Shown here one piece after another: positions 1 through 53,679 of a stretch of DNA of 53,679 nt (the stretch's first letter is position 1; every line of letters starts with the position of its first letter). Made by a program: the position numbers and the translations under genes. Source of the stretch: Bacilli bacterium (lineage in GTDB: Bacteria > Bacillota_I > Bacilli_A > ML615J-28 > CAG-313); contig CAADXH010000088.1 in assembly GCA_900752975.1 (NCBI GenBank), positions 1 through 53,679 of the forward strand, in the 5' to 3' direction. Under the pieces are notes generated by a model, which worked only from the letters and a program-made list of their open reading frames with translations, made no database searches and had not been told where the DNA came from.

Positions 1-8
1 CCTTTTGT

Positions 9-37
9 GATTATTTAACTTTCACCATAATTGGTAA
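9..37. repeat. Left copy of a 29-bp inverted repeat that brackets the window; weaker colinear similarity continues inward to about position 82
   Basis: GATTATTTAACTTTCACCATAATTGGTAA matches the reverse complement of 53640-53668 (GATGATTTAACTTTCACCATAATTGGTAA) at 28/29. The next 44 nt align without gaps at roughly 30/44. Confidence 0.8.
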
Positions 38-150
38 TTGCTAAATAATCATTTTTGGTTACTTTTATTTTAACATTAACAAAAAATTGTCTATTTAACT
101 TGAATTTTTTATAAAAATAGTATAATTGTATTGTAAATAGGAATGATAAT

Positions 151-357
151 ATGAATCTATATAAAAGAGAAGAATACGTAAAAATAATTAGATGTTTTTA
201 TCATGATACTGAACTTATTAAAGTTATACTGGGGTAAGAAGATGTGGAAAATCATCACTAAAATGTTCTAACTAAAGATTTCTTAATTCAAAAATGCAAT
301 GGCATTAATCATGCAAATATTGCAGAGTTTATTAAGAATAATTTAAATTTTAATTAG
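151..357 (+). pseudogene. N-terminal fragment of an AAA+ ATPase (DUF4143-type), frameshifted and truncated
   Basis: ATG at 151 gives MNLYKREEYVKIIRCFYHDTELIKVILG then a stop. The +1 frame continues VRRCGKSSL, a Walker A (GxxxxGKS) split by a 1-nt frameshift. More stops follow. Confidence 0.4.
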
Positions 358-445
358 ACATAAAATGTATTTGTCGTAATAAATGACGTAATAAGTGTCG
401 TATTAAAATATACAAAAATGTGTTATTATATAGAGGAGGAATTCT

Positions 446-1051
446 ATGAACATCAAAGAAAAAGATTATATATTAGAATACTATGGAGAATTCTATAATG
501 AAGAATGTGGAAAGTGGAATACTTCACTTAAATCTAAATGGTATGATTATAAAATTAATGAATATTTTGGAGAACATTTCAAATTAAAAGAAGCACGAAT
601 ATTTGCAATATTGGTATTGGACCAGGACACTGGGATAGATATTTATCATATCATATGAATGACAATTGTAAACTTATTTGTATTGACATTGATCCTGATA
701 TTACTGAAACTTTTAGATTATGTTTAGAAAATGAAAATAATAAACGTAATATTAGAAATTGTTAATAATGATATATTTAAATATAATCCAACTATTAAAT
801 TTGACATTGTTACCATAATAGATTCAGCTGTTCAGAAAATTGGAAACTATAAAGAAATTTTTGTAAAGGCAACTTCAATGTTAAGTGAGAGTGGGGCACT
901 ATCTTATTCATGTGTAACTAAAGAAGAAACAAAAGAACAATTAATCAACGCACTTAGCAGTATTGGAGCATTTGTTGCTGACTATCAAAGATTAGAAAAA
1001 TATGGTTTAGTATTAATAGTTTCTAGAATAATTAAACAAGGTAAAAAATAG
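446..1051 (+). pseudogene. Class I SAM-dependent methyltransferase broken by two frameshifts
   Basis: Three successive frames read as one protein. Frame 1 (446-~600) ends ...FKLKEARI. Frame 2 (601-765) reads ICNIGIGPGHWDRYLSYHMNDNCKLICIDIDP (motif I plus acidic loop). Frame 3 (731-1051) reads ...EIVNNDIFKYNPTIKFDIVTIIDS. Confidence 0.55.
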
Positions 1052-1516
1052 TAGTACAAAGAACATATAGAAACTTTAAATAACAGTATCAAATTTAGCT
1101 TTTTTAATACTAAAAAATCAATGTATTAATACTTGTGTTATTCTGGTCCCGTCACCTGTACCATTTTTTGAAGTCTATAAGTCTTCTAGCAAGGCTTATT
1201 TTTTTTGCGTTTTATAGGGTATTTTAACTAAAAATGGTTAGAATACCTTATTTTTTTATACGAATATGAAACATTTAGATTTAAACAATAGGGGTGACTG
1301 ACCACTGACTCGAACCATTGTTTTACGGAATTCGAACCTATAAGAGATAATGGTGGAAATCAAAACGGTTAACTTATTTTTCTTATTAAAGCACGTATCA
1401 TTCATGATGTGATGAAACAGTAGGTACTACCAAATTTTAATTTGGTTTTTTAAATTGTTAATAAGAATAGTATTGTTTGTAAAATTTTTATATAATCAAA
1501 CGTAAAAGACAAATTA

Positions 1517-1576
1517 CTTAATCAAAGTACCACAAATCTATTAAGTAAAATTCCACAAATCTCTTAAACAAAATGC
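1517..1576. repeat. About 2.5 tandem copies of a 23-bp direct repeat immediately 3' of the recombinase gene
   Basis: TTAATCAAAGTACCACAAATCT, then TTAAGTAAAATTCCACAAATCT, then partial TTAAACAAAATG. The CCACAAATCT cores lie at 1530-1539 and 1553-1562. Confidence 0.6.
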
Positions 1577-1590
1577 TTTACATTTAATTA

Positions 1591-2064
1591 TTAATAATGT
1601 TTATATTTAGGACGTCCCATATGAACACCATTTGCTTTTGCTATTTTTATTCCTTCAGCTTGACGTTGCCTAATATTCTCTCTTTCATTTTGTGCCACAA
1701 AACTTAAAACTTGTAGCACAATGTCAGATATAAATTTGCCAACTAGGTTCTTACCTTCAACCCTTGTATCAAGTAAAGGAAAATCAATAACAAATATATC
1801 AGCATCAATAACCTTTGTTATATATTGCCACCCATTAATAATCATATCATAATTACGACCAAGGCGGTCTATGGATTTAATTATCAGTAGGTCGTCTTTT
1901 TTTAATTTGTTTTTTAATAATTGATAATTTTCACGATTAAAGTCTTTACCACTTTGCTTATCTACGAAAATAACATCATCACTTAACCCTAATTTATACA
2001 TTTCTTCCATTTGTCTTGCTACGTTTTGTGTTTGTGTAGATACTCTTACATAACCATATTTCAT
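1591..2064 (-). CDS. Small serine recombinase (resolvase/invertase catalytic domain only, 157 aa); C-terminal HTH domain absent
   Basis: AGGAGG RBS then MKYGYVRVSTQTQNVARQ (catalytic Ser motif), ...IKSIDRLGRN..., E-helix ...QNERENIRQRQAEGIKIAKANGVHMGRPK. The stop comes 4 codons after GRPK, where family members normally continue into an HTH. The track ORF start at 2133 is probably too far upstream. Confidence 0.85.
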   Translation of the reverse strand: MKYGYVRVSTQTQNVARQMEEMYKLGLSDDVIFVDKQSGKDFNRENYQLLKNKLKKDDLLIIKSIDRLGRNYDMIINGWQYITKVIDADIFVIDFPLLDTRVEGKNLVGKFISDIVLQVLSFVAQNERENIRQRQAEGIKIAKANGVHMGRPKYKHY

Positions 2065-2314
2065 ATATTGCCTCCTATGAATAAGAACATTATAACAAAA
2101 TGTCCCTTCATTTGTTTTGTTTAAAAAAGTCACCCATTCCTGGATGACGATAATGCTATGGTTTGTAAAGGTACACCTTTTTGAACCTTTATTTTATAAA
2201 AATATTATACCATAAAAGGCAAAAAATGCAACTATTTCACCTTGATTATTCCGTCGGATGAATAAATTGAGAAAAAAATGGACCGATTAATAAAATATTT
2301 AAAGGTGTACCTTT

Positions 2315-3004
2315 ATGTATGGAGGTTTTGTGTGCGAGAATGAATATAGACTATGTTATGTTGCTTATGCAGATATTTTAGGATTTAAAAATAAAATTAA
2401 CAAAAGTGTTACAGATAATGATACTTTAAATGAGATACTGTCGTTACAAAAATACTTAGAAACCATAAAAAAAAGTAGTGGAGTATCAGAGAAAAAAGCA
2501 TATTTTATATCGGATTCTATATTTTTAGTTTTTCCTTTTGAGAAAAATGAAATGTCAAGTGTTTTGTGGGAGATTGCCGATATGCAAGCAGAAATAATCA
2601 ATAAGGGCTTTTTAATAAGGGGTGGATTAACAATTGGCATGGTGGTATTTTCTGATACATACCTATTTGGTCCATCTGTAAATGAAGTTGTTCAAATTGA
2701 GCAACAAATAGAATGTCCTTGTGTTGCATTAAGTTATCGTTTCTTTGAGAATTATTTATTAAATATAAATAAAGCAAGTTTTGTATATGATGATTTAGAA
2801 CGTGAAATGAAAGATGCTTCAGAGTATCTATCATCAAATGAAAGTTTTAAATGGATATCACATGTGAATAAGCAGGATTTAATAATAGATAAGGTTGATA
2901 TAAAAAGAAAATTATTAGAAATGATTTCTGATAATAAAGATAATCCTAATGAAAGAATTAAAAGTAAATACATTTGGTTAGAAAGAAATATTGATTATAA
3001 ATAG
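2315..3004 (+). CDS. Hypothetical protein with class III nucleotidyl-cyclase-like (palm fold) motifs
   Basis: CYVAYADILGFKN resembles cyclase beta1 (F-x-D-I-x-G-F). AYFISDSIFLVFPF resembles the second metal-Asp strand. FLIRGGLTIGMVVF...LFGPSVNEVVQIEQ resembles R-I-G-I-H-x-G...G-x-x-V-N-x-A-x-R-x-E. The C-terminal ~90 aa are unassigned. Confidence 0.45.
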   Translation: MYGGFVCENEYRLCYVAYADILGFKNKINKSVTDNDTLNEILSLQKYLETIKKSSGVSEKKAYFISDSIFLVFPFEKNEMSSVLWEIADMQAEIINKGFLIRGGLTIGMVVFSDTYLFGPSVNEVVQIEQQIECPCVALSYRFFENYLLNINKASFVYDDLEREMKDASEYLSSNESFKWISHVNKQDLIIDKVDIKRKLLEMISDNKDNPNERIKSKYIWLERNIDYK

Positions 3005-3017
3005 AAAGGAGATTAAA

Positions 3018-6000
3018 GTGAGGTACTTTAGTAAATTTATTAGTGTTTTTTTAGTAACCATATTTGTTTTTTTATGTGGATGTAAAAAACAAGTTAAGTT
3101 TGATGTTAATTTCATTGTTGATGATGCACTATATGCTACTGTAGGAACAAGTGGAGATGAAGTAATTTCAATTCCAACAGATCCAGTTAAAGGCGGATTT
3201 GTATTTGATGGTTGGTATTGGGATAAAGATGTATGGCAAAAGCCATTTTCTGCTAATTCATTATTAGATGTAGAATTAAGAGAAAACATGAACGTATATG
3301 CAAAGTTTTTGTCTAATGATGATCCAGTTGGCTGTGATCTTGTTATGGAAGGGTTTGACAATATAGTATCAGTAGAAACTGGAGATATATTATATGGAGA
3401 AACACCAAATGCTCAGATTAATTTTTCATTTGATGATGTAGTTAGAATATCTAACAAATCTACATATACTGTTTCTACTGATTTATCTGGAAATGATATA
3501 ATCAAGAGTAAAACAACAGTATTAGAATTAGGTAATAATCTATTCTTTATTCAAGTATATGATGATACTGGAAAAGTAAAACAATATAACATCGTTATTA
3601 GAAGACATTTAATGTATAAGGTTACATTTAATACTAATGGTGGAACATCAGTAAGTAGTAAGACAGTTGAGGAAGATTCTATTATTAGTGTTCCTAATAC
3701 AACTAGAACTGGTTATGTTTTAAAAGGGTGGGATTATGATTTTTCTGAACCAATTGTCGAGAATACAACTATTAGTGCAATTTGGGAGGCAAAAGAATAT
3801 ATCATTAGTTTAGATGCAAATGATGGAAATTGTGATTATAGTCAATTGAATGCTGAATATAATACTTATTTAGCATTACCTACACCTACTAAGGCAGGAT
3901 ATACATTTAATGGATGGTATAATGAAACTACTAGAGTATATGATGGTGTATGGAAAACAGATAAGAATGTAGAGTTAACTGCTAAATGGACAGCTAATAC
4001 ATATACAATAAGTTATGATTTAGATGGTGGTACTTTAAATAGTAATAAGCCAAGTTCATATAAAACAGGGCAAATAGTTAATATGGGTAATCCTAGCAAA
4101 GTTGGATATGAATTCTTAGGTTGGAGTGTTAATGGTTCTAGTCAAAAATATAAAGATTATCAAATATCTGATATTTATGGGAATATTAGTTTAGTTGCTT
4201 ATTATGAAGCTAATACATATAGTGTAACATTAGATAGTGATGGTGGAGATTGTGAAACTAATTTATTCACTGTTACATATGGCAAAAACTATACTTTACC
4301 AGTTCCAACTAAAGTTGGTTATATATTTGAAGGTTGGTATAATGGAAGTACTAAAGTTGAAGCAGGTGTATGGAATAGAACATATAGCTTAGATTTAAAA
4401 GCTAAATGGAGTATTGCAAATTATACTATCACTTATAATTTAAATGGTGGTTGTAATAATGAAAATAATCCAACATCTTTTACTTTTGAAACTGAAACTA
4501 TTATATTATTAGATGCTACTAAAACTGGTTATACATTTGTTGGTTGGACTTCTAGTGATATAACAACACCAACTAAAAATGTTATTATTGAAAAAGGATC
4601 AACTGAAAATGTTAAGTTTACAGCAAACTTTACTGCTAATAAATATAATGTAATATTTGATGTAAATGGTGGAAGTGAGCTTGAGGAAAATGATCTTGAA
4701 GTGATTTATGATAATAGTTACACATTGCCAAAAACAGAGAAAACTGGTTATAAATTTAAAGGTTGGTATAATGGTGAAGAATTAGTTAATGATGGAATAT
4801 GGAAAATGGACTCAAATGTTACATTAACAGCTAAATGGGAAATTATTACATATAAGATTAACTATGAATTAAATGGTGGAGTAAATAGCAATCAAAACTT
4901 ACAAAATTATAATTATGAATACAGTGATATCTCTATTTATAATCCAACTAAAACTGGTTATACGTTTATTGGTTGGAAGGTTAATGGAGAAGAAGAGTTA
5001 GTGATTGAATATGTAGTTAAACATAATAGCTTAGGTAATATTACTTTGGAAGCTATCTTTACTCCAAATACATATAAATTAACATTAGATGTTAATGGCG
5101 GAAATAGTTTAGAAAAAGATGAAATTGAAATTAAATATGATGAGAAATTAAGTTTAGAAGTTCCTAATAGAACTGGTTATACATTTGCTGGTTGGTATAA
5201 GGAAACTAGTAAAGTTGAAAATGGAACATGGAAATACTTAGAAGATGTTACATTAACAGCTAAATGGAATATTATTAACTATACAATTAAATATAATTTA
5301 GATGATGGAGTTAATAGTTCTAGTAATGTAAGTGGATATACTTATGAAAGTGATGATATTACTATTAGTGAACCAACTAAAACTGGTTATACATTCTTAG
5401 GATGGACATATGGTGATATTATTGTTCCGGAAAAAGAAGTAGTAATTAGTCATAACTCAACTGGTGATATTGAATTAAATGCTTATTTCCAAGTTAATAC
5501 ATATTACATCACATATGATGTTAATGGAGGAAACGAATTAGATCAAAATGTTGTAGGTATTGTTTATGGTACAAACTTTAGTTTAATTACACCAACTAAA
5601 GATGGATATGAATTTAGTGGTTGGTATATTGATTCAACTAAATTTGTTAGTGGAAAATGGACTAAAACAAATGATGTTACGTTAACTGCTAAATGGACAT
5701 TAGTAAATTATTCAATTAGTTATATTCTAGATGGAGGTAAGAGTTCATATAATCCAGCTAAATATAATTATGAATATCAAGATATAGTAATTTCTAATCC
5801 AACTAAAACTGGTTATACATTTATTGGATGGAGTATAAATGATAGTACTGATTTATATATTGATTATGTTATTAAACAACATTCATTTGGAAATTTAGTA
5901 TTAAAAGCTAATTGGCAAGTTAATGAATATAAATTAAGTTTAGATATTAATGGTGGAAATGAATTAGATCAAGATGTGTTTAATATTGAATATGGTTCAG

Positions 6001-7271
6001 ATTTTTCTTTACCAGAACCATCAAGAACAGGTTATACATTTGGTGGATGGTATAATGGAAAAACTAAAGTTGAAAATGGAACATGGAAATACTTAGAAGA
6101 TGTTACATTAACAGCTAAATGGAATGTTATTAATTATAATATAAAATATTATCTAAATGATGCAACTATAAACGATAATCCATTAACATACACTTATGAT
6201 GATGACACTATAGTATTAAATGATCCTTATAAAAAAGGACATACATTTATTGGATGGATTACAGACAGTGTCTTTATTCCGACTAAGGCATTAGAAATAC
6301 CTCATAATAGTTTAGGTGAGTTTTCATTTGAAGCCATATTTGAAGTCAATACATATTTAATTACATTAGATGTTAATGGTGGAGACCAATTAGATATAAA
6401 TGAAATGGAAATAGTGTATGCAGAAAAATATGAATTACCAATTCCGCAAAATGCTGATTATTTATTTAGTGGATGGTATTATGATAATGTATTATTAGAA
6501 AATATTGGTGATTATTATTTTGATAAAAATATAACAATTATTGCAAAATGGACTATAGGTTTTTTTGAAAATGGCGCAAATTATTGTTATTTTGGTAAGT
6601 ATCCTCAATCAATTGTGAATGAGGAAAATTTAATAAATGAATTAAATAAAATTACTATAACTAATGAACAAGGATATGTAGTATATAATAATGAAGAATA
6701 TTATTGCTCAAATGCACGGAATATATATGATGAGTCTATAAAAGGTCATCGTCCTATATTGTTATCAAATGGACAAACTTTACATCATGGTGAAAAATAC
6801 TGGTTTAAAGTTGAGCCTATTAAATGGGAAATTATAAATAATGATGGCAAATCTTTAAAACTTATATGTGAAACAATATTAGAACAGCTTGATTATAATA
6901 TTGGTAGTGGTTATTATAGGCTTTATTATTATAGTAGCTATATTGAGTCACAATTAAAAAAATCAATACAAAAATATTATCAAGATTTATTTTCAAATGA
7001 TGAAAGAGAAAAAATATTATTAAATAATACTTATGATGATTATATATATATTCCTGATAAAGATATAATGTGCACTAGTTTAAGCATAAAAGCATCAGAT
7101 TATGCACAAGCGCATGGATGCTCTGCATCATATGGTTGGTATACATCTTCTACATTTATTGGATCTAATGGAAAAACGTATGTTTATTTAAGTGGTAACA
7201 ATAAATCTAATTATTATGCATATGAAGGCCAAGGACCTAGTTGTAGAATGATGATTGATATTTTATTATAG
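3018..7271 (+). CDS. Giant surface lipoprotein with 15 Listeria-Bacteroides (InlB B-type, Flg_new) repeats and a distinct ~280-aa C-terminal domain
   Basis: AAGGAG RBS plus GTG at 3018. Signal peptide and lipobox MRYFSKFISVFLVTIFVFLCGC. There are 15 occurrences of the (T/K)GY-x-F-x-GW core alternating between two module types. C-terminal FGKYPQS...YWFKVEPIKWEII. Confidence 0.85.
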   Translation: MRYFSKFISVFLVTIFVFLCGCKKQVKFDVNFIVDDALYATVGTSGDEVISIPTDPVKGGFVFDGWYWDKDVWQKPFSANSLLDVELRENMNVYAKFLSNDDPVGCDLVMEGFDNIVSVETGDILYGETPNAQINFSFDDVVRISNKSTYTVSTDLSGNDIIKSKTTVLELGNNLFFIQVYDDTGKVKQYNIVIRRHLMYKVTFNTNGGTSVSSKTVEEDSIISVPNTTRTGYVLKGWDYDFSEPIVENTTISAIWEAKEYIISLDANDGNCDYSQLNAEYNTYLALPTPTKAGYTFNGWYNETTRVYDGVWKTDKNVELTAKWTANTYTISYDLDGGTLNSNKPSSYKTGQIVNMGNPSKVGYEFLGWSVNGSSQKYKDYQISDIYGNISLVAYYEANTYSVTLDSDGGDCETNLFTVTYGKNYTLPVPTKVGYIFEGWYNGSTKVEAGVWNRTYSLDLKAKWSIANYTITYNLNGGCNNENNPTSFTFETETIILLDATKTGYTFVGWTSSDITTPTKNVIIEKGSTENVKFTANFTANKYNVIFDVNGGSELEENDLEVIYDNSYTLPKTEKTGYKFKGWYNGEELVNDGIWKMDSNVTLTAKWEIITYKINYELNGGVNSNQNLQNYNYEYSDISIYNPTKTGYTFIGWKVNGEEELVIEYVVKHNSLGNITLEAIFTPNTYKLTLDVNGGNSLEKDEIEIKYDEKLSLEVPNRTGYTFAGWYKETSKVENGTWKYLEDVTLTAKWNIINYTIKYNLDDGVNSSSNVSGYTYESDDITISEPTKTGYTFLGWTYGDIIVPEKEVVISHNSTGDIELNAYFQVNTYYITYDVNGGNELDQNVVGIVYGTNFSLITPTKDGYEFSGWYIDSTKFVSGKWTKTNDVTLTAKWTLVNYSISYILDGGKSSYNPAKYNYEYQDIVISNPTKTGYTFIGWSINDSTDLYIDYVIKQHSFGNLVLKANWQVNEYKLSLDINGGNELDQDVFNIEYGSDFSLPEPSRTGYTFGGWYNGKTKVENGTWKYLEDVTLTAKWNVINYNIKYYLNDATINDNPLTYTYDDDTIVLNDPYKKGHTFIGWITDSVFIPTKALEIPHNSLGEFSFEAIFEVNTYLITLDVNGGDQLDINEMEIVYAEKYELPIPQNADYLFSGWYYDNVLLENIGDYYFDKNITIIAKWTIGFFENGANYCYFGKYPQSIVNEENLINELNKITITNEQGYVVYNNEEYYCSNARNIYDESIKGHRPILLSNGQTLHHGEKYWFKVEPIKWEIINNDGKSLKLICETILEQLDYNIGSGYYRLYYYSSYIESQLKKSIQKYYQDLFSNDEREKILLNNTYDDYIYIPDKDIMCTSLSIKASDYAQAHGCSASYGWYTSSTFIGSNGKTYVYLSGNNKSNYYAYEGQGPSCRMMIDILL
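5211..5270 (+). repeat. 60-nt perfect intragenic duplicate (copy 1) inside the repeat lipoprotein gene
   Basis: AAAGTTGAAAATGGAACATGGAAATACTTAGAAGATGTTACATTAACAGCTAAATGGAAT is identical to 6066-6125, offset 855 bp (285 codons). Confidence 0.9.
6066..6125 (+). repeat. 60-nt perfect intragenic duplicate (copy 2)
   Basis: Identical to 5211-5270. Confidence 0.9.
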
Positions 7272-7390
7272 TTAAATGATGATAAGTGAATAGCTTAGAT
7301 AATTCATTATACTTTATAAATAGCAGTTTAAATATAAAAAGGGAAAGTATATTTTTGAGATTTTAGCAATATAAAATTAAAGGAATAATC

Positions 7391-7426
7391 AAGTCACCTT
7401 GAATCAAGCAAAGCACAAGGCGACTT
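7391..7426 (+). terminator. Candidate stem-loop downstream of the giant lipoprotein gene
   Basis: AAGTCACCTTG...CAAGGCGACTT pairs at 10/11 bp. The downstream T tract is weak. Confidence 0.35.
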
Positions 7427-7472
7427 GAAAATTATTTTCAAAAAAAGTAAAAACTAATGAAAGTAAAAATAT

Positions 7473-7664
7473 ATGAATGACAATAAAAAAGGATTATCAT
7501 TAGGTATAGAATTATATTTTAGAAATTTAAATGGAATAGATTCTAGACCAAATGATAAATATGATAGTGATAGTTTAATGTATTTGGGAACGTTTTATGA
7601 TTGTATGCAAGAAGTGTTAGGGGATTCTGAGAAAGAAATACTTTTTCTAAAAAAATTGAAATGA
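7473..7664 (+). CDS. Hypothetical small protein (63 aa), possibly a remnant
   Basis: ORF only; no recognisable motif. It lies in a decayed AT-rich region. Confidence 0.25.
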   Translation: MNDNKKGLSLGIELYFRNLNGIDSRPNDKYDSDSLMYLGTFYDCMQEVLGDSEKEILFLKKLK

Positions 7665-7763
7665 TTAAAAATAAAAAAATTAAACGATATAGAAAACGCT
7701 GAAGAGATATTTAAAGAATTCAAAGATTTGGTTTTGAAAATAAAATAGAAAAGGAGTATTTAC

Positions 7764-7922
7764 ATGGATATCGGAACTAAAGAAATGGCAATAAGATGTG
7801 GAGTGTCAATGCAAACGGTTTCTAAATGGTGTAGAGAAGGAAAAATACCAGGAGCCACTCAAGATAAAAAAGGATCACCATGGCATATTCCAAAAAATGC
7901 AAAAGATCCACGGAAAAAATAA
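7764..7922 (+). CDS. Excisionase/MerR-superfamily helix-turn-helix protein (52 aa), absent from the ORF track
   Basis: AAGGAG RBS 6 nt upstream. MDIGTKEMAIRCGVSMQTVSKWCREGKIPGATQDKKGSPWHIPKNAKDPRKK; the pattern ...VS.QTV..W...GKIP......G..W.I is typical of excisionase-family DNA-binding domains. Confidence 0.55.
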   Translation: MDIGTKEMAIRCGVSMQTVSKWCREGKIPGATQDKKGSPWHIPKNAKDPRKK

Positions 7923-8584
7923 TTATAAAAGGAAAATATATGGTATAAAAATATTAAGAAATGGCTAAAAACAACGCATCAAAAGTAGAAAAATTAAAAT
8001 TTTTAGAAAATTAAGAATTAGAGAATCTTAAAATAATTTTAATATATATATTAGTGGGACAAAAAATATATGAAGATAAAATTAACGAAAGATATACAGA
8101 ATCAAAAGAAAACATTAAAAATATAAGCAATTATTTATTACAAAACTAAAGGATATGAATCAAACTTTTACTCGAAAAGATGAATTAATATATGAAGTAC
8201 TTGATTGTGTTAGTAATCATTTATATAAATATCTTGAGTTATCTACAAGTATAATATAAATTTTGAAAATAGGATATTTCAAATTAGTGGTTTTCAAAAT
8301 GGTTTGTCATTTATTGCTGAAATTAATAATAGTATAATATTTCTTATATAAGTTATATAAATTACTTGCTATTATAAAATTAGAGAAAATTTAAAGAATA
8401 TCAACTTTTATAAATTTATGTAATTCATATGATAATGTGACTTTTTTATACAAACCAACTAGTGTATAGTATTAGTGTATAAACTAATATTATATGCAGT
8501 ATAAGTTTAGATTATACGCATTAATATTAAAAATCTTAAAATTTATAATCTTAATATTAAAGATTACAAAGGAGGAATTATGTA

Positions 8585-8647
8585 ATGCGTTGGACAAACG
8601 ACACTACGCCGCTTCTGATACGTAGCGGTTGCTATGATAATACATAA
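8585..8647 (+). CDS. Candidate 20-codon leader/small ORF upstream of the mgtC-like operon
   Basis: GGAGG at 8571-8575, then ATG-TAA (8580-8585) overlapping a second ATG at 8585 (ATGTAATG). Peptide MRWTNDTTPLLIRSGCYDNT. Locally GC-rich, with mutually exclusive pairings CTACG/CGTAG and CCGCT/AGCGG. A 9-bp hairpin (8637-8657) spans the stop codon. Confidence 0.2.
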   Translation: MRWTNDTTPLLIRSGCYDNT

Positions 8648-8681
8648 GATGTATTATACAACTTAATATTTTAAATGAAAT

Positions 8682-8737
8682 GGCAATTATGGCTAGATAT
8701 CTAGTATCTAACTATGATTGCCTTTTCTAATTTTTTT
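8682..8737 (+). terminator. Rho-independent terminator-like hairpin between the small ORF and the mgtC-like gene
   Basis: GGCAATTATGG...CTATGATTGCC followed by TTTTCTAATTTTTTT. Confidence 0.45.
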
Positions 8738-8919
8738 AATAATATGTTTTTATGGAACTTTTTGCATGAAGTTTTATTAATGTTATTAATATTGTTATTA
8801 AAAATACATAGCCTATAATTTTTATTTATAAACATTATAGATATAATGCAAATTATTTTGTGAAATTTGTAGATAATGGTATAATTATTTCATATATTAA
8901 AATGAAACGGGAGAAAAAT

Positions 8920-9648
8920 ATGGATGAACTGACAATATTCGCAGATGGATATAACGTAGAAATATGGGAACAAATAGCAAGAGTTGTACTGGCAATGACT
9001 TTAGGTGCGGTAATAGGACTTGAAAGAGAACTAAAAAATAAACCTGCTGGTTTTATAACCTTTATGCTAGTATCAATGGGGTCTTGTCTATTCGCACTTG
9101 TACAAGTAAACTTAATTGCAATGAACTTAAAAAATATGAGTTCAGATACTCAATATGGATTAGATACTTCAAGAATTGTTGCTCAAATTGTGCCAGGTAT
9201 AGGCTTTTTAGGAGCAGGCACTATTCTACATAATAAGGGTGCCGCAAAAGGAATTACAACAGCTGCTTTATTATGGGTATCAGCTGCCATTGGTCTTTTA
9301 GTTGGTATGGGTGGAGTTTCTAATTATATTATTGCTTGTGTTACAACGGTAGTTGTTTTTCCTTGTGCTCTTTTAATTAGACGAATAGGAAGAAAATATG
9401 TTGAAAAACATCGAATTTACCGAATTGACGTTGTAATACTAGCCGACAAAGAACAAGAATTATATGATAAAATAAAAAATAGTGGTGGAAATATTAAAAA
9501 AGTTTTCTTTCACAATAAATCAGTTAAAGATGATAAGAGTATAAAAGAACTTTATGTATACTTTTCAACTCTAAAAGGTTATAACTATAATGCAATTATA
9601 AGCGAAATTATTAATGAGAATTATATAATTTCGTTGGAAGATTCTTAA
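8920..9648 (+). CDS. MgtC/SapB family membrane protein
   Basis: ARVVLAMTLGAVIGLERELKNKPAGF (MgtC signature), 4-5 TM segments, soluble C-terminal domain. Start placed at the ATG with a GGGAG RBS rather than the GTG at 8860. Confidence 0.85.
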   Translation: MDELTIFADGYNVEIWEQIARVVLAMTLGAVIGLERELKNKPAGFITFMLVSMGSCLFALVQVNLIAMNLKNMSSDTQYGLDTSRIVAQIVPGIGFLGAGTILHNKGAAKGITTAALLWVSAAIGLLVGMGGVSNYIIACVTTVVVFPCALLIRRIGRKYVEKHRIYRIDVVILADKEQELYDKIKNSGGNIKKVFFHNKSVKDDKSIKELYVYFSTLKGYNYNAIISEIINENYIISLEDS

Positions 9649-9678
9649 AAATAAAAGAATAATTGAAAGAAGGATTTT

Positions 9679-11070
9679 ATGAATAATATAAAAAAACAAT
9701 ACGGGTTATGGACAGGGATAGCGATGGTCGTGGGGATAGTTATTGGTTCTGGTGTCTTCTTAAAGGCTGGAGGTGTTTTGAAACTATCTGGCGGTGATCT
9801 TAGAATATCTCTGCTAGCCTGGTTTATTGGCGGTATTATTATGATTGCCTCGGGCTTTTGTTTTGCGGTATTCGCAACTAAAATAACAAAGTATAATGGT
9901 GTAGTTGACTATGTTGAAACTGCAACTAATAAAAAAATAGGATACTATCTTGCTTGGCTTATTACAACTTTTTATTATCCTATTATCGCAGCAATTGTTT
10001 CACTGTTTGCAGGTGTTTATTTCTTTAAAATGTTAGGATTAAATGTTGGTTTAACTGATTGGCAAAATTTCTTGTTTGCATTTATTTTAGTAACCTTAAT
10101 CATTTTAATGAATTATTTTTCACCGATTATATCTTCAAAATTTCAGATTTCCGCAACCATAATTAAATTATTACCAATAGGTATTATCGCAGTAGCTGGT
10201 CTTTTCGCATCATTTATTCCTAAAAGTAATAGCACTATGATTGAAGCACTCTCAAATCCCGCTCCTGGTTATGTGGTTAATTTTGGAGATGCCATTAAAA
10301 AAACGGCTTTTGCATATGAAGGATGGGTTTGTGCAACAGCCATCAATGCGGAATTAAAGGATTCACACAAGAATCTTCCAAGAGCTTTAGTGGGTGGAAC
10401 AATAGCCATTTTGGTGTTTTATATCATCTATTACATTTCATTATCAGCTTTTTTAGGTAATGCTGGTACAATTAATGAAGATGAAAATGCTCCAATAGCA
10501 GTATTTACAATGCTAATGGGAAAATTTGGGGGAACTGTATTTGCGTTCTTTATTTTAGTTTCTTGCCTTGGTACTGTAAATGGCGTTTCAATTGGATGTT
10601 GTCGCGGTATGTATACAATGTCATGCCGTGGTCATGGAATCTCTCCTCAGAATTTTTCTAAGTTAGGAAAGAACAAAAGTGTATCGTTATTATCATGTCT
10701 ATATGGGTATGGATGCATAATTTTAATGCTTGGTGTATGGTATCTTGCAATGCATGATGTATGGTTATTTGGTCATTTAGGTGCTATGGATGAGATTGTC
10801 TGTGCAATTATTTATGCAGTTTACATTGCCATGTATATTTATATTATGAAAAACTTTAAGGATTTAGGGGTTATAAAAAGGTTCATAATGCCTTGTTTTG
10901 CGATTATAGGATCAGTATTTTTCACCTTCTGTGGCACTGGTTTGTATCAATTGATAGTTTATCAGGACACTAGTAGCCTTATAGATTTTGTGGTATTTTT
11001 AGGATTATTTGTTATTCTTATGCTTCCTTCTGTGTTCTTTTATAATAAAGAGAATAAAGAAAGCATATAA
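9679..11070 (+). CDS. APC-superfamily amino acid permease
   Basis: About 12 TM segments, N-terminal GIVIGSGVF and central FAYEGW motifs typical of APC transporters. Confidence 0.8.
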   Translation: MNNIKKQYGLWTGIAMVVGIVIGSGVFLKAGGVLKLSGGDLRISLLAWFIGGIIMIASGFCFAVFATKITKYNGVVDYVETATNKKIGYYLAWLITTFYYPIIAAIVSLFAGVYFFKMLGLNVGLTDWQNFLFAFILVTLIILMNYFSPIISSKFQISATIIKLLPIGIIAVAGLFASFIPKSNSTMIEALSNPAPGYVVNFGDAIKKTAFAYEGWVCATAINAELKDSHKNLPRALVGGTIAILVFYIIYYISLSAFLGNAGTINEDENAPIAVFTMLMGKFGGTVFAFFILVSCLGTVNGVSIGCCRGMYTMSCRGHGISPQNFSKLGKNKSVSLLSCLYGYGCIILMLGVWYLAMHDVWLFGHLGAMDEIVCAIIYAVYIAMYIYIMKNFKDLGVIKRFIMPCFAIIGSVFFTFCGTGLYQLIVYQDTSSLIDFVVFLGLFVILMLPSVFFYNKENKESI

Positions 11071-11076
11071 AAAAAT

Positions 11077-11119
11077 AAGTGTATTTCTTGTATTGTTAGT
11101 ACAAAAAATACACTTTTTT
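11077..11119. terminator. Bidirectional terminator between convergent permease and hydrolase genes
   Basis: AAGTGTATTT...AAATACACTT (10-bp stem) flanked by an A run and a T run. Confidence 0.6.
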
Positions 11120-11134
11120 CTTGATGATTATTTC

Positions 11135-12091
11135 CTATAAATTATTTTCTTTTAAGAAGTCTTGAATGGCTTTATCATATAATTCAGGTGTAACCGCACG
11201 AATATGAGAGTGAGCACCTTTATCAAACCATACAAGTTTTTTGGATTTACTACCACACCTATCATAAAGCTCTTGAGCTCTTGCAGGTAGTGAGTATAAA
11301 TCCTCTTTACTATGTAAAAGTAATAGTGGTTTATCAAGTTTATCAATGCAATCTTTTGGACCATATTTCATAGTGTGATGTGTGAAATGACGCATCCAAA
11401 AATCACATTCTTGAAGGACTGGAAAGAGTGGACGTTTATCAACAATCATATGATTTTTAAATGAATCATAGAAGTCAGGGTACATTCCTTCAGCAATTAA
11501 AGCTTTAATGTTGCTAGGGCAATCTTGCCTAATCATTGCGTATAATGCGGCCGCAGAACCAATACATATACCATGCATAACAATGGTATCTATATGGTAG
11601 GTATCATGTAAGAAATTAGCCCATGCGATAACATCTTTGCATTCTTCAAAACCTATTGTGTTATATTCTCCATCACTATAGCCATGCGCTCTAGGATCAA
11701 TAACCAAGATGTTGTAACCTGCATCTTGATAAGGTTTGGCGAAGAAATAAGAATACATACATGCTTCAGTTCTACCTTGATGGATGAAAGCAACTTTGTC
11801 ATAGCCAAAATCAAAATATTCACCATAAAGGTTTAATCCTTCATTTATGATGTGAACATCTTTTTTATAACCTTTATTTTTTTCTCCCCATTCAAGGCCA
11901 ATCTCATACATTCTAACTTGAAGTTTGTTGGTCATCCATGAACAATGTCTTCCCCATGTGTCTTTGTCTTTACGATGAAGATGCTTTAAATAAATTTTTC
12001 TTGCAAGAAAAAAAGTAAAAATAAAATATGAAATTATTGATAATACTAATATAGAACCAATAATTATTGGAATTATTACATAAAGTGGCAT
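11135..12091 (-). CDS. Membrane-anchored alpha/beta-fold hydrolase/acyltransferase with Cys at the nucleophile elbow
   Basis: N-terminal TM helix. Nucleophile elbow VMHGICIGSAAAL (G-x-C-x-G instead of G-x-S-x-G). Candidate acid LHSKEDLYS and His GAHSH. AGGAGGG RBS. Confidence 0.75.
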   Translation of the reverse strand: MPLYVIIPIIIGSILVLSIISYFIFTFFLARKIYLKHLHRKDKDTWGRHCSWMTNKLQVRMYEIGLEWGEKNKGYKKDVHIINEGLNLYGEYFDFGYDKVAFIHQGRTEACMYSYFFAKPYQDAGYNILVIDPRAHGYSDGEYNTIGFEECKDVIAWANFLHDTYHIDTIVMHGICIGSAAALYAMIRQDCPSNIKALIAEGMYPDFYDSFKNHMIVDKRPLFPVLQECDFWMRHFTHHTMKYGPKDCIDKLDKPLLLLHSKEDLYSLPARAQELYDRCGSKSKKLVWFDKGAHSHIRAVTPELYDKAIQDFLKENNL

Positions 12092-12202
12092 TTTTCCCTC
12101 CTAAATCGATAATATTATATCGTAAAGTAAGTTCTTTGTCAAACCATTAGAAAGCCGTGAAATGTTAATTTTTGTAAGAATTGGTCGACTCAAACAATTA
12201 TT

Positions 12203-12231
12203 TTGCTTTTTATAGTATAATATGCTATAAT
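12203..12231 (+). promoter_or_regulatory. Candidate sigma-A promoter of the DegV/Fak operon
   Basis: TTGCTT, 17 nt, TATAAT. Confidence 0.45.
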
Positions 12232-12272
12232 AATAAGTAAAATGCTGAAAAAATGCAAATTATGGAGGACAT

Positions 12273-13175
12273 ATGAAAAAAATAACAATTATTACAGATT
12301 CATGTAGCGATTTAAATAACGAATTAAGAAATAAATATGATATCGAATATTTAGAAATGCGTGTCTTATATGATGATAAAGATATACCTGCAAGTCTTGA
12401 TTGGGAGTATGTGCCTGCAAAAGAATTTTATGGTGCAATGCGCAATGGTACAAGATTCAAAACTGCTCAAGTAAATATGGAAGTATACCTTGAAAAATTT
12501 GAAGAAGAAATTAAAAAAGGTAATGATATATTATCAATTTCATGTTCTTCAGCATTATCAAGCTCATATTATGGCAGCATTAGAGCTTGTGAAGAATTAA
12601 AAGAAAAATATCCTGATGCAAAAATATATTGTATTGATAGTAGAAATTCAAGTTTAGGTTTAGGCTTAATGTGCATAGATGCATCCATCATGAGAAGTGA
12701 GGGAAAAACAATCGAAGAAATAGCAGAATATCTTGAAAAGCACAAACAAGAAGTAAATCAAGTTGCAACAGTTGAGGACTTGAACTATCTTAAACGTGCA
12801 GGCCGCATAACTGCTGCAAGTGCGGTTTTTGGTTCAATTTTAAAAATTAAACCTATTATTATTTCTGACACATTAGGTCAAAACGTAGCAATAAAAAAAG
12901 TAAGAGGAAGATCAACTTCTCTTAAAACAATTGTTGAAATGTTTGTTGAAAATTATACAAATGAAGATAAAAAAATGATAGGCATTAGTCATGCAGATTG
13001 TTTAGACGATGCTCTTGAATTAAAAAATATGATTATTGAAGCTGTACCTGCCGCTAAGGACATTGAATTCTTAATTGAATACATTGGACCAATTGTTGGT
13101 GCATCAGTAGGTCCTGGTACTGTTAGTGTTTATTTTTATGGAAAGGAAGTTACTTTTTGTTCAACTGAAAAGTAG
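12273..13175 (+). CDS. DegV family fatty-acid-binding protein (FakB-type), copy 1
   Basis: KITIITDSCSDL N-terminus, length ~300 aa, DegV-like layout. Confidence 0.85.
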   Translation: MKKITIITDSCSDLNNELRNKYDIEYLEMRVLYDDKDIPASLDWEYVPAKEFYGAMRNGTRFKTAQVNMEVYLEKFEEEIKKGNDILSISCSSALSSSYYGSIRACEELKEKYPDAKIYCIDSRNSSLGLGLMCIDASIMRSEGKTIEEIAEYLEKHKQEVNQVATVEDLNYLKRAGRITAASAVFGSILKIKPIIISDTLGQNVAIKKVRGRSTSLKTIVEMFVENYTNEDKKMIGISHADCLDDALELKNMIIEAVPAAKDIEFLIEYIGPIVGASVGPGTVSVYFYGKEVTFCSTEK

Positions 13176-13184
13176 GTAATAGGT

Positions 13185-14117
13185 ATGAGAAAATTTGTAA
13201 TACTTGCTGATAATGGTTGTGATTTATCAAAAGAATGTCGTGATTATTTTGGCGTAACAGACTATGTTACGGGACATTTACATTTACCAGATGGTAGAGA
13301 AATTACTACTAAATTAGAATGGGACTTTATGAGTTCAAAAGAATTTTATGCAAAACTATCACGTAAGAATAATGGCATTTCCACTTCTCCTTCAAATAGT
13401 GAAGAGTACTATAAAAAGTTTGAAAGTTATATTAAAGAAGGGTATGATATTTTAAGTATATCTTTATCAAGTACAATTAGTGCAACATATAGATTTGCGG
13501 TGGTGGCTGCCAATAACTTGAAAGAAAAATATCCTGATTGCCGTATATATTGTGTTGATTCGTATCGTGTATCAATGGGATTTGGACTTCTTGTTGCTTA
13601 TGCTCATGAATTAAAACGACAAGGTAAGTCCATGGACGAAATAATTGATTGGCTTGAAGTTAATAAATATAAAGTACACCAAATGGGACCAATTGACAAC
13701 TTATTTTTTGCAGCAAAACGTGGTCGAATTTCAATGGGGAAAGCAATCTTTGGTTCTTTTGCTGGAATAAAACCAATGGGTGATTATAGTCCAGATGGGT
13801 ATACCTCAGTAATTACTAAAGTAAAAGGAATTAATAAAGCTTTAGATATAACTGTACAGTATGTAAAAAGAACTATTATAGATCCTGAGAATCAATACAT
13901 TTTCATTGCTCATTCAGAAAGATTTGAAGCAGCTAATGAACTTAAAAATAGATTAGAAAAAGAAATTAAATGCAAACACATTTTTGTATCAGAAATATAT
14001 TGTAGTTGTGCTACTAATATAGGTGATGGGATGATTTCTGTTAATTATTTAGGTGATAAAATTTCGGCAGGACTTGTCAAAGAAAATGAAGTAATGAATG
14101 CAATTTTACAAAAATAA
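13185..14117 (+). CDS. DegV family fatty-acid-binding protein (FakB-type), copy 2
   Basis: Paralogue of the preceding gene (shared YCxDS, ISLSS/ISCSS and LKRAGRI/AKRGRIS blocks). Confidence 0.85.
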   Translation: MRKFVILADNGCDLSKECRDYFGVTDYVTGHLHLPDGREITTKLEWDFMSSKEFYAKLSRKNNGISTSPSNSEEYYKKFESYIKEGYDILSISLSSTISATYRFAVVAANNLKEKYPDCRIYCVDSYRVSMGFGLLVAYAHELKRQGKSMDEIIDWLEVNKYKVHQMGPIDNLFFAAKRGRISMGKAIFGSFAGIKPMGDYSPDGYTSVITKVKGINKALDITVQYVKRTIIDPENQYIFIAHSERFEAANELKNRLEKEIKCKHIFVSEIYCSCATNIGDGMISVNYLGDKISAGLVKENEVMNAILQK

Positions 14118-14140
14118 AGACTAAGAATAGGACAATTAAA

Positions 14141-15808
14141 ATGAATACTTTAAATGGAACCTTATATAAACAACTTATCTTAAACGGGCTAAATAATTTA
14201 TCAATACACTGTAAAGAAGTAAATGATTTAAATGTATTTCCTGTTCCAGATGGTGATACGGGAACAAACATGCTAATGACACTTCAAAATGGTTATTCAG
14301 CAATTAGTGGTGTTGATAAAACTAATCTTTCTGAAATAGCTATGCTTTTTTCAAAAAGTGCAGTACTTGGCGCTCGGGGTAATTCAGGGGTAATTTTATC
14401 ACAATTTTTAAAGGGAATATGTAATTATTTTTCTGATTATGAGGAAGTCGGTGCTATACAGTTTATTCATGCTTTGGAAAAAGGTGTTGAATATGCATAT
14501 AAAGCTGTAGCAATTCCTGTTGAAGGAACGATGTTAACAGTTATGCGTGAAGCAACTGAATATGTTGTTAAATGTATTCAAGGTGAAAAAATAGCAACAA
14601 TTGATCAAATAATTTCATTATTTATAAACCAAGCAAAAGTTTCGTTAGAAAACACACCTAATTTATTACACATTTTAAAATCAGCAGGAGTAATTGATAG
14701 TGGTGGTGCAGGCTTAATTTATATTTTTGAAGGAATGGACAAAAGCATAAAAGGTGAAATTATTGAGCCATATCAGTCAAGCCCACAAGCAACGTATATC
14801 GACTATTCAATTTTCAATAGTTCTAGCAAATTTGAATTTGGATATTGTACGGAACTTTTAATTCAATTATTAACTGATAAAGTTGATGTTTTAAAATTTA
14901 ACATTGATGATTTTACCGAAGTACTTGGAGTATTTGGAAATTCAATTGTAACTTCTCTTAATGATGATAAAGTAAAAGTTCATATTCACACGCGTACTCC
15001 TGAAAAAGTATTAGACTATTGCCACACATATGGTGAGTTTTTAGCTTTAAAAATTGAAAACATGGATGTTCAACATGATAATAAAGTACAAGATACCACT
15101 AGAATAGTTCAACCAAAAATTAAAAAAGAAGAAAAGAAACACCAAAATACAGCAAGTGTTGTGGTAGCTTCAGATGAAAAAATGGCACAACTATTTGAAA
15201 GTATGGGAGCTTCATATGTAATTTATGGTGGGGATACTTGCAATCCATCGGTTAGTGATTTTGTTGATGCTTATAGTAAAGTTAATGCAGATAATATAAT
15301 TGTATTTCCAAACAATAGTAATGTTATTTTGACAGTTAATCAATCTGCCCAAGTGTTTAACAAAAGTAACATAATTTGTATTGAAACTAAATCTTATTTA
15401 GAATGCTATTCAGCTTTAACTTTAATTGATTATGAGTTAGCTGATGTTGAAGAAAACATAGAAGCAATTAATGATGCAATTAAAAATATAACTAGCTTTA
15501 TTATCACAAAATCAGTAAAGGATTCTTCATATGAAAATAGTAATATTCACAAAGATGATTACATCGCGATTAAAGGTAAAGATTTACTTGGAATAAGTAC
15601 TGATTTAATAGAACTAACAGTGGATGTTGCTACAAAACTAATTAAAAAAGAGAAAAAAGATATTATGACAATATTTGTTGGCAAGAATGTGTCAAAAGAA
15701 GATATTGAAAATATTAAATCGAAAATTCATAACGCGTTTGGTTTAATTGACATTGATGTTATTGAAACAGATAATAATGTTCATAACCTAATGATATCAC
15801 TTGAATAG
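14141..15808 (+). CDS. DAK2 domain fusion protein (YloV/FakA-like fatty acid kinase subunit)
   Basis: FPVPDGDTGTNM and GARGNSGVILSQF Dak2 motifs, ~555 aa, directly after two DegV genes. Confidence 0.8.
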   Translation: MNTLNGTLYKQLILNGLNNLSIHCKEVNDLNVFPVPDGDTGTNMLMTLQNGYSAISGVDKTNLSEIAMLFSKSAVLGARGNSGVILSQFLKGICNYFSDYEEVGAIQFIHALEKGVEYAYKAVAIPVEGTMLTVMREATEYVVKCIQGEKIATIDQIISLFINQAKVSLENTPNLLHILKSAGVIDSGGAGLIYIFEGMDKSIKGEIIEPYQSSPQATYIDYSIFNSSSKFEFGYCTELLIQLLTDKVDVLKFNIDDFTEVLGVFGNSIVTSLNDDKVKVHIHTRTPEKVLDYCHTYGEFLALKIENMDVQHDNKVQDTTRIVQPKIKKEEKKHQNTASVVVASDEKMAQLFESMGASYVIYGGDTCNPSVSDFVDAYSKVNADNIIVFPNNSNVILTVNQSAQVFNKSNIICIETKSYLECYSALTLIDYELADVEENIEAINDAIKNITSFIITKSVKDSSYENSNIHKDDYIAIKGKDLLGISTDLIELTVDVATKLIKKEKKDIMTIFVGKNVSKEDIENIKSKIHNAFGLIDIDVIETDNNVHNLMISLE

Positions 15809-15809
15809 T

Positions 15810-16748
15810 ATGAGCAGTAAAGAAAAGTGTTGTTTGGTATTAGAAGGTGGTGGCGTTAAATGTGCCTACCAATTCGGAGTGCTAGATGTCTTGACCAAAG
15901 CAGGTTTTAGTTTTGATGCAGTATCAGGTACATCATTTGGTTCTTTGAATTGTGCCTTATATCTATCTGGTGGGATTGAACGAATGAGACAATTTTGGGA
16001 AACTTTGTCAGCCGAAGAGATGTTTAACGAACCACGACTTGATGAGTTAACTGATAAAATTTACAAAAAAGAATCATTATTTGATATTAAGACTTTAAGC
16101 TTTATAATTTCTGAATGGTCTCATCCTCAAAAAAAACGTGAAGAGATTTCAAAATTATATCGTGAATTAGTAATGAAAAATGTGGATGAAGAAAAAATTA
16201 GAGAAAGTAAAACTGATTTTGGATTTGTTACACTGGAAATACCTAATTATAAAAACTTGGTATTTGAAGGAGGAATGTCTCTATTATTTCCTCTTACAAC
16301 TATGGCAAGAATGATGTTCAATAAAAGCCAAGGTAAAACCTTATTAGAGTACTTTTCGTTTGTTCCATATGAATTAATGGCAGATGAAGTAAAGCAAGGA
16401 AAACTAGCTGATTATATTGCTGCAAGTGCTAATAATTTTATATTCACACCAATGGAAATAGATAACAAGAGATTTACTGATGGTGGTGTATATGATAACT
16501 TGCCAATTAAAATGATGGAAGATAAGGGATATCGTAAATTCTTTTGCATTAGAGTTTCAACAAGAGATTTAAAATTAAAATGTAGTGATAATTTAGATAT
16601 TACGATGATTACCCCAACTGAAGATACCGGTAATTGTGCTATGTTTAATGTCAATAATATCAAGCATTTGATTGAACTTGGAAGAAAAGATGCATTAGCA
16701 TTTATTAAAACATTAAAAGGAGACTCATATGAAAAAATTGAATTCTAA
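15810..16748 (+). CDS. Patatin-like phospholipase
   Basis: LEGGGVKCAYQFGVL oxyanion motif, GTSFG nucleophile (G-x-S-x-G), DGGVYDNLP catalytic Asp. Confidence 0.85.
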   Translation: MSSKEKCCLVLEGGGVKCAYQFGVLDVLTKAGFSFDAVSGTSFGSLNCALYLSGGIERMRQFWETLSAEEMFNEPRLDELTDKIYKKESLFDIKTLSFIISEWSHPQKKREEISKLYRELVMKNVDEEKIRESKTDFGFVTLEIPNYKNLVFEGGMSLLFPLTTMARMMFNKSQGKTLLEYFSFVPYELMADEVKQGKLADYIAASANNFIFTPMEIDNKRFTDGGVYDNLPIKMMEDKGYRKFFCIRVSTRDLKLKCSDNLDITMITPTEDTGNCAMFNVNNIKHLIELGRKDALAFIKTLKGDSYEKIEF

Positions 16749-18063
16749 ATGGAAAATTATACTTTACGGATGCTCGGGTATGGGCGTAAATATGTTAAAT
16801 TTGATAATGGGCTCATATATTTGTAGTGCATTACTTACTGGTGGGTTTAATCAAGAAGATATTGGTGTGTGGACCTTTGGTAAAGAAAATTTAGTTATTG
16901 CCGCGGTTTGGAGTGCTATTGTTGTAGTAGCTAAAATCATTGATGGTGTTGTTGATATTCCTATGGCATCATTTACGGATAATCTAAAAACTAGATGGGG
17001 AAAAAGGAGACCAGCAATTTTAATTGGTATGATACCAATGATTCTTGCATATCTTGGAATGCTACTTCCAATGAATAATACTGCCACAATGTTCAACACA
17101 GTAATGTATGGCATATTTTTATGTATTTTCTATTCATTCTATACGTTAACAATGGTTACATATTATGCGACATTCTCAGAAATAGTTGATAATGAAAAAG
17201 ATAGATTGTTTTTATCAAATGTAAAATCAGTGTGTGATATTTTCTATTTTATTTTAGGTTATGCATTAATACCTATATTTATTGGCCTAAGAATTAATAT
17301 AAGAATTGTATCATTAATATTTTTACCATTTGTTTTGACAATGTTAATACCGCTTTTTATGATTAAAGGTGATGATAATAGAAATGAAAAAACAGAAAAA
17401 GTTAAATCAATAAGTTTAATTAAATCACTAGTTTATGCATTTAGAAATAAAACATTTATTATATGGATGTTAGTATATTCATTTATGACTTTTGGTGTAC
17501 AATTGTTTATAGGTGGTATTAATGAATTTTTCTCTTATCACGAATTATCAATGTCAATAATTATGGCCGCATCTTTTGCACCTGTACCATTTACTTTAAT
17601 ACTATATAATTATATAACTAAGAAAAAAGGATTTGGCTTTTCTTTTGGTTATACGTTAATTATATTTGTTGCCGGAATGCTTATGATGTTCGGCTGTAAA
17701 TTTATAGAAGATGGAACTGCAAAATTAATACTTGGACTAGCATCTGGTATTGTATGTTCATTTGCGGTGGGATCACTATTCTCAGTTGCTTACTCTATCC
17801 CATCATATCTTGCAAGTAAAGAAGAAAAAGAAACAGGTATAGCACATTCTGCAATGTATTTTGCGGTACAAGGTTTGTTTGCAGGGGTATTTACGGGCCT
17901 TGCTACGGGTGTTGTTTTAGTAACATTAAAAGAAACTGGAACAATTTATTTATTAACTGTTGTTGCAGCATTGTCTTGTATTATTGCTTTCCTTTTAATG
18001 AACATTCTTCCTGTTTCAATTAAAAACTTTGGAAAAGAGTCAGATACGGATAATGAAGAATAA
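16729..18063 (+). CDS. MFS transporter of the glycoside-pentoside-hexuronide (GPH/MelB) type
   Basis: About 12 TM segments; KIIDGVVDIPMASFTDNLKTRWGKRRP matches the GPH D-x-x-D...RWGK(F/R)RP signature. Confidence 0.8.
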   Translation: MKKLNSKWKIILYGCSGMGVNMLNLIMGSYICSALLTGGFNQEDIGVWTFGKENLVIAAVWSAIVVVAKIIDGVVDIPMASFTDNLKTRWGKRRPAILIGMIPMILAYLGMLLPMNNTATMFNTVMYGIFLCIFYSFYTLTMVTYYATFSEIVDNEKDRLFLSNVKSVCDIFYFILGYALIPIFIGLRINIRIVSLIFLPFVLTMLIPLFMIKGDDNRNEKTEKVKSISLIKSLVYAFRNKTFIIWMLVYSFMTFGVQLFIGGINEFFSYHELSMSIIMAASFAPVPFTLILYNYITKKKGFGFSFGYTLIIFVAGMLMMFGCKFIEDGTAKLILGLASGIVCSFAVGSLFSVAYSIPSYLASKEEKETGIAHSAMYFAVQGLFAGVFTGLATGVVLVTLKETGTIYLLTVVAALSCIIAFLLMNILPVSIKNFGKESDTDNEE

Positions 18064-19000
18064 GAAAATAGTGATAGACACTTTAGGTGCTGATATGCTT
18101 CCTGCTGAAATATGCGAAGGTATTAAATTAAATAATAGTAAAGATTATCACTTTGTTGTGGTTGGACCTAAAGATGAGATTGAAAAAGTTCTAAATAATA
18201 GTGATTTGTCATATGAAATAATAGATACTTTTGATTATATAAGCAATAAAGAAAATCCAATAAGTATTATTAGAAATAGAGAGAGTTCATCACTTTATCT
18301 AGCTTTAGCAAATACCAAAAAAGATGACACAATAGGACTTATCAGTGCAGGTTCTACTGGTGCTATTATGGTAGGAAGCATGTTTATTCTAGGCTTAGAA
18401 GAAAACTTGCAATCAGCTATTCTTGCGTGTGTACTATATAAGTTTAATCATCAACCTTTTTGCTTAGTAGATTGTGGAGCAAATGTTAATCCTCTACCTA
18501 CGGATATGAAAGTATTTGCTGAACTTGGTTCAAAATTTATGAAAAGTTACAGCAATATAACAAATCCAAAAGTTGGACTATTGTCAGTGGGAAAAGAAAA
18601 AGGAAAAGGTAATGAACTTGTAAAAAAAGCATATGAACTACTGGAAAATAGTGACATAAATTTTATTGGTAACATTGAAATAGATAATGTTTTTAATAGT
18701 GATGTTGACGTTCTTGTTTGTGACGGATTTAGTGGAAATCTTTTATTAAAAAACACAGAAGCTATAGCACTTATGATTTCAGAAAAGATAGTGAAAAAAT
18801 ATTGTACAAATAAAGAGGATTTAGAAAAAATTAATAACTCAATCTTTAAATTATTTGCGTATAATGATCAAGCTGGTGCAATTCTTTTAGGAGTAAAAAA
18901 ACTAGTAATAAAAGTGCATGGTAAGGCTAATCGTTTAACTATTTCATCAGCAATAAATCAATTAATTGCTTTAAATGACGGTGGTTATAATAATAAATAA
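18053..19000 (+). CDS. plsX: Phosphate acyltransferase PlsX
   Basis: KIVIDTLGAD, ISAGSTGA and VCDGFSGNLLLKNTE motifs. ATG at 18053 overlaps the MFS stop. Confidence 0.8.
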   Translation: MKNKKIVIDTLGADMLPAEICEGIKLNNSKDYHFVVVGPKDEIEKVLNNSDLSYEIIDTFDYISNKENPISIIRNRESSSLYLALANTKKDDTIGLISAGSTGAIMVGSMFILGLEENLQSAILACVLYKFNHQPFCLVDCGANVNPLPTDMKVFAELGSKFMKSYSNITNPKVGLLSVGKEKGKGNELVKKAYELLENSDINFIGNIEIDNVFNSDVDVLVCDGFSGNLLLKNTEAIALMISEKIVKKYCTNKEDLEKINNSIFKLFAYNDQAGAILLGVKKLVIKVHGKANRLTISSAINQLIALNDGGYNNK

Positions 19001-19020
19001 AAAATAAAGAGGAAATTAAT

Positions 19021-20937
19021 ATGGAAAATATTAAAAAAATAGTCACGGACCATATTAACAAATTAAATACTAGCGAAAAGAGTTTTGCTAGTATTTATGA
19101 TATTATGTTTAGTATTCCTGACAACGTAATGGTGGAAAGTTCTGATGGACTAGAAATTAAAAAAATCACTTATAGACAAATGGAACAACAAATTAAGCTA
19201 GCCGCAACGGCTCTTAAAAAACGTAATATTAAAGACCAATTTATAGGACTAGCATCTGACAATGGACCAGAATGGATCATTCTATTTTGGGCAATTCTCA
19301 TGAGTGGAAATAAACCATATTTAATTAATTTAAGATTTCCAGCGTCTTTTACGGGCTCTATCTTAAAAACACTCAGTGTTAATTATGTAATTGAAGTTAA
19401 CCAAAACATCGATTATGGTGTCACAATAATTGATTTTGAAGATTTGATGAGAGAAAATAGTTTATGTGATGATTTTCATTTTGCCAACGAAATTGCAATA
19501 TCAACCAGTGCCACTACCCTAAACCAAAAAATATGTATTTATACTGGTTCAGAGTTTTCAGAACAAGTGCTTAATACCAATTATGTTTTAAGTAAAAACA
19601 AGTTAATAAAAACCCATTATAATGGATCATTAAAATTACTTGCTTTTTTACCTTTATATCATATTTTTGGCCTTTCTGCTATGTATTTTTGGTTTTGTTT
19701 CTTTGGTAGGACATTGGTTTTTCTAAAAGATTATTCACCAAATACAATCCTTAATACTGTTAAAAAACATAAAGTTACACATGTTTTTGCGGTACCACTA
19801 TTATGGCATACTATTGAAAAAAATATCTTAAAAGAAGTTAATAGTAAGGATGAAAAGACCAAACAAAAGTTTTATAAAGGTCTTAAAGCTTCAACAAAAC
19901 TTCAAAAAATATTTCCATCATTAGGTAGAAAAATTGTTAAAAGAAAATTTGCTGAAGTAAATAACAAACTATTTGGTGACTCAGTTGCTTTTTGTATTAG
20001 TGGTGGTAGCTATTTAAAAGACTCAACCATGTATTTAATGAATGCCTTAGGTTATCCAATGCATAATGGATATGGAATGAGCGAAATAGGTATAACATCA
20101 GTTGAATTATCAGAAAAAATAACTGATCGGAATAAAAATAGTATTGGTAAACCATTTACTTCAATAGAATATAAAATTAATGAAAATCAAGAATTATTAG
20201 TACGTGGTAAATCAATTTGTCATAATATCATTATTAATGGTACTCATCATCATATTGATGATTGGTTTAATACTAATGATGTTGTAAAAATTGATAAAGA
20301 TGGAAGGTGCTATATTGTTGGTCGAAAATCTGAATTAATCATTGGGGAAAATGGTGAAAATATAAGTCCTGATGAAATTGAAAAAGAGTTTCTAATTCAA
20401 AATGTCATTAATTTTTCAGTGATGGGTGACCAACGAAAAGAAAAATTAATTATGGTAGTACAACTTCCAAAAGATGTTTTGAAAACCACTTTGTTTCATA
20501 TAAATGAAAGTATTAATGAACAAAATAACAAACTTCCGCTAAGCAGTAGGATTAGTCAAATTTATTATACATATGATCCTATAATGTCTGCCTCAGCCAT
20601 AAAAGTTAGTCGTAAATATTTAGAAAATCATATCCTTTCTAACGAAATAAAACTTTTAACTATTAATGAAATAGGAGTATCTGAATTTACAGATGAAAAA
20701 GTAGATGAGGAGTTACAAGCAATAATTTTAGAGTTATTTAGTAAAGCTCTAGGAATACCTTCTCAAGATATTGATTTAAATGCTAACTTTATGCTTGATT
20801 TAGGAGGAACAAGTTTAGATTATTTCAGCTTAGTTTCAGCTATTAATGAAAAATTTAATATTGACCTTAAAATGGATTATGAACATATGGCATATAGTGT
20901 TAATGATTTTGAAAAGGTTATTAAGGAACTACTATGA
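19021..20937 (+). CDS. Acyl-AMP ligase (adenylate-forming enzyme) fused to a C-terminal carrier-protein domain
   Basis: ANL motifs HNGYGMSEIG, WFNTNDV and GRKSELIIGENGENISPDEIE. C-terminal LDLGGTSLDYFSLV phosphopantetheine attachment motif. Confidence 0.8.
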   Translation: MENIKKIVTDHINKLNTSEKSFASIYDIMFSIPDNVMVESSDGLEIKKITYRQMEQQIKLAATALKKRNIKDQFIGLASDNGPEWIILFWAILMSGNKPYLINLRFPASFTGSILKTLSVNYVIEVNQNIDYGVTIIDFEDLMRENSLCDDFHFANEIAISTSATTLNQKICIYTGSEFSEQVLNTNYVLSKNKLIKTHYNGSLKLLAFLPLYHIFGLSAMYFWFCFFGRTLVFLKDYSPNTILNTVKKHKVTHVFAVPLLWHTIEKNILKEVNSKDEKTKQKFYKGLKASTKLQKIFPSLGRKIVKRKFAEVNNKLFGDSVAFCISGGSYLKDSTMYLMNALGYPMHNGYGMSEIGITSVELSEKITDRNKNSIGKPFTSIEYKINENQELLVRGKSICHNIIINGTHHHIDDWFNTNDVVKIDKDGRCYIVGRKSELIIGENGENISPDEIEKEFLIQNVINFSVMGDQRKEKLIMVVQLPKDVLKTTLFHINESINEQNNKLPLSSRISQIYYTYDPIMSASAIKVSRKYLENHILSNEIKLLTINEIGVSEFTDEKVDEELQAIILELFSKALGIPSQDIDLNANFMLDLGGTSLDYFSLVSAINEKFNIDLKMDYEHMAYSVNDFEKVIKELL

Positions 20938-22214
20938 TTAAAGAAATATTACGTGTTTTGGCTATTATAACAGGTTGGCCAGTTCAACTTATATTCTTTA
21001 GTCGTAAAACCTATTATGAAGATAAAAAAAGTCAAGGAAGAAGAGTAAAAGGTGGAGCTATTATAATTTCTAATCACACAAGTATTATGGATTATATGGT
21101 AAATCTATTTATTTTCCCCTTTCGAAAATTATATTGTTTGATTGCTGAAGTAATATATAAAAAAGGTTTCTTTATGCGTTTTTTAGTAAATTGCATGGGT
21201 GGAATTAAAGTTGATCGTTTTAGTAAGGATTTAGGATTCATAGATGAAGGAGTAGCAGTACTTAAAAAAGGAAAACTTCTACAAATATTTCCAGAAGGTA
21301 GAATATCAAATGATAAAAAATTATTACCATTTACTCCATCTTATATTCTAATTGCTTTAAGAAGTGGGGTTCCAATTATCCCTGTTGTTGTTGATGGCAA
21401 TTATGGTTTATTTAAAAGAGTACATGTTTTAATAGGTAAGAAGATATATCTTAGTGATTACTGCAATTCTACTAATCCAACAAAAGAAGAACTTGAAAAA
21501 ATAAACAAAATTATTAGTCGAAAAATTACATTATTAAAAAATACTTTACAAGAAAAAATCGATCAAGATAAATGCAAATTTGGACTTTTAAGTAAACTTG
21601 CTTGGGATTTTGGTAGATTAACGGCATTTACATTTAACTTTGGATTTAGAATTAAAGTTTTTAATAAAGGTGTTAAGAAAAAAAACTTAAAGATTAAAGG
21701 TCGCTATATTATAGTTGCTAATCATGAAGCCTTCTTAGACCCGATAAAGTTAATATGTGTGTTTTGGCGCCGCCGTGTTAGAATTTTAACCGCTGAAGCA
21801 GTGTTTTCGAACAAAAAGTTTAGAAGTTTCATGATGGAGCGAATTGGTTGTGTTAAAATTGATAGAAATAAAAATGATATAGAATCGTTCAAAAAATGTC
21901 TCAATATTCTTAAAAATGGTGAAGTATTAATAATATTTCCTGAGGGACATTTGTCAAAGGATGGTACTCTCGATTCATTTAAATCTGGTGCTGTTTTAAT
22001 GGCAGCTCTTACCAATACTCCGATTCTTCCTATATATATGAAGAAAAGAGATAAATCAACAACACGTTCTAAAGTTTATCTTGGCGAACCAATAAAAATA
22101 GATATTCCTGATAATAGGATGGCTAGTATTAATCAGTTAGATGAATACTCACATAAATTATATCAAGCTATTACCGAATTAAAAGAAAAGTATGGAGAGA
22201 ATAATTATGAATAA
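20934..22214 (+). CDS. Tandem (two-domain) PlsC/LPLAT-family acyltransferase
   Basis: Two complete motif sets: NHTSIMD...FPEGR and NHEAFLD...FPEGH. Confidence 0.8.
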   Translation: MIKEILRVLAIITGWPVQLIFFSRKTYYEDKKSQGRRVKGGAIIISNHTSIMDYMVNLFIFPFRKLYCLIAEVIYKKGFFMRFLVNCMGGIKVDRFSKDLGFIDEGVAVLKKGKLLQIFPEGRISNDKKLLPFTPSYILIALRSGVPIIPVVVDGNYGLFKRVHVLIGKKIYLSDYCNSTNPTKEELEKINKIISRKITLLKNTLQEKIDQDKCKFGLLSKLAWDFGRLTAFTFNFGFRIKVFNKGVKKKNLKIKGRYIIVANHEAFLDPIKLICVFWRRRVRILTAEAVFSNKKFRSFMMERIGCVKIDRNKNDIESFKKCLNILKNGEVLIIFPEGHLSKDGTLDSFKSGAVLMAALTNTPILPIYMKKRDKSTTRSKVYLGEPIKIDIPDNRMASINQLDEYSHKLYQAITELKEKYGENNYE

Positions 22215-22452
22215 TGAAATACTTGAAAAACTAAAAGTTGTTGTATCAAATATTAAAGGAGTAAGTCTAGAAGACTTAGAATTTGTTGATGAAACAACGA
22301 GAATTAAAGAAGATTTAGGTTTAAATTCAATTGGAGTATTATACACAGTATTTGCGATTGAACGCACCTTTAATATTACGTTTGAAGATTTAGATTTTGA
22401 TTCTTTTCAAACTGTTGGTGATGTAATTAAGTATATTGGAAAAAACATTTAA
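22207..22452 (+). CDS. Acyl carrier protein (stand-alone)
   Basis: 81 aa; EDLGLNSIGVLY corresponds to the DLGxDS(L/I) attachment site. GGAGAG RBS before the ATG at 22207. Confidence 0.7.
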   Translation: MNNEILEKLKVVVSNIKGVSLEDLEFVDETTRIKEDLGLNSIGVLYTVFAIERTFNITFEDLDFDSFQTVGDVIKYIGKNI

Positions 22453-22453
22453 T

Positions 22454-22804
22454 ATGAAAAATCTTTGGGAAATAAAAGAAGTAAAACCTGGTGATATGAT
22501 AAGAATCTATAATGGAGTTTATTATCATTATGCAATATATTTAGGGAATAATCAGGTAATTCAGTTTGGTTCACCCGTTTACACATCAGATACTAAAAAT
22601 ATAAAAGTAGAAATTGTAAATAGTAGTGAATTTACCAAATATGGGTTTATTGAAGTCAGAAATTATACGTTGAAAGAGAAACTAAAAAAACGTAGACCTG
22701 AAGATATTATTACACTTGCAAAAAGCAAATTAGGTCAAACTGGATATGATTTTAAAAATAATAACTGTTTAAACTTTGTTGAAGAATGTGTATTCAAAAA
22801 ATAA
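22454..22804 (+). CDS. LRAT/NlpC-P60-superfamily Cys-His acyltransferase/phospholipase-like protein
   Basis: YHYAIYLGNNQVIQF (catalytic His strand) and NNCLNFVEECV (the NCEHF-type Cys motif of the LRAT/HRASLS family). Confidence 0.65.
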   Translation: MKNLWEIKEVKPGDMIRIYNGVYYHYAIYLGNNQVIQFGSPVYTSDTKNIKVEIVNSSEFTKYGFIEVRNYTLKEKLKKRRPEDIITLAKSKLGQTGYDFKNNNCLNFVEECVFKK

Positions 22805-22817
22805 GTATAATTATAGG

Positions 22818-22843
22818 CTTGCCATATCATTTGGCAAGTTTTT
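22818..22843 (+). terminator. Rho-independent terminator ending the lipid operon
   Basis: CTTGCCA-loop-TGGCAAG followed by TTTTT. Confidence 0.65.
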
Positions 22844-22949
22844 AATTATAAGTGTATAACCAAATAAAAAGAAACATTATATAACTTGAAAAAAAATAAT
22901 GAATGTGCTATAATTTTAACGAATTATTTATGAAAAAGGAGATAATATT

Positions 22950-24782
22950 GTGATTTACAAGACAATAACAAATTACAAAGAAGCAACAAAAGATTTTCTA
23001 GAAAATGAAAAGCAATTCCATTTAGGTGTTATACCTACTGAACAATCAAACCCTTTAACTAAAAACTTAAGTGCAACCATCGCTAAAGATACAGCTAAAG
23101 GCGTAAAAATGATTTTTAGTGCTGATAAGTACATCGCTGATGTAGCACGTGGACAATTTAATACTCCTGAATTTCAAGCATTTGTTGATGATATCAAGAG
23201 ATGTATGGATGAAAGAAAGAAAGTTGTTTTCTCAAGTGTTGGTGCATCAGGTCGTATGGCTATCCAAATGGATGGTGCTTGGAGAAGTTTCTGGCAAGGC
23301 TTAGTAGATAAAATTCCTGCACATCGTTTTGAATTCTTAGAAATGGCAGAAGTTGTAAGCAGTTTTACAACTGGTGGTGATCGTGCATTAGTACGTTCTG
23401 TTGAAAATTTTGAAGATTACATGACTTTTGGTGCAAAGCAAGTTGATGAAGCTGAAATGGGCCCTGGTGATGTTTTAGTAGCATTATCTGAATGTGGTCT
23501 TTCCGCAAGTATTAATGGTTCAGCTGTACGTGGTTATGAACTTGGTGTTAAGACTTATTATTTATTCTGTAATCCAGAAAAAATCTTAAGAACTCACCTT
23601 GACCGTGCTCGTGCTGTATTTGAATGTTTAGATGAATATGCAGCTAACAAAGCTAAAGGTATTGACAATGGTAAATACATTGTTAAAATTCCTCTATTTG
23701 TTGGTAATATGGCTGTATCTGGTTCAACACGTATGCAAGTAACAACAGTTGAATTATTAGCTGCAGGTGCTGCCTTAGAAGTTGCTGCGAATCGTTGGTT
23801 AAAAGAAAATTTAACTGAACAAGAATTAGCAGTAGTTGGTGGTGAAGTATTAACTCTTGACCAATATGCTGATGCATTTGTTTCATTAAATAAACAATTA
23901 TCAAGTGGTAAAGCTCTAAAAGGTCTTGCGAAAGCTGTAGAATTTGAAGTTAACACATACAACCAAAAAGGTTTAGTAACTTACATTACTCATGATTATC
24001 TACTAGATATTATGACAGATACAACTGAACGTCAACCAACGTTTACACTACCTCCATTCAGAAAGTTTAATGATCATACTAGTGAAGTATCTTGGGCATA
24101 TATTAAAGACCCTCTATACCCTAATGAAGTTGCATGGCAACAAGTATTCCGTCGTCCTATTAAAGGATTAGAATGGACTAAAGAAGATTATATCGAAATG
24201 AAAGCCAGTCAAGATATTATCAATAATCCTCCAAAAGTTAGTGGTAGTGAAGTATTAGAATATGTAATTGGTAATGAAGATGATCCATCAAGATATTCTC
24301 GTCCTTGTTCTCAATTAGTATTAATCGATGTTAATGGTTCAGCAACCCCTGAAATTGTTAAATGGTATAATAAAGAACTTGCTAAATATAGTGGTGGTAT
24401 CGTATTAAGATTTGGTCAAATCCCTGCTGAAAAGATTTCAAAAGATGAAATTAGAATTCCAGTTGAACTTCCAAGAACATGCACAGACATTCTATATCAT
24501 TTATTAGTTAAAGTTGCTTTCAATGCTTTAAGTACTGGAACAATGGCTAAAATGGGTAGAGTATATGGCAACTGGATGGTTCAAGTTCTTCCAACTAATA
24601 AGAAATTAATTGACCGTTCATCAAGAATTATCGCAAGTCTTGCGAAAATACCTTATGAAAAAGCAGTTGAAGAATTCTTCATTTCTTATTATAATCGTAA
24701 ACCAGAAGATGAATATCGTGAATCATATGTAGTTGAAACATTACGTCGTTTAGGCTTTGACCCTAATGCTGATATAAAATAA
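22950..24782 (+). CDS. Double-SIS protein of the MurQ etherase / glucokinase-regulatory-protein (GKRP) family, 610 aa
   Basis: SVGASGRMA (compare GAGTSGRLG), VSGSTRMQVTTVELL (compare TGSSRMKAGTAQKL), C-terminal STGTMAKMGRVYGNWMVQVLPTNKKLIDRSSRII (compare [26 protein letters not shown]). It is twice the length of MurQ. GTG start with an AAGGAG RBS. Confidence 0.6.
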   Translation: MIYKTITNYKEATKDFLENEKQFHLGVIPTEQSNPLTKNLSATIAKDTAKGVKMIFSADKYIADVARGQFNTPEFQAFVDDIKRCMDERKKVVFSSVGASGRMAIQMDGAWRSFWQGLVDKIPAHRFEFLEMAEVVSSFTTGGDRALVRSVENFEDYMTFGAKQVDEAEMGPGDVLVALSECGLSASINGSAVRGYELGVKTYYLFCNPEKILRTHLDRARAVFECLDEYAANKAKGIDNGKYIVKIPLFVGNMAVSGSTRMQVTTVELLAAGAALEVAANRWLKENLTEQELAVVGGEVLTLDQYADAFVSLNKQLSSGKALKGLAKAVEFEVNTYNQKGLVTYITHDYLLDIMTDTTERQPTFTLPPFRKFNDHTSEVSWAYIKDPLYPNEVAWQQVFRRPIKGLEWTKEDYIEMKASQDIINNPPKVSGSEVLEYVIGNEDDPSRYSRPCSQLVLIDVNGSATPEIVKWYNKELAKYSGGIVLRFGQIPAEKISKDEIRIPVELPRTCTDILYHLLVKVAFNALSTGTMAKMGRVYGNWMVQVLPTNKKLIDRSSRIIASLAKIPYEKAVEEFFISYYNRKPEDEYRESYVVETLRRLGFDPNADIK

Positions 24783-24791
24783 TAAAAAATG

Positions 24792-24826
24792 GCGGTAATA
24801 GACATCTATTATCGCTTTTTCTTTTT
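24792..24826 (+). terminator. Rho-independent terminator
   Basis: GCGGTAATAG-loop-CTATTATCGC followed by TTTTTCTTTTT. Confidence 0.65.
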
Positions 24827-24839
24827 AAGAAGGTGAACT

Positions 24840-25742
24840 ATGAAAAATAAAGTTTTAGTATTTGGTTTAGTTGGTGAATCTGTATTTATGCAGACAAATC
24901 ACTTTCATAGTTGTGGTGAAACCATAACTATTGATAATATTCATAAAGAACCCGGAGGAAAAGGCTTTAACCAAGCCATCACTCTAGCAAGACTTGGTAT
25001 TAAAACAACTTTTATTGGTGTAATTGGAAATGATTACAAAAGCGTGTGTGAAGATTTTTTAAATAGTGAACAACTTAGTTATCATTTAGTGATAAAAAAT
25101 GGTATGAGTGCTTATGCAACAATCATCACGGATAAAAAAGGTGAAAATGAAGTTTCAGTCTATCATGGTGTTAACAAGTTATTTAGTCGGCACGATGTAA
25201 AAAAGTATGAAAATGAATTTCTTGATACGGCTTATGTTTTAATTCAAGCTGAACTTCCAGAAGAAGTAGTAGATGAAGTAATAAAACTTTCTAAGAAGTA
25301 TGGTGTAAAAGTCATAATAAATCCTGCTCCTGCTAAACCATTCATCAAAAAATATTTAAATGATGCATTTTTAATTACTCCTAATCTTCAAGAAGCTAAA
25401 ACTTTATTTTCTTTAGATGAAATTACGATTGATAATCTAAAAGAGCAGTTATCAAAATTTTCATTATCACGTGTTGTTATAACTCTTGGTTCAAAAGGCG
25501 TTATTATAAAAAACGTTAATAAAGTTACTTATCTTTCAGCTTTAAAAATAAAAAAAGTAGTGGATACTACTGGAGCAGGCGATGTTTTTAATGGAGCGTT
25601 AATTACAAGTTTAATGAAAGATAATGATTTGATTGAAGCTTGTAAGTTTGCGGTGAAAGTATCAGGAATGAGTGTTCAAACTCCATATGTAATGCCTTCA
25701 ATTCCAACGCTTAAGAAAGTAGAGGACTATACAGATGAATAA
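24840..25742 (+). CDS. rbsK: Ribokinase (PfkB family)
   Basis: GGKGFNQAITLARLG and DTTGAGDVFNGAL motifs. Confidence 0.75.
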   Translation: MKNKVLVFGLVGESVFMQTNHFHSCGETITIDNIHKEPGGKGFNQAITLARLGIKTTFIGVIGNDYKSVCEDFLNSEQLSYHLVIKNGMSAYATIITDKKGENEVSVYHGVNKLFSRHDVKKYENEFLDTAYVLIQAELPEEVVDEVIKLSKKYGVKVIINPAPAKPFIKKYLNDAFLITPNLQEAKTLFSLDEITIDNLKEQLSKFSLSRVVITLGSKGVIIKNVNKVTYLSALKIKKVVDTTGAGDVFNGALITSLMKDNDLIEACKFAVKVSGMSVQTPYVMPSIPTLKKVEDYTDE

Positions 25743-26469
25743 AATAGAAATACTTCAAAAATTAATTAATACCTCAAATAATATTGTCGTAATGACTGGG
25801 GCAGGTTTTAGTAAGGCATCAGGTATTCCTGATTTTAGAAGTGCAGATGGATTATATAATGATAAAGGTAAAGACGTGATATCTCCTGAAGAGATTCTTT
25901 CTCATCATTATTTTATAACCCACCCTAAAGTATTTTATAATTTTTATTTTGATAAAATGATTTATCCAAATGCTATGCCTAATGCTGGTCACTATAAACT
26001 TGCAGAACTTGAAAAATGTGGTAAGTTAAAAGCAATAATAACCCAAAATATTGATGGTCTTCACCAAAAAGCAGGTAGTAAAAATGTCTTAGAACTTCAT
26101 GGCTCAGTATTAAGAAATCACTGTATGAAGTGTCATACCTTTTATAGTTTAGATGATTTACTTAATAATAAACAAATGACAACGTGCCCTATTTGTGGTG
26201 GACTAATAAAACCGGATGTAGTACTATATGAAGAAGGCCTTGATATGACTATACTAAATGAGGCCATTAAAGCCGTAGTCAATGCGGATTTACTTTTAAT
26301 TATTGCTTCATCCATGTTAGTAAACCCAGCCGCAAGTCTTCCTTATTATTATAGAGGAAATAAAATGGTAATTATCAATTTAGAGCCTACGCCTCTAGAT
26401 AGTTATGCAACATTAATTATTAATGAAAAATGTGAAGAAGTTTTATCACAAATAAAAGTAAAGGAATAA
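25735..26469 (+). CDS. cobB: NAD-dependent protein deacylase (Sir2/CobB family)
   Basis: GAGFSKASGIPDFRS, QNIDGLH, Zn ribbon CMKC...CPICGG. Confidence 0.85.
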   Translation: MNKIEILQKLINTSNNIVVMTGAGFSKASGIPDFRSADGLYNDKGKDVISPEEILSHHYFITHPKVFYNFYFDKMIYPNAMPNAGHYKLAELEKCGKLKAIITQNIDGLHQKAGSKNVLELHGSVLRNHCMKCHTFYSLDDLLNNKQMTTCPICGGLIKPDVVLYEEGLDMTILNEAIKAVVNADLLLIIASSMLVNPAASLPYYYRGNKMVIINLEPTPLDSYATLIINEKCEEVLSQIKVKE

Positions 26470-26473
26470 GAAA

Positions 26474-26965
26474 ATGGAAACAAAAATGACAAAATTTGAA
26501 AAAGTATCATGGAATGAATTTAAAAAAAACCATCAAATAGAACAAGATTATCATGACATAATATTACCTAAACGTGCAACTAAAGGTTCTGCCGGATATG
26601 ATTTTTTCGCACCTTATGATTTTAGTTTATGCCCTGGTGAAACAATTAAAATTGCAACTGGAATTAGAGTAAAAATTGATGAGGGTTGGTTTTTAGGCAT
26701 TTTTCCACGTAGTAGTTTAGGTTTTAAGTATCGTCTTCAACTTGATAATACAGTAGGAATTATTGATAGTGATTACTACAATGCTTTAAATGAAGGACAT
26801 ATTTTCATTAAACTCACCAATGACTCACATAGTGAATTAACAATTACCGTTAAAAAAGGTGAAGCATTCGCCCAAGGCATTTTTATTCCTTTTGGAATAA
26901 CTATTGATGATGAAGTATGTACTGAACGAACTGGTGGAATGGGTAGCACTAATAAAAAGAATTAA
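26474..26965 (+). CDS. dut: dUTP diphosphatase
   Basis: KGSAGYDF, PRSSLG and GIIDSDY motifs. Confidence 0.8.
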   Translation: METKMTKFEKVSWNEFKKNHQIEQDYHDIILPKRATKGSAGYDFFAPYDFSLCPGETIKIATGIRVKIDEGWFLGIFPRSSLGFKYRLQLDNTVGIIDSDYYNALNEGHIFIKLTNDSHSELTITVKKGEAFAQGIFIPFGITIDDEVCTERTGGMGSTNKKN

Positions 26966-26983
26966 AACTATTGAGGTAGTAGG

Positions 26984-28273
26984 ATGAAACCATTTAATTT
27001 AACAACAGTTAATAATGAACTATATTTAAATAATTTTTCTTTGAAAGAACTAGCAAAAACCTATCATACCCCTCTTTATGTATATGATGAAAAACATATC
27101 TTAAGTGTTATTGATGAATATTTAAATAATTTTAAGTCATCAAAATTTGAAACCAAAATTGTTTATGCTTCAAAAGCTTTTTTAGTTCCACAAATTTGTA
27201 GTATTGCTTCATCAAAAGGTTTAATGCTTGATGCGGTTAGTGTGGGTGATTTATATGTTATTGAAAAATCAGGTTTTTCGCTTAAAAATGTAGTTTTTCA
27301 CGGCAATAACAAAAGTAATGATGAACTTGAATACGCTGTGAAGCACAAAGTAGGGTTAATTGTTATCGACAATTTAGATGAACTAGATCGCTTGGATAAA
27401 ATAACATGTGAAAAAAAAGTGTCAGTTAACACATTATTTAGAGTAAATCCTGGAATTGATGCTCACACGCATAAGTTTATTCAAACAGCACTTTATATCA
27501 GTAAATTTGGCGAAAGCATTTATGATGATGAAACCATTGCCAAAATTATTAAAAAATACCAAACTTCCAATTATGTGAAATTGTTAGGTTTTCATTCTCA
27601 TATTGGTTCACAAATTCATGATCAAAAGCCATTTTTAATGAACATCGATAAAATGGTTGAGTTTACTAAAAAGATTGAAAATAAGTATCAAATTAGGCTT
27701 CCATACTTGAATTTAGGCGGTGGTTTTGGCATTCAGTATCAAACAACGGACAAGGAATTAGACCTTGAGAATCTTTTAAAAAAGATGATAAAAAGATTAT
27801 CAAAAAAGGCGAGTGATTTGGATTACAATTTAGAATGTGTGTTTATTGAACCAGGTAGAAGTATTGTTGGTGAAGCTGGAATCACTCTTTATGAATGTGG
27901 AACAATTAAACGCACATATGGTGGTAAAAACTTTCTATTTGTTGATGGTGGAATGACTGATAATATTAGACCTGCCTTATATAGTGCCTTATATACCGTT
28001 GATGTTGTAAATAGAATTAACGAACCTAAAACTGTAACTGTTGATATAGCTGGCAAATGCTGTGAATCAGGAGACATTATCGCTCATAATCAGTTAATAC
28101 CTGAAACTACGCCAGGTGATATTTTAGTAGTTTATGATACTGGTGCTTATACTTATTCAATGTCTTCAAATTACAATGGACAATTAAAACCTACCGTAAT
28201 TTTAGTTGGTGATAATGTTAAAGTTATTAGTAAAAAAGAGAAACTACATGACTTGTATCGGCACTTTGAATAG
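26984..28273 (+). CDS. lysA: Diaminopimelate decarboxylase
   Basis: TPLYVYDE, YASKAF (PLP Lys), HSHIGSQ, GGGFG, EPGRS and CESGD motifs. Confidence 0.9.
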   Translation: MKPFNLTTVNNELYLNNFSLKELAKTYHTPLYVYDEKHILSVIDEYLNNFKSSKFETKIVYASKAFLVPQICSIASSKGLMLDAVSVGDLYVIEKSGFSLKNVVFHGNNKSNDELEYAVKHKVGLIVIDNLDELDRLDKITCEKKVSVNTLFRVNPGIDAHTHKFIQTALYISKFGESIYDDETIAKIIKKYQTSNYVKLLGFHSHIGSQIHDQKPFLMNIDKMVEFTKKIENKYQIRLPYLNLGGGFGIQYQTTDKELDLENLLKKMIKRLSKKASDLDYNLECVFIEPGRSIVGEAGITLYECGTIKRTYGGKNFLFVDGGMTDNIRPALYSALYTVDVVNRINEPKTVTVDIAGKCCESGDIIAHNQLIPETTPGDILVVYDTGAYTYSMSSNYNGQLKPTVILVGDNVKVISKKEKLHDLYRHFE

Positions 28274-28326
28274 GAAAAAATCAATAGTCAAATATTGAAC
28301 ACAAATAATTTTTTTACATTGTTATA

Positions 28327-28355
28327 TTGACTTTAATAAGATAAAATGTTATAAT
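28327..28355 (+). promoter_or_regulatory. Near-consensus sigma-A promoter
   Basis: TTGACT, 17 nt, TATAAT. Confidence 0.5.
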
Positions 28356-28387
28356 AATCGTATATTGTATATAAGGAGTTTTGTAAA

Positions 28388-28699
28388 ATGACTAAAGATG
28401 AAGCCTTAAAAATATGGTTACGTGAATTTGGAGATGTAGATTATGCTCACGACTTTACGGGTAGAAAAATTAAACGTGATGATTTTGGCGTTATTAATCA
28501 AGTAGGTTGGGTGGTTGATTATATGAAACCACTATCTTTAGGGGGACTTCAAAACGAAGACAATGAAATGATTGTTCATCATGTTACTGCTTACGAAAAA
28601 GGTGATAATTATCCCGATTTTGAAGTAGTTGGTGTTCAATATCACGTAGGACATGACGAAAAAGATGATTATTATTTTATTGAAAAAATAGTTGATTAA
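28388..28699 (+). CDS. Small HNH-like protein with a degenerate catalytic motif
   Basis: GWVVDYMKPLSLGGLQNEDNEMIVHHVT resembles the HNH core (DH..P.S.GG....N....H), but the D-H dyad is D-Y. Confidence 0.35.
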   Translation: MTKDEALKIWLREFGDVDYAHDFTGRKIKRDDFGVINQVGWVVDYMKPLSLGGLQNEDNEMIVHHVTAYEKGDNYPDFEVVGVQYHVGHDEKDDYYFIEKIVD

Positions 28700-28751
28700 A
28701 AAGCAATATAAGTAAATTATATTGTTTTTTAAAAGATAAGAGGAAATAAAT

Positions 28752-29297
28752 ATGCGAATAATTGGTGGAAAATATAAAAGTAGAAAACTTGCAACATTAG
28801 AAGGACTTGCGACAAGACCAACATTAGATGGTACCAAAGAAGCAATTTTTAATAGTCTTGGTAATTATATTCCTGACTTTGTTGTTCTTGATGTTTTTGG
28901 TGGTAGTGGAGCTTTAAGCTTAGAATCCATTAGCCGTGGTGCTAAAATGGCTTATGTAATTGATAAAAGCCCTGATGCAGTGAAAATAATTAAAAAAAAT
29001 GTTGAGAGTTTAAAAGTAGAAAATCAAGTAGTAGTACTTCTTGGGGCGTATGAAGATATTCTTAAACGTTTTAAAAATATGAAATTTGACTTAGTTTTTT
29101 TAGATCCACCATTTAGGATGAAAGTAATTGATGAATTAATTACTTATCTAATTACGAATGATATGATTAGTGATGGTGGTTATATTATGGCAGAATATCC
29201 TAAAGAGGATATTGTTCAAAAAGAATATTTAGGCTATAAAGTTAAACTTTGCCGTAAATACTCAAGTAGTGAAGTGCTAATATTAGAAAAGGAGTAA
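28752..29297 (+). CDS. rsmD: 16S rRNA (guanine966-N2)-methyltransferase RsmD
   Basis: MRIIGGKYKSRKL, VLDVFGGSGALSLE, FLDPPF. Confidence 0.85.
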   Translation: MRIIGGKYKSRKLATLEGLATRPTLDGTKEAIFNSLGNYIPDFVVLDVFGGSGALSLESISRGAKMAYVIDKSPDAVKIIKKNVESLKVENQVVVLLGAYEDILKRFKNMKFDLVFLDPPFRMKVIDELITYLITNDMISDGGYIMAEYPKEDIVQKEYLGYKVKLCRKYSSSEVLILEKE

Positions 29298-29301
29298 TAA
29301 T

Positions 29302-29784
29302 ATGAGAATTGGCGTTTATCCAGGTACCTTTGATCCAGTTACAAATGGTCATCTAGACATTATTAAAAGAGGATTACATTTATTTGATAAACTATATGTG
29401 GTAGTTCCTAAGAATATTCAAAAGAACGCTTTATTTACCACAAACGAAAGGGTTGAACTACTAAAAGAGGTATTAAAAGATTATCCAAATATTGAAGTAG
29501 TATCAACAGATGAACTTACAGTTAATTTCGCAACAGAGGTTCAAGCAACTGCTATGCTTAGAGGTCTTCGAATGGTCAGTGACTTTGAGTATGAACTACA
29601 ACTAGCTACTCTTAATCGTCATCTAAATAATAAAGTTGAAACAATATTTATTATGAGTTCTCATGAGTATTCTTTTCTATCTTCAAGCAGTGTTAAGGAA
29701 ATCGCATCTTTTGGTGGTGATGTAAGTGAGTTTGTCCCTCAAGCCGTAAAACTTGCTCTAGATAAAAAATATCAAAAGAATTAA
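29302..29784 (+). CDS. coaD: Phosphopantetheine adenylyltransferase
   Basis: YPGTFDPVTNGHLDII, RGLR..SDFEYE. Confidence 0.9.
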   Translation: MRIGVYPGTFDPVTNGHLDIIKRGLHLFDKLYVVVPKNIQKNALFTTNERVELLKEVLKDYPNIEVVSTDELTVNFATEVQATAMLRGLRMVSDFEYELQLATLNRHLNNKVETIFIMSSHEYSFLSSSSVKEIASFGGDVSEFVPQAVKLALDKKYQKN

Positions 29785-30678
29785 ACCAAAAAGTATCGAA
29801 GTAATTATTCCATGAATAATTCTGGAAAGAATTAAACTAGTTATGTTAAGACTAGTTTTTTTTGCTAGTGTAGTGATTTGTAGAGTTATAGCAATTCCGC
29901 CAAAAGACATCATAAAACTACAAATAATAAGTCTAATAAATATGGAAACGGGGTAATATATAACACTATTTAGACCAGTAGTTAGTTCAAACATATCTAA
30001 AAAAAAGGAAACAATAGTTTTAATAATCGTATTATTATTTATAATACTAATATTATTAATTAAGATATTTAATGGAATTTTAATAACACTTACAAAGAGC
30101 ATAGTTGATAAGATATTTAGCATTACCATCGGACAATTATCAATAATATCAACTAATGATTTATTTATTAAGTTATTATTTTGATTACATAGTGATATTT
30201 CTTTTTTTGGTCGATTGATAATGTAAAATATAATAGAAGTAAAAACCTGAACGGCATAAACAAAATATCCAAAAGGTTTTGGTAACATCATGATTGTAAA
30301 TAAAGGACTATTAAGTACTGCTCCTTTTAACAATCTTAGCCCTTCTTGTTTACTAATTCCATTGTTAATGCTAGTTATGATCAAAATACTTGATGTGGGA
30401 TTTCCTGTAATAAAGCTTAATAGAAATAAAGAACATGCCTTTTGACTTTCAAAATGCATGATCTTTGTTAAGGGAAAGTACAATAATTTACTAAGAAATG
30501 GAAAAGTTAATAACAGATTACTTATTAGGTAAAAAGGAACTAAAGACACTAAAACCTTTGATAGCCAAAGATAAAGAGTATCATAAATTACATTCTTAGT
30601 GTAAGTGGGGAAGAAAAAAAAGATTATAAGGCAAGAAAAAAGGAATAAGGAAATTAAAAAATAAATTATTTTTTTCAT
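29758..30678 (-). CDS. Polytopic membrane protein, YlbJ-like by position
   Basis: Multi-TM protein. It is convergent with rsmD-coaD, as in the Bacillus ylbH-ylbI-ylbJ arrangement. Its ATG overlaps the amidase TGA (TGATG). Confidence 0.5.
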   Translation of the reverse strand: MKKIIYFLISLFLFSCLIIFFFFPTYTKNVIYDTLYLWLSKVLVSLVPFYLISNLLLTFPFLSKLLYFPLTKIMHFESQKACSLFLLSFITGNPTSSILIITSINNGISKQEGLRLLKGAVLNSPLFTIMMLPKPFGYFVYAVQVFTSIIFYIINRPKKEISLCNQNNNLINKSLVDIIDNCPMVMLNILSTMLFVSVIKIPLNILINNISIINNNTIIKTIVSFFLDMFELTTGLNSVIYYPVSIFIRLIICSFMMSFGGIAITLQITTLAKKTSLNITSLILSRIIHGIITSILFGLILLIFFI

Positions 30679-31370
30679 CAGATAACTAGTTCCATTCTAG
30701 GATAAATGGTATCGCTAGAAAGATTATTTTTTTCTTTTATTGCCTCAACTGTTGTATTATGATCTTTACTGATGCTATAAAGGGATTCGTTAGGTTTTAC
30801 AACATGTACTAATTGTTTAGGAGGAGTGTATGGAATTTGATAATAATTAGTAATCGCTTTAACGACTCCTTCAGCTAGGTTAGGCCATTCATATACTAAT
30901 CGGTTAGTATCATTAGGATTGTCTGCGAAACCATATTCTATGATCATCGCGTTATTAGGGGTTGTACCACGCAAAATAAAGTAATAATCTTTTCCAGTTT
31001 TGCCGATACGTTGATAAACATTGCGGATGGGCACACCATTTTTGTTCAATTCATTTGCGATCATTTGGGGAAGTTCATTGTTACCTCTAATTGAATAGAT
31101 AACCTCACCGCCACTACTACCACCATTATTAATATGATTACTAATTAAAACATCGTTTTTAGTAGCACCTAGGTTTTGAATTCTTGTCAAACGGTCACTT
31201 GGCGATAAAGTTGTGTCTCCATCTCTAGTTAAAACACTAGGGAGTCCAAGTTCCTTAAAGCGTTTATTTTGGTAATTACTGATTTTTAAAACTAAATCTT
31301 TTTCTTTAAAATAGTTATTACTACCACCTCCGGGGTCCCAACCTCCATGACCTGGATCTATAATAATCAT
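30678..31370 (-). CDS. N-acetylmuramoyl-L-alanine amidase (Amidase_3) with C-terminal LysM; no signal peptide
   Basis: MIIIDPGHGGWDPGG, SNHINNGG, EYGFADN. LysM-like HVVKPNESLYSISKDHNTTVEAIKEKNNL. Confidence 0.85.
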   Translation of the reverse strand: MIIIDPGHGGWDPGGGSNNYFKEKDLVLKISNYQNKRFKELGLPSVLTRDGDTTLSPSDRLTRIQNLGATKNDVLISNHINNGGSSGGEVIYSIRGNNELPQMIANELNKNGVPIRNVYQRIGKTGKDYYFILRGTTPNNAMIIEYGFADNPNDTNRLVYEWPNLAEGVVKAITNYYQIPYTPPKQLVHVVKPNESLYSISKDHNTTVEAIKEKNNLSSDTIYPRMELVI

Positions 31371-31443
31371 AAAATCACCTCGATAAATTATATGATTAAG
31401 GTAATAAAAAAATACTTGTCTTTATCAACAATAAAAACAAGTA

Positions 31444-32127
31444 TTAGAAATGTCTTGATATAGTAAGTCCGGGATTTAATAGCCTTACGATATAAAAGCA
31501 TCCAACCGCAATTGCTATTCCACTAATAACATCAACAAAATAATGTTGTTTAACAAAAAGAGTAGATAAACAAATAATAATCCATCCAACTAGTGAGTAA
31601 ATTCTAAAAGATAGTGTAAAAACTTTATTTTTCCTAGCACCTAAATAACAAAAAGTACTAAGAATGCAGTGATAACTAGGAAATAAATTATGACCATATT
31701 CACCACCATCACTATTAAAAATAAATTTACATGCCCATCCTAAAAAATTATTGCCTAGAGAATCAAATACTCCTTCATTTGTTCTTGACATAAATGTTGG
31801 GAAGAAGATAAAGATTAAGAATCCAATTACACAAGCAAGAACATTAGCTAACATATAGTTAATAAAAACCCGTTTAGTGTCTAGTGACATTGCAAGGGCG
31901 CCAACTACCCAAAAAGCATATGAACTTACGTAGGGGAGAATAAAGATGGGAAGAAAAACAAATAAATCATCAATCATAGATATTTTTGGACAAAATGGTT
32001 CTATCCCAATAGCTTTACCTACTACCCCTGCAAGAAGATAAAGTACGTATTCAAAACCGAGTAGTCCAAAACCAAATACCCATCCATACCAAGGAAAAGA
32101 TTTTATGACCCTAAATAACTTTTTCAT
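31444..32127 (-). CDS. PAP2-superfamily membrane protein
   Basis: 6 TM segments; PSYHC and KQHYFVDVISG resemble PAP2 C2/C3 motifs (PSGH, SRxxxxxHxxxD). Confidence 0.55.
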   Translation of the reverse strand: MKKLFRVIKSFPWYGWVFGFGLLGFEYVLYLLAGVVGKAIGIEPFCPKISMIDDLFVFLPIFILPYVSSYAFWVVGALAMSLDTKRVFINYMLANVLACVIGFLIFIFFPTFMSRTNEGVFDSLGNNFLGWACKFIFNSDGGEYGHNLFPSYHCILSTFCYLGARKNKVFTLSFRIYSLVGWIIICLSTLFVKQHYFVDVISGIAIAVGCFYIVRLLNPGLTISRHF

Positions 32128-32162
32128 ATGTCACCTACATTTCTAAAATAAACGAAAAAAAA

Positions 32163-32239
32163 TGGCGTCCCAGAAGGGATTCGAACCCCCGACACACGGC
32201 TTAGAAGGCCGTTGCTCTATCCAACTGAGCTACTGGGAC
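32163..32239 (-). tRNA. tRNA-Arg (anticodon UCU)
   Basis: The reverse complement folds as a cloverleaf: GTCCCAG TA GCTC AGTTGGATA GAGC A ACGGC CT-TCT-AA GCCGT GTGTC GGGGG TTCGAAT CCCTT CTGGGAC G CCA. Confidence 0.9.
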
Positions 32240-32342
32240 ACAATTGACGCTACAATATTATACACTATTTTAAATTAAAAGTAAAGTAAAATAGAATAAA
32301 AAAATAAAAAACATCAAAATTAATAATAATAAATACTATTAC

Positions 32343-32371
32343 TTGTAAAAATAGAACAAATATTATATAAT
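32343..32371 (+). promoter_or_regulatory. Near-consensus sigma-A promoter
   Basis: TTGTAA, 17 nt, TATAAT. Confidence 0.45.
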
Positions 32372-32393
32372 ATTATAAAGGGGGAAATACAAA

Positions 32394-34241
32394 ATGAAGA
32401 ATTTGTGTTTTAAATTTAAATATGTATTTTTAGTAATGATTACACTTGTTTCGGTGTTCGTACTTGCAGGATGCAACGTTAAACAACCAAAGGAAAACTT
32501 TGATATTTTTACAAATAAAATTTTCAAAACTATTATTGGTAATGATGAACTAACATCAAACTTTTTGTTTAATGACCCTACAAAATTTGGACTTGAAAGG
32601 TATGAACCTTCTCTTCCAACACCAGGAAAGACACAAGCATTGGGGCTATTGATAATTAATTTATACTTTGGTCAAGTTAAAAACTTTGATTATAGTGAAC
32701 TTAATGAAGATCAACAAATGACTTATGACATTATCGTTGATATGTTAGATAATATAAATGCGAAAACACCAGAAATGAGTTATTTAAGTAATAACTATTT
32801 AGGCTCGTATTTAGGATATCAAGCTCAACTTCCTTTACTGCTTGTAGAATACCATTTTAAGGATAAACTTGATGTCGATAATTATTTCAAATATTTGGAT
32901 TTAGTTCCAGAAACCTTCAAGAAATACGTTGAATTTGAAGTTGAAAAAGCTGATAATGGTTATGGTATGCCTGACTTTGTCATTGATAAGGTTGTTGAAC
33001 AATGTGTTAATTTTATTGGTAAAGCAAGTGAAGAAGATCATTTTATGATAAACGTGGTTAATAATAAAATTGATAAATTGGATTTCTTAACTGATGAAGA
33101 AAAGCAAAATTATAAGGAAATAAATAAAGAAAAGGTAAAAGGCCCATTAATTGATGGCTATGCGTATGTCCGTGATAACCTACCTGCTTTAAAGGGGAAG
33201 GCGACAAATAATATGGGACTTGCACATTACTTTACAACCAAAACAGACTCAACTGAAAAAGTTAATATTGGACAAAAATATTATGAACTTGCTTTCCAAA
33301 AAGCAGTTGGTTATAACATTAGTATGGAAGAGGCCATCGCATATGTTGAATCAAAATTAAGCAAATATGAGAAAGAACTTGCAACATTTAGACAACATAC
33401 CAAAGATGATTCTACATTCCTCACAAGAGTAGCTGAAACAAAGTTTATGAATCAAACACCAGAGGAGCAACTTGCACTGTATCAACGAATCATATATAGT
33501 GATTTTCCAACACTTAATTTAGAAAATGAATTAAATGTTGAAGTTAAGTATATAGATAAGGCTATGGAAGACAATTTTAGTCCGGCTGCGTATATGACTT
33601 CACCGATTGATGAGTTCAAGAATGAGTATATTTACTTAAATAATAAATCAATTTTGATAGATAAAGAAGATGATGATGGTAACATTGCTAAGGTTTATGA
33701 TTACAATTATTTATTTACAACTCTTGCTCATGAAGGATTTCCTGGCCATTTGTACCAAAATGTGTACTTTAAAAATCAAAAAACAAATGTTTTGAGAAAA
33801 GTCATTAAGAGTTCTGGTTATATGGAAGGTTGGGCAACATATGTTGAAAACTACATGTATAATTTCTTAGAGGGATATGATCAAGATGTAATCGATTTTT
33901 ATCTTTTCCAAGAAAACTATCAAGCCGCAATCTATTCTCGTCTTGATATGGGAATCCACTATGATGGTTGGACTCTAGAAGAAACATATAATTATTTATC
34001 AAAATATTACAATGTAACTATCGATAGTACAAAATCAGTTTATGAAAGACTAATCGAAGTTCCAAACAACTGTCAATATTATTATTTCACATATTTCAAA
34101 CTTTGTGATATGTATGAAAAAGTGAAAACAAAATTAGGTAATGACTTCAATCCAACTGAATACCATAAACGAATTCTTGATTGTGGTCCACTTCCACTAA
34201 GATTTGTGGAAAAAAGAGTCCTAACTTCATACGGATTATAA
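32394..34241 (+). CDS. DUF885-family lipoprotein (putative metallopeptidase-like)
   Basis: Lipobox VLAGC; LAHEGFPGHLYQ matches the DUF885 HE..PGH..Q motif. Confidence 0.75.
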   Translation: MKNLCFKFKYVFLVMITLVSVFVLAGCNVKQPKENFDIFTNKIFKTIIGNDELTSNFLFNDPTKFGLERYEPSLPTPGKTQALGLLIINLYFGQVKNFDYSELNEDQQMTYDIIVDMLDNINAKTPEMSYLSNNYLGSYLGYQAQLPLLLVEYHFKDKLDVDNYFKYLDLVPETFKKYVEFEVEKADNGYGMPDFVIDKVVEQCVNFIGKASEEDHFMINVVNNKIDKLDFLTDEEKQNYKEINKEKVKGPLIDGYAYVRDNLPALKGKATNNMGLAHYFTTKTDSTEKVNIGQKYYELAFQKAVGYNISMEEAIAYVESKLSKYEKELATFRQHTKDDSTFLTRVAETKFMNQTPEEQLALYQRIIYSDFPTLNLENELNVEVKYIDKAMEDNFSPAAYMTSPIDEFKNEYIYLNNKSILIDKEDDDGNIAKVYDYNYLFTTLAHEGFPGHLYQNVYFKNQKTNVLRKVIKSSGYMEGWATYVENYMYNFLEGYDQDVIDFYLFQENYQAAIYSRLDMGIHYDGWTLEETYNYLSKYYNVTIDSTKSVYERLIEVPNNCQYYYFTYFKLCDMYEKVKTKLGNDFNPTEYHKRILDCGPLPLRFVEKRVLTSYGL

Positions 34242-34312
34242 AAGCAAAATAAAAGCAATAATTTAGATAATTTGATATAATATGTAAGATTAGTAAAGGA
34301 GAATTTATTCAT

Positions 34313-35632
34313 ATGAGTGAATCAAAAGTAAAAGTAGAAAATATTTCAAATAGTCAAGTTAAATTGACAATTAAAGTAAGTGCTGAAGAATTTGACAAGG
34401 CTTTAGATATGGCCTTTGAAAAAGTAATTAAAAAAGTTAAAATCGATGGTTTTAGAGAAGGTAAAGCTCCTAAAAACGTATTTATCAACCACTACGGTTG
34501 GGAAAGCTTATATCAAGATGGTATAGAATATGCATTACAACTTACTTACTATCCAGCCGTACAAAAGGCAAACATTATTCCAGTAAGTGACCCTAAAATT
34601 GATTTAGATTTTTCTAAAATCAAAAAGGGAAGTGGTTTTACATATACTGCTGAAATCGAAATTTGGCCAACACCAGAACTTGGACAATATAAAGGTTTAA
34701 CAGTTAAAGCAAAATCAACAAGAGTAACGAAAAAGATGGTTGAAGATTACATCAAAGAACAATTAAAGAATAAAGCTGAAATTGTTGTAAAAGATACTCC
34801 AGCTACACTTGGTGATACTGTGGTTATTGATTTTGAAGGATTTGTAAATGGTGAAGCATTTGAAGGTGGAAAAGCAGAAAACTATCCATTAGAACTTGGT
34901 TCTCATGCTTTTGTTCCAGGATTTGAAGATCAATTAGTAGGAACTAAAACTGGTGATGAATTAGATGTTAATGTTGTTTTCCCTGAAAATTATCATGAAT
35001 CATTGGCTTCTAAACCTGCAACATTTAAAGTTAAAGTGCACGAAGTAAAAGGCCGTGAAGAAGCTGAATTAACTGATGATTTAGTAGCTGAAATGGAAAT
35101 TGAAGGCGTAAAAACTGTAAAAGAATACAATGAATATGTTAAAAAACTTTTACAAAATCAAAAAGAACAAGAAAATGAAAACTATATTATGGATACGCTA
35201 ATGAAGAAAATTGAAAAAGGCTCTAAAATAGTTGTTCCACAAGCAGTGGTTGATGAAGAACTAAATAAACAAGTTGAAAGAATTGAAAATCAAGCTAAAC
35301 AATATAAAGTTCCAACTGAAGTTTTATTACAGTATAGCGGTTACGCTAATATGGAAGCTTATAAAAAGGCTGGAGCAGAATACATTAAACGTCAAATTAC
35401 TGAAGAAGTAATTATTGAGGAAATTGTAAAAGCTGAAAAATTTGAAGTATCCAAAGAAGAAATTGAAGCTGAATATGCAAAACTTTGTGGTGACAAACCT
35501 GAAGAAACTGAAGCTGATAAAGCTAAGAGATTAGAAGATGTTAAAAAGAAATTCAGTGCAGAACAAGTAGAACATCATCTAAAGATGACAAAAGCTGTCA
35601 ACTTAATTAAAGATAGTGCAGTAATTGAATAA
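34313..35632 (+). CDS. tig: Trigger factor
   Basis: N-terminal ...DGFREGKAPKNV (GFRxGKxP ribosome-binding signature), central FKBP-type PPIase GDTVVIDFEGF..GE.FEGG, position upstream of clpX. Confidence 0.9.
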   Translation: MSESKVKVENISNSQVKLTIKVSAEEFDKALDMAFEKVIKKVKIDGFREGKAPKNVFINHYGWESLYQDGIEYALQLTYYPAVQKANIIPVSDPKIDLDFSKIKKGSGFTYTAEIEIWPTPELGQYKGLTVKAKSTRVTKKMVEDYIKEQLKNKAEIVVKDTPATLGDTVVIDFEGFVNGEAFEGGKAENYPLELGSHAFVPGFEDQLVGTKTGDELDVNVVFPENYHESLASKPATFKVKVHEVKGREEAELTDDLVAEMEIEGVKTVKEYNEYVKKLLQNQKEQENENYIMDTLMKKIEKGSKIVVPQAVVDEELNKQVERIENQAKQYKVPTEVLLQYSGYANMEAYKKAGAEYIKRQITEEVIIEEIVKAEKFEVSKEEIEAEYAKLCGDKPEETEADKAKRLEDVKKKFSAEQVEHHLKMTKAVNLIKDSAVIE

Positions 35633-35656
35633 TTATTTTGATTAATTTAATAAATT

Positions 35657-35679
35657 CGCTCCATAATAAATATGGAGCG
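35657..35679 (+). promoter_or_regulatory. Hairpin occluding the clpX Shine-Dalgarno sequence
   Basis: CGCTCCAT-AATAAAT-ATGGAGCG (8-bp perfect stem). The 3' arm contains the GGAG 10 nt upstream of the clpX ATG. No T tract follows. Confidence 0.35.
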
Positions 35680-35687
35680 TGATTATT

Positions 35688-36866
35688 ATGGAAAAAATAT
35701 ATTGTTCATTTTGTGGCAAAGAAATAACTTGGGATAACCTAGGTGTTGAAGGCAATAAAGCGTGGATATGTCAAGACTGTCTAAAAATATATTATGATAT
35801 ATTAAATATTGAACAAAAAGAATTGTTTAATAAGCAATTTATCAAAAACTTTAAAGATGAAGTGATAAGTCCAAAAGTTATTTATGATAAACTTGATGAG
35901 TGTGTTATAAGTCAAAAACAAGCTAAAAAAGTTTTGTCAGTAGCGTTATATCAACATTATAAGAGAATAACTTGCCCTGATTTAAAGGATTTAGAGAAGC
36001 CTAATATTTTAATGATTGGTCCAACGGGGGTTGGTAAAACACTACTTGCGAAAACTATGGCATCAATCTTGAATTTGCCGCTAGCTATTTGTGATGCGAC
36101 AGTATATACTCAAGCAGGATATGTTGGCGAAGATGTTGAAAATATTTTATTAAAGCTTCTTCAAAATGCTGATTATGATTTAGACCTTGCGGAAAAGGGC
36201 ATTGTGTTTATTGATGAATTTGACAAACTTGCTCGTAAAAGTGAAAATGTTTCAATCACAAGAGATGTGTCAGGAGAAGGAGTTCAAAACTCTTTATTAA
36301 AAATAATAGAGGGAAACATAATTAATGTACCTCCACAAGGTGGAAGAAAACACCCATATCAAGAGTACATTAAATTTGATACATCAAAAGTCTTATTTAT
36401 TTGTGCAGGAAGTTTTGAAGGGCTTGATGATAATAAAACTAAGCCAATGGGATTTGAGAATAAAAAAGTAGAAGATATATTACTAGATACTAAAAAACTT
36501 CAAAAATTTGGAATCATTCCAGAAATTTTGGGTAGACTTCCTGTGACGGTTAGACTTGAAAAACTAACCCTTGAAGATCTTGAAAAAATATTAACTATGC
36601 CTAAAAAAGCTATAATCAAGGAATATCAACAATTATTTAACAGCGACAAAATTGAATTAATATTTAATAAAAAAACAATTAAGATGATTGCGGAAAAGGC
36701 GTATGCTGAAGGAACGGGAGCTAGAGCTTTACGTAAAATTCTTGAAGAACGAATGCTTGATCTAATGTTTAAACTACCATATGATGAAAACATTAAATCA
36801 ATAGAAGTAATTGAAAATGAAGAACTATATAATGAAAAAAGTGAGGAAGTAATTCCTAGTGCTTAG
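35688..36866 (+). CDS. clpX: ATP-dependent Clp protease ATP-binding subunit ClpX
   Basis: Zn-binding CSFCGK...CQDC, Walker A GPTGVGKT, Walker B IVFIDEFDK, MGF (IGF-type) loop. Confidence 0.9.
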   Translation: MEKIYCSFCGKEITWDNLGVEGNKAWICQDCLKIYYDILNIEQKELFNKQFIKNFKDEVISPKVIYDKLDECVISQKQAKKVLSVALYQHYKRITCPDLKDLEKPNILMIGPTGVGKTLLAKTMASILNLPLAICDATVYTQAGYVGEDVENILLKLLQNADYDLDLAEKGIVFIDEFDKLARKSENVSITRDVSGEGVQNSLLKIIEGNIINVPPQGGRKHPYQEYIKFDTSKVLFICAGSFEGLDDNKTKPMGFENKKVEDILLDTKKLQKFGIIPEILGRLPVTVRLEKLTLEDLEKILTMPKKAIIKEYQQLFNSDKIELIFNKKTIKMIAEKAYAEGTGARALRKILEERMLDLMFKLPYDENIKSIEVIENEELYNEKSEEVIPSA

Positions 36867-36878
36867 AAAGGAGTAAAT

Positions 36879-39206
36879 ATGTTTGAGTTAAATGAACAGG
36901 TAACAGAACAATTACCAGCAATAGTTGTAAGCGACATTGTGCCACTTCCAAATAATGAAATTAGAGTAGAAATAAATAGGCCTGAAGATATTAAAGCTTT
37001 AAAAAGCGCAGAACAATATCGAAACTACATATTTTTAATGTTACCATCAAAAAATGATACTCAAAATGAGGTTATTGACAGCTATTACAAAAGGGGAGTA
37101 GTAGCGAAAATTGTCTTAAATATGACCAATCCTAACGGGTCTAGAAGAGTTAAATTACAAACTATTGTACGTGCTGATGTAGAAGAGTTTGTATTGACCA
37201 GTCCCCATTTACTAGTAAAATTTACAACCCAACCATCAATTAGTAGTGATAGTGATAAGGAAGTTGCAACCTTAGAATTAATTAAGCAAGAATTAGTATC
37301 AAATAATAAAATGATGCCAGTTCTAGAAAATAAAGATGTTATTCTTAATAGTTTAAGAAAAGGTATCTCATCAGCTGAATTTTCTGATGTTATCGCTATT
37401 AATATTATCGGTGATTTTAAATCACATCTTAAGTATCTATTTGAACTTGATATTACTAAACGTTTACTTATGATTTTAGAAGACCTAAGAAAACAAAAGT
37501 ATTTTGCAAGTCTTGAAAGCAAAATCGATGAAGAGGTAAAACGTAGTATTAATGAAGCTCAAAAGGAGTACTATCTAAGAGAAAAAATGAAAGCCATCCA
37601 AGATGAACTTGGTGATAAGGCTAAAAAAGAAACAGATATTGATACATTAAGAAAGAAAATGAAAGAAGCAAAGATGCCAAAAACAGTTGAAGAAAAAGCA
37701 TACAATGAATTAAATCGTTATATGTCTACGCCAAGCACTTCACCTGAATCTGGTATTATAAGAACATACCTAGATTTTCTTATTGCATTACCATGGAACA
37801 CACAGTCAGTTGATTCTGATGATATTAAAAAAGCAAAAGAAATTCTTGATGAAGATCACTACGGGCTTGACAAAGTTAAAGAAAGAATTCTTGAATATCT
37901 TGCGGTAAAGATTATGACACAAAAGAATCCACAAGCTATTCTATGTCTTGTTGGCCCTCCAGGTGTTGGTAAAACTTCACTTGCAAAGTCAATCGCGAGA
38001 GCTCTTAACAAGAAGTTTGTTAAACTTTCTTTAGGTGGCGTTAAAGATGAATCGGAAATTAGAGGTCATCGTCGTACTTATCTTGGAGCACTACCTGGTA
38101 GAATTCTTCAAAATTTAAAACGTGCAGGCACAAATAATCCAGTATTTTTACTTGATGAAATTGACAAGATGAGTAGTGACTATAAGGGAGACCCAACAAG
38201 TGCAATGCTTGAAGTATTAGATGCTGAACAAAATCAATTTTTCAGTGATAATTATTTAGAAGAACCATTTGATTTATCCCATGTTTTCTTTATCGCAACT
38301 GCCAATTATTTAGGTAATATTCCTGAACCATTACGTGACCGTATTGAAATAGTTGAAGTATCAAGTTATACTGAATATGAAAAATTCGAAATTGCCACTC
38401 ACCACTTACTAAAAAAGCAACTTTTAGCAAACGGACTTGATGAATCCAAATTTAGTATTAGTGATCAAGCAATTTACTCAATTATTCAAAATTACACACG
38501 TGAAGCTGGTGTGCGTGAATTAGAAAGATTGTTAAGCTCAATTATTCGTAAGGCCATTAAAAATATTTTATTAAATGGCGCATCAAAAATTGAAATTAAT
38601 GTAGATAATTTAGAAGAATATTTAGGAAAACCTAAATTCACTAATAATAAAACTGAGGAAAATGATTTAGTAGGAATTGTTACTGGACTTGCTTATACAC
38701 AGTTTGGTGGTGATACTTTATCAATTGAGGCAACTCACTATAAAGGTGAAGGGAAACTCTTACTTACTGGTCAATTAGGTGATGTAATGAAAGAATCAGC
38801 TCAAGCAGCTTTTAGTTATGTTAAAAGTAATGCTGAAAAATTCAATATTAATATTAAGGATATCAAAGAATCTGATGTTCACATCCATGTTCCTGAAGGG
38901 GCTATTCCAAAAGATGGACCTTCAGCAGGTGTTACAATTACAACAGCTTTAATATCAACATTTACTAATCGTCCAGTTCATCACGAAATTGGTATGACTG
39001 GAGAAGTTACCTTACGTGGTCAAGTTCTACCAATTGGTGGATTAAGAGAAAAATCAATTGCGGCTCATCGTAGCGGACTTAAGAAAATTATTATTCCATA
39101 TGATAATTTAAAAGATATTGATGAGATTCCTGAAAGCGTAAAAAATAGTCTTGAAATCATTCCAGTTAAATCAGTAGAAGAGATTGTTAATATAGTCCTT
39201 AAGTAA
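36879..39206 (+). CDS. lon: Lon protease (LonA)
   Basis: Lon N-domain, GPPGVGKTS, LLDEIDK, protease motif PKDGPSAGVT plus catalytic Lys region. Confidence 0.95.
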   Translation: MFELNEQVTEQLPAIVVSDIVPLPNNEIRVEINRPEDIKALKSAEQYRNYIFLMLPSKNDTQNEVIDSYYKRGVVAKIVLNMTNPNGSRRVKLQTIVRADVEEFVLTSPHLLVKFTTQPSISSDSDKEVATLELIKQELVSNNKMMPVLENKDVILNSLRKGISSAEFSDVIAINIIGDFKSHLKYLFELDITKRLLMILEDLRKQKYFASLESKIDEEVKRSINEAQKEYYLREKMKAIQDELGDKAKKETDIDTLRKKMKEAKMPKTVEEKAYNELNRYMSTPSTSPESGIIRTYLDFLIALPWNTQSVDSDDIKKAKEILDEDHYGLDKVKERILEYLAVKIMTQKNPQAILCLVGPPGVGKTSLAKSIARALNKKFVKLSLGGVKDESEIRGHRRTYLGALPGRILQNLKRAGTNNPVFLLDEIDKMSSDYKGDPTSAMLEVLDAEQNQFFSDNYLEEPFDLSHVFFIATANYLGNIPEPLRDRIEIVEVSSYTEYEKFEIATHHLLKKQLLANGLDESKFSISDQAIYSIIQNYTREAGVRELERLLSSIIRKAIKNILLNGASKIEINVDNLEEYLGKPKFTNNKTEENDLVGIVTGLAYTQFGGDTLSIEATHYKGEGKLLLTGQLGDVMKESAQAAFSYVKSNAEKFNINIKDIKESDVHIHVPEGAIPKDGPSAGVTITTALISTFTNRPVHHEIGMTGEVTLRGQVLPIGGLREKSIAAHRSGLKKIIIPYDNLKDIDEIPESVKNSLEIIPVKSVEEIVNIVLK

Positions 39207-39281
39207 AACATTTGCAATAAATATCATTATATGATATAATTATAACGTTATAGTATCAAAATATAAAATTAGGAGGCCCAT

Positions 39282-39521
39282 ATGAGTGCTTTAAGTTGGT
39301 ATGATTATATATTATTAGTCGTTTCAATTATTATGATTTTAATAGTAGTGTTACAATCATCTAAAGAAGATGGTATGAGTGCATTTACTGGTGAGAAGTC
39401 AGATCTTTTCGCAAATCAAAAACAAAGAGGTTTAGAAAAAGCTATTAATACTACAACAACAGTATTATCAGTAGTATTTTTCGTATTAACAATCTTAGCG
39501 GCTGTATTACCAAGAGTTTAA
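39282..39521 (+). CDS. secG: Preprotein translocase subunit SecG
   Basis: 79 aa, two TM helices, central LQSSKEDG loop, position upstream of rnr-smpB as in Bacillus. Confidence 0.7.
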   Translation: MSALSWYDYILLVVSIIMILIVVLQSSKEDGMSAFTGEKSDLFANQKQRGLEKAINTTTTVLSVVFFVLTILAAVLPRV

Positions 39522-39527
39522 AAGATT

Positions 39528-39548
39528 AGGGCTTAAATGCCCTTTTTT
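39528..39548 (+). terminator. Short Rho-independent terminator after secG
   Basis: AGGGC-TTAAAT-GCCCT followed by TTTTTT. Confidence 0.5.
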
Positions 39549-39568
39549 CATACTTTAAGGAGGGGAAA

Positions 39569-41701
39569 ATGAAAGAACAAATAATTAAATTATTAAGTAC
39601 TCCCAAACACCAGTTACTAAAAGCTAATGAAATATATAAAGAACTAGGTCTTACGACCGAAGATGAATACGATATATTAGGAAATGCATTAGAAGAATTA
39701 GAGAATGAATTTGTAATTACTCATAATAAACAAAACGCTTTTGCCTTACTACCTTATTTTCAAATGCTAAAAGGCGTGATAAATATTAAAGAGGGTGGAT
39801 ATGGCTTTGTTGATGGTGATGATTTTAGTGTACATGTTGATGACGGGAAAACTGGAACGGCCATTTCTGGTGATACAGTTATTGTAAAGTTTACAAAATC
39901 AAAAAAAGCAAGTTACGAGGGGGAAGTAACAAGAATAGTAAAAAGATGTACTAAAACTATTGTTGGTCCATTAATTAAAAGAAAAGGACGTTATTTTGTA
40001 AAAGCAACTATTAATAAGAATACTATCTGGTGTGTCATTCGTGATCATAAAAATGCGAAAACTCATAATGTTGTAAAAGTAGAAATCACAAAATATTATG
40101 CTTTTAACCAAATTGAAGGTAATGTAATCGAAGTATATGGTGATGAATCAGAAGTAGGTATGGATATTACTATGCAAGTTCTTGCGAGTGGTATAAAATA
40201 TCAATTTGATAAGGAAACTTGTGATGAAGCCGCATCCTTACCTCAAGTGGTTGACCTAACCAAATATAAAAAGCGTAGAAACTTAAGTAACGAATTGATT
40301 ATAACAATAGATGGTGATGATGCGAAAGACTTTGATGATGCGGTTAACGTAAAAAAACTTAAAAGTGGTAACTATCTTCTAACTGTATGTATAGCTGATG
40401 TTAGTGAATATGTTAAAGAAAATAGTTATTTAGATATTGAAGCATATACAAGAGGAACAAGCGTGTATTTACCTGATCGCGTAATTCCAATGTTACCATT
40501 TGAACTTTCAAATGGTATATGTTCCCTAAATGAAGGACAGTACCGTCTTGTAATGGTTGCGGAAATGGAATTTGACCACCTTGGTAATTTAGTAAATAGT
40601 GATCACTATGAAGGAATTATCAAAAGTGCTCATCGCATGACATATCAAAATGTAAACAAAATACTAGAAGAAAAAGATGAAAAATTAATTAGTCAATATC
40701 AAGACATTTATGAAATGCTTATTGATATGCAAGACCTTGCTAAAATACTATATGATAAGCGAATCAAACGAGGTTCATTTGATTTTGAGACAAGTGAGGC
40801 TAAATTAAATTTAAATCCAGATGGTACTGTTAAAAGTATTGAATTAAGGGAAAGACGTACCGCTGAAAAACTAATTGAAGAGTTTATGCTTGTCGCCAAT
40901 GAAAGTGTTGCAGAAAAAATGACATGGCTTGATGTACCATTTTTATATCGTGTTCATGATGAACCAGATGAAACAAGATTAAATCTATTTATGAATCGCT
41001 TAAAAACCTTAAAACAAGAGTTTTCATATAAAAACAAAACTGCTCTACCAAAAGCTTTACAACAGTTTTTATTAGATACTAATGCAGAAGAAAATACTCT
41101 TGAAAAAACTACCAAAAGTGTTATTAGTAATACTCTACTTAGAACTATGGCAAAAGCTAAATATCAGGAGATTAACATTGGCCATTATGGTTTGGCCAGC
41201 AAATGCTATACACACTTTACTTCACCAATTAGAAGATATCCAGATTTACTTGTTCATAGATTAATGAAACAATTTTTATTTAATCATCAAGAAACTACGG
41301 AAATTGATCCTTTAGGTTACTTTACAATTAAAGTTCATGAAACAGGACTTTCTTCAAGTGCTAGTGAAAAAACGGCAGAAAATTTGGAGCGTAGTACTGT
41401 TGATATGAAAAAATGTGAATATATGGAAAAGTATATTGGAAACGTGTTTACAGGTATGATTTCATCAGTGGTAAACTGGGGATTATATGTCACCCTTGAT
41501 AACACTGTTGAAGGATTAGTTAGATTTGATGATTTACCACATGATTACTATGAGGTTGATGAAACTGCCGGTATAATTTATGGAACTAGTAAAAATCATA
41601 CTTTTAGATTAGGTGATATTGTACGCGTAAAATTAGTTGATGTAAACTCAAGCAAAAAACAAATCACATTTAGAATGATGAGGAAATTAGAGAATGAATA
41701 A
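39569..41701 (+). CDS. rnr: Ribonuclease R
   Basis: RNB domain motifs ITIDGDDAKDFDDAV, HYGL....YTHFTSPIRRYPDL. C-terminal S1 domain. Confidence 0.9.
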   Translation: MKEQIIKLLSTPKHQLLKANEIYKELGLTTEDEYDILGNALEELENEFVITHNKQNAFALLPYFQMLKGVINIKEGGYGFVDGDDFSVHVDDGKTGTAISGDTVIVKFTKSKKASYEGEVTRIVKRCTKTIVGPLIKRKGRYFVKATINKNTIWCVIRDHKNAKTHNVVKVEITKYYAFNQIEGNVIEVYGDESEVGMDITMQVLASGIKYQFDKETCDEAASLPQVVDLTKYKKRRNLSNELIITIDGDDAKDFDDAVNVKKLKSGNYLLTVCIADVSEYVKENSYLDIEAYTRGTSVYLPDRVIPMLPFELSNGICSLNEGQYRLVMVAEMEFDHLGNLVNSDHYEGIIKSAHRMTYQNVNKILEEKDEKLISQYQDIYEMLIDMQDLAKILYDKRIKRGSFDFETSEAKLNLNPDGTVKSIELRERRTAEKLIEEFMLVANESVAEKMTWLDVPFLYRVHDEPDETRLNLFMNRLKTLKQEFSYKNKTALPKALQQFLLDTNAEENTLEKTTKSVISNTLLRTMAKAKYQEINIGHYGLASKCYTHFTSPIRRYPDLLVHRLMKQFLFNHQETTEIDPLGYFTIKVHETGLSSSASEKTAENLERSTVDMKKCEYMEKYIGNVFTGMISSVVNWGLYVTLDNTVEGLVRFDDLPHDYYEVDETAGIIYGTSKNHTFRLGDIVRVKLVDVNSSKKQITFRMMRKLENE

Positions 41702-42158
41702 TGAAAAAATCGTTTGTCAAAACAAAAGAGCATATCATGATTATTTTATCGAAGAAGAACTTGAAGCTGGTCTTGTTTTAACTGGTACAGAAATTAAATC
41801 AATTAGAATGGGAAAAGCCAGTATTCAAGAAGCTTATTGTGATATTAAAGAAGGTGAACTTTTTGTAGTGGGAATGAGTATTTCACCATATGAAAAGGGA
41901 AACATCTTTAATCACCAAGAAAAAAGCAACCGTAAACTTTTAGTTCATAAAAAAGAAATCTTAAAACTATCTAATAAAACAATGCGTGAAGGTTACACAA
42001 TTATTCCTTTAAGAATTGTACTAAGAAATGGAATAGCAAAAATGGATATTGCACTTGCGAAAGGTAAAAAATTGTATGATAAAAGAGAAGATATGAAAAA
42101 ATCAAGTGATTTAGAATACATAAAAAAAGCAACAAAGGAGTCAAGATATGCCGACTAA
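41694..42158 (+). CDS. smpB: SsrA-binding protein SmpB
   Basis: NKRAYHDYFIEE..EAG..L.GTEIKS.R, R.RKLL.HK.EI. Confidence 0.9.
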   Translation: MNNEKIVCQNKRAYHDYFIEEELEAGLVLTGTEIKSIRMGKASIQEAYCDIKEGELFVVGMSISPYEKGNIFNHQEKSNRKLLVHKKEILKLSNKTMREGYTIIPLRIVLRNGIAKMDIALAKGKKLYDKREDMKKSSDLEYIKKATKESRYAD

Positions 42159-44055
42159 ATATGAAGATGCTATAGAAACTCTTAAAAATGGAGAATATGA
42201 AGAAGCGTATCAAAAGTTCTCTAAAATATATGAAAATGATAATAATGATTATTTAGCATTATTTTACCGAGCAGCAACAGCATTTACACATTTTGTGGAC
42301 AAAAGGAAGCAAACAATTGAAGATTTTGAAAGATTAATTGCGATTAATTCTCCTTTTAAATATCAATCAATGGCATATTTAGTGATGATTTATTGTAATA
42401 ATGAAGTGGAAAAAGCAATTAAATATGCAGATGAAGCAATCAAGCACAATCCTGAATTGTATTTAGATTTAAATTTTGCACTATCAAGAGCATATTTTGA
42501 ATATGGTGATGATGCATCATTATGTAAATCACTTGAGTACATCGATAAGTGTATCGAAAAAGATGAAGGAGAAACTTCGGACTTTTACATTTGTAAGGTA
42601 GAGATTCTTATAACCCTTGGTAAATTTGAACAAGCAGAAGAAATTCTTGATCTTGTTTATACAAAATTTGGTGGTTCCCTTAACTACTATTATTTAACCG
42701 CAAAACTTAAAATTGCCATATACTACAAAAGAAATGACCCTTGGTTACTTGATAAAGCCCTTTCTGATTTAGCACTTGCTAATCAATATGAAGAAAATAA
42801 TTGTAGCGTTGTTTTACTAAAAGTAGAGATTTATTCATTAAAGAAAGAAAAAGAAAAAGCTCTAAAAGAACTTGAAAATGCTAAAGAATATTTTGATGAT
42901 GAGTCTTATTTAGTTGAACAATTCAAAATATATGAAGAGTTAGGTGAAGATGACACCATAGTCAAAATTGCTTATGAATATTTGAAGGAACATGAATCAT
43001 GGCGTATTTATTATTCACTAGGATTCTTTCTTGCGAAAAATGCGAAGAGTCTAATTGAAATAGAAGAATTAAAATCAGTATACTTAAAAGCATACAATTT
43101 GCATAAAGAAATATTTATTTTTGATGAAGTCTATCGTCTTAATTTTATTTTATCATGCGATCATGAAAATTTAGAATTACTAGAAGATTTAATAAAAATT
43201 TATCCTGAAGATGGTCGTTTGCGTTTTCTTTTAGGTGAAACTAAACATCGTTTAAATTATGAATATGATGAAGTTTTAAATGAGTTTAATGCTTCATATA
43301 AACTTAAATACTTAGATGAGTTTAAATATTTAACCTTGATAATGCCACTAACAATTGCACCTAAAAAAATAGAAAAAAAACTAAAAAAATACCAGAAAAA
43401 GGATTTCCATCCATCTGATATTTGGCTATTACGTAAACTTGGAATAATGTATTTATATGGTGAAGATGGTTTTAAACAAATGCCTAATTTTGCCGAGTCA
43501 ATTCTTGAGTACTGTAATACTGTGGTTACTGATGATGCTTGTATGAAAACTTCCCTTGGTAGAGCACATGAACTTAATCACTCAAGTATGGCTGCCTTTA
43601 AATGTTATGAAGAAGCTTATCAGGCAGAACTTGCTGAAGCATTACCTGTTTGTAATTGTGCAAATGGTTATTTAGCTCATGCTTACATAAATGGTATTGG
43701 AACTAATGTTGATGAAGAAAAAGCTAAAAAATTAATACTTGAAGGAATATCTTTCCTAAAAGAAAAGTCTAGTAATATCGTAATATACCTTTATGCTTAC
43801 TTTGCCTTAAAAGGGGATAAACGTTTTAGCTTAAGTACTGCACTTTCTTATTTAGAGACAAAATATCCATTTTATCGTTATGAAATATCAAGAGCAATAA
43901 TGATTAATATTATTCGTAAAAAACTTAGTTTATCAACTAAAAATAGTCAAGAATATATCAAACAATGTTTAAAACAAGGCAATAAAACAGCAAAACTTTA
44001 TTATAAAGAAAATAAAAATAAAGAGTTAATTTATCCATTATTTAATAACTACTAA
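42148..44055 (+). CDS. TPR/Sel1-like repeat protein (635 aa), overlapping the smpB stop
   Basis: Repeated amphipathic helical pairs (for example EEAYQKFSKIYENDNNDYLALFYRA); C-terminal Sel1-like GYLAHAYINGIGTNVDEEKAKKLILEG. Confidence 0.55.
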   Translation: MPTKYEDAIETLKNGEYEEAYQKFSKIYENDNNDYLALFYRAATAFTHFVDKRKQTIEDFERLIAINSPFKYQSMAYLVMIYCNNEVEKAIKYADEAIKHNPELYLDLNFALSRAYFEYGDDASLCKSLEYIDKCIEKDEGETSDFYICKVEILITLGKFEQAEEILDLVYTKFGGSLNYYYLTAKLKIAIYYKRNDPWLLDKALSDLALANQYEENNCSVVLLKVEIYSLKKEKEKALKELENAKEYFDDESYLVEQFKIYEELGEDDTIVKIAYEYLKEHESWRIYYSLGFFLAKNAKSLIEIEELKSVYLKAYNLHKEIFIFDEVYRLNFILSCDHENLELLEDLIKIYPEDGRLRFLLGETKHRLNYEYDEVLNEFNASYKLKYLDEFKYLTLIMPLTIAPKKIEKKLKKYQKKDFHPSDIWLLRKLGIMYLYGEDGFKQMPNFAESILEYCNTVVTDDACMKTSLGRAHELNHSSMAAFKCYEEAYQAELAEALPVCNCANGYLAHAYINGIGTNVDEEKAKKLILEGISFLKEKSSNIVIYLYAYFALKGDKRFSLSTALSYLETKYPFYRYEISRAIMINIIRKKLSLSTKNSQEYIKQCLKQGNKTAKLYYKENKNKELIYPLFNNY

Positions 44056-44342
44056 AATCTTCGATTATTCTTTCGCATTAATTCATTAATCTGTTGTTGT
44101 AGATTGTTAATATCTTGATAAGTTGGTCGCTTAATTTGCCCACTACCCTGAGCGTTGAAGGTTAAAATTAATTGTCCAACTAGCTCAAGCCAATTTCCGA
44201 GTGAATTTTGTTGACTTATGGTTAGGTTACATGATAAAATATATCCGATGATCACACCTAGAGTCGCGAACTCAAAGGGGGTTAATGTCATTAGCCAATC
44301 CGCGAATGATCCGATATCTTGACAAGAATCTTGATAATTCAT
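44052..44342 (-). CDS. Hypothetical small protein (96 aa) with a hydrophobic core segment
   Basis: ORF with a GGGGGAAATC-ATG RBS context; LTPFEFATLGVIIGYIL hydrophobic stretch. No family recognised. Confidence 0.4.
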   Translation of the reverse strand: MNYQDSCQDIGSFADWLMTLTPFEFATLGVIIGYILSCNLTISQQNSLGNWLELVGQLILTFNAQGSGQIKRPTYQDINNLQQQINELMRKNNRRF

Positions 44343-44420
44343 ATGATTTCCCCCTTATATAATAATACTAACTAAATAACAAAATAATTCATAAAACAAA
44401 AAGGTTTTAAAGGGTGTAGT

Positions 44421-44912
44421 ATGAAAGTATTAAAAAAACAATATAATAGTAAAATGTGCATTATATGTGGAATGAACAATGAAGCAGGTCTTAAGGCTCC
44501 ATTTTATGAAATGGAAAATAATACAGTTGTAACCATTGTGACTTTTCGTCAAATTCATCAAAGTTATCCCGAAAGAACCCATGGGGGAATGATTTCAACA
44601 TTACTTGATGAAATAATTGGTCGTGCCATTTGGATTGAAGAACCAACTTCTTGGGGTGTAACCATGGACATTCATGTTAAATTTAGAAAACCAGTTCCTC
44701 TAGATACACAAGTAATGGCATATGGTAAGATAACGAGAAATACTTCCAAATTCTTTACAGGAGTTGGAGCCATTATGACAATGGATGGTGAAATACTTGC
44801 TGAAGGAACCGCAAACTATATTAAGTTAAAAACAAATCAAATTGCAACTACAGACATTCACGATGATGTAAATGTTTATGTTGAAGATAATGTTACCGAG
44901 ATAAATATCTAG
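44421..44912 (+). CDS. PaaI-family hotdog-fold thioesterase
   Basis: HGGMISTLLDEIIGRA motif, ~160 aa, N-terminal CIICG. Confidence 0.7.
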   Translation: MKVLKKQYNSKMCIICGMNNEAGLKAPFYEMENNTVVTIVTFRQIHQSYPERTHGGMISTLLDEIIGRAIWIEEPTSWGVTMDIHVKFRKPVPLDTQVMAYGKITRNTSKFFTGVGAIMTMDGEILAEGTANYIKLKTNQIATTDIHDDVNVYVEDNVTEINI

Positions 44913-44921
44913 GTAACTCTT

Positions 44922-45007
44922 GCAGCAATGGCGGAATGGTAGACGCGCTACTTTGAGGGGGTAGTATACGAACGTATGTGTGAGTTCAAATCTCATTTGC
45001 TGCACCA
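44922..45007 (+). tRNA. tRNA-Leu (anticodon GAG), type II with long variable arm
   Basis: GCAGCAA TG GCG GAATGGTAGA CGC G CTACT TT-GAG-GG GGTAG TATACGAACGTATGT GTGAG TTCAAAT CTCAT TTGCTGC A CCA. Confidence 0.9.
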
Positions 45008-45018
45008 TAAGAAAAGCA

Positions 45019-45211
45019 AAGGTTTGATACAAAAGTATTGAACCTTTTTTCTTTGCATAAAGGGAGTTAGTTCCTTTCTGTAAGTAAACAGCAGAGCCTT
45101 GTAGGAGTGTTTAACCGCACTTTTGCAGGGCTCTTTTTCTTTATATGTAATAATTACGGAACGAAAGGTATATCTGCGGAACGATAGATATTGCTACGGG
45201 ACGATATTTTT
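45019..45211 (+). repeat. Cassette left-end module A, copy 1: two terminator-like hairpins followed by three 20-bp-phased direct repeats
   Basis: Recurs at 46325-46518. The first 45 nt differ at one position. AACCGCACTTTTGCAGGGCTCTTTTTCTTTAT is identical in both copies. Hairpins at 45019-45051 and 45094-45140. Confidence 0.85.
45157..45210 (+). repeat. Three phased direct repeats (iteron-like) in A1
   Basis: CGGAACGAAAGGTA (45157), CGGAACGATAGATA (45177), CGGGACGATATTTT (45197); exact 20-bp spacing. Confidence 0.8.
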
Positions 45212-45234
45212 TTGTTATGCAGTAGGCGAATGTA

Positions 45235-45263
45235 TTGTAAAAATACGATTTTTGTGCTATAAT
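45235..45263 (+). promoter_or_regulatory. Sigma-A promoter for cassette 1 cargo
   Basis: TTGTAA, 17 nt, TATAAT; 36 nt upstream of the GTG at 45300. Confidence 0.5.
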
Positions 45264-45299
45264 AAACTCAACGATAAGAATTTGGCGGAGGGAATAAAA

Positions 45300-46169
45300 G
45301 TGATAATAGAATTTAAATATTCAGTGGTTCAGGATTTAATGTATCATATCTTAGCACACATGAAAGTGGATAATCCATCAAATTTGTATTCCGAAGCATA
45401 CATAGATAATGTTAAGGAAATTAAAAAAGGTAGATATGATAGTATTACAGATGTAGTATCGCCTTTATCAAATTACTATAACGAAAACTTTGAAAGATTA
45501 GGAGTAATTAATTTTCTACCGTTTGTGTGTTCTTCTGTTCAAGATTTAATAGGTGCAATCGAAAACTATTATGGCTTCACAGAAACAGATAAGAAAGAAT
45601 TTATATTTCCACTAATTCAACTTTTAAAAAGTGAATTTGAATTTTATGAAGGCTACTGGAACGAACTATATGCCACAACCTCTATATGTAGAAAATCGTT
45701 TGAATCGTGGTTGAAAAGTGGAATGAGCAAATATGAGACATTATTCTCATATTTTAATAAATCTGCTGTAGTAGGTATGTCTTATAGTTTGACAAACAAT
45801 GGTAGAGGATTTGGAGACACATCTTCATTTAATGCAGTTGTTCCATTTGCTTTTGATGAAAGTGAATATAAAAATATCTTCTATCAAATATTGCATGAGT
45901 ATACACATCAATTCACAGATAAATTGATTGGTGAAAGTATCAGAATGGATGATGAGACACATGATAGTTCTGAGAAAGCAGTGATTTTATTTGATTATTA
46001 TTTGGTAAAAAAACTATATAAAGAAGATACGGATTCCTACTTGAAATGGATTGGCTCACTTGCAAACGCTGATAATTGTGATGAAAATTTATTTTTATCT
46101 GTTTTTAAAATCAACGATGACATCAATGAAAAACTATTGGAATTGGTAGAGAAGATAACAAGAAGATAA
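45300..46169 (+). CDS. Hypothetical protein with an HExxH motif (cassette 1 cargo)
   Basis: GGAGGG RBS plus GTG at 45300; YQILHEYTHQF contains HEYTH. The upstream part of the track ORF (45123-45299) overlaps the A1 repeat and the promoter. Confidence 0.5.
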   Translation: MIIEFKYSVVQDLMYHILAHMKVDNPSNLYSEAYIDNVKEIKKGRYDSITDVVSPLSNYYNENFERLGVINFLPFVCSSVQDLIGAIENYYGFTETDKKEFIFPLIQLLKSEFEFYEGYWNELYATTSICRKSFESWLKSGMSKYETLFSYFNKSAVVGMSYSLTNNGRGFGDTSSFNAVVPFAFDESEYKNIFYQILHEYTHQFTDKLIGESIRMDDETHDSSEKAVILFDYYLVKKLYKEDTDSYLKWIGSLANADNCDENLFLSVFKINDDINEKLLELVEKITRR

Positions 46170-46210
46170 TAGCATCACTGGTTGTTTATAACGCACTTAA
46201 TCTTTTTACA

Positions 46211-46314
46211 AATTCCAATTTATCGGTGCGTTTAACTGTACGCAAATTTTGACAAGGTGTACGCACTTTTTATGGGGTGTACGCAAATTGTATCAAAATA
46301 GGTATTCGCACACA
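46211..46314 (+). repeat. Cassette right-end module B, copy 1
   Basis: AATTCCAATTT...then GTACGCA at 46238, 46259 and 46279 (21- and 20-bp spacing)...GTGTACGCAAATTGTATCAAAATAGGTATTCGCACACA. Recurs at 53364-53486. Confidence 0.85.
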
Positions 46315-46324
46315 AAAGAGAGAT

Positions 46325-46518
46325 AAGGTTTGATACAATAAGTATTGAACCTTTTTTCTTTGCATAAAGGTTTTATTTCCCTATCTGTAAACGATCATCA
46401 AAACCTTGTGAGAGTTTTTAACCGCACTTTTGCAGGGCTCTTTTTCTTTATGATAAATAGCTACGGAACGATAGATATTGCTACGGGACGATAGGTGCAT
46501 CAGCGGAACGAAAGGTTT
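46325..46518 (+). repeat. Cassette left-end module A, copy 2
   Basis: See A1. Phased units CGGAACGATAGATA (46464), CGGGACGATAGGTG (46484), CGGAACGAAAGGTT (46504), a circular permutation of the A1 unit order. Confidence 0.85.
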
Positions 46519-46564
46519 ATTTGATAAATTTTTAATTTTTGCCTCGACATATTTTGCAAATTAA

Positions 46565-46593
46565 TTGTTTTTTACTTTTGAAAGTGTTATAAT
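46565..46593 (+). promoter_or_regulatory. Sigma-A promoter downstream of A2
   Basis: TTGTTT, 17 nt, TATAAT. Confidence 0.4.
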
Positions 46594-46733
46594 TTTATAT
46601 ATGATTTGATATTTTGTACGAGTCGATAATATGAAAATAGACTATCCAGCGACTATTATCAAGGTAAGAGCAACGCTGAACCTAGGGTGAAAGCAGCAGA
46701 GGACCCGGAAAAAATGCTGCAGGAATTAGAATA

Positions 46734-47480
46734 ATGAAAATAATATTATCTCCAGCAAAAAAGATGAATATAAACCTTGATACTTTAGAACCTATGGGAT
46801 TGCCCATGTTTATTGATAGGTCTACGGAAATATTAGCATGGTTCAAAGACAAGTCTAAAGATGAGTTAAAGGAATTGTGGGAATGCAATGATAAAATCGT
46901 GGAGCAAAATGTGAGACGTTTAGAGAATATGGACTTGTACCATAGGCTTACACCGGCGATATTATCATATGAAGGAATTGCGTACCAGTACATGGCTCCT
47001 ACAGTATTTGAGGATGGGCATTTTGAATATATACAGGAACATCTAAGGATATTATCAGCGTTCTATGGTGTTTTGAAGCCAATGGATGGAGTAACACCTT
47101 ACTGCTTAGAGATGAAGGCAAAAGCTACAATCGGAAATAAAAAAAACTTATATGAATATTGGGGGGATATGCTTTACAAAGGTGTTAGAGATGAGAAGGG
47201 CATTATAATTAATCTGGCATCAAAAGAATATTCTAAATGTATCGAGAGATATCTATCCGAAGAAGATACCTATATATCTATAACATTTTGCGAATTATCT
47301 GCCGGGAAACTAGTAACAAAAGGTACTTATGCAAAAATGGCACGAGGTGAAATGGTCAGATTCATGGCAGAAAACTGCATTGATAATCCCGAAGAAATAA
47401 AGAAATTCAATAGACTTGGATACGTTTTTAGAGAAGACTTATCTTCTAAAATAGAATATGTTTTTGAAAGAAGACTATGA
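46734..47480 (+). CDS. yaaA: Peroxide stress protein YaaA (UPF0246)
   Basis: MKIILSPAKKM, SYEGIAYQYM, LRILSAFYGVLKPMDGVTPYCLEM. Confidence 0.85.
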   Translation: MKIILSPAKKMNINLDTLEPMGLPMFIDRSTEILAWFKDKSKDELKELWECNDKIVEQNVRRLENMDLYHRLTPAILSYEGIAYQYMAPTVFEDGHFEYIQEHLRILSAFYGVLKPMDGVTPYCLEMKAKATIGNKKNLYEYWGDMLYKGVRDEKGIIINLASKEYSKCIERYLSEEDTYISITFCELSAGKLVTKGTYAKMARGEMVRFMAENCIDNPEEIKKFNRLGYVFREDLSSKIEYVFERRL

Positions 47481-47562
47481 GTTTGCTATCATAGTTTTTC
47501 TTGACTTTAATAAAGATACATAGTACAACATTTTATAGCATATGCCAAAAAAAGGTGTTAAG

Positions 47563-47927
47563 ATGCCAAGATGCAGAAAGAGAATAGTATGTAAAGAGCC
47601 TGATGTTAAAGTGTTTATACATCAGCAAAATGATAATAGCGAAATGTTGATTATGACTGTTGATGAATACGAAAGCATAAGACTGATTGACTTGGAAGGA
47701 TTCGGTCAGGAAGAATGTGCTAATAAGTTAGGTGTTGCACGGATAACTGCTCAATTAATTTATAATAATGCGAGAAAAAAATTGCAAAGGCGTTAGTGAT
47801 GGGAAACGAGCTTCAAATCGAAGGTGGAAATTATGTGCTTTGTGATGGTAGCCCGCATTGTAAAAAATGTCATTTGACGAAATCTTACTTGAATCAAAGA
47901 CAATTACAAGAAAAGGAGAATGGAATT
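47563..47927 (+). pseudogene. DUF134-family DNA-binding protein interrupted by a -1 frameshift in an A7 tract
   Basis: MPRCRKRIVCKEPDVKVF...ARKK then a stop 5 codons later in frame 0. The -1 frame from the A7 tract (47775-47781) reads IAKALVMGNELQIEGGNYVLC, the expected DUF134 C-terminus. Confidence 0.6.
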
Positions 47928-48308
47928 ATGCGAATAGCGGTAACATATGACAACGAAGAGGTATTTCAGCATTTTGGAAGAACAGAGAATTTTAAAGTAT
48001 ATGAAATAGAGAATAATCAAGTCATTTCTTCGGAAGTGATTAGCTCAAATGGACAAGGACATGGTGCTCTGGTAGGAGTGCTTGCAACAAATCAGATAGA
48101 TGTACTTATTTGTGGCGGTATCGGAGGCGGTGCACAGATGGCGCTTGCAGAAGCCGGAATAGAACTGTGTGCAGGTGCAACGGGAAATGTGGATAAAGCA
48201 GTTTCAAGTTATCTTGCCGGTACACTTGTAAATACCGGTCCAAATTGTAATCACCATCACCATGAGGATAGACATGCTTGTGGAGACCATGGATGTGGAA
48301 AGCATTAA
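47928..48308 (+). CDS. NifB/NifX-family (dinitrogenase Fe-Mo cofactor domain) protein with a His/Cys-rich tail
   Basis: AAGGAG RBS. MRIAVTYDNEEVFQHFGRTENFKVYEI...GHGALVGVL....IDVLICGGIGGGA; tail NHHHHEDRHACGDHGCGKH. It is in frame with the shifted DUF134 tail, with no intervening stop. Confidence 0.7.
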   Translation: MRIAVTYDNEEVFQHFGRTENFKVYEIENNQVISSEVISSNGQGHGALVGVLATNQIDVLICGGIGGGAQMALAEAGIELCAGATGNVDKAVSSYLAGTLVNTGPNCNHHHHEDRHACGDHGCGKH

Positions 48309-48335
48309 TTTATAAAACGAATTGAGGTGTAAGAA

Positions 48336-50027
48336 ATGAAAGTGGTAATTGTAGGTGGTGTGGCTGGTGGAGCTTCGGCCGCAGCAAGAATTCGCCGTTT
48401 GGACGAAAGTGCAGAAATAATTGTTTTTGAAAAGACAGGATATATTTCTTACGCCAATTGTGGTCTGCCATATTATATCGGTGATGTAATCACAGATTCC
48501 AATGACTTGACACTTCAGACGCCGGAAAGTTTTTGGACAAGATTTCGAATTTTAGTAAAAGTCAATCATGAAGTAACTAACATTGATGTGACCCAAAAGA
48601 CAGTAACAGTAAAAAATCTGCTTACAGGTACAGAATGTGAGGAACCTTATGATAAGCTCTTATTATCTCCGGGTGCAAAACCTGTAAAACCAAATCTGTC
48701 CGGAATTGACAGTGAAAAGATTTTTTCGCTAAGAACGGTAGAAGATACGTTTCGGATTCATGATTATTTGGAAAAAACAAAAGCGCAAAGTGCTGTGATT
48801 GTGGGCGGAGGCTATATAGGTATTGAGGTTGCGGAAAATCTTAAGGGAAAAGGTCTTAATGTGACGATTGTTCAGAGACCGAATCAGTTGATGAATACGC
48901 TGGATTATGATATGGCTTCGTTTGTTCATAGTAAGCTTCGTGAAAAGGGAATTTCATTAAGACTGAATAGTAATGTTATTTCTTTTCGACAGGATGGAGA
49001 ACGTATTGTGACCATGCTGGAAGATAATAGTGAAATAGCAGCTGATATGGTTTTGCTTGCCATAGGAGTGGCACCCGAAAATAGTCTTGCAAAACAAGCA
49101 GGACTAAAGCTTGGTGTAAAAGGAAGTATTGTCGTAAATGATCGTATGGAAACCTCTGTACAGGATATTTATGCTGTGGGTGATGCTATTCAGGTGAAAC
49201 ATTTTGTGACACAAGAAGATACCGTAATTGCACTTGCAGGACCGGCAAATAAGCAGGGACGTATTGCAGCAGATAATATCTGTGGAGGGGATAGTCATTA
49301 TCAGGGTTCTATGGGTTCCTCCATAATAAAGATATTTGATATGACTGTTGCAGTAACTGGTTTGACTGAGAAAGTAGCTAAATCTATGGGAATTGATTGT
49401 GAAAGTGTTGTTCTTTCCCCAACTTCTCATGCAGGTTATTATCCCGGTGCAAAAGTTATGACCATGAAAGTTGTCTTTGAAAAGGATACATGGAAACTTC
49501 TTGGAGTGCAGATTGTGGGAACAGAAGGTGTGGATAAGAGACTGGATGTGCTTGCCACAGCAATACATGCCGGTATGAAAGCGAATATGCTTAAGGATTT
49601 AGATTTGGCATATGCACCACCATTTTCATCTGCAAAAGACCCTGTAAATATGGCTGGTTTTATGATTGAAAATATAAGTAAAGGAATGATTAAGCAATAT
49701 CATTGGGATGAGGTTAAAAATTTACCGAGGGACGGAAGTGTTACATTATTGGATACCAGAACGTCATATGAGTACAAAAGTGGACACATTGATGGGTATA
49801 TCAATATTCCGGTGGATGACTTAAGAGAACGAATGAATGAAATTGATGACAGTAAGCCGGTGTATGTAATATGCCAGAGTGGTCTCCGAAGTTATATCGC
49901 TTGCCGAATATTATCTCAGAATGGTTTTGATTGTTACAATTTTTCCGGTGGATATCGTTTTTACGCAAGTGTTATCCATGAAAAACAAATGAGTGAATGT
50001 ACATACCCTTGTGGTATGGAAAAATAA
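48336..50027 (+). CDS. CoA-disulfide reductase / NADH oxidase-family flavoprotein with a C-terminal rhodanese domain
   Basis: [19 protein letters not shown], redox Cys [10 protein letters not shown], second Rossmann [11 protein letters not shown]. Rhodanese active site [11 protein letters not shown]. Confidence 0.85.
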
Positions 50028-50041
50028 AAAGGAGGTATTTT

Positions 50042-50674
50042 ATGAGGTACATATGTCAAATTTGTGGATATGTCTATGATGATGAAAAAGAAAAAGTTCC
50101 ATTTGAACAGTTGCCGGCGGACTGGAAGTGTCCACTTTGTGGTGCGGTTAAATCTGATTTTAAGCTGGAAGTACCCAAAACAGAAGTAAATCCAGTCAGT
50201 GTGAATACAGAGGCTGCAGACCTAAAAAAACTTTCAGCGGGACAATTAGCTGCGGTATGCTCTAATCTTGCAAGAGGTTGTGAAAAGCAGTACAAATCGG
50301 AGGAAGCAGGTCTATTCAATGAACTGGCAGCATATTTTACCAGTATTACACCGGCAGTAAATGATGCAACTGTTGAAAATGTGGCGAAACTGTTACAGGA
50401 GGATATAGATAAATATCCTACTGTTAGAGCTGTTGTGGACCAAAATAAAGATAGGGGTGCAGCAAGAATCTGTGTATGGGGTGAAAAGGTTACAAGAATG
50501 CTTTCATCACTGGTAAACAGATATCTGAATGAAGGAGAGGCAATGCTTGCTGATACAGACATTTGGGTTTGTACAGTGTGTGGATTTGTATATATTGGAG
50601 AGACACCACCTGAGCTTTGCCCGGTATGTAAAGTTCCTCCTTACAAATTTGAAAAGATAGAGGGGAGAGGATAA
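50042..50674 (+). CDS. Rubredoxin-domain protein: N-terminal rubredoxin, central helical domain, C-terminal Cys4 rubredoxin-like domain
   Basis: [12 protein letters not shown]...DWKCPLCGA, and [10 protein letters not shown]...[17 protein letters not shown] before the ATG at 50042. Confidence 0.7.
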
Positions 50675-50676
50675 AT

Positions 50677-51855
50677 ATGGAATTAAAGGCAGTTAGAAAC
50701 CTTAGACTTTGTACAAAGGATTGTCTGTGTCTGTATGTATGTCCTTATGGAGCGACAGATACGGAAGATAGTATTATTGATATCAATAAATGTGTGGGAT
50801 GCGGAATGTGTGCGCAGGCTTGTCCTAGTGGAGCTATCAGCATGGTACCCGTTGAGTTTCCGCCACAACAATCTAAAACGGATGAAGTAAAGGCTACATT
50901 AAACGAACTGGCACAGAATAAGTCTGATGGTGAGACTATGGCCAGACAAATAGTAGATACAACGGATAGGGAAGGACTTAGCCGTTTAATGAATGCAGTA
51001 GCCAAATCAGAAAGACTTATTGCGGAAGATATTGTTAGAGAAGCTGGTTTTATGCTTCCACAGAGCAATAATGTACATGAGTTATTAGAGGAGTTGATTG
51101 CAAATCCTCCTACGTCAGACTTTCCAATGGAAACAGCAAAGAAGTTATTAGAAATTGTTCCAAATAATGAAAAAAAAGAAAAATCGAAGGGAGAAACAAT
51201 TATGACAACATGGAAATGTACAGTATGCGGATACGTTCACGAAGGGGAACAGCCACCGAAGCAGTGCCCAATATGTAAGCAGCCTGCTGAGAAATTCGAG
51301 AAAGTAGCAGAGGTTAAGAAGAACCCATACGTAGGAACCAAAACAGAAAAGAACTTATGGGAAGCATTTGCCGGTGAGTCACAGGCAAGAAATAAGTACA
51401 CTTACTTTGCATCTGTAGCAAAGAAAGCCGGATATGAACAGATTGCGGCTTTGTTCTTACAGACAGCAGAGAATGAGAAAGAACACGCAAAGCTTTGGTT
51501 TAAAGCCTTGGGCGAACTTGGTGATACAGCAGAAAACCTTCTTCATGCAGCAGAAGGCGAAAATGCAGAATGGACCGATATGTATGAGAGAATGGCAAAG
51601 GATGCAGAGGAAGAAGGCTTTACAGAACTTGCAGCACAGTTTAGAGGTGTAGCTGCCATCGAGAAGTTGCATGAGGAAAGATATCGTGCATTGCTTAAAA
51701 ATGTTGAAACTATGGAAGTATTTAAAAAGAGTGGCGTAACTATGTGGGAATGTCGTAACTGCGGTCATGTAGTAGTCGGTCTTGAAGCACCGAAAGTTTG
51801 CCCTGTATGTAATCATCCACAGGCATATTTTGAAGTACGTAAAGAGAATTATTAA
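50677..51855 (+). CDS. Ferredoxin-rubredoxin-rubrerythrin fusion protein
   Basis: N-terminal [12 protein letters not shown] 4Fe-4S motif; [10 protein letters not shown]...CPICKQP; ferritin-like diiron helices [38 protein letters not shown]; C-terminal WECRNCGH...CPVCNHP. Confidence 0.8.
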
Positions 51856-51870
51856 CAGGAAGTTTTTTAT

Positions 51871-52239
51871 ATGAAATATTATATTTGTTAGCATTGTGGA
51901 AATATCATTGAATATGTGAAGGAGTCAGGTGTTCCAGTTATGTGCTGTGGTCAGAAGATGACAGAGATTGTACCGGGAACCAGTGAGGGTGCACATGAGA
52001 AGCATGTACCTGTTGTAATAGTGGATGTAGGCAAGGTGACTGTTGAAGTTGGTGAAGTAGGGCATCCAATGGTAGAAGCACATTGTATTCAGTGGATTGC
52101 TATTGAAACAACAAGAGGTGGTCATAAAGTTAAATTAGAATATACAGATAAACCAAGAGCAGAGTTTAAACTTGCGGATGGAGAAGAATTTGTGGCAGCC
52201 TATGAGTACTGCAATTTACATGGGTTATGGAAGAAATAA
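51871..52239 (+). CDS. Desulfoferrodoxin-type superoxide reductase with an in-frame TAG in the N-terminal CxxC (possible pseudogene, or a truncated form starting at 51916)
   Basis: MKYYIC-TAG-HCGNIIEYVKESGVPVMCCGQKM is a desulforedoxin-like domain. The SOR centre II ligand regions HEKHVPV, H..VEAHCI and YCNLHGLW are intact. The TAG is at 51889-51891. Confidence 0.7.
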
Positions 52240-52292
52240 GATATAGCAAATAGAGGTACATGTTTCAGCTTTACGCATACTATGTATTTAAA

Positions 52293-52332
52293 ATAGCCTT
52301 ATTCATTATGTGTATGGATAGGGCTATTTTTT
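52293..52332. terminator. Bidirectional terminator between the SOR gene and the minus-strand remnant
   Basis: ATAGCCTTATTC...GGATAGGGCTAT followed by TTTTTT. Confidence 0.55.
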
Positions 52333-52346
52333 CGGTTGGGGGGCGA

Positions 52347-53060
52347 TTATCTCGCCCCTTTATCTCTGCTTCGGTAAGGTTGACTGGCATTCTGCCTGTC
52401 AGCCATTTCTTGATATCGTTGTAACTTTTCGTGCATGGTTTCGGCTTTTGGAGTGGCTTTCTCTCCGTAGGATTCCTCCCACTTGGCACATTCTTTCTGA
52501 TATGCTTCGGTGGAACGCTGTGCGGTATAGAATGCTGTGTAGAAATCCTGTACTGTTGCAAATCCGTGTTGTCTGACGATACCGGATAATCCGGCTTTGA
52601 GGGTTCGGATTCCTCGGTTTTGGTGGCAATCTTGCTTTCAAGCTCCTTTTTCTTGGGAGCCTTGAAAGCCCCTTCAAAGCGCTTAATTCAATTTCCAGTT
52701 TTGTCCGTTCACGCTCTGCTTCAAAGATAAGGTTATTGTGTTTATCAAGAGTAACCTTGACCTTTTGAAGTCTTGGGAAAGCGGTAGCTTCCGGTGGCAT
52801 AACCGGTCTTGGTGGTATCTGTTGTTTGGGCAGTTCTACAACCTCTGTTTCAAGAACAGTTGCGGTAACTGTAACGCTTGGTGACTTAGGCTCTGTTATT
52901 GTTTCCTTATTTGGAACTGTAACTATATCTGCGGTGTCCACAGCTTTTATATCTGCCTTGCTTCCATACCCTTTTTCTAGAGTTTCACGGAACAGCTTGT
53001 CTTTCAGTTCCCTTGCGGCGGTCAGTACCTTGGAAATCAAAAGTGCAAGTTTGACAAAGA
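52347..53060 (-). pseudogene. 5'-truncated, twice-frameshifted remnant of a coiled-coil protein, tentatively of the kind encoded by Firmicutes mobilisable elements
   Basis: Three frames join into one plausible sequence: ...LDKHNNLIFEAERERTKLEIE, then KRFEGAFKAPKKKELESKIATKTEE, then IRTLKAGLSGIVRQHGFATVQDFYTAFYTAQRSTEAYQKECAKWEESYGEK...DKGAR-stop. Shifts lie near 52687 and 52608. There is no N-terminal catalytic domain. Confidence 0.5.
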
Positions 53061-53066
53061 GACGTA

Positions 53067-53522
53067 ATGAGTATTGTTGTAAATATCTACTATACGGGAA
53101 TGAACGGAAGTGCAAGGAAATTTGCCGAGGAAATGATTTCAAGAGGAATTGTAGATAAAATACGCGTAGAAGAAGGGAATGAAAGATACGAATATTTCTA
53201 TCTGATAGACGACACAGAGACACTATTGCTTATAGATAATTGGAAAAGTCAAGAAGCACTTGACTTCCACCATAAAACAAAAATGATGAAAGAAATTGCG
53301 GAGTTACGCAAAAAATATCAGTTGAAGATGAAAGTCGAAAAATTTACAAAACTTGATAAAATAAATTCCAATTTCTTGGCGAGTTCAACTGTACGCATTT
53401 TAATTACATGTACGCAAATTTTGATAAGGTGTACGAACTTTTTTAAGGGTGTACGCAAATTGTATCAAAATAGGTATTCGCACACATTAAAGTCGGTCAA
53501 AAAGTATTTTGTAGACTTTTAA
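53067..53522 (+). CDS. Antibiotic-biosynthesis-monooxygenase (ABM)-like protein whose ORF reads through into repeat B2
   Basis: MSIVVNIYYTGMNGSARKF......LLIDNWKSQEALDFHHKTKMMKEI is a ferredoxin-like ABM pattern (~98 aa). The remaining ~53 codons are encoded by repeat B2. Confidence 0.55.
   Translation: MSIVVNIYYTGMNGSARKFAEEMISRGIVDKIRVEEGNERYEYFYLIDDTETLLLIDNWKSQEALDFHHKTKMMKEIAELRKKYQLKMKVEKFTKLDKINSNFLASSTVRILITCTQILIRCTNFFKGVRKLYQNRYSHTLKSVKKYFVDF
53364..53486 (+). repeat. Cassette right-end module B, copy 2
   Basis: GTACGCA or GTACGAA at 53391, 53410, 53431 and 53451. It ends ...GTGTACGCAAATTGTATCAAAATAGGTATTCGCACACA as in B1 and carries one extra ~20-bp unit relative to B1. Confidence 0.85.
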
Positions 53523-53566
53523 AAAATAAGCTATTTTCACAAAAATTCATAGTTTCACTATGATGA

Positions 53567-53590
53567 AGAGCTGAAAATAGCTCTTTTTTT
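53567..53590 (+). terminator. Rho-independent terminator
   Basis: AGAGCT-GAAAAT-AGCTCT followed by TTTTTTT. An upstream segment AAGCTATTTTCA (53528-53539) can pair alternatively with TGAAAATAGCTT-like 53572-53583. Confidence 0.6.
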
Positions 53591-53639
53591 ATTCATGTTA
53601 ATGTCAAGTTAAAAACAACCAATTTTGATGATTTAAGTT

Positions 53640-53668
53640 TTACCAATTATGGTGAAAGTTAAATCATC
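53640..53668. repeat. Right copy of the 29-bp inverted repeat bracketing the window
   Basis: TTACCAATTATGGTGAAAGTTAAATCATC. It contains ATG GTG AAA GTT AAA TCA..., which stays open to the window edge. Confidence 0.8.
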
Positions 53669-53679
53669 ATTTTTTATTC

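Follow-up and report, generated by a model that had tools for sequence, protein, structure and literature searches.

The DNA analysed here (hereafter the window) is a 53,679-nt contig from a Bacilli bacterium, and the features described below lie on its forward strand unless stated otherwise. A tRNA-Leu(GAG) gene (44922–45007; ARAGORN, Rfam), whose terminal CA occupies positions 45006–45007, is the docking site of two cassettes placed back to back. The order is tRNA-Leu(GAG), A1, cargo 1, B1, A2, cargo 2 and B2, where A and B stand for repeated left-end and right-end modules, and the first cassette starts directly after the last base of the tRNA gene. This order had been predicted from the sequence and is confirmed, with repeats far beyond chance, as is the lack of a recombinase, a Pfam search of both units having returned none in either cassette. 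The original prediction had also placed about 10 bp between B1 and A2; B1 in fact abuts A2, and these base pairs are the conserved linker with which A starts.

Cassette 1 (45008–46314) is a complete 1307-bp unit composed of A1, one gene and B1. Its cargo was announced as a single HExxH protein and is indeed one 289-aa protein with an HEYTH motif (45300–46169); this protein has no family match, and its exact sequence is indexed in 1447 blocks of assemblies. Cassette 2 (46315–53486) is a 7172-bp unit made of A2, a redox cargo, an ABM gene and B2, and A-to-B units of 4–8.5 kb are also found elsewhere (L001, L108, L109, L111). It also holds a small truncated gene, the remnant of an HTH gene (MKIDYPATIIKVRATLNLG*, 46632–46691), an intact HTH being the first gene of sister elements at the same tRNA-Leu site (MKLDYASAIINLRIKLNLSQ... 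in L078). The redox/oxidative-stress block itself (46734–52239; Pfam, ORFs) comprises YaaA, DUF134, a NifX-like protein, a pyridine-nucleotide-disulphide oxidoreductase with a rhodanese domain, a rubredoxin/RBDX protein, a Fer4-rubrerythrin and a desulfoferrodoxin (all from Pfam). Further on are a higher-GC scar (about 52260–53060; GC 0.458, AT skew -0.31), in which a broken minus-strand ORF has no family match, and the ABM-domain gene (53067–53350; ORFs, Pfam), the open frame of which runs through B2 to 53522. The cargo had been described as an 8-gene oxidative-stress block plus an ABM gene: the latter stands, but we found 7 intact ORFs instead of 8 genes, and the description has to be extended to the truncated HTH ORF and to the scar with its broken ORF. 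Two further hairpins follow B2 (53487–53679); they belong either to the native terminator region or to a third left end that has degenerated. In this region assemblies break or branch, L088 continuing with GGGGAGTTGAAC twice and the window differently.

The left-end modules A1 (45008–45299) and A2 (46315–46640) share a 186-nt direct repeat with 76% identity (45033–45218 versus 46340–46525). The predicted repeat of about 195 bp is real, and other loci extend A to about 290–325 bp. An alignment of 18 A modules begins exactly after CCA or CACACA, and A1 reaches an nhmmer score of 352. A1 is made up of a 15-nt linker, two terminator hairpins, repeats, a promoter, a 5'UTR and an RBS. Hairpin 1 with its T-run (45018–45053; terminator scan) acts as a terminator for the tRNA, and carries the motif TGATAC (45025–45030, i.e. 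+18 to +23 from the junction), for which we propose a role as a recombinase half-site. TGATAC lies at +18 to +23 in nearly all strong-hairpin left ends: among about 38 distinct ones, whose stems covary, all but one have it at +18 (the exception, L100, has CAATAC), while it occurs in none of 30 tRNAs without a cassette. As the motif is fixed in position in the first hairpin, this hairpin is probably more than a terminator. In A2, hairpin 1 is located at 46325–46353 and TGATAC at 46331–46336, that is at +17, the canonical position minus one base. The second terminator of A1, hairpin 2 with its T-run (45093–45144; terminator scan), lies in a region containing a 35-nt exact repeat present in A2. 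It is followed by three phased 20-bp repeats (CGGAACGAWAG..., 45157–45216), which start at 46464, 46484 and 46504 in A2 and are conserved in A modules of other genomes; CGGRACGAWAG occurs seven times (0.45 expected), six of them in A at a 20-bp phase. Finally, a cassette promoter with an extended TG (TTGTAA-17-TATAAT, 45235–45263; promoter scan) is conserved in position and sequence across the 18 aligned modules. The scans thus recovered both terminator-like hairpins and the cargo-facing promoter that had been predicted. The two terminators of A would stop the transcript of the tRNA or of an upstream cassette, and the promoter and RBS of the cassette itself would then drive the cargo.

At the other end, B1 (46204–46314) contains AAATTCCAATTTATCGG, three TGTACGCA repeats (at 46237, 46258 and 46278), TTGTATCAAA (46288–46297), 15 nt and a final CA (46313–46314). 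B2 (53356–53486) has four phased repeats, TTGTATCAAA (53460–53469), 15 nt and CA (53485–53486). Both copies (46210–46314 and 53363–53486) are 92% identical over 83 nt and 86% identical over another 35 nt; their repeats are phased at about 20 bp, all six occurrences of TGTACGCA fall within B (0.49 expected), and the 26-mer GTGTACGCAAATTGTATCAAAATAGG is found twice against 0 expected. Copies of B from other genomes, about 60 in number, terminate without exception in ...CA, and their sequences diverge from there on. These variants differ in their repeats (GGTGTACGCA, GGGTACGGA, GGGTATGCA, GGTGTGCA or GTGTTTGCA), and GTAT(C/T)A is present at positions 18–23 from CA in every one. The suspected likeness between the end of B and the 3' end of a tRNA proved real and in register, as the T-C-A of B and T55-C56-R57 of the tRNA are equidistant from the terminal CA.

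Comparison with other loci supports the mobility of these units. Cassette 1 is found behind tRNA-Leu(GAG) in the window, L083 and L087, and behind tRNA-Lys(CTT) with 99.9–100% identity (L076, L090–L099). The alignment spans exactly positions 1–1307, homology running from after CCA to the final CA of B, and the flanks differ from the first outside base. In two of the tRNA-Lys loci (L093, L097), a 4.7-kb Tet-like element is located between CCA and cassette 1. Similarly, 22 contigs encode an identical thioesterase; eight of them, which are conspecific, share the upstream genes and are identical up to CACCA but divergent from the next base. Seven different fillings were observed after tRNA-Leu, each having TGATAC at +18 behind a linker of about 15 nt. 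The alternatives found at this site include R-M islands, a phage-like element, and elements that encode two large serine recombinases. No B was detected within 10 kb of the R-M islands, so B is not universal, which counts against the reading favoured below. Beyond tRNA-Leu(GAG), we counted at least eight tRNA species as A-end sites in many gut Firmicutes genomes, with A-type ends directly after the CCA of tRNA-Ala(CGC), Ser(GGA), Ser(GCT), Pro(CGG), Leu(CAG), Leu(TAG), Tyr and Lys(CTT). Such ends also follow tmRNA genes (L100, L109), tRNA 3' fragments (L001, L036, L061, L101) or, directly, another B end. Different units carry different cargo between A and B (ANT(2'')-like, GNAT, Tet-like ribosomal protection protein, type I R-M, ThsB, redox genes), and the ANT(2'')-like and the GNAT cassettes are 90–94% identical between MAGs labelled Mollicutes/Acholeplasmatales, Christensenellaceae and Clostridia.

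Judging from these comparisons, both units of the window are discrete mobile cassettes with exact boundaries. They belong to an apparently undescribed family, widespread in gut Firmicutes, whose cargo includes resistance, defence and stress genes. The two A and two B copies of the window could in principle stem from one duplication, A and B then being intergenic repeats of the common dispersed kind, or the outcome of a local tandem duplication, without mobility. We consider this barely conceivable, since many genomes together contain about 60 copies of B and at least 40 left ends, all of which sit at tRNA-type ends and bound variable cargo, and since content varies between strains at the exact junction. 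The original prediction had itself named generic dispersed repeats, or boundaries not coinciding with A and B, as grounds for abandoning it; instead, A and B bound variable cargo at tRNA and tmRNA 3' ends in dozens of genomes, and related strains differ exactly between CCA and A. Another explanation without a dedicated enzyme is that A and B are the conserved flanks of a recombination hotspot, where homologous recombination, following transformation or transduction, would exchange the cargo. With about 290 bp for A and about 110 bp for B, both modules have the length required of homology arms, constant flanks enclose a changing cargo, and unexplained target duplications around the cassette at three loci (L001, L036, L061), which count against our own reading, resemble homologous-crossover products. 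However, such swapping cannot put an identical cassette at unrelated tRNA genes with base-exact CCA and CA junctions, and leaves unexplained the fixed 15-nt spacings, whose linkers differ in sequence; we thus regard it as improbable.

The junctions between B and A all conform to TTGTAT(C/T)AAA-N15-CA-N15-TTTGATACAA, a dyad centred on CA, although the B1-A2 linker of the window has 14 nt instead of the canonical 15, which again counts against our reading. There is no target duplication, as B ends in the same ...CA whichever the tRNA. This geometry suggests that the CA dinucleotide is likely the crossover point. A cassette would arrive as a circle, its joined B and A ends forming an attP-like site, and the partner site would be the 3' end of any CCA-encoding tRNA or tmRNA gene, or a tRNA 3' fragment, in which the universal T-loop bases T55-C56-R57 are as far from the terminal CA as their counterpart in B. 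Crossover at CA would keep the tRNA intact without any duplication, the cassette then having CCA on one side and the native terminator on the other. When a further cassette arrives at the tRNA, it would displace older ones outward; alternatively, the newcomer may dock at a B end, a mimic of the tRNA end. The phased repeats may play some role as well. The native terminators, which make up the downstream half of the attB proposed here, show no conserved motif, and this does not favour the scheme. Neither a circle nor a read from an empty site came to light: an exact scan of metagenome contigs for the 40-mer of the B-A junction found 0 matches, and a shorter B-A pattern matched only chromosomal arrays. 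Overall, we favour, with a probability of about 0.6, the reading that both units are non-autonomous integrative cassettes that cross over at CA and are mobilised in trans by a pair of serine recombinases. The prediction of repeated site-specific integration, with an attP equal to B joined to A and a recombinase encoded elsewhere, is supported.

Asymmetric ends, the absence of target duplication, a single orientation of insertion 3' of a fixed short sequence and a hairpin about 13 nt inside the left end would also suit an HUH enzyme (IS200/IS605- or IS91-like) moving single-stranded cassettes and inserting them 3' of CCA/ACA, with hairpin 1 as left-end hairpin. But a target of 3–4 nt cannot account for the near-exclusive use of tRNA and tmRNA ends. 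Furthermore, no right-end hairpin is conserved across B variants (by eye), no Y1 or Y2 transposase is present in any locus, and hairpin 1 resembles an RNA terminator, with a T-run after it and stem changes that keep G-U pairs on the plus strand. This makes an HUH enzyme very improbable.

Under the favoured reading, the recombinase would be supplied in trans by related autonomous elements with the same end architecture. Paired large serine recombinases (about 430–450 aa and 520–530 aa, with Resolvase, Recombinase and Zn_ribbon domains) adjoin such ends in four element types, and probably move the cassettes. The pair is directly beside the same tRNA-Leu site in L080/L082 and beside a tmRNA CCA in L100 (the larger recombinase being 89% identical to that of L080). 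In L101–L104 it is part of an element that has a tRNA-Met fragment before its left end, and in L085 it lies immediately upstream of a B-like end, to which a left end of the L080 type is joined. In addition, a B of the TGTACGCA type in L060 directly meets an L080-type left end that has a recombinase remnant, and a large serine recombinase of 519 aa is encoded singly in L009, its gene ending about 1.4 kb upstream of an A/B cassette. About 25 complete A-to-B units contained no recombinase, and none was found within 6 kb of the B ends examined, about 60 in number, so the helper link is based on shared ends and adjacency, not on co-occurrence statistics. Two features do not fit serine recombinases well. 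The attB and attP half-sites of large serine recombinases differ by a 5-bp shift of the zinc-ribbon motif, whereas the T-loop of the tRNA is in the same register as B; and phased accessory repeats are not known from their sites.

Phased direct repeats on both arms of the B-A junction are typical of the attP of tyrosine recombinases, and tRNA genes are classic targets of such integrases. The cassettes might thus be classical cis-mobilisable elements moved by a tyrosine recombinase encoded elsewhere, the repeats being arm-type or excisionase sites of a lambda-like attP. AACGAT-type repeats adjoining a tRNA 3' fragment in a phage contig (L001) point the same way, and the integrase of the phage-like occupant (L081, L084) was not seen. 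We nevertheless hold this to be rather unlikely. The repeats of A and B differ in sequence, while arm sites of one integrase share a consensus. Partners have in common only CA, at most CCA/ACA, so there is no identical overlap of 6–8 bp, and the conserved inverted motifs, 32 bp apart, are too distant for core-type sites. Moreover, the sole tyrosine recombinase in the fetched loci is located between hsdS genes (L078), segments of which it probably inverts; serine recombinase pairs are what recurs beside these ends.

Several known systems share part of this organisation, the nearest being ccr-less SCC elements, Dehalococcoides ssrA islands, cis-mobilisable elements and tycheposons. Among staphylococcal SCC elements, ccr-less pseudo-SCC elements occur in composite islands. 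As in SCC, cassettes are stacked head to tail at one chromosomal site, some elements carry a large serine recombinase pair of about 450 and 540 aa (CcrA/CcrB, PMC3146451) while others, without recombinase, are thought to be mobilised in trans, and the recombinase-bearing relatives found here have a primase/helicase-type gene (DUF3987). Unlike SCC, which uses rlmH, the present cassettes occupy the CCA ends of many tRNA and tmRNA genes; the recombinases score 55–143 bits against NCBIfam CcrA/B/C models with cut-offs of 700–900; many cassettes are single genes of 0.6–1.7 kb with their own promoter and A/B repeat modules; and no direct repeat longer than CA forms. Integron cassettes and integrase-less attC clusters are similar in concept: their units are small, mostly hold one gene and have a conserved recombination module on the 3' side, and they are placed head to tail at a platform, often without an integrase nearby. 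Here, however, there is no attC-type imperfect palindrome or GTTRRRY core, each cassette itself supplies promoter and terminators, a tRNA end serves as the platform, and no IntI was seen in the window units or the loci examined.

The cis-mobilisable elements at streptococcal ICE/IME sites (PMC5704250) likewise have attL/attR-type bounds, encode no recombination or transfer genes, and form tandem arrays by accretion, a neighbour's recombinase being thought to excise them. They are, however, decayed derivatives of tyrosine-recombinase elements with real att repeats, whereas dedicated, conserved two-module ends surround single expressed genes here, at a generic site instead of one gene. Prochlorococcus tycheposons (Hackl et al., bioRxiv 10.1101/2020.12.28.424599) also bring adaptive or defensive cargo to several tRNA genes, with older elements pushed outward by newcomers, and a minority of them use large serine recombinases. 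Unlike our cassettes, they encode their own integrase and replication genes and are flanked by partial tRNAs, and each integrase type has its own tRNA (10.1101/2020.12.28.424599). Finally, in the ssrA islands of Dehalococcoides, those without an integration module were proposed to be cis-mobilisable (McMurdie et al. 2011, PMC3146451). These islands use one site, versus many tRNA species here, their second recombinase has about 200 aa, unlike here, and A/B modules are not described for them; our junction is formed by the final CA, with B no more than a mimic. They nonetheless form tandem arrays downstream of a tRNA-like gene, in which the reverse strand beside attL encodes a CcrB-like and a smaller serine recombinase (PMC3146451), an arrangement also seen in L080/L082, and an L080-type element is found at a tmRNA gene here too (L100).

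In the window, two cassettes lie behind tRNA-Leu(GAG) (44922-45007, by ARAGORN and Rfam), each bounded by a left-end module (A) and a right-end module (B). The repeat finder recovers A1 and A2 as a direct repeat of 186 nt with 76% identity, and B1 and B2 as 83 nt at 92% identity plus 35 nt at 86%. The B 26-mer GTGTACGCAAATTGTATCAAAATAGG is present twice in the window, both times within B (0 expected by chance), TGTACGCA six times, always within B (0.49 expected), and CGGRACGAWAG seven times, six of them within A and in 20-bp phase (0.45 expected). The A/B repeats and the array proposed at this tRNA gene in the original prediction are thus confirmed, as is the lack of a recombinase in both units, since neither cassette has a Pfam match to one. 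The consensus scan likewise calls both A hairpins as terminators and recovers the promoter that had been claimed with them (TG-extended, 45235-45263). Two details need correction: the ~10 bp thought to separate B1 from A2 are part of A, and cargo 2, described as eight oxidative-stress genes plus an ABM gene, does include the ABM gene but has seven intact redox ORFs.

We consider it highly probable (about 0.9) that these units are discrete mobile cassettes targeting the CCA ends of tRNA-type genes. Cassette 1 (45008-46314) provides a first example: the same 1307 bp are found behind tRNA-Lys(CTT) in loci from other assemblies (L076 and L090-L099) at 99.9-100% identity, and the alignments span positions 1-1307 and no further. 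In two of these loci (L093 and L097, 2990-7700), a 4.7-kb element is wedged between the CCA of tRNA-Lys(CTT) and cassette 1. Its left end reads CCA, then N15-TTTGATAC, and a B variant ending in TTGTATTAAA-N15-CA closes it on the right. It encodes a 639-aa EF-G/Tet-like GTPase, which probably serves in ribosomal protection, together with a methyltransferase and a small ORF. The B variant of this element alternates GTGTTTGCA with AAAACGAWAG repeats. Cargo at other loci includes an ANT(2'')-like nucleotidyltransferase, two ORFs reading as GNAT acetyltransferases, a kinase-like protein, a cupin-like protein, a membrane-protein pair resembling a split chromate transporter, an EamA-like transporter, a methyltransferase, a type I restriction-modification (R-M) system, ThsB and an Fe-hydrogenase-rubrerythrin fusion, part of these labels coming from a reading of the translations, without a Pfam run. 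The ANT and GNAT cassettes are 90-94% identical across MAGs of different classes.

B marks the right end of an element that is widespread. When a 20-mer from B was scanned over one genome per species, 75 loci were found, of which nine are coding-sequence coincidences in Pontibacter; the others are B copies in MAGs labelled Clostridia, Christensenellaceae, Oscillospiraceae, Erysipelotrichaceae, Bacilli, "Mollicutes" and Acholeplasmatales. Nearly all B copies terminate at ...CACACA and differ in sequence from the very next base, beyond which an A-rich stretch, a hairpin and a T-run make up an ordinary terminator, different in sequence at each locus. A plus-strand gene always ends ~100-150 bp upstream of the B end. 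Many copies sit at contig ends, as expected of a repeat. Variants of B differ in their repeats (GGTGTACGCA, GGGTACGGA, GGGTATGCA, GGTGTGCA or GTGTTTGCA), and every one of them has TTGTAT(C/T)AAA, exactly 15 nt, and CA.

This structure bears on several known types of end. An integron attC site is an imperfect inverted repeat (R''-L''...L'-R') with a GTTRRRY core, whereas B consists of direct repeats plus TTGTATCAAA-N15-CA and ends in CA, in contrast to the G/TTRRRY of attC. Moreover, integron cassettes are promoterless and depend on a platform promoter and IntI, whereas every cassette here brings a conserved promoter preceded by two terminators, and no IntI was found in the window or in the fetched loci. 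The integron reading was therefore rejected. B also resembles the right end of Tn7-type elements, but Tn7 elements run from 5'-TG to CA-3', carry one set of transposase-binding repeats in inverted orientation at their two ends and make a 5-bp duplication, while the first bases of A are TAAG or AAAG and its repeats are of another kind. As no B was found anywhere in inverted orientation, and there is neither a TG start nor a duplication, we rejected this reading as well. A Xer/dif origin of the B start was discarded, with 14 of 28 matches to B. subtilis dif and no inner palindrome.

Left ends were collected by BLAST and nhmmer, which at ~25 loci find an A module ahead of B, in the same orientation and at a distance of 0.5-8 kb. 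Eighteen aligned A modules have a common start column, namely the base after ...CCA or ...CACACA, and a common layout: a linker with hairpin 1, hairpin 2, two to three CGGAACGAWAG repeats, then a conserved promoter, 5'UTR and RBS reaching the start codon. Directly upstream of A are complete tRNAs (Ala-CGC, Ser-GGA, Ser-GCT, Pro-CGG, Leu-CAG, Leu-TAG, Tyr and Lys-CTT), a tmRNA gene, a tRNA 3' fragment or another B end. Hairpin 1 is predicted to work as an RNA terminator too, because its pairing is kept through plus-strand changes compatible with G-U pairs and a T-run follows directly. Non-autonomous IS200/IS605 elements have subterminal hairpins at both ends, on one strand, and a Y1 transposase partner, whereas only the left end has a hairpin here: by eye, no conserved right-end hairpin is seen across the B variants, and TnpA is found in none of the loci, which led us to reject this origin. 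An HTH protein as binder of the phased repeats was also rejected, as HTH similarity does not follow repeat type and the same family heads internal defence modules.

Strain variation at the tRNA-Leu site points to the same boundary. The exact thioesterase gene upstream of tRNA-Leu was found on 22 contigs; the eight of them that were compared have tig, clpX, lon, secG, rnr, smpB and the tRNA through CACCA in common, and diverge from the first base past CACCA. One (L083) carries the two cassettes of the window. The others carry an HTH gene and type I R-M (L077), an A-type module with HTH, type I R-M and GmrSD (L078), an HTH gene with Dcm/LlaJI/GmrSD (L079), two large serine recombinases with a DUF3987 primase and HTH_17, then BREX or R-M (L080 and L082), or a phage-like element (L081 and L084). 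All tRNA-Leu fillings follow one left-end plan, namely CCA, 15 nt, a TGATAC hairpin, a T-run and a second hairpin, then phased repeats (element-specific in sequence, with an ACGA core) and a promoter. For L077-L082, the 10 kb examined at each locus contained no B, and the left end of the phage-like occupant gave 0 matches in the viral-contig scan.

The geometry of the junctions is strict. TGATAC lies at +18 to +23 in all but one of ~38 distinct strong-hairpin left ends, whose linkers vary in sequence (the sole exception, L100, has CAATAC), and it is absent from this position in 30 of 30 tRNA genes without a cassette. Read outward from CA, both arms show A-C-T-A-T-G at positions 18-23, and the B-A junction is therefore a dyad centred on CA. 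Large serine recombinases cleave with a 2-bp stagger at the central dinucleotide, and the quasi-dyad of a site of this type (~50 bp, 2-bp centre, no further identity required between the partners) is found here, with GTAT(C/T)A at 18-23 in both arms of every B-A junction. Any tRNA presents R57-C56-T55 at positions 18-20, so that the weak likeness first suspected between the B end and the tRNA 3' end is genuine, and in register. Between attB and attP of large serine recombinases, the register of the zinc-ribbon motif is expected to differ by 5 bp; the tRNA T-loop has the same register as B, with no 5-bp shift. B and the tRNA targets are identical at CA only, without duplication, which fits junctions that would be made by conservative exchange with a 2-bp overlap, a hallmark of serine recombinases. 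In the window, the B1-A2 linker is 14 nt, and this junction may no longer be optimal.

Mobilization by a DDE transposase, as for MITEs and mobile insertion cassettes, would involve terminal inverted repeats and target-site duplications, neither of which is seen here. DNA duplications flanking cassettes were absent except at three loci. In L036 (4351-6420) and L061 (2756-3960), cassettes lie between duplicated target DNA in the order tRNA-Gly, 48-72 nt, 85-100 nt of unrelated DNA, a tRNA 3' fragment, the cassette and the same 48-72 nt; in L001 (1920-8100), the cassette has on both sides a 410-bp repeat whose end is a tRNA fragment. Simple conservative insertion does not account for these three duplications. 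A 5.2-kb cassette of L001, an IMG/VR contig, contains four tandem 19-bp repeats, CCATACAATTTAACGATTA (2480-2556); their AACGATTA core is found again in A-type repeats, in certain B variants and in repeats beside a tRNA fragment of this contig.

No A-to-B unit contains a recombinase, and clustering of ORFs within 6 kb of all B ends yielded no recurring one. Related elements do carry them. In L080 and L082, a pair of 443 and 522 aa lies on the reverse strand directly beside the same tRNA-Leu CCA. L100 has the same left end beside a tmRNA CCA, with a pair of 447 and 520 aa, the larger being 89% identical to that of L080. In L101-L104, where the left end follows a 22-nt tRNA-Met fragment, the pair (426 and 529 aa) is accompanied by capsid, DUF3987 and HTH_17 genes. 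Finally, the L085 pair (437 and 527 aa, 48-50% identical to that of L080) precedes a terminator and a B-like end (GGTGTGCA five times, then TTGTATCAAA-N15-CA), to which a left end of the L080 type is joined. L060 has a left end of this type too, with a recombinase remnant, and a TGTACGCA-type B directly adjoins it; in L009 a gene for a single 519-aa large serine recombinase ends ~1.4 kb upstream of an A/B cassette. Considering that cassette 1 occurs at two tRNA genes and that recombinase-bearing elements have the same ends, we infer, with moderate confidence, that cassettes would be excised and integrated by a recombinase acting in trans. Sequences of circles or empty sites were not recovered, and scanning metagenome contigs with a 40-mer of the B-A junction gave 0 matches.

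The best NCBIfam matches of the paired recombinases are CcrB and XisF, but their CcrA/B/C scores (55-143 bits) are far below the cut-offs (700-900), and they are not Ccr proteins. SCC elements encode CcrA/CcrB or CcrC, of which the window cassettes have none, and insert at the 3' end of rlmH with flanking repeats, whereas the site here is the CCA end of tRNA or tmRNA genes, with only CA in common.

With their base-exact conserved ends and no Pfam recombinase, the cassettes resemble cis-mobilisable elements (PMC5704250), which have attL/attR-type bounds and no recombination or transfer genes. Dehalococcoides ssrA islands (PMC3146451) are a second working analogue: like them, the related elements here have a reverse-strand recombinase pair next to attL, but, unlike in those islands, B shows no repeat of the host tRNA end. 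Ccr-less SCC elements and tycheposons are the others. None of these four analogues combines many tRNA species as sites, a terminal-CA junction without a tRNA-end repeat, and a two-module design (terminators, phased repeats and promoter around mostly single genes). We found no prior description of such cassettes in Rfam, phage and plasmid collections or the literature searched. At the gathering threshold, Rfam reports only tRNAs in the window, with no credible hit to A or B even when E values up to 5 are allowed, and no match in four related loci; INPHARED phages gave no BLAST match and PLSDB plasmids tRNA-level matches only; literature searches returned nothing relevant for motif strings and analogues only for keywords.

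A broader joint reading, which we hold only tentatively and think rather unlikely as a whole, is that of a general cassette system of gut Firmicutes, with a role like that of integrons in Proteobacteria. Essentially every tRNA or tmRNA gene could then offer its CCA end as a docking site to small cassettes that drive their own expression and lack a recombinase, since the helper pair of serine recombinases would read the universal T-loop and CCA and not one gene; as the B end copies this signal, arrays could grow without limit. The phased repeats of A and B, joined in the excised circle, could form a trans-activated replication or packaging signal, which could let cassettes ride on satellite-like helper elements. 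If so, one modular system would carry a large share of the strain-level gene variation beside tRNA genes in uncultured gut Firmicutes, affecting aminoglycoside- and tetracycline-type resistance, R-M, BREX, Thoeris defence and oxygen stress. It would also provide a natural recombinase accepting many tRNA ends as landing sites, and a compact insulated expression cassette made of two terminators, promoter, gene and end module. The simple, searchable ends also allow cassettes to be delimited to the base in metagenomes.

Several further observations concern these loci. Judged from its genes, the capsid, DUF3987 primase and HTH_17 element of L101-L104 is like a capsid-forming phage satellite, and AAA_15/21 ATPase and HSDR_N_2 defence-type genes lie between it and tRNA-Met. 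A ~50-70-nt motif (..GTGCCTAGGACCACGTTAAAAGGCTAG.GCACATTCGG.TACGGAA.CAGT..) followed by a terminator-like hairpin is complete in L023 (~215-290) and L086 (~11690-11760), while L054 has only the 3' part of it, immediately before B (1005-1100); the motif has no Rfam match and looks like a structured RNA leader.

In the window itself, cargo 2 contains a truncated HTH ORF (46632-46691), a 19-codon remnant of a small HTH gene (LGVSF..VNRWE family) whose intact counterpart is the first gene of R-M and BREX modules in sister elements; cassette 2 thus seems to descend from an element of this HTH-headed kind. A patch at ~52260-53060, with higher GC (0.46), strongly negative AT skew and a frame-broken minus-strand ORF with no family match, looks like a scar that another element left within cassette 2. 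A 180-aa small serine recombinase (1591-2133, minus strand; Resolvase domain, weak match to Mpi-type invertases) was rejected as helper, being 43 kb distant with no tie to the cassettes found; its gene lies just upstream of that of a 1426-aa Listeria-Bacteroides-repeat surface protein (2991-7271), and the enzyme is possibly an invertase for phase variation. tRNA-Arg(TCT) (32163-32239, minus strand), the second tRNA of the window, has an encoded CCA, no cassette and no TGATAC at +18, and is an unoccupied potential site. Finally, the window ends (8-37 and 53640-53669) have a ~30-nt palindromic sequence in common, 97% identical and in inverted orientation. Independent assemblies (L083 and L087, 53763 bp) end at the same point, ~200 nt past B2, and the small contig L088 departs after the second hairpin, where it has GGGGAGTTGAAC twice; the array may extend past the window.
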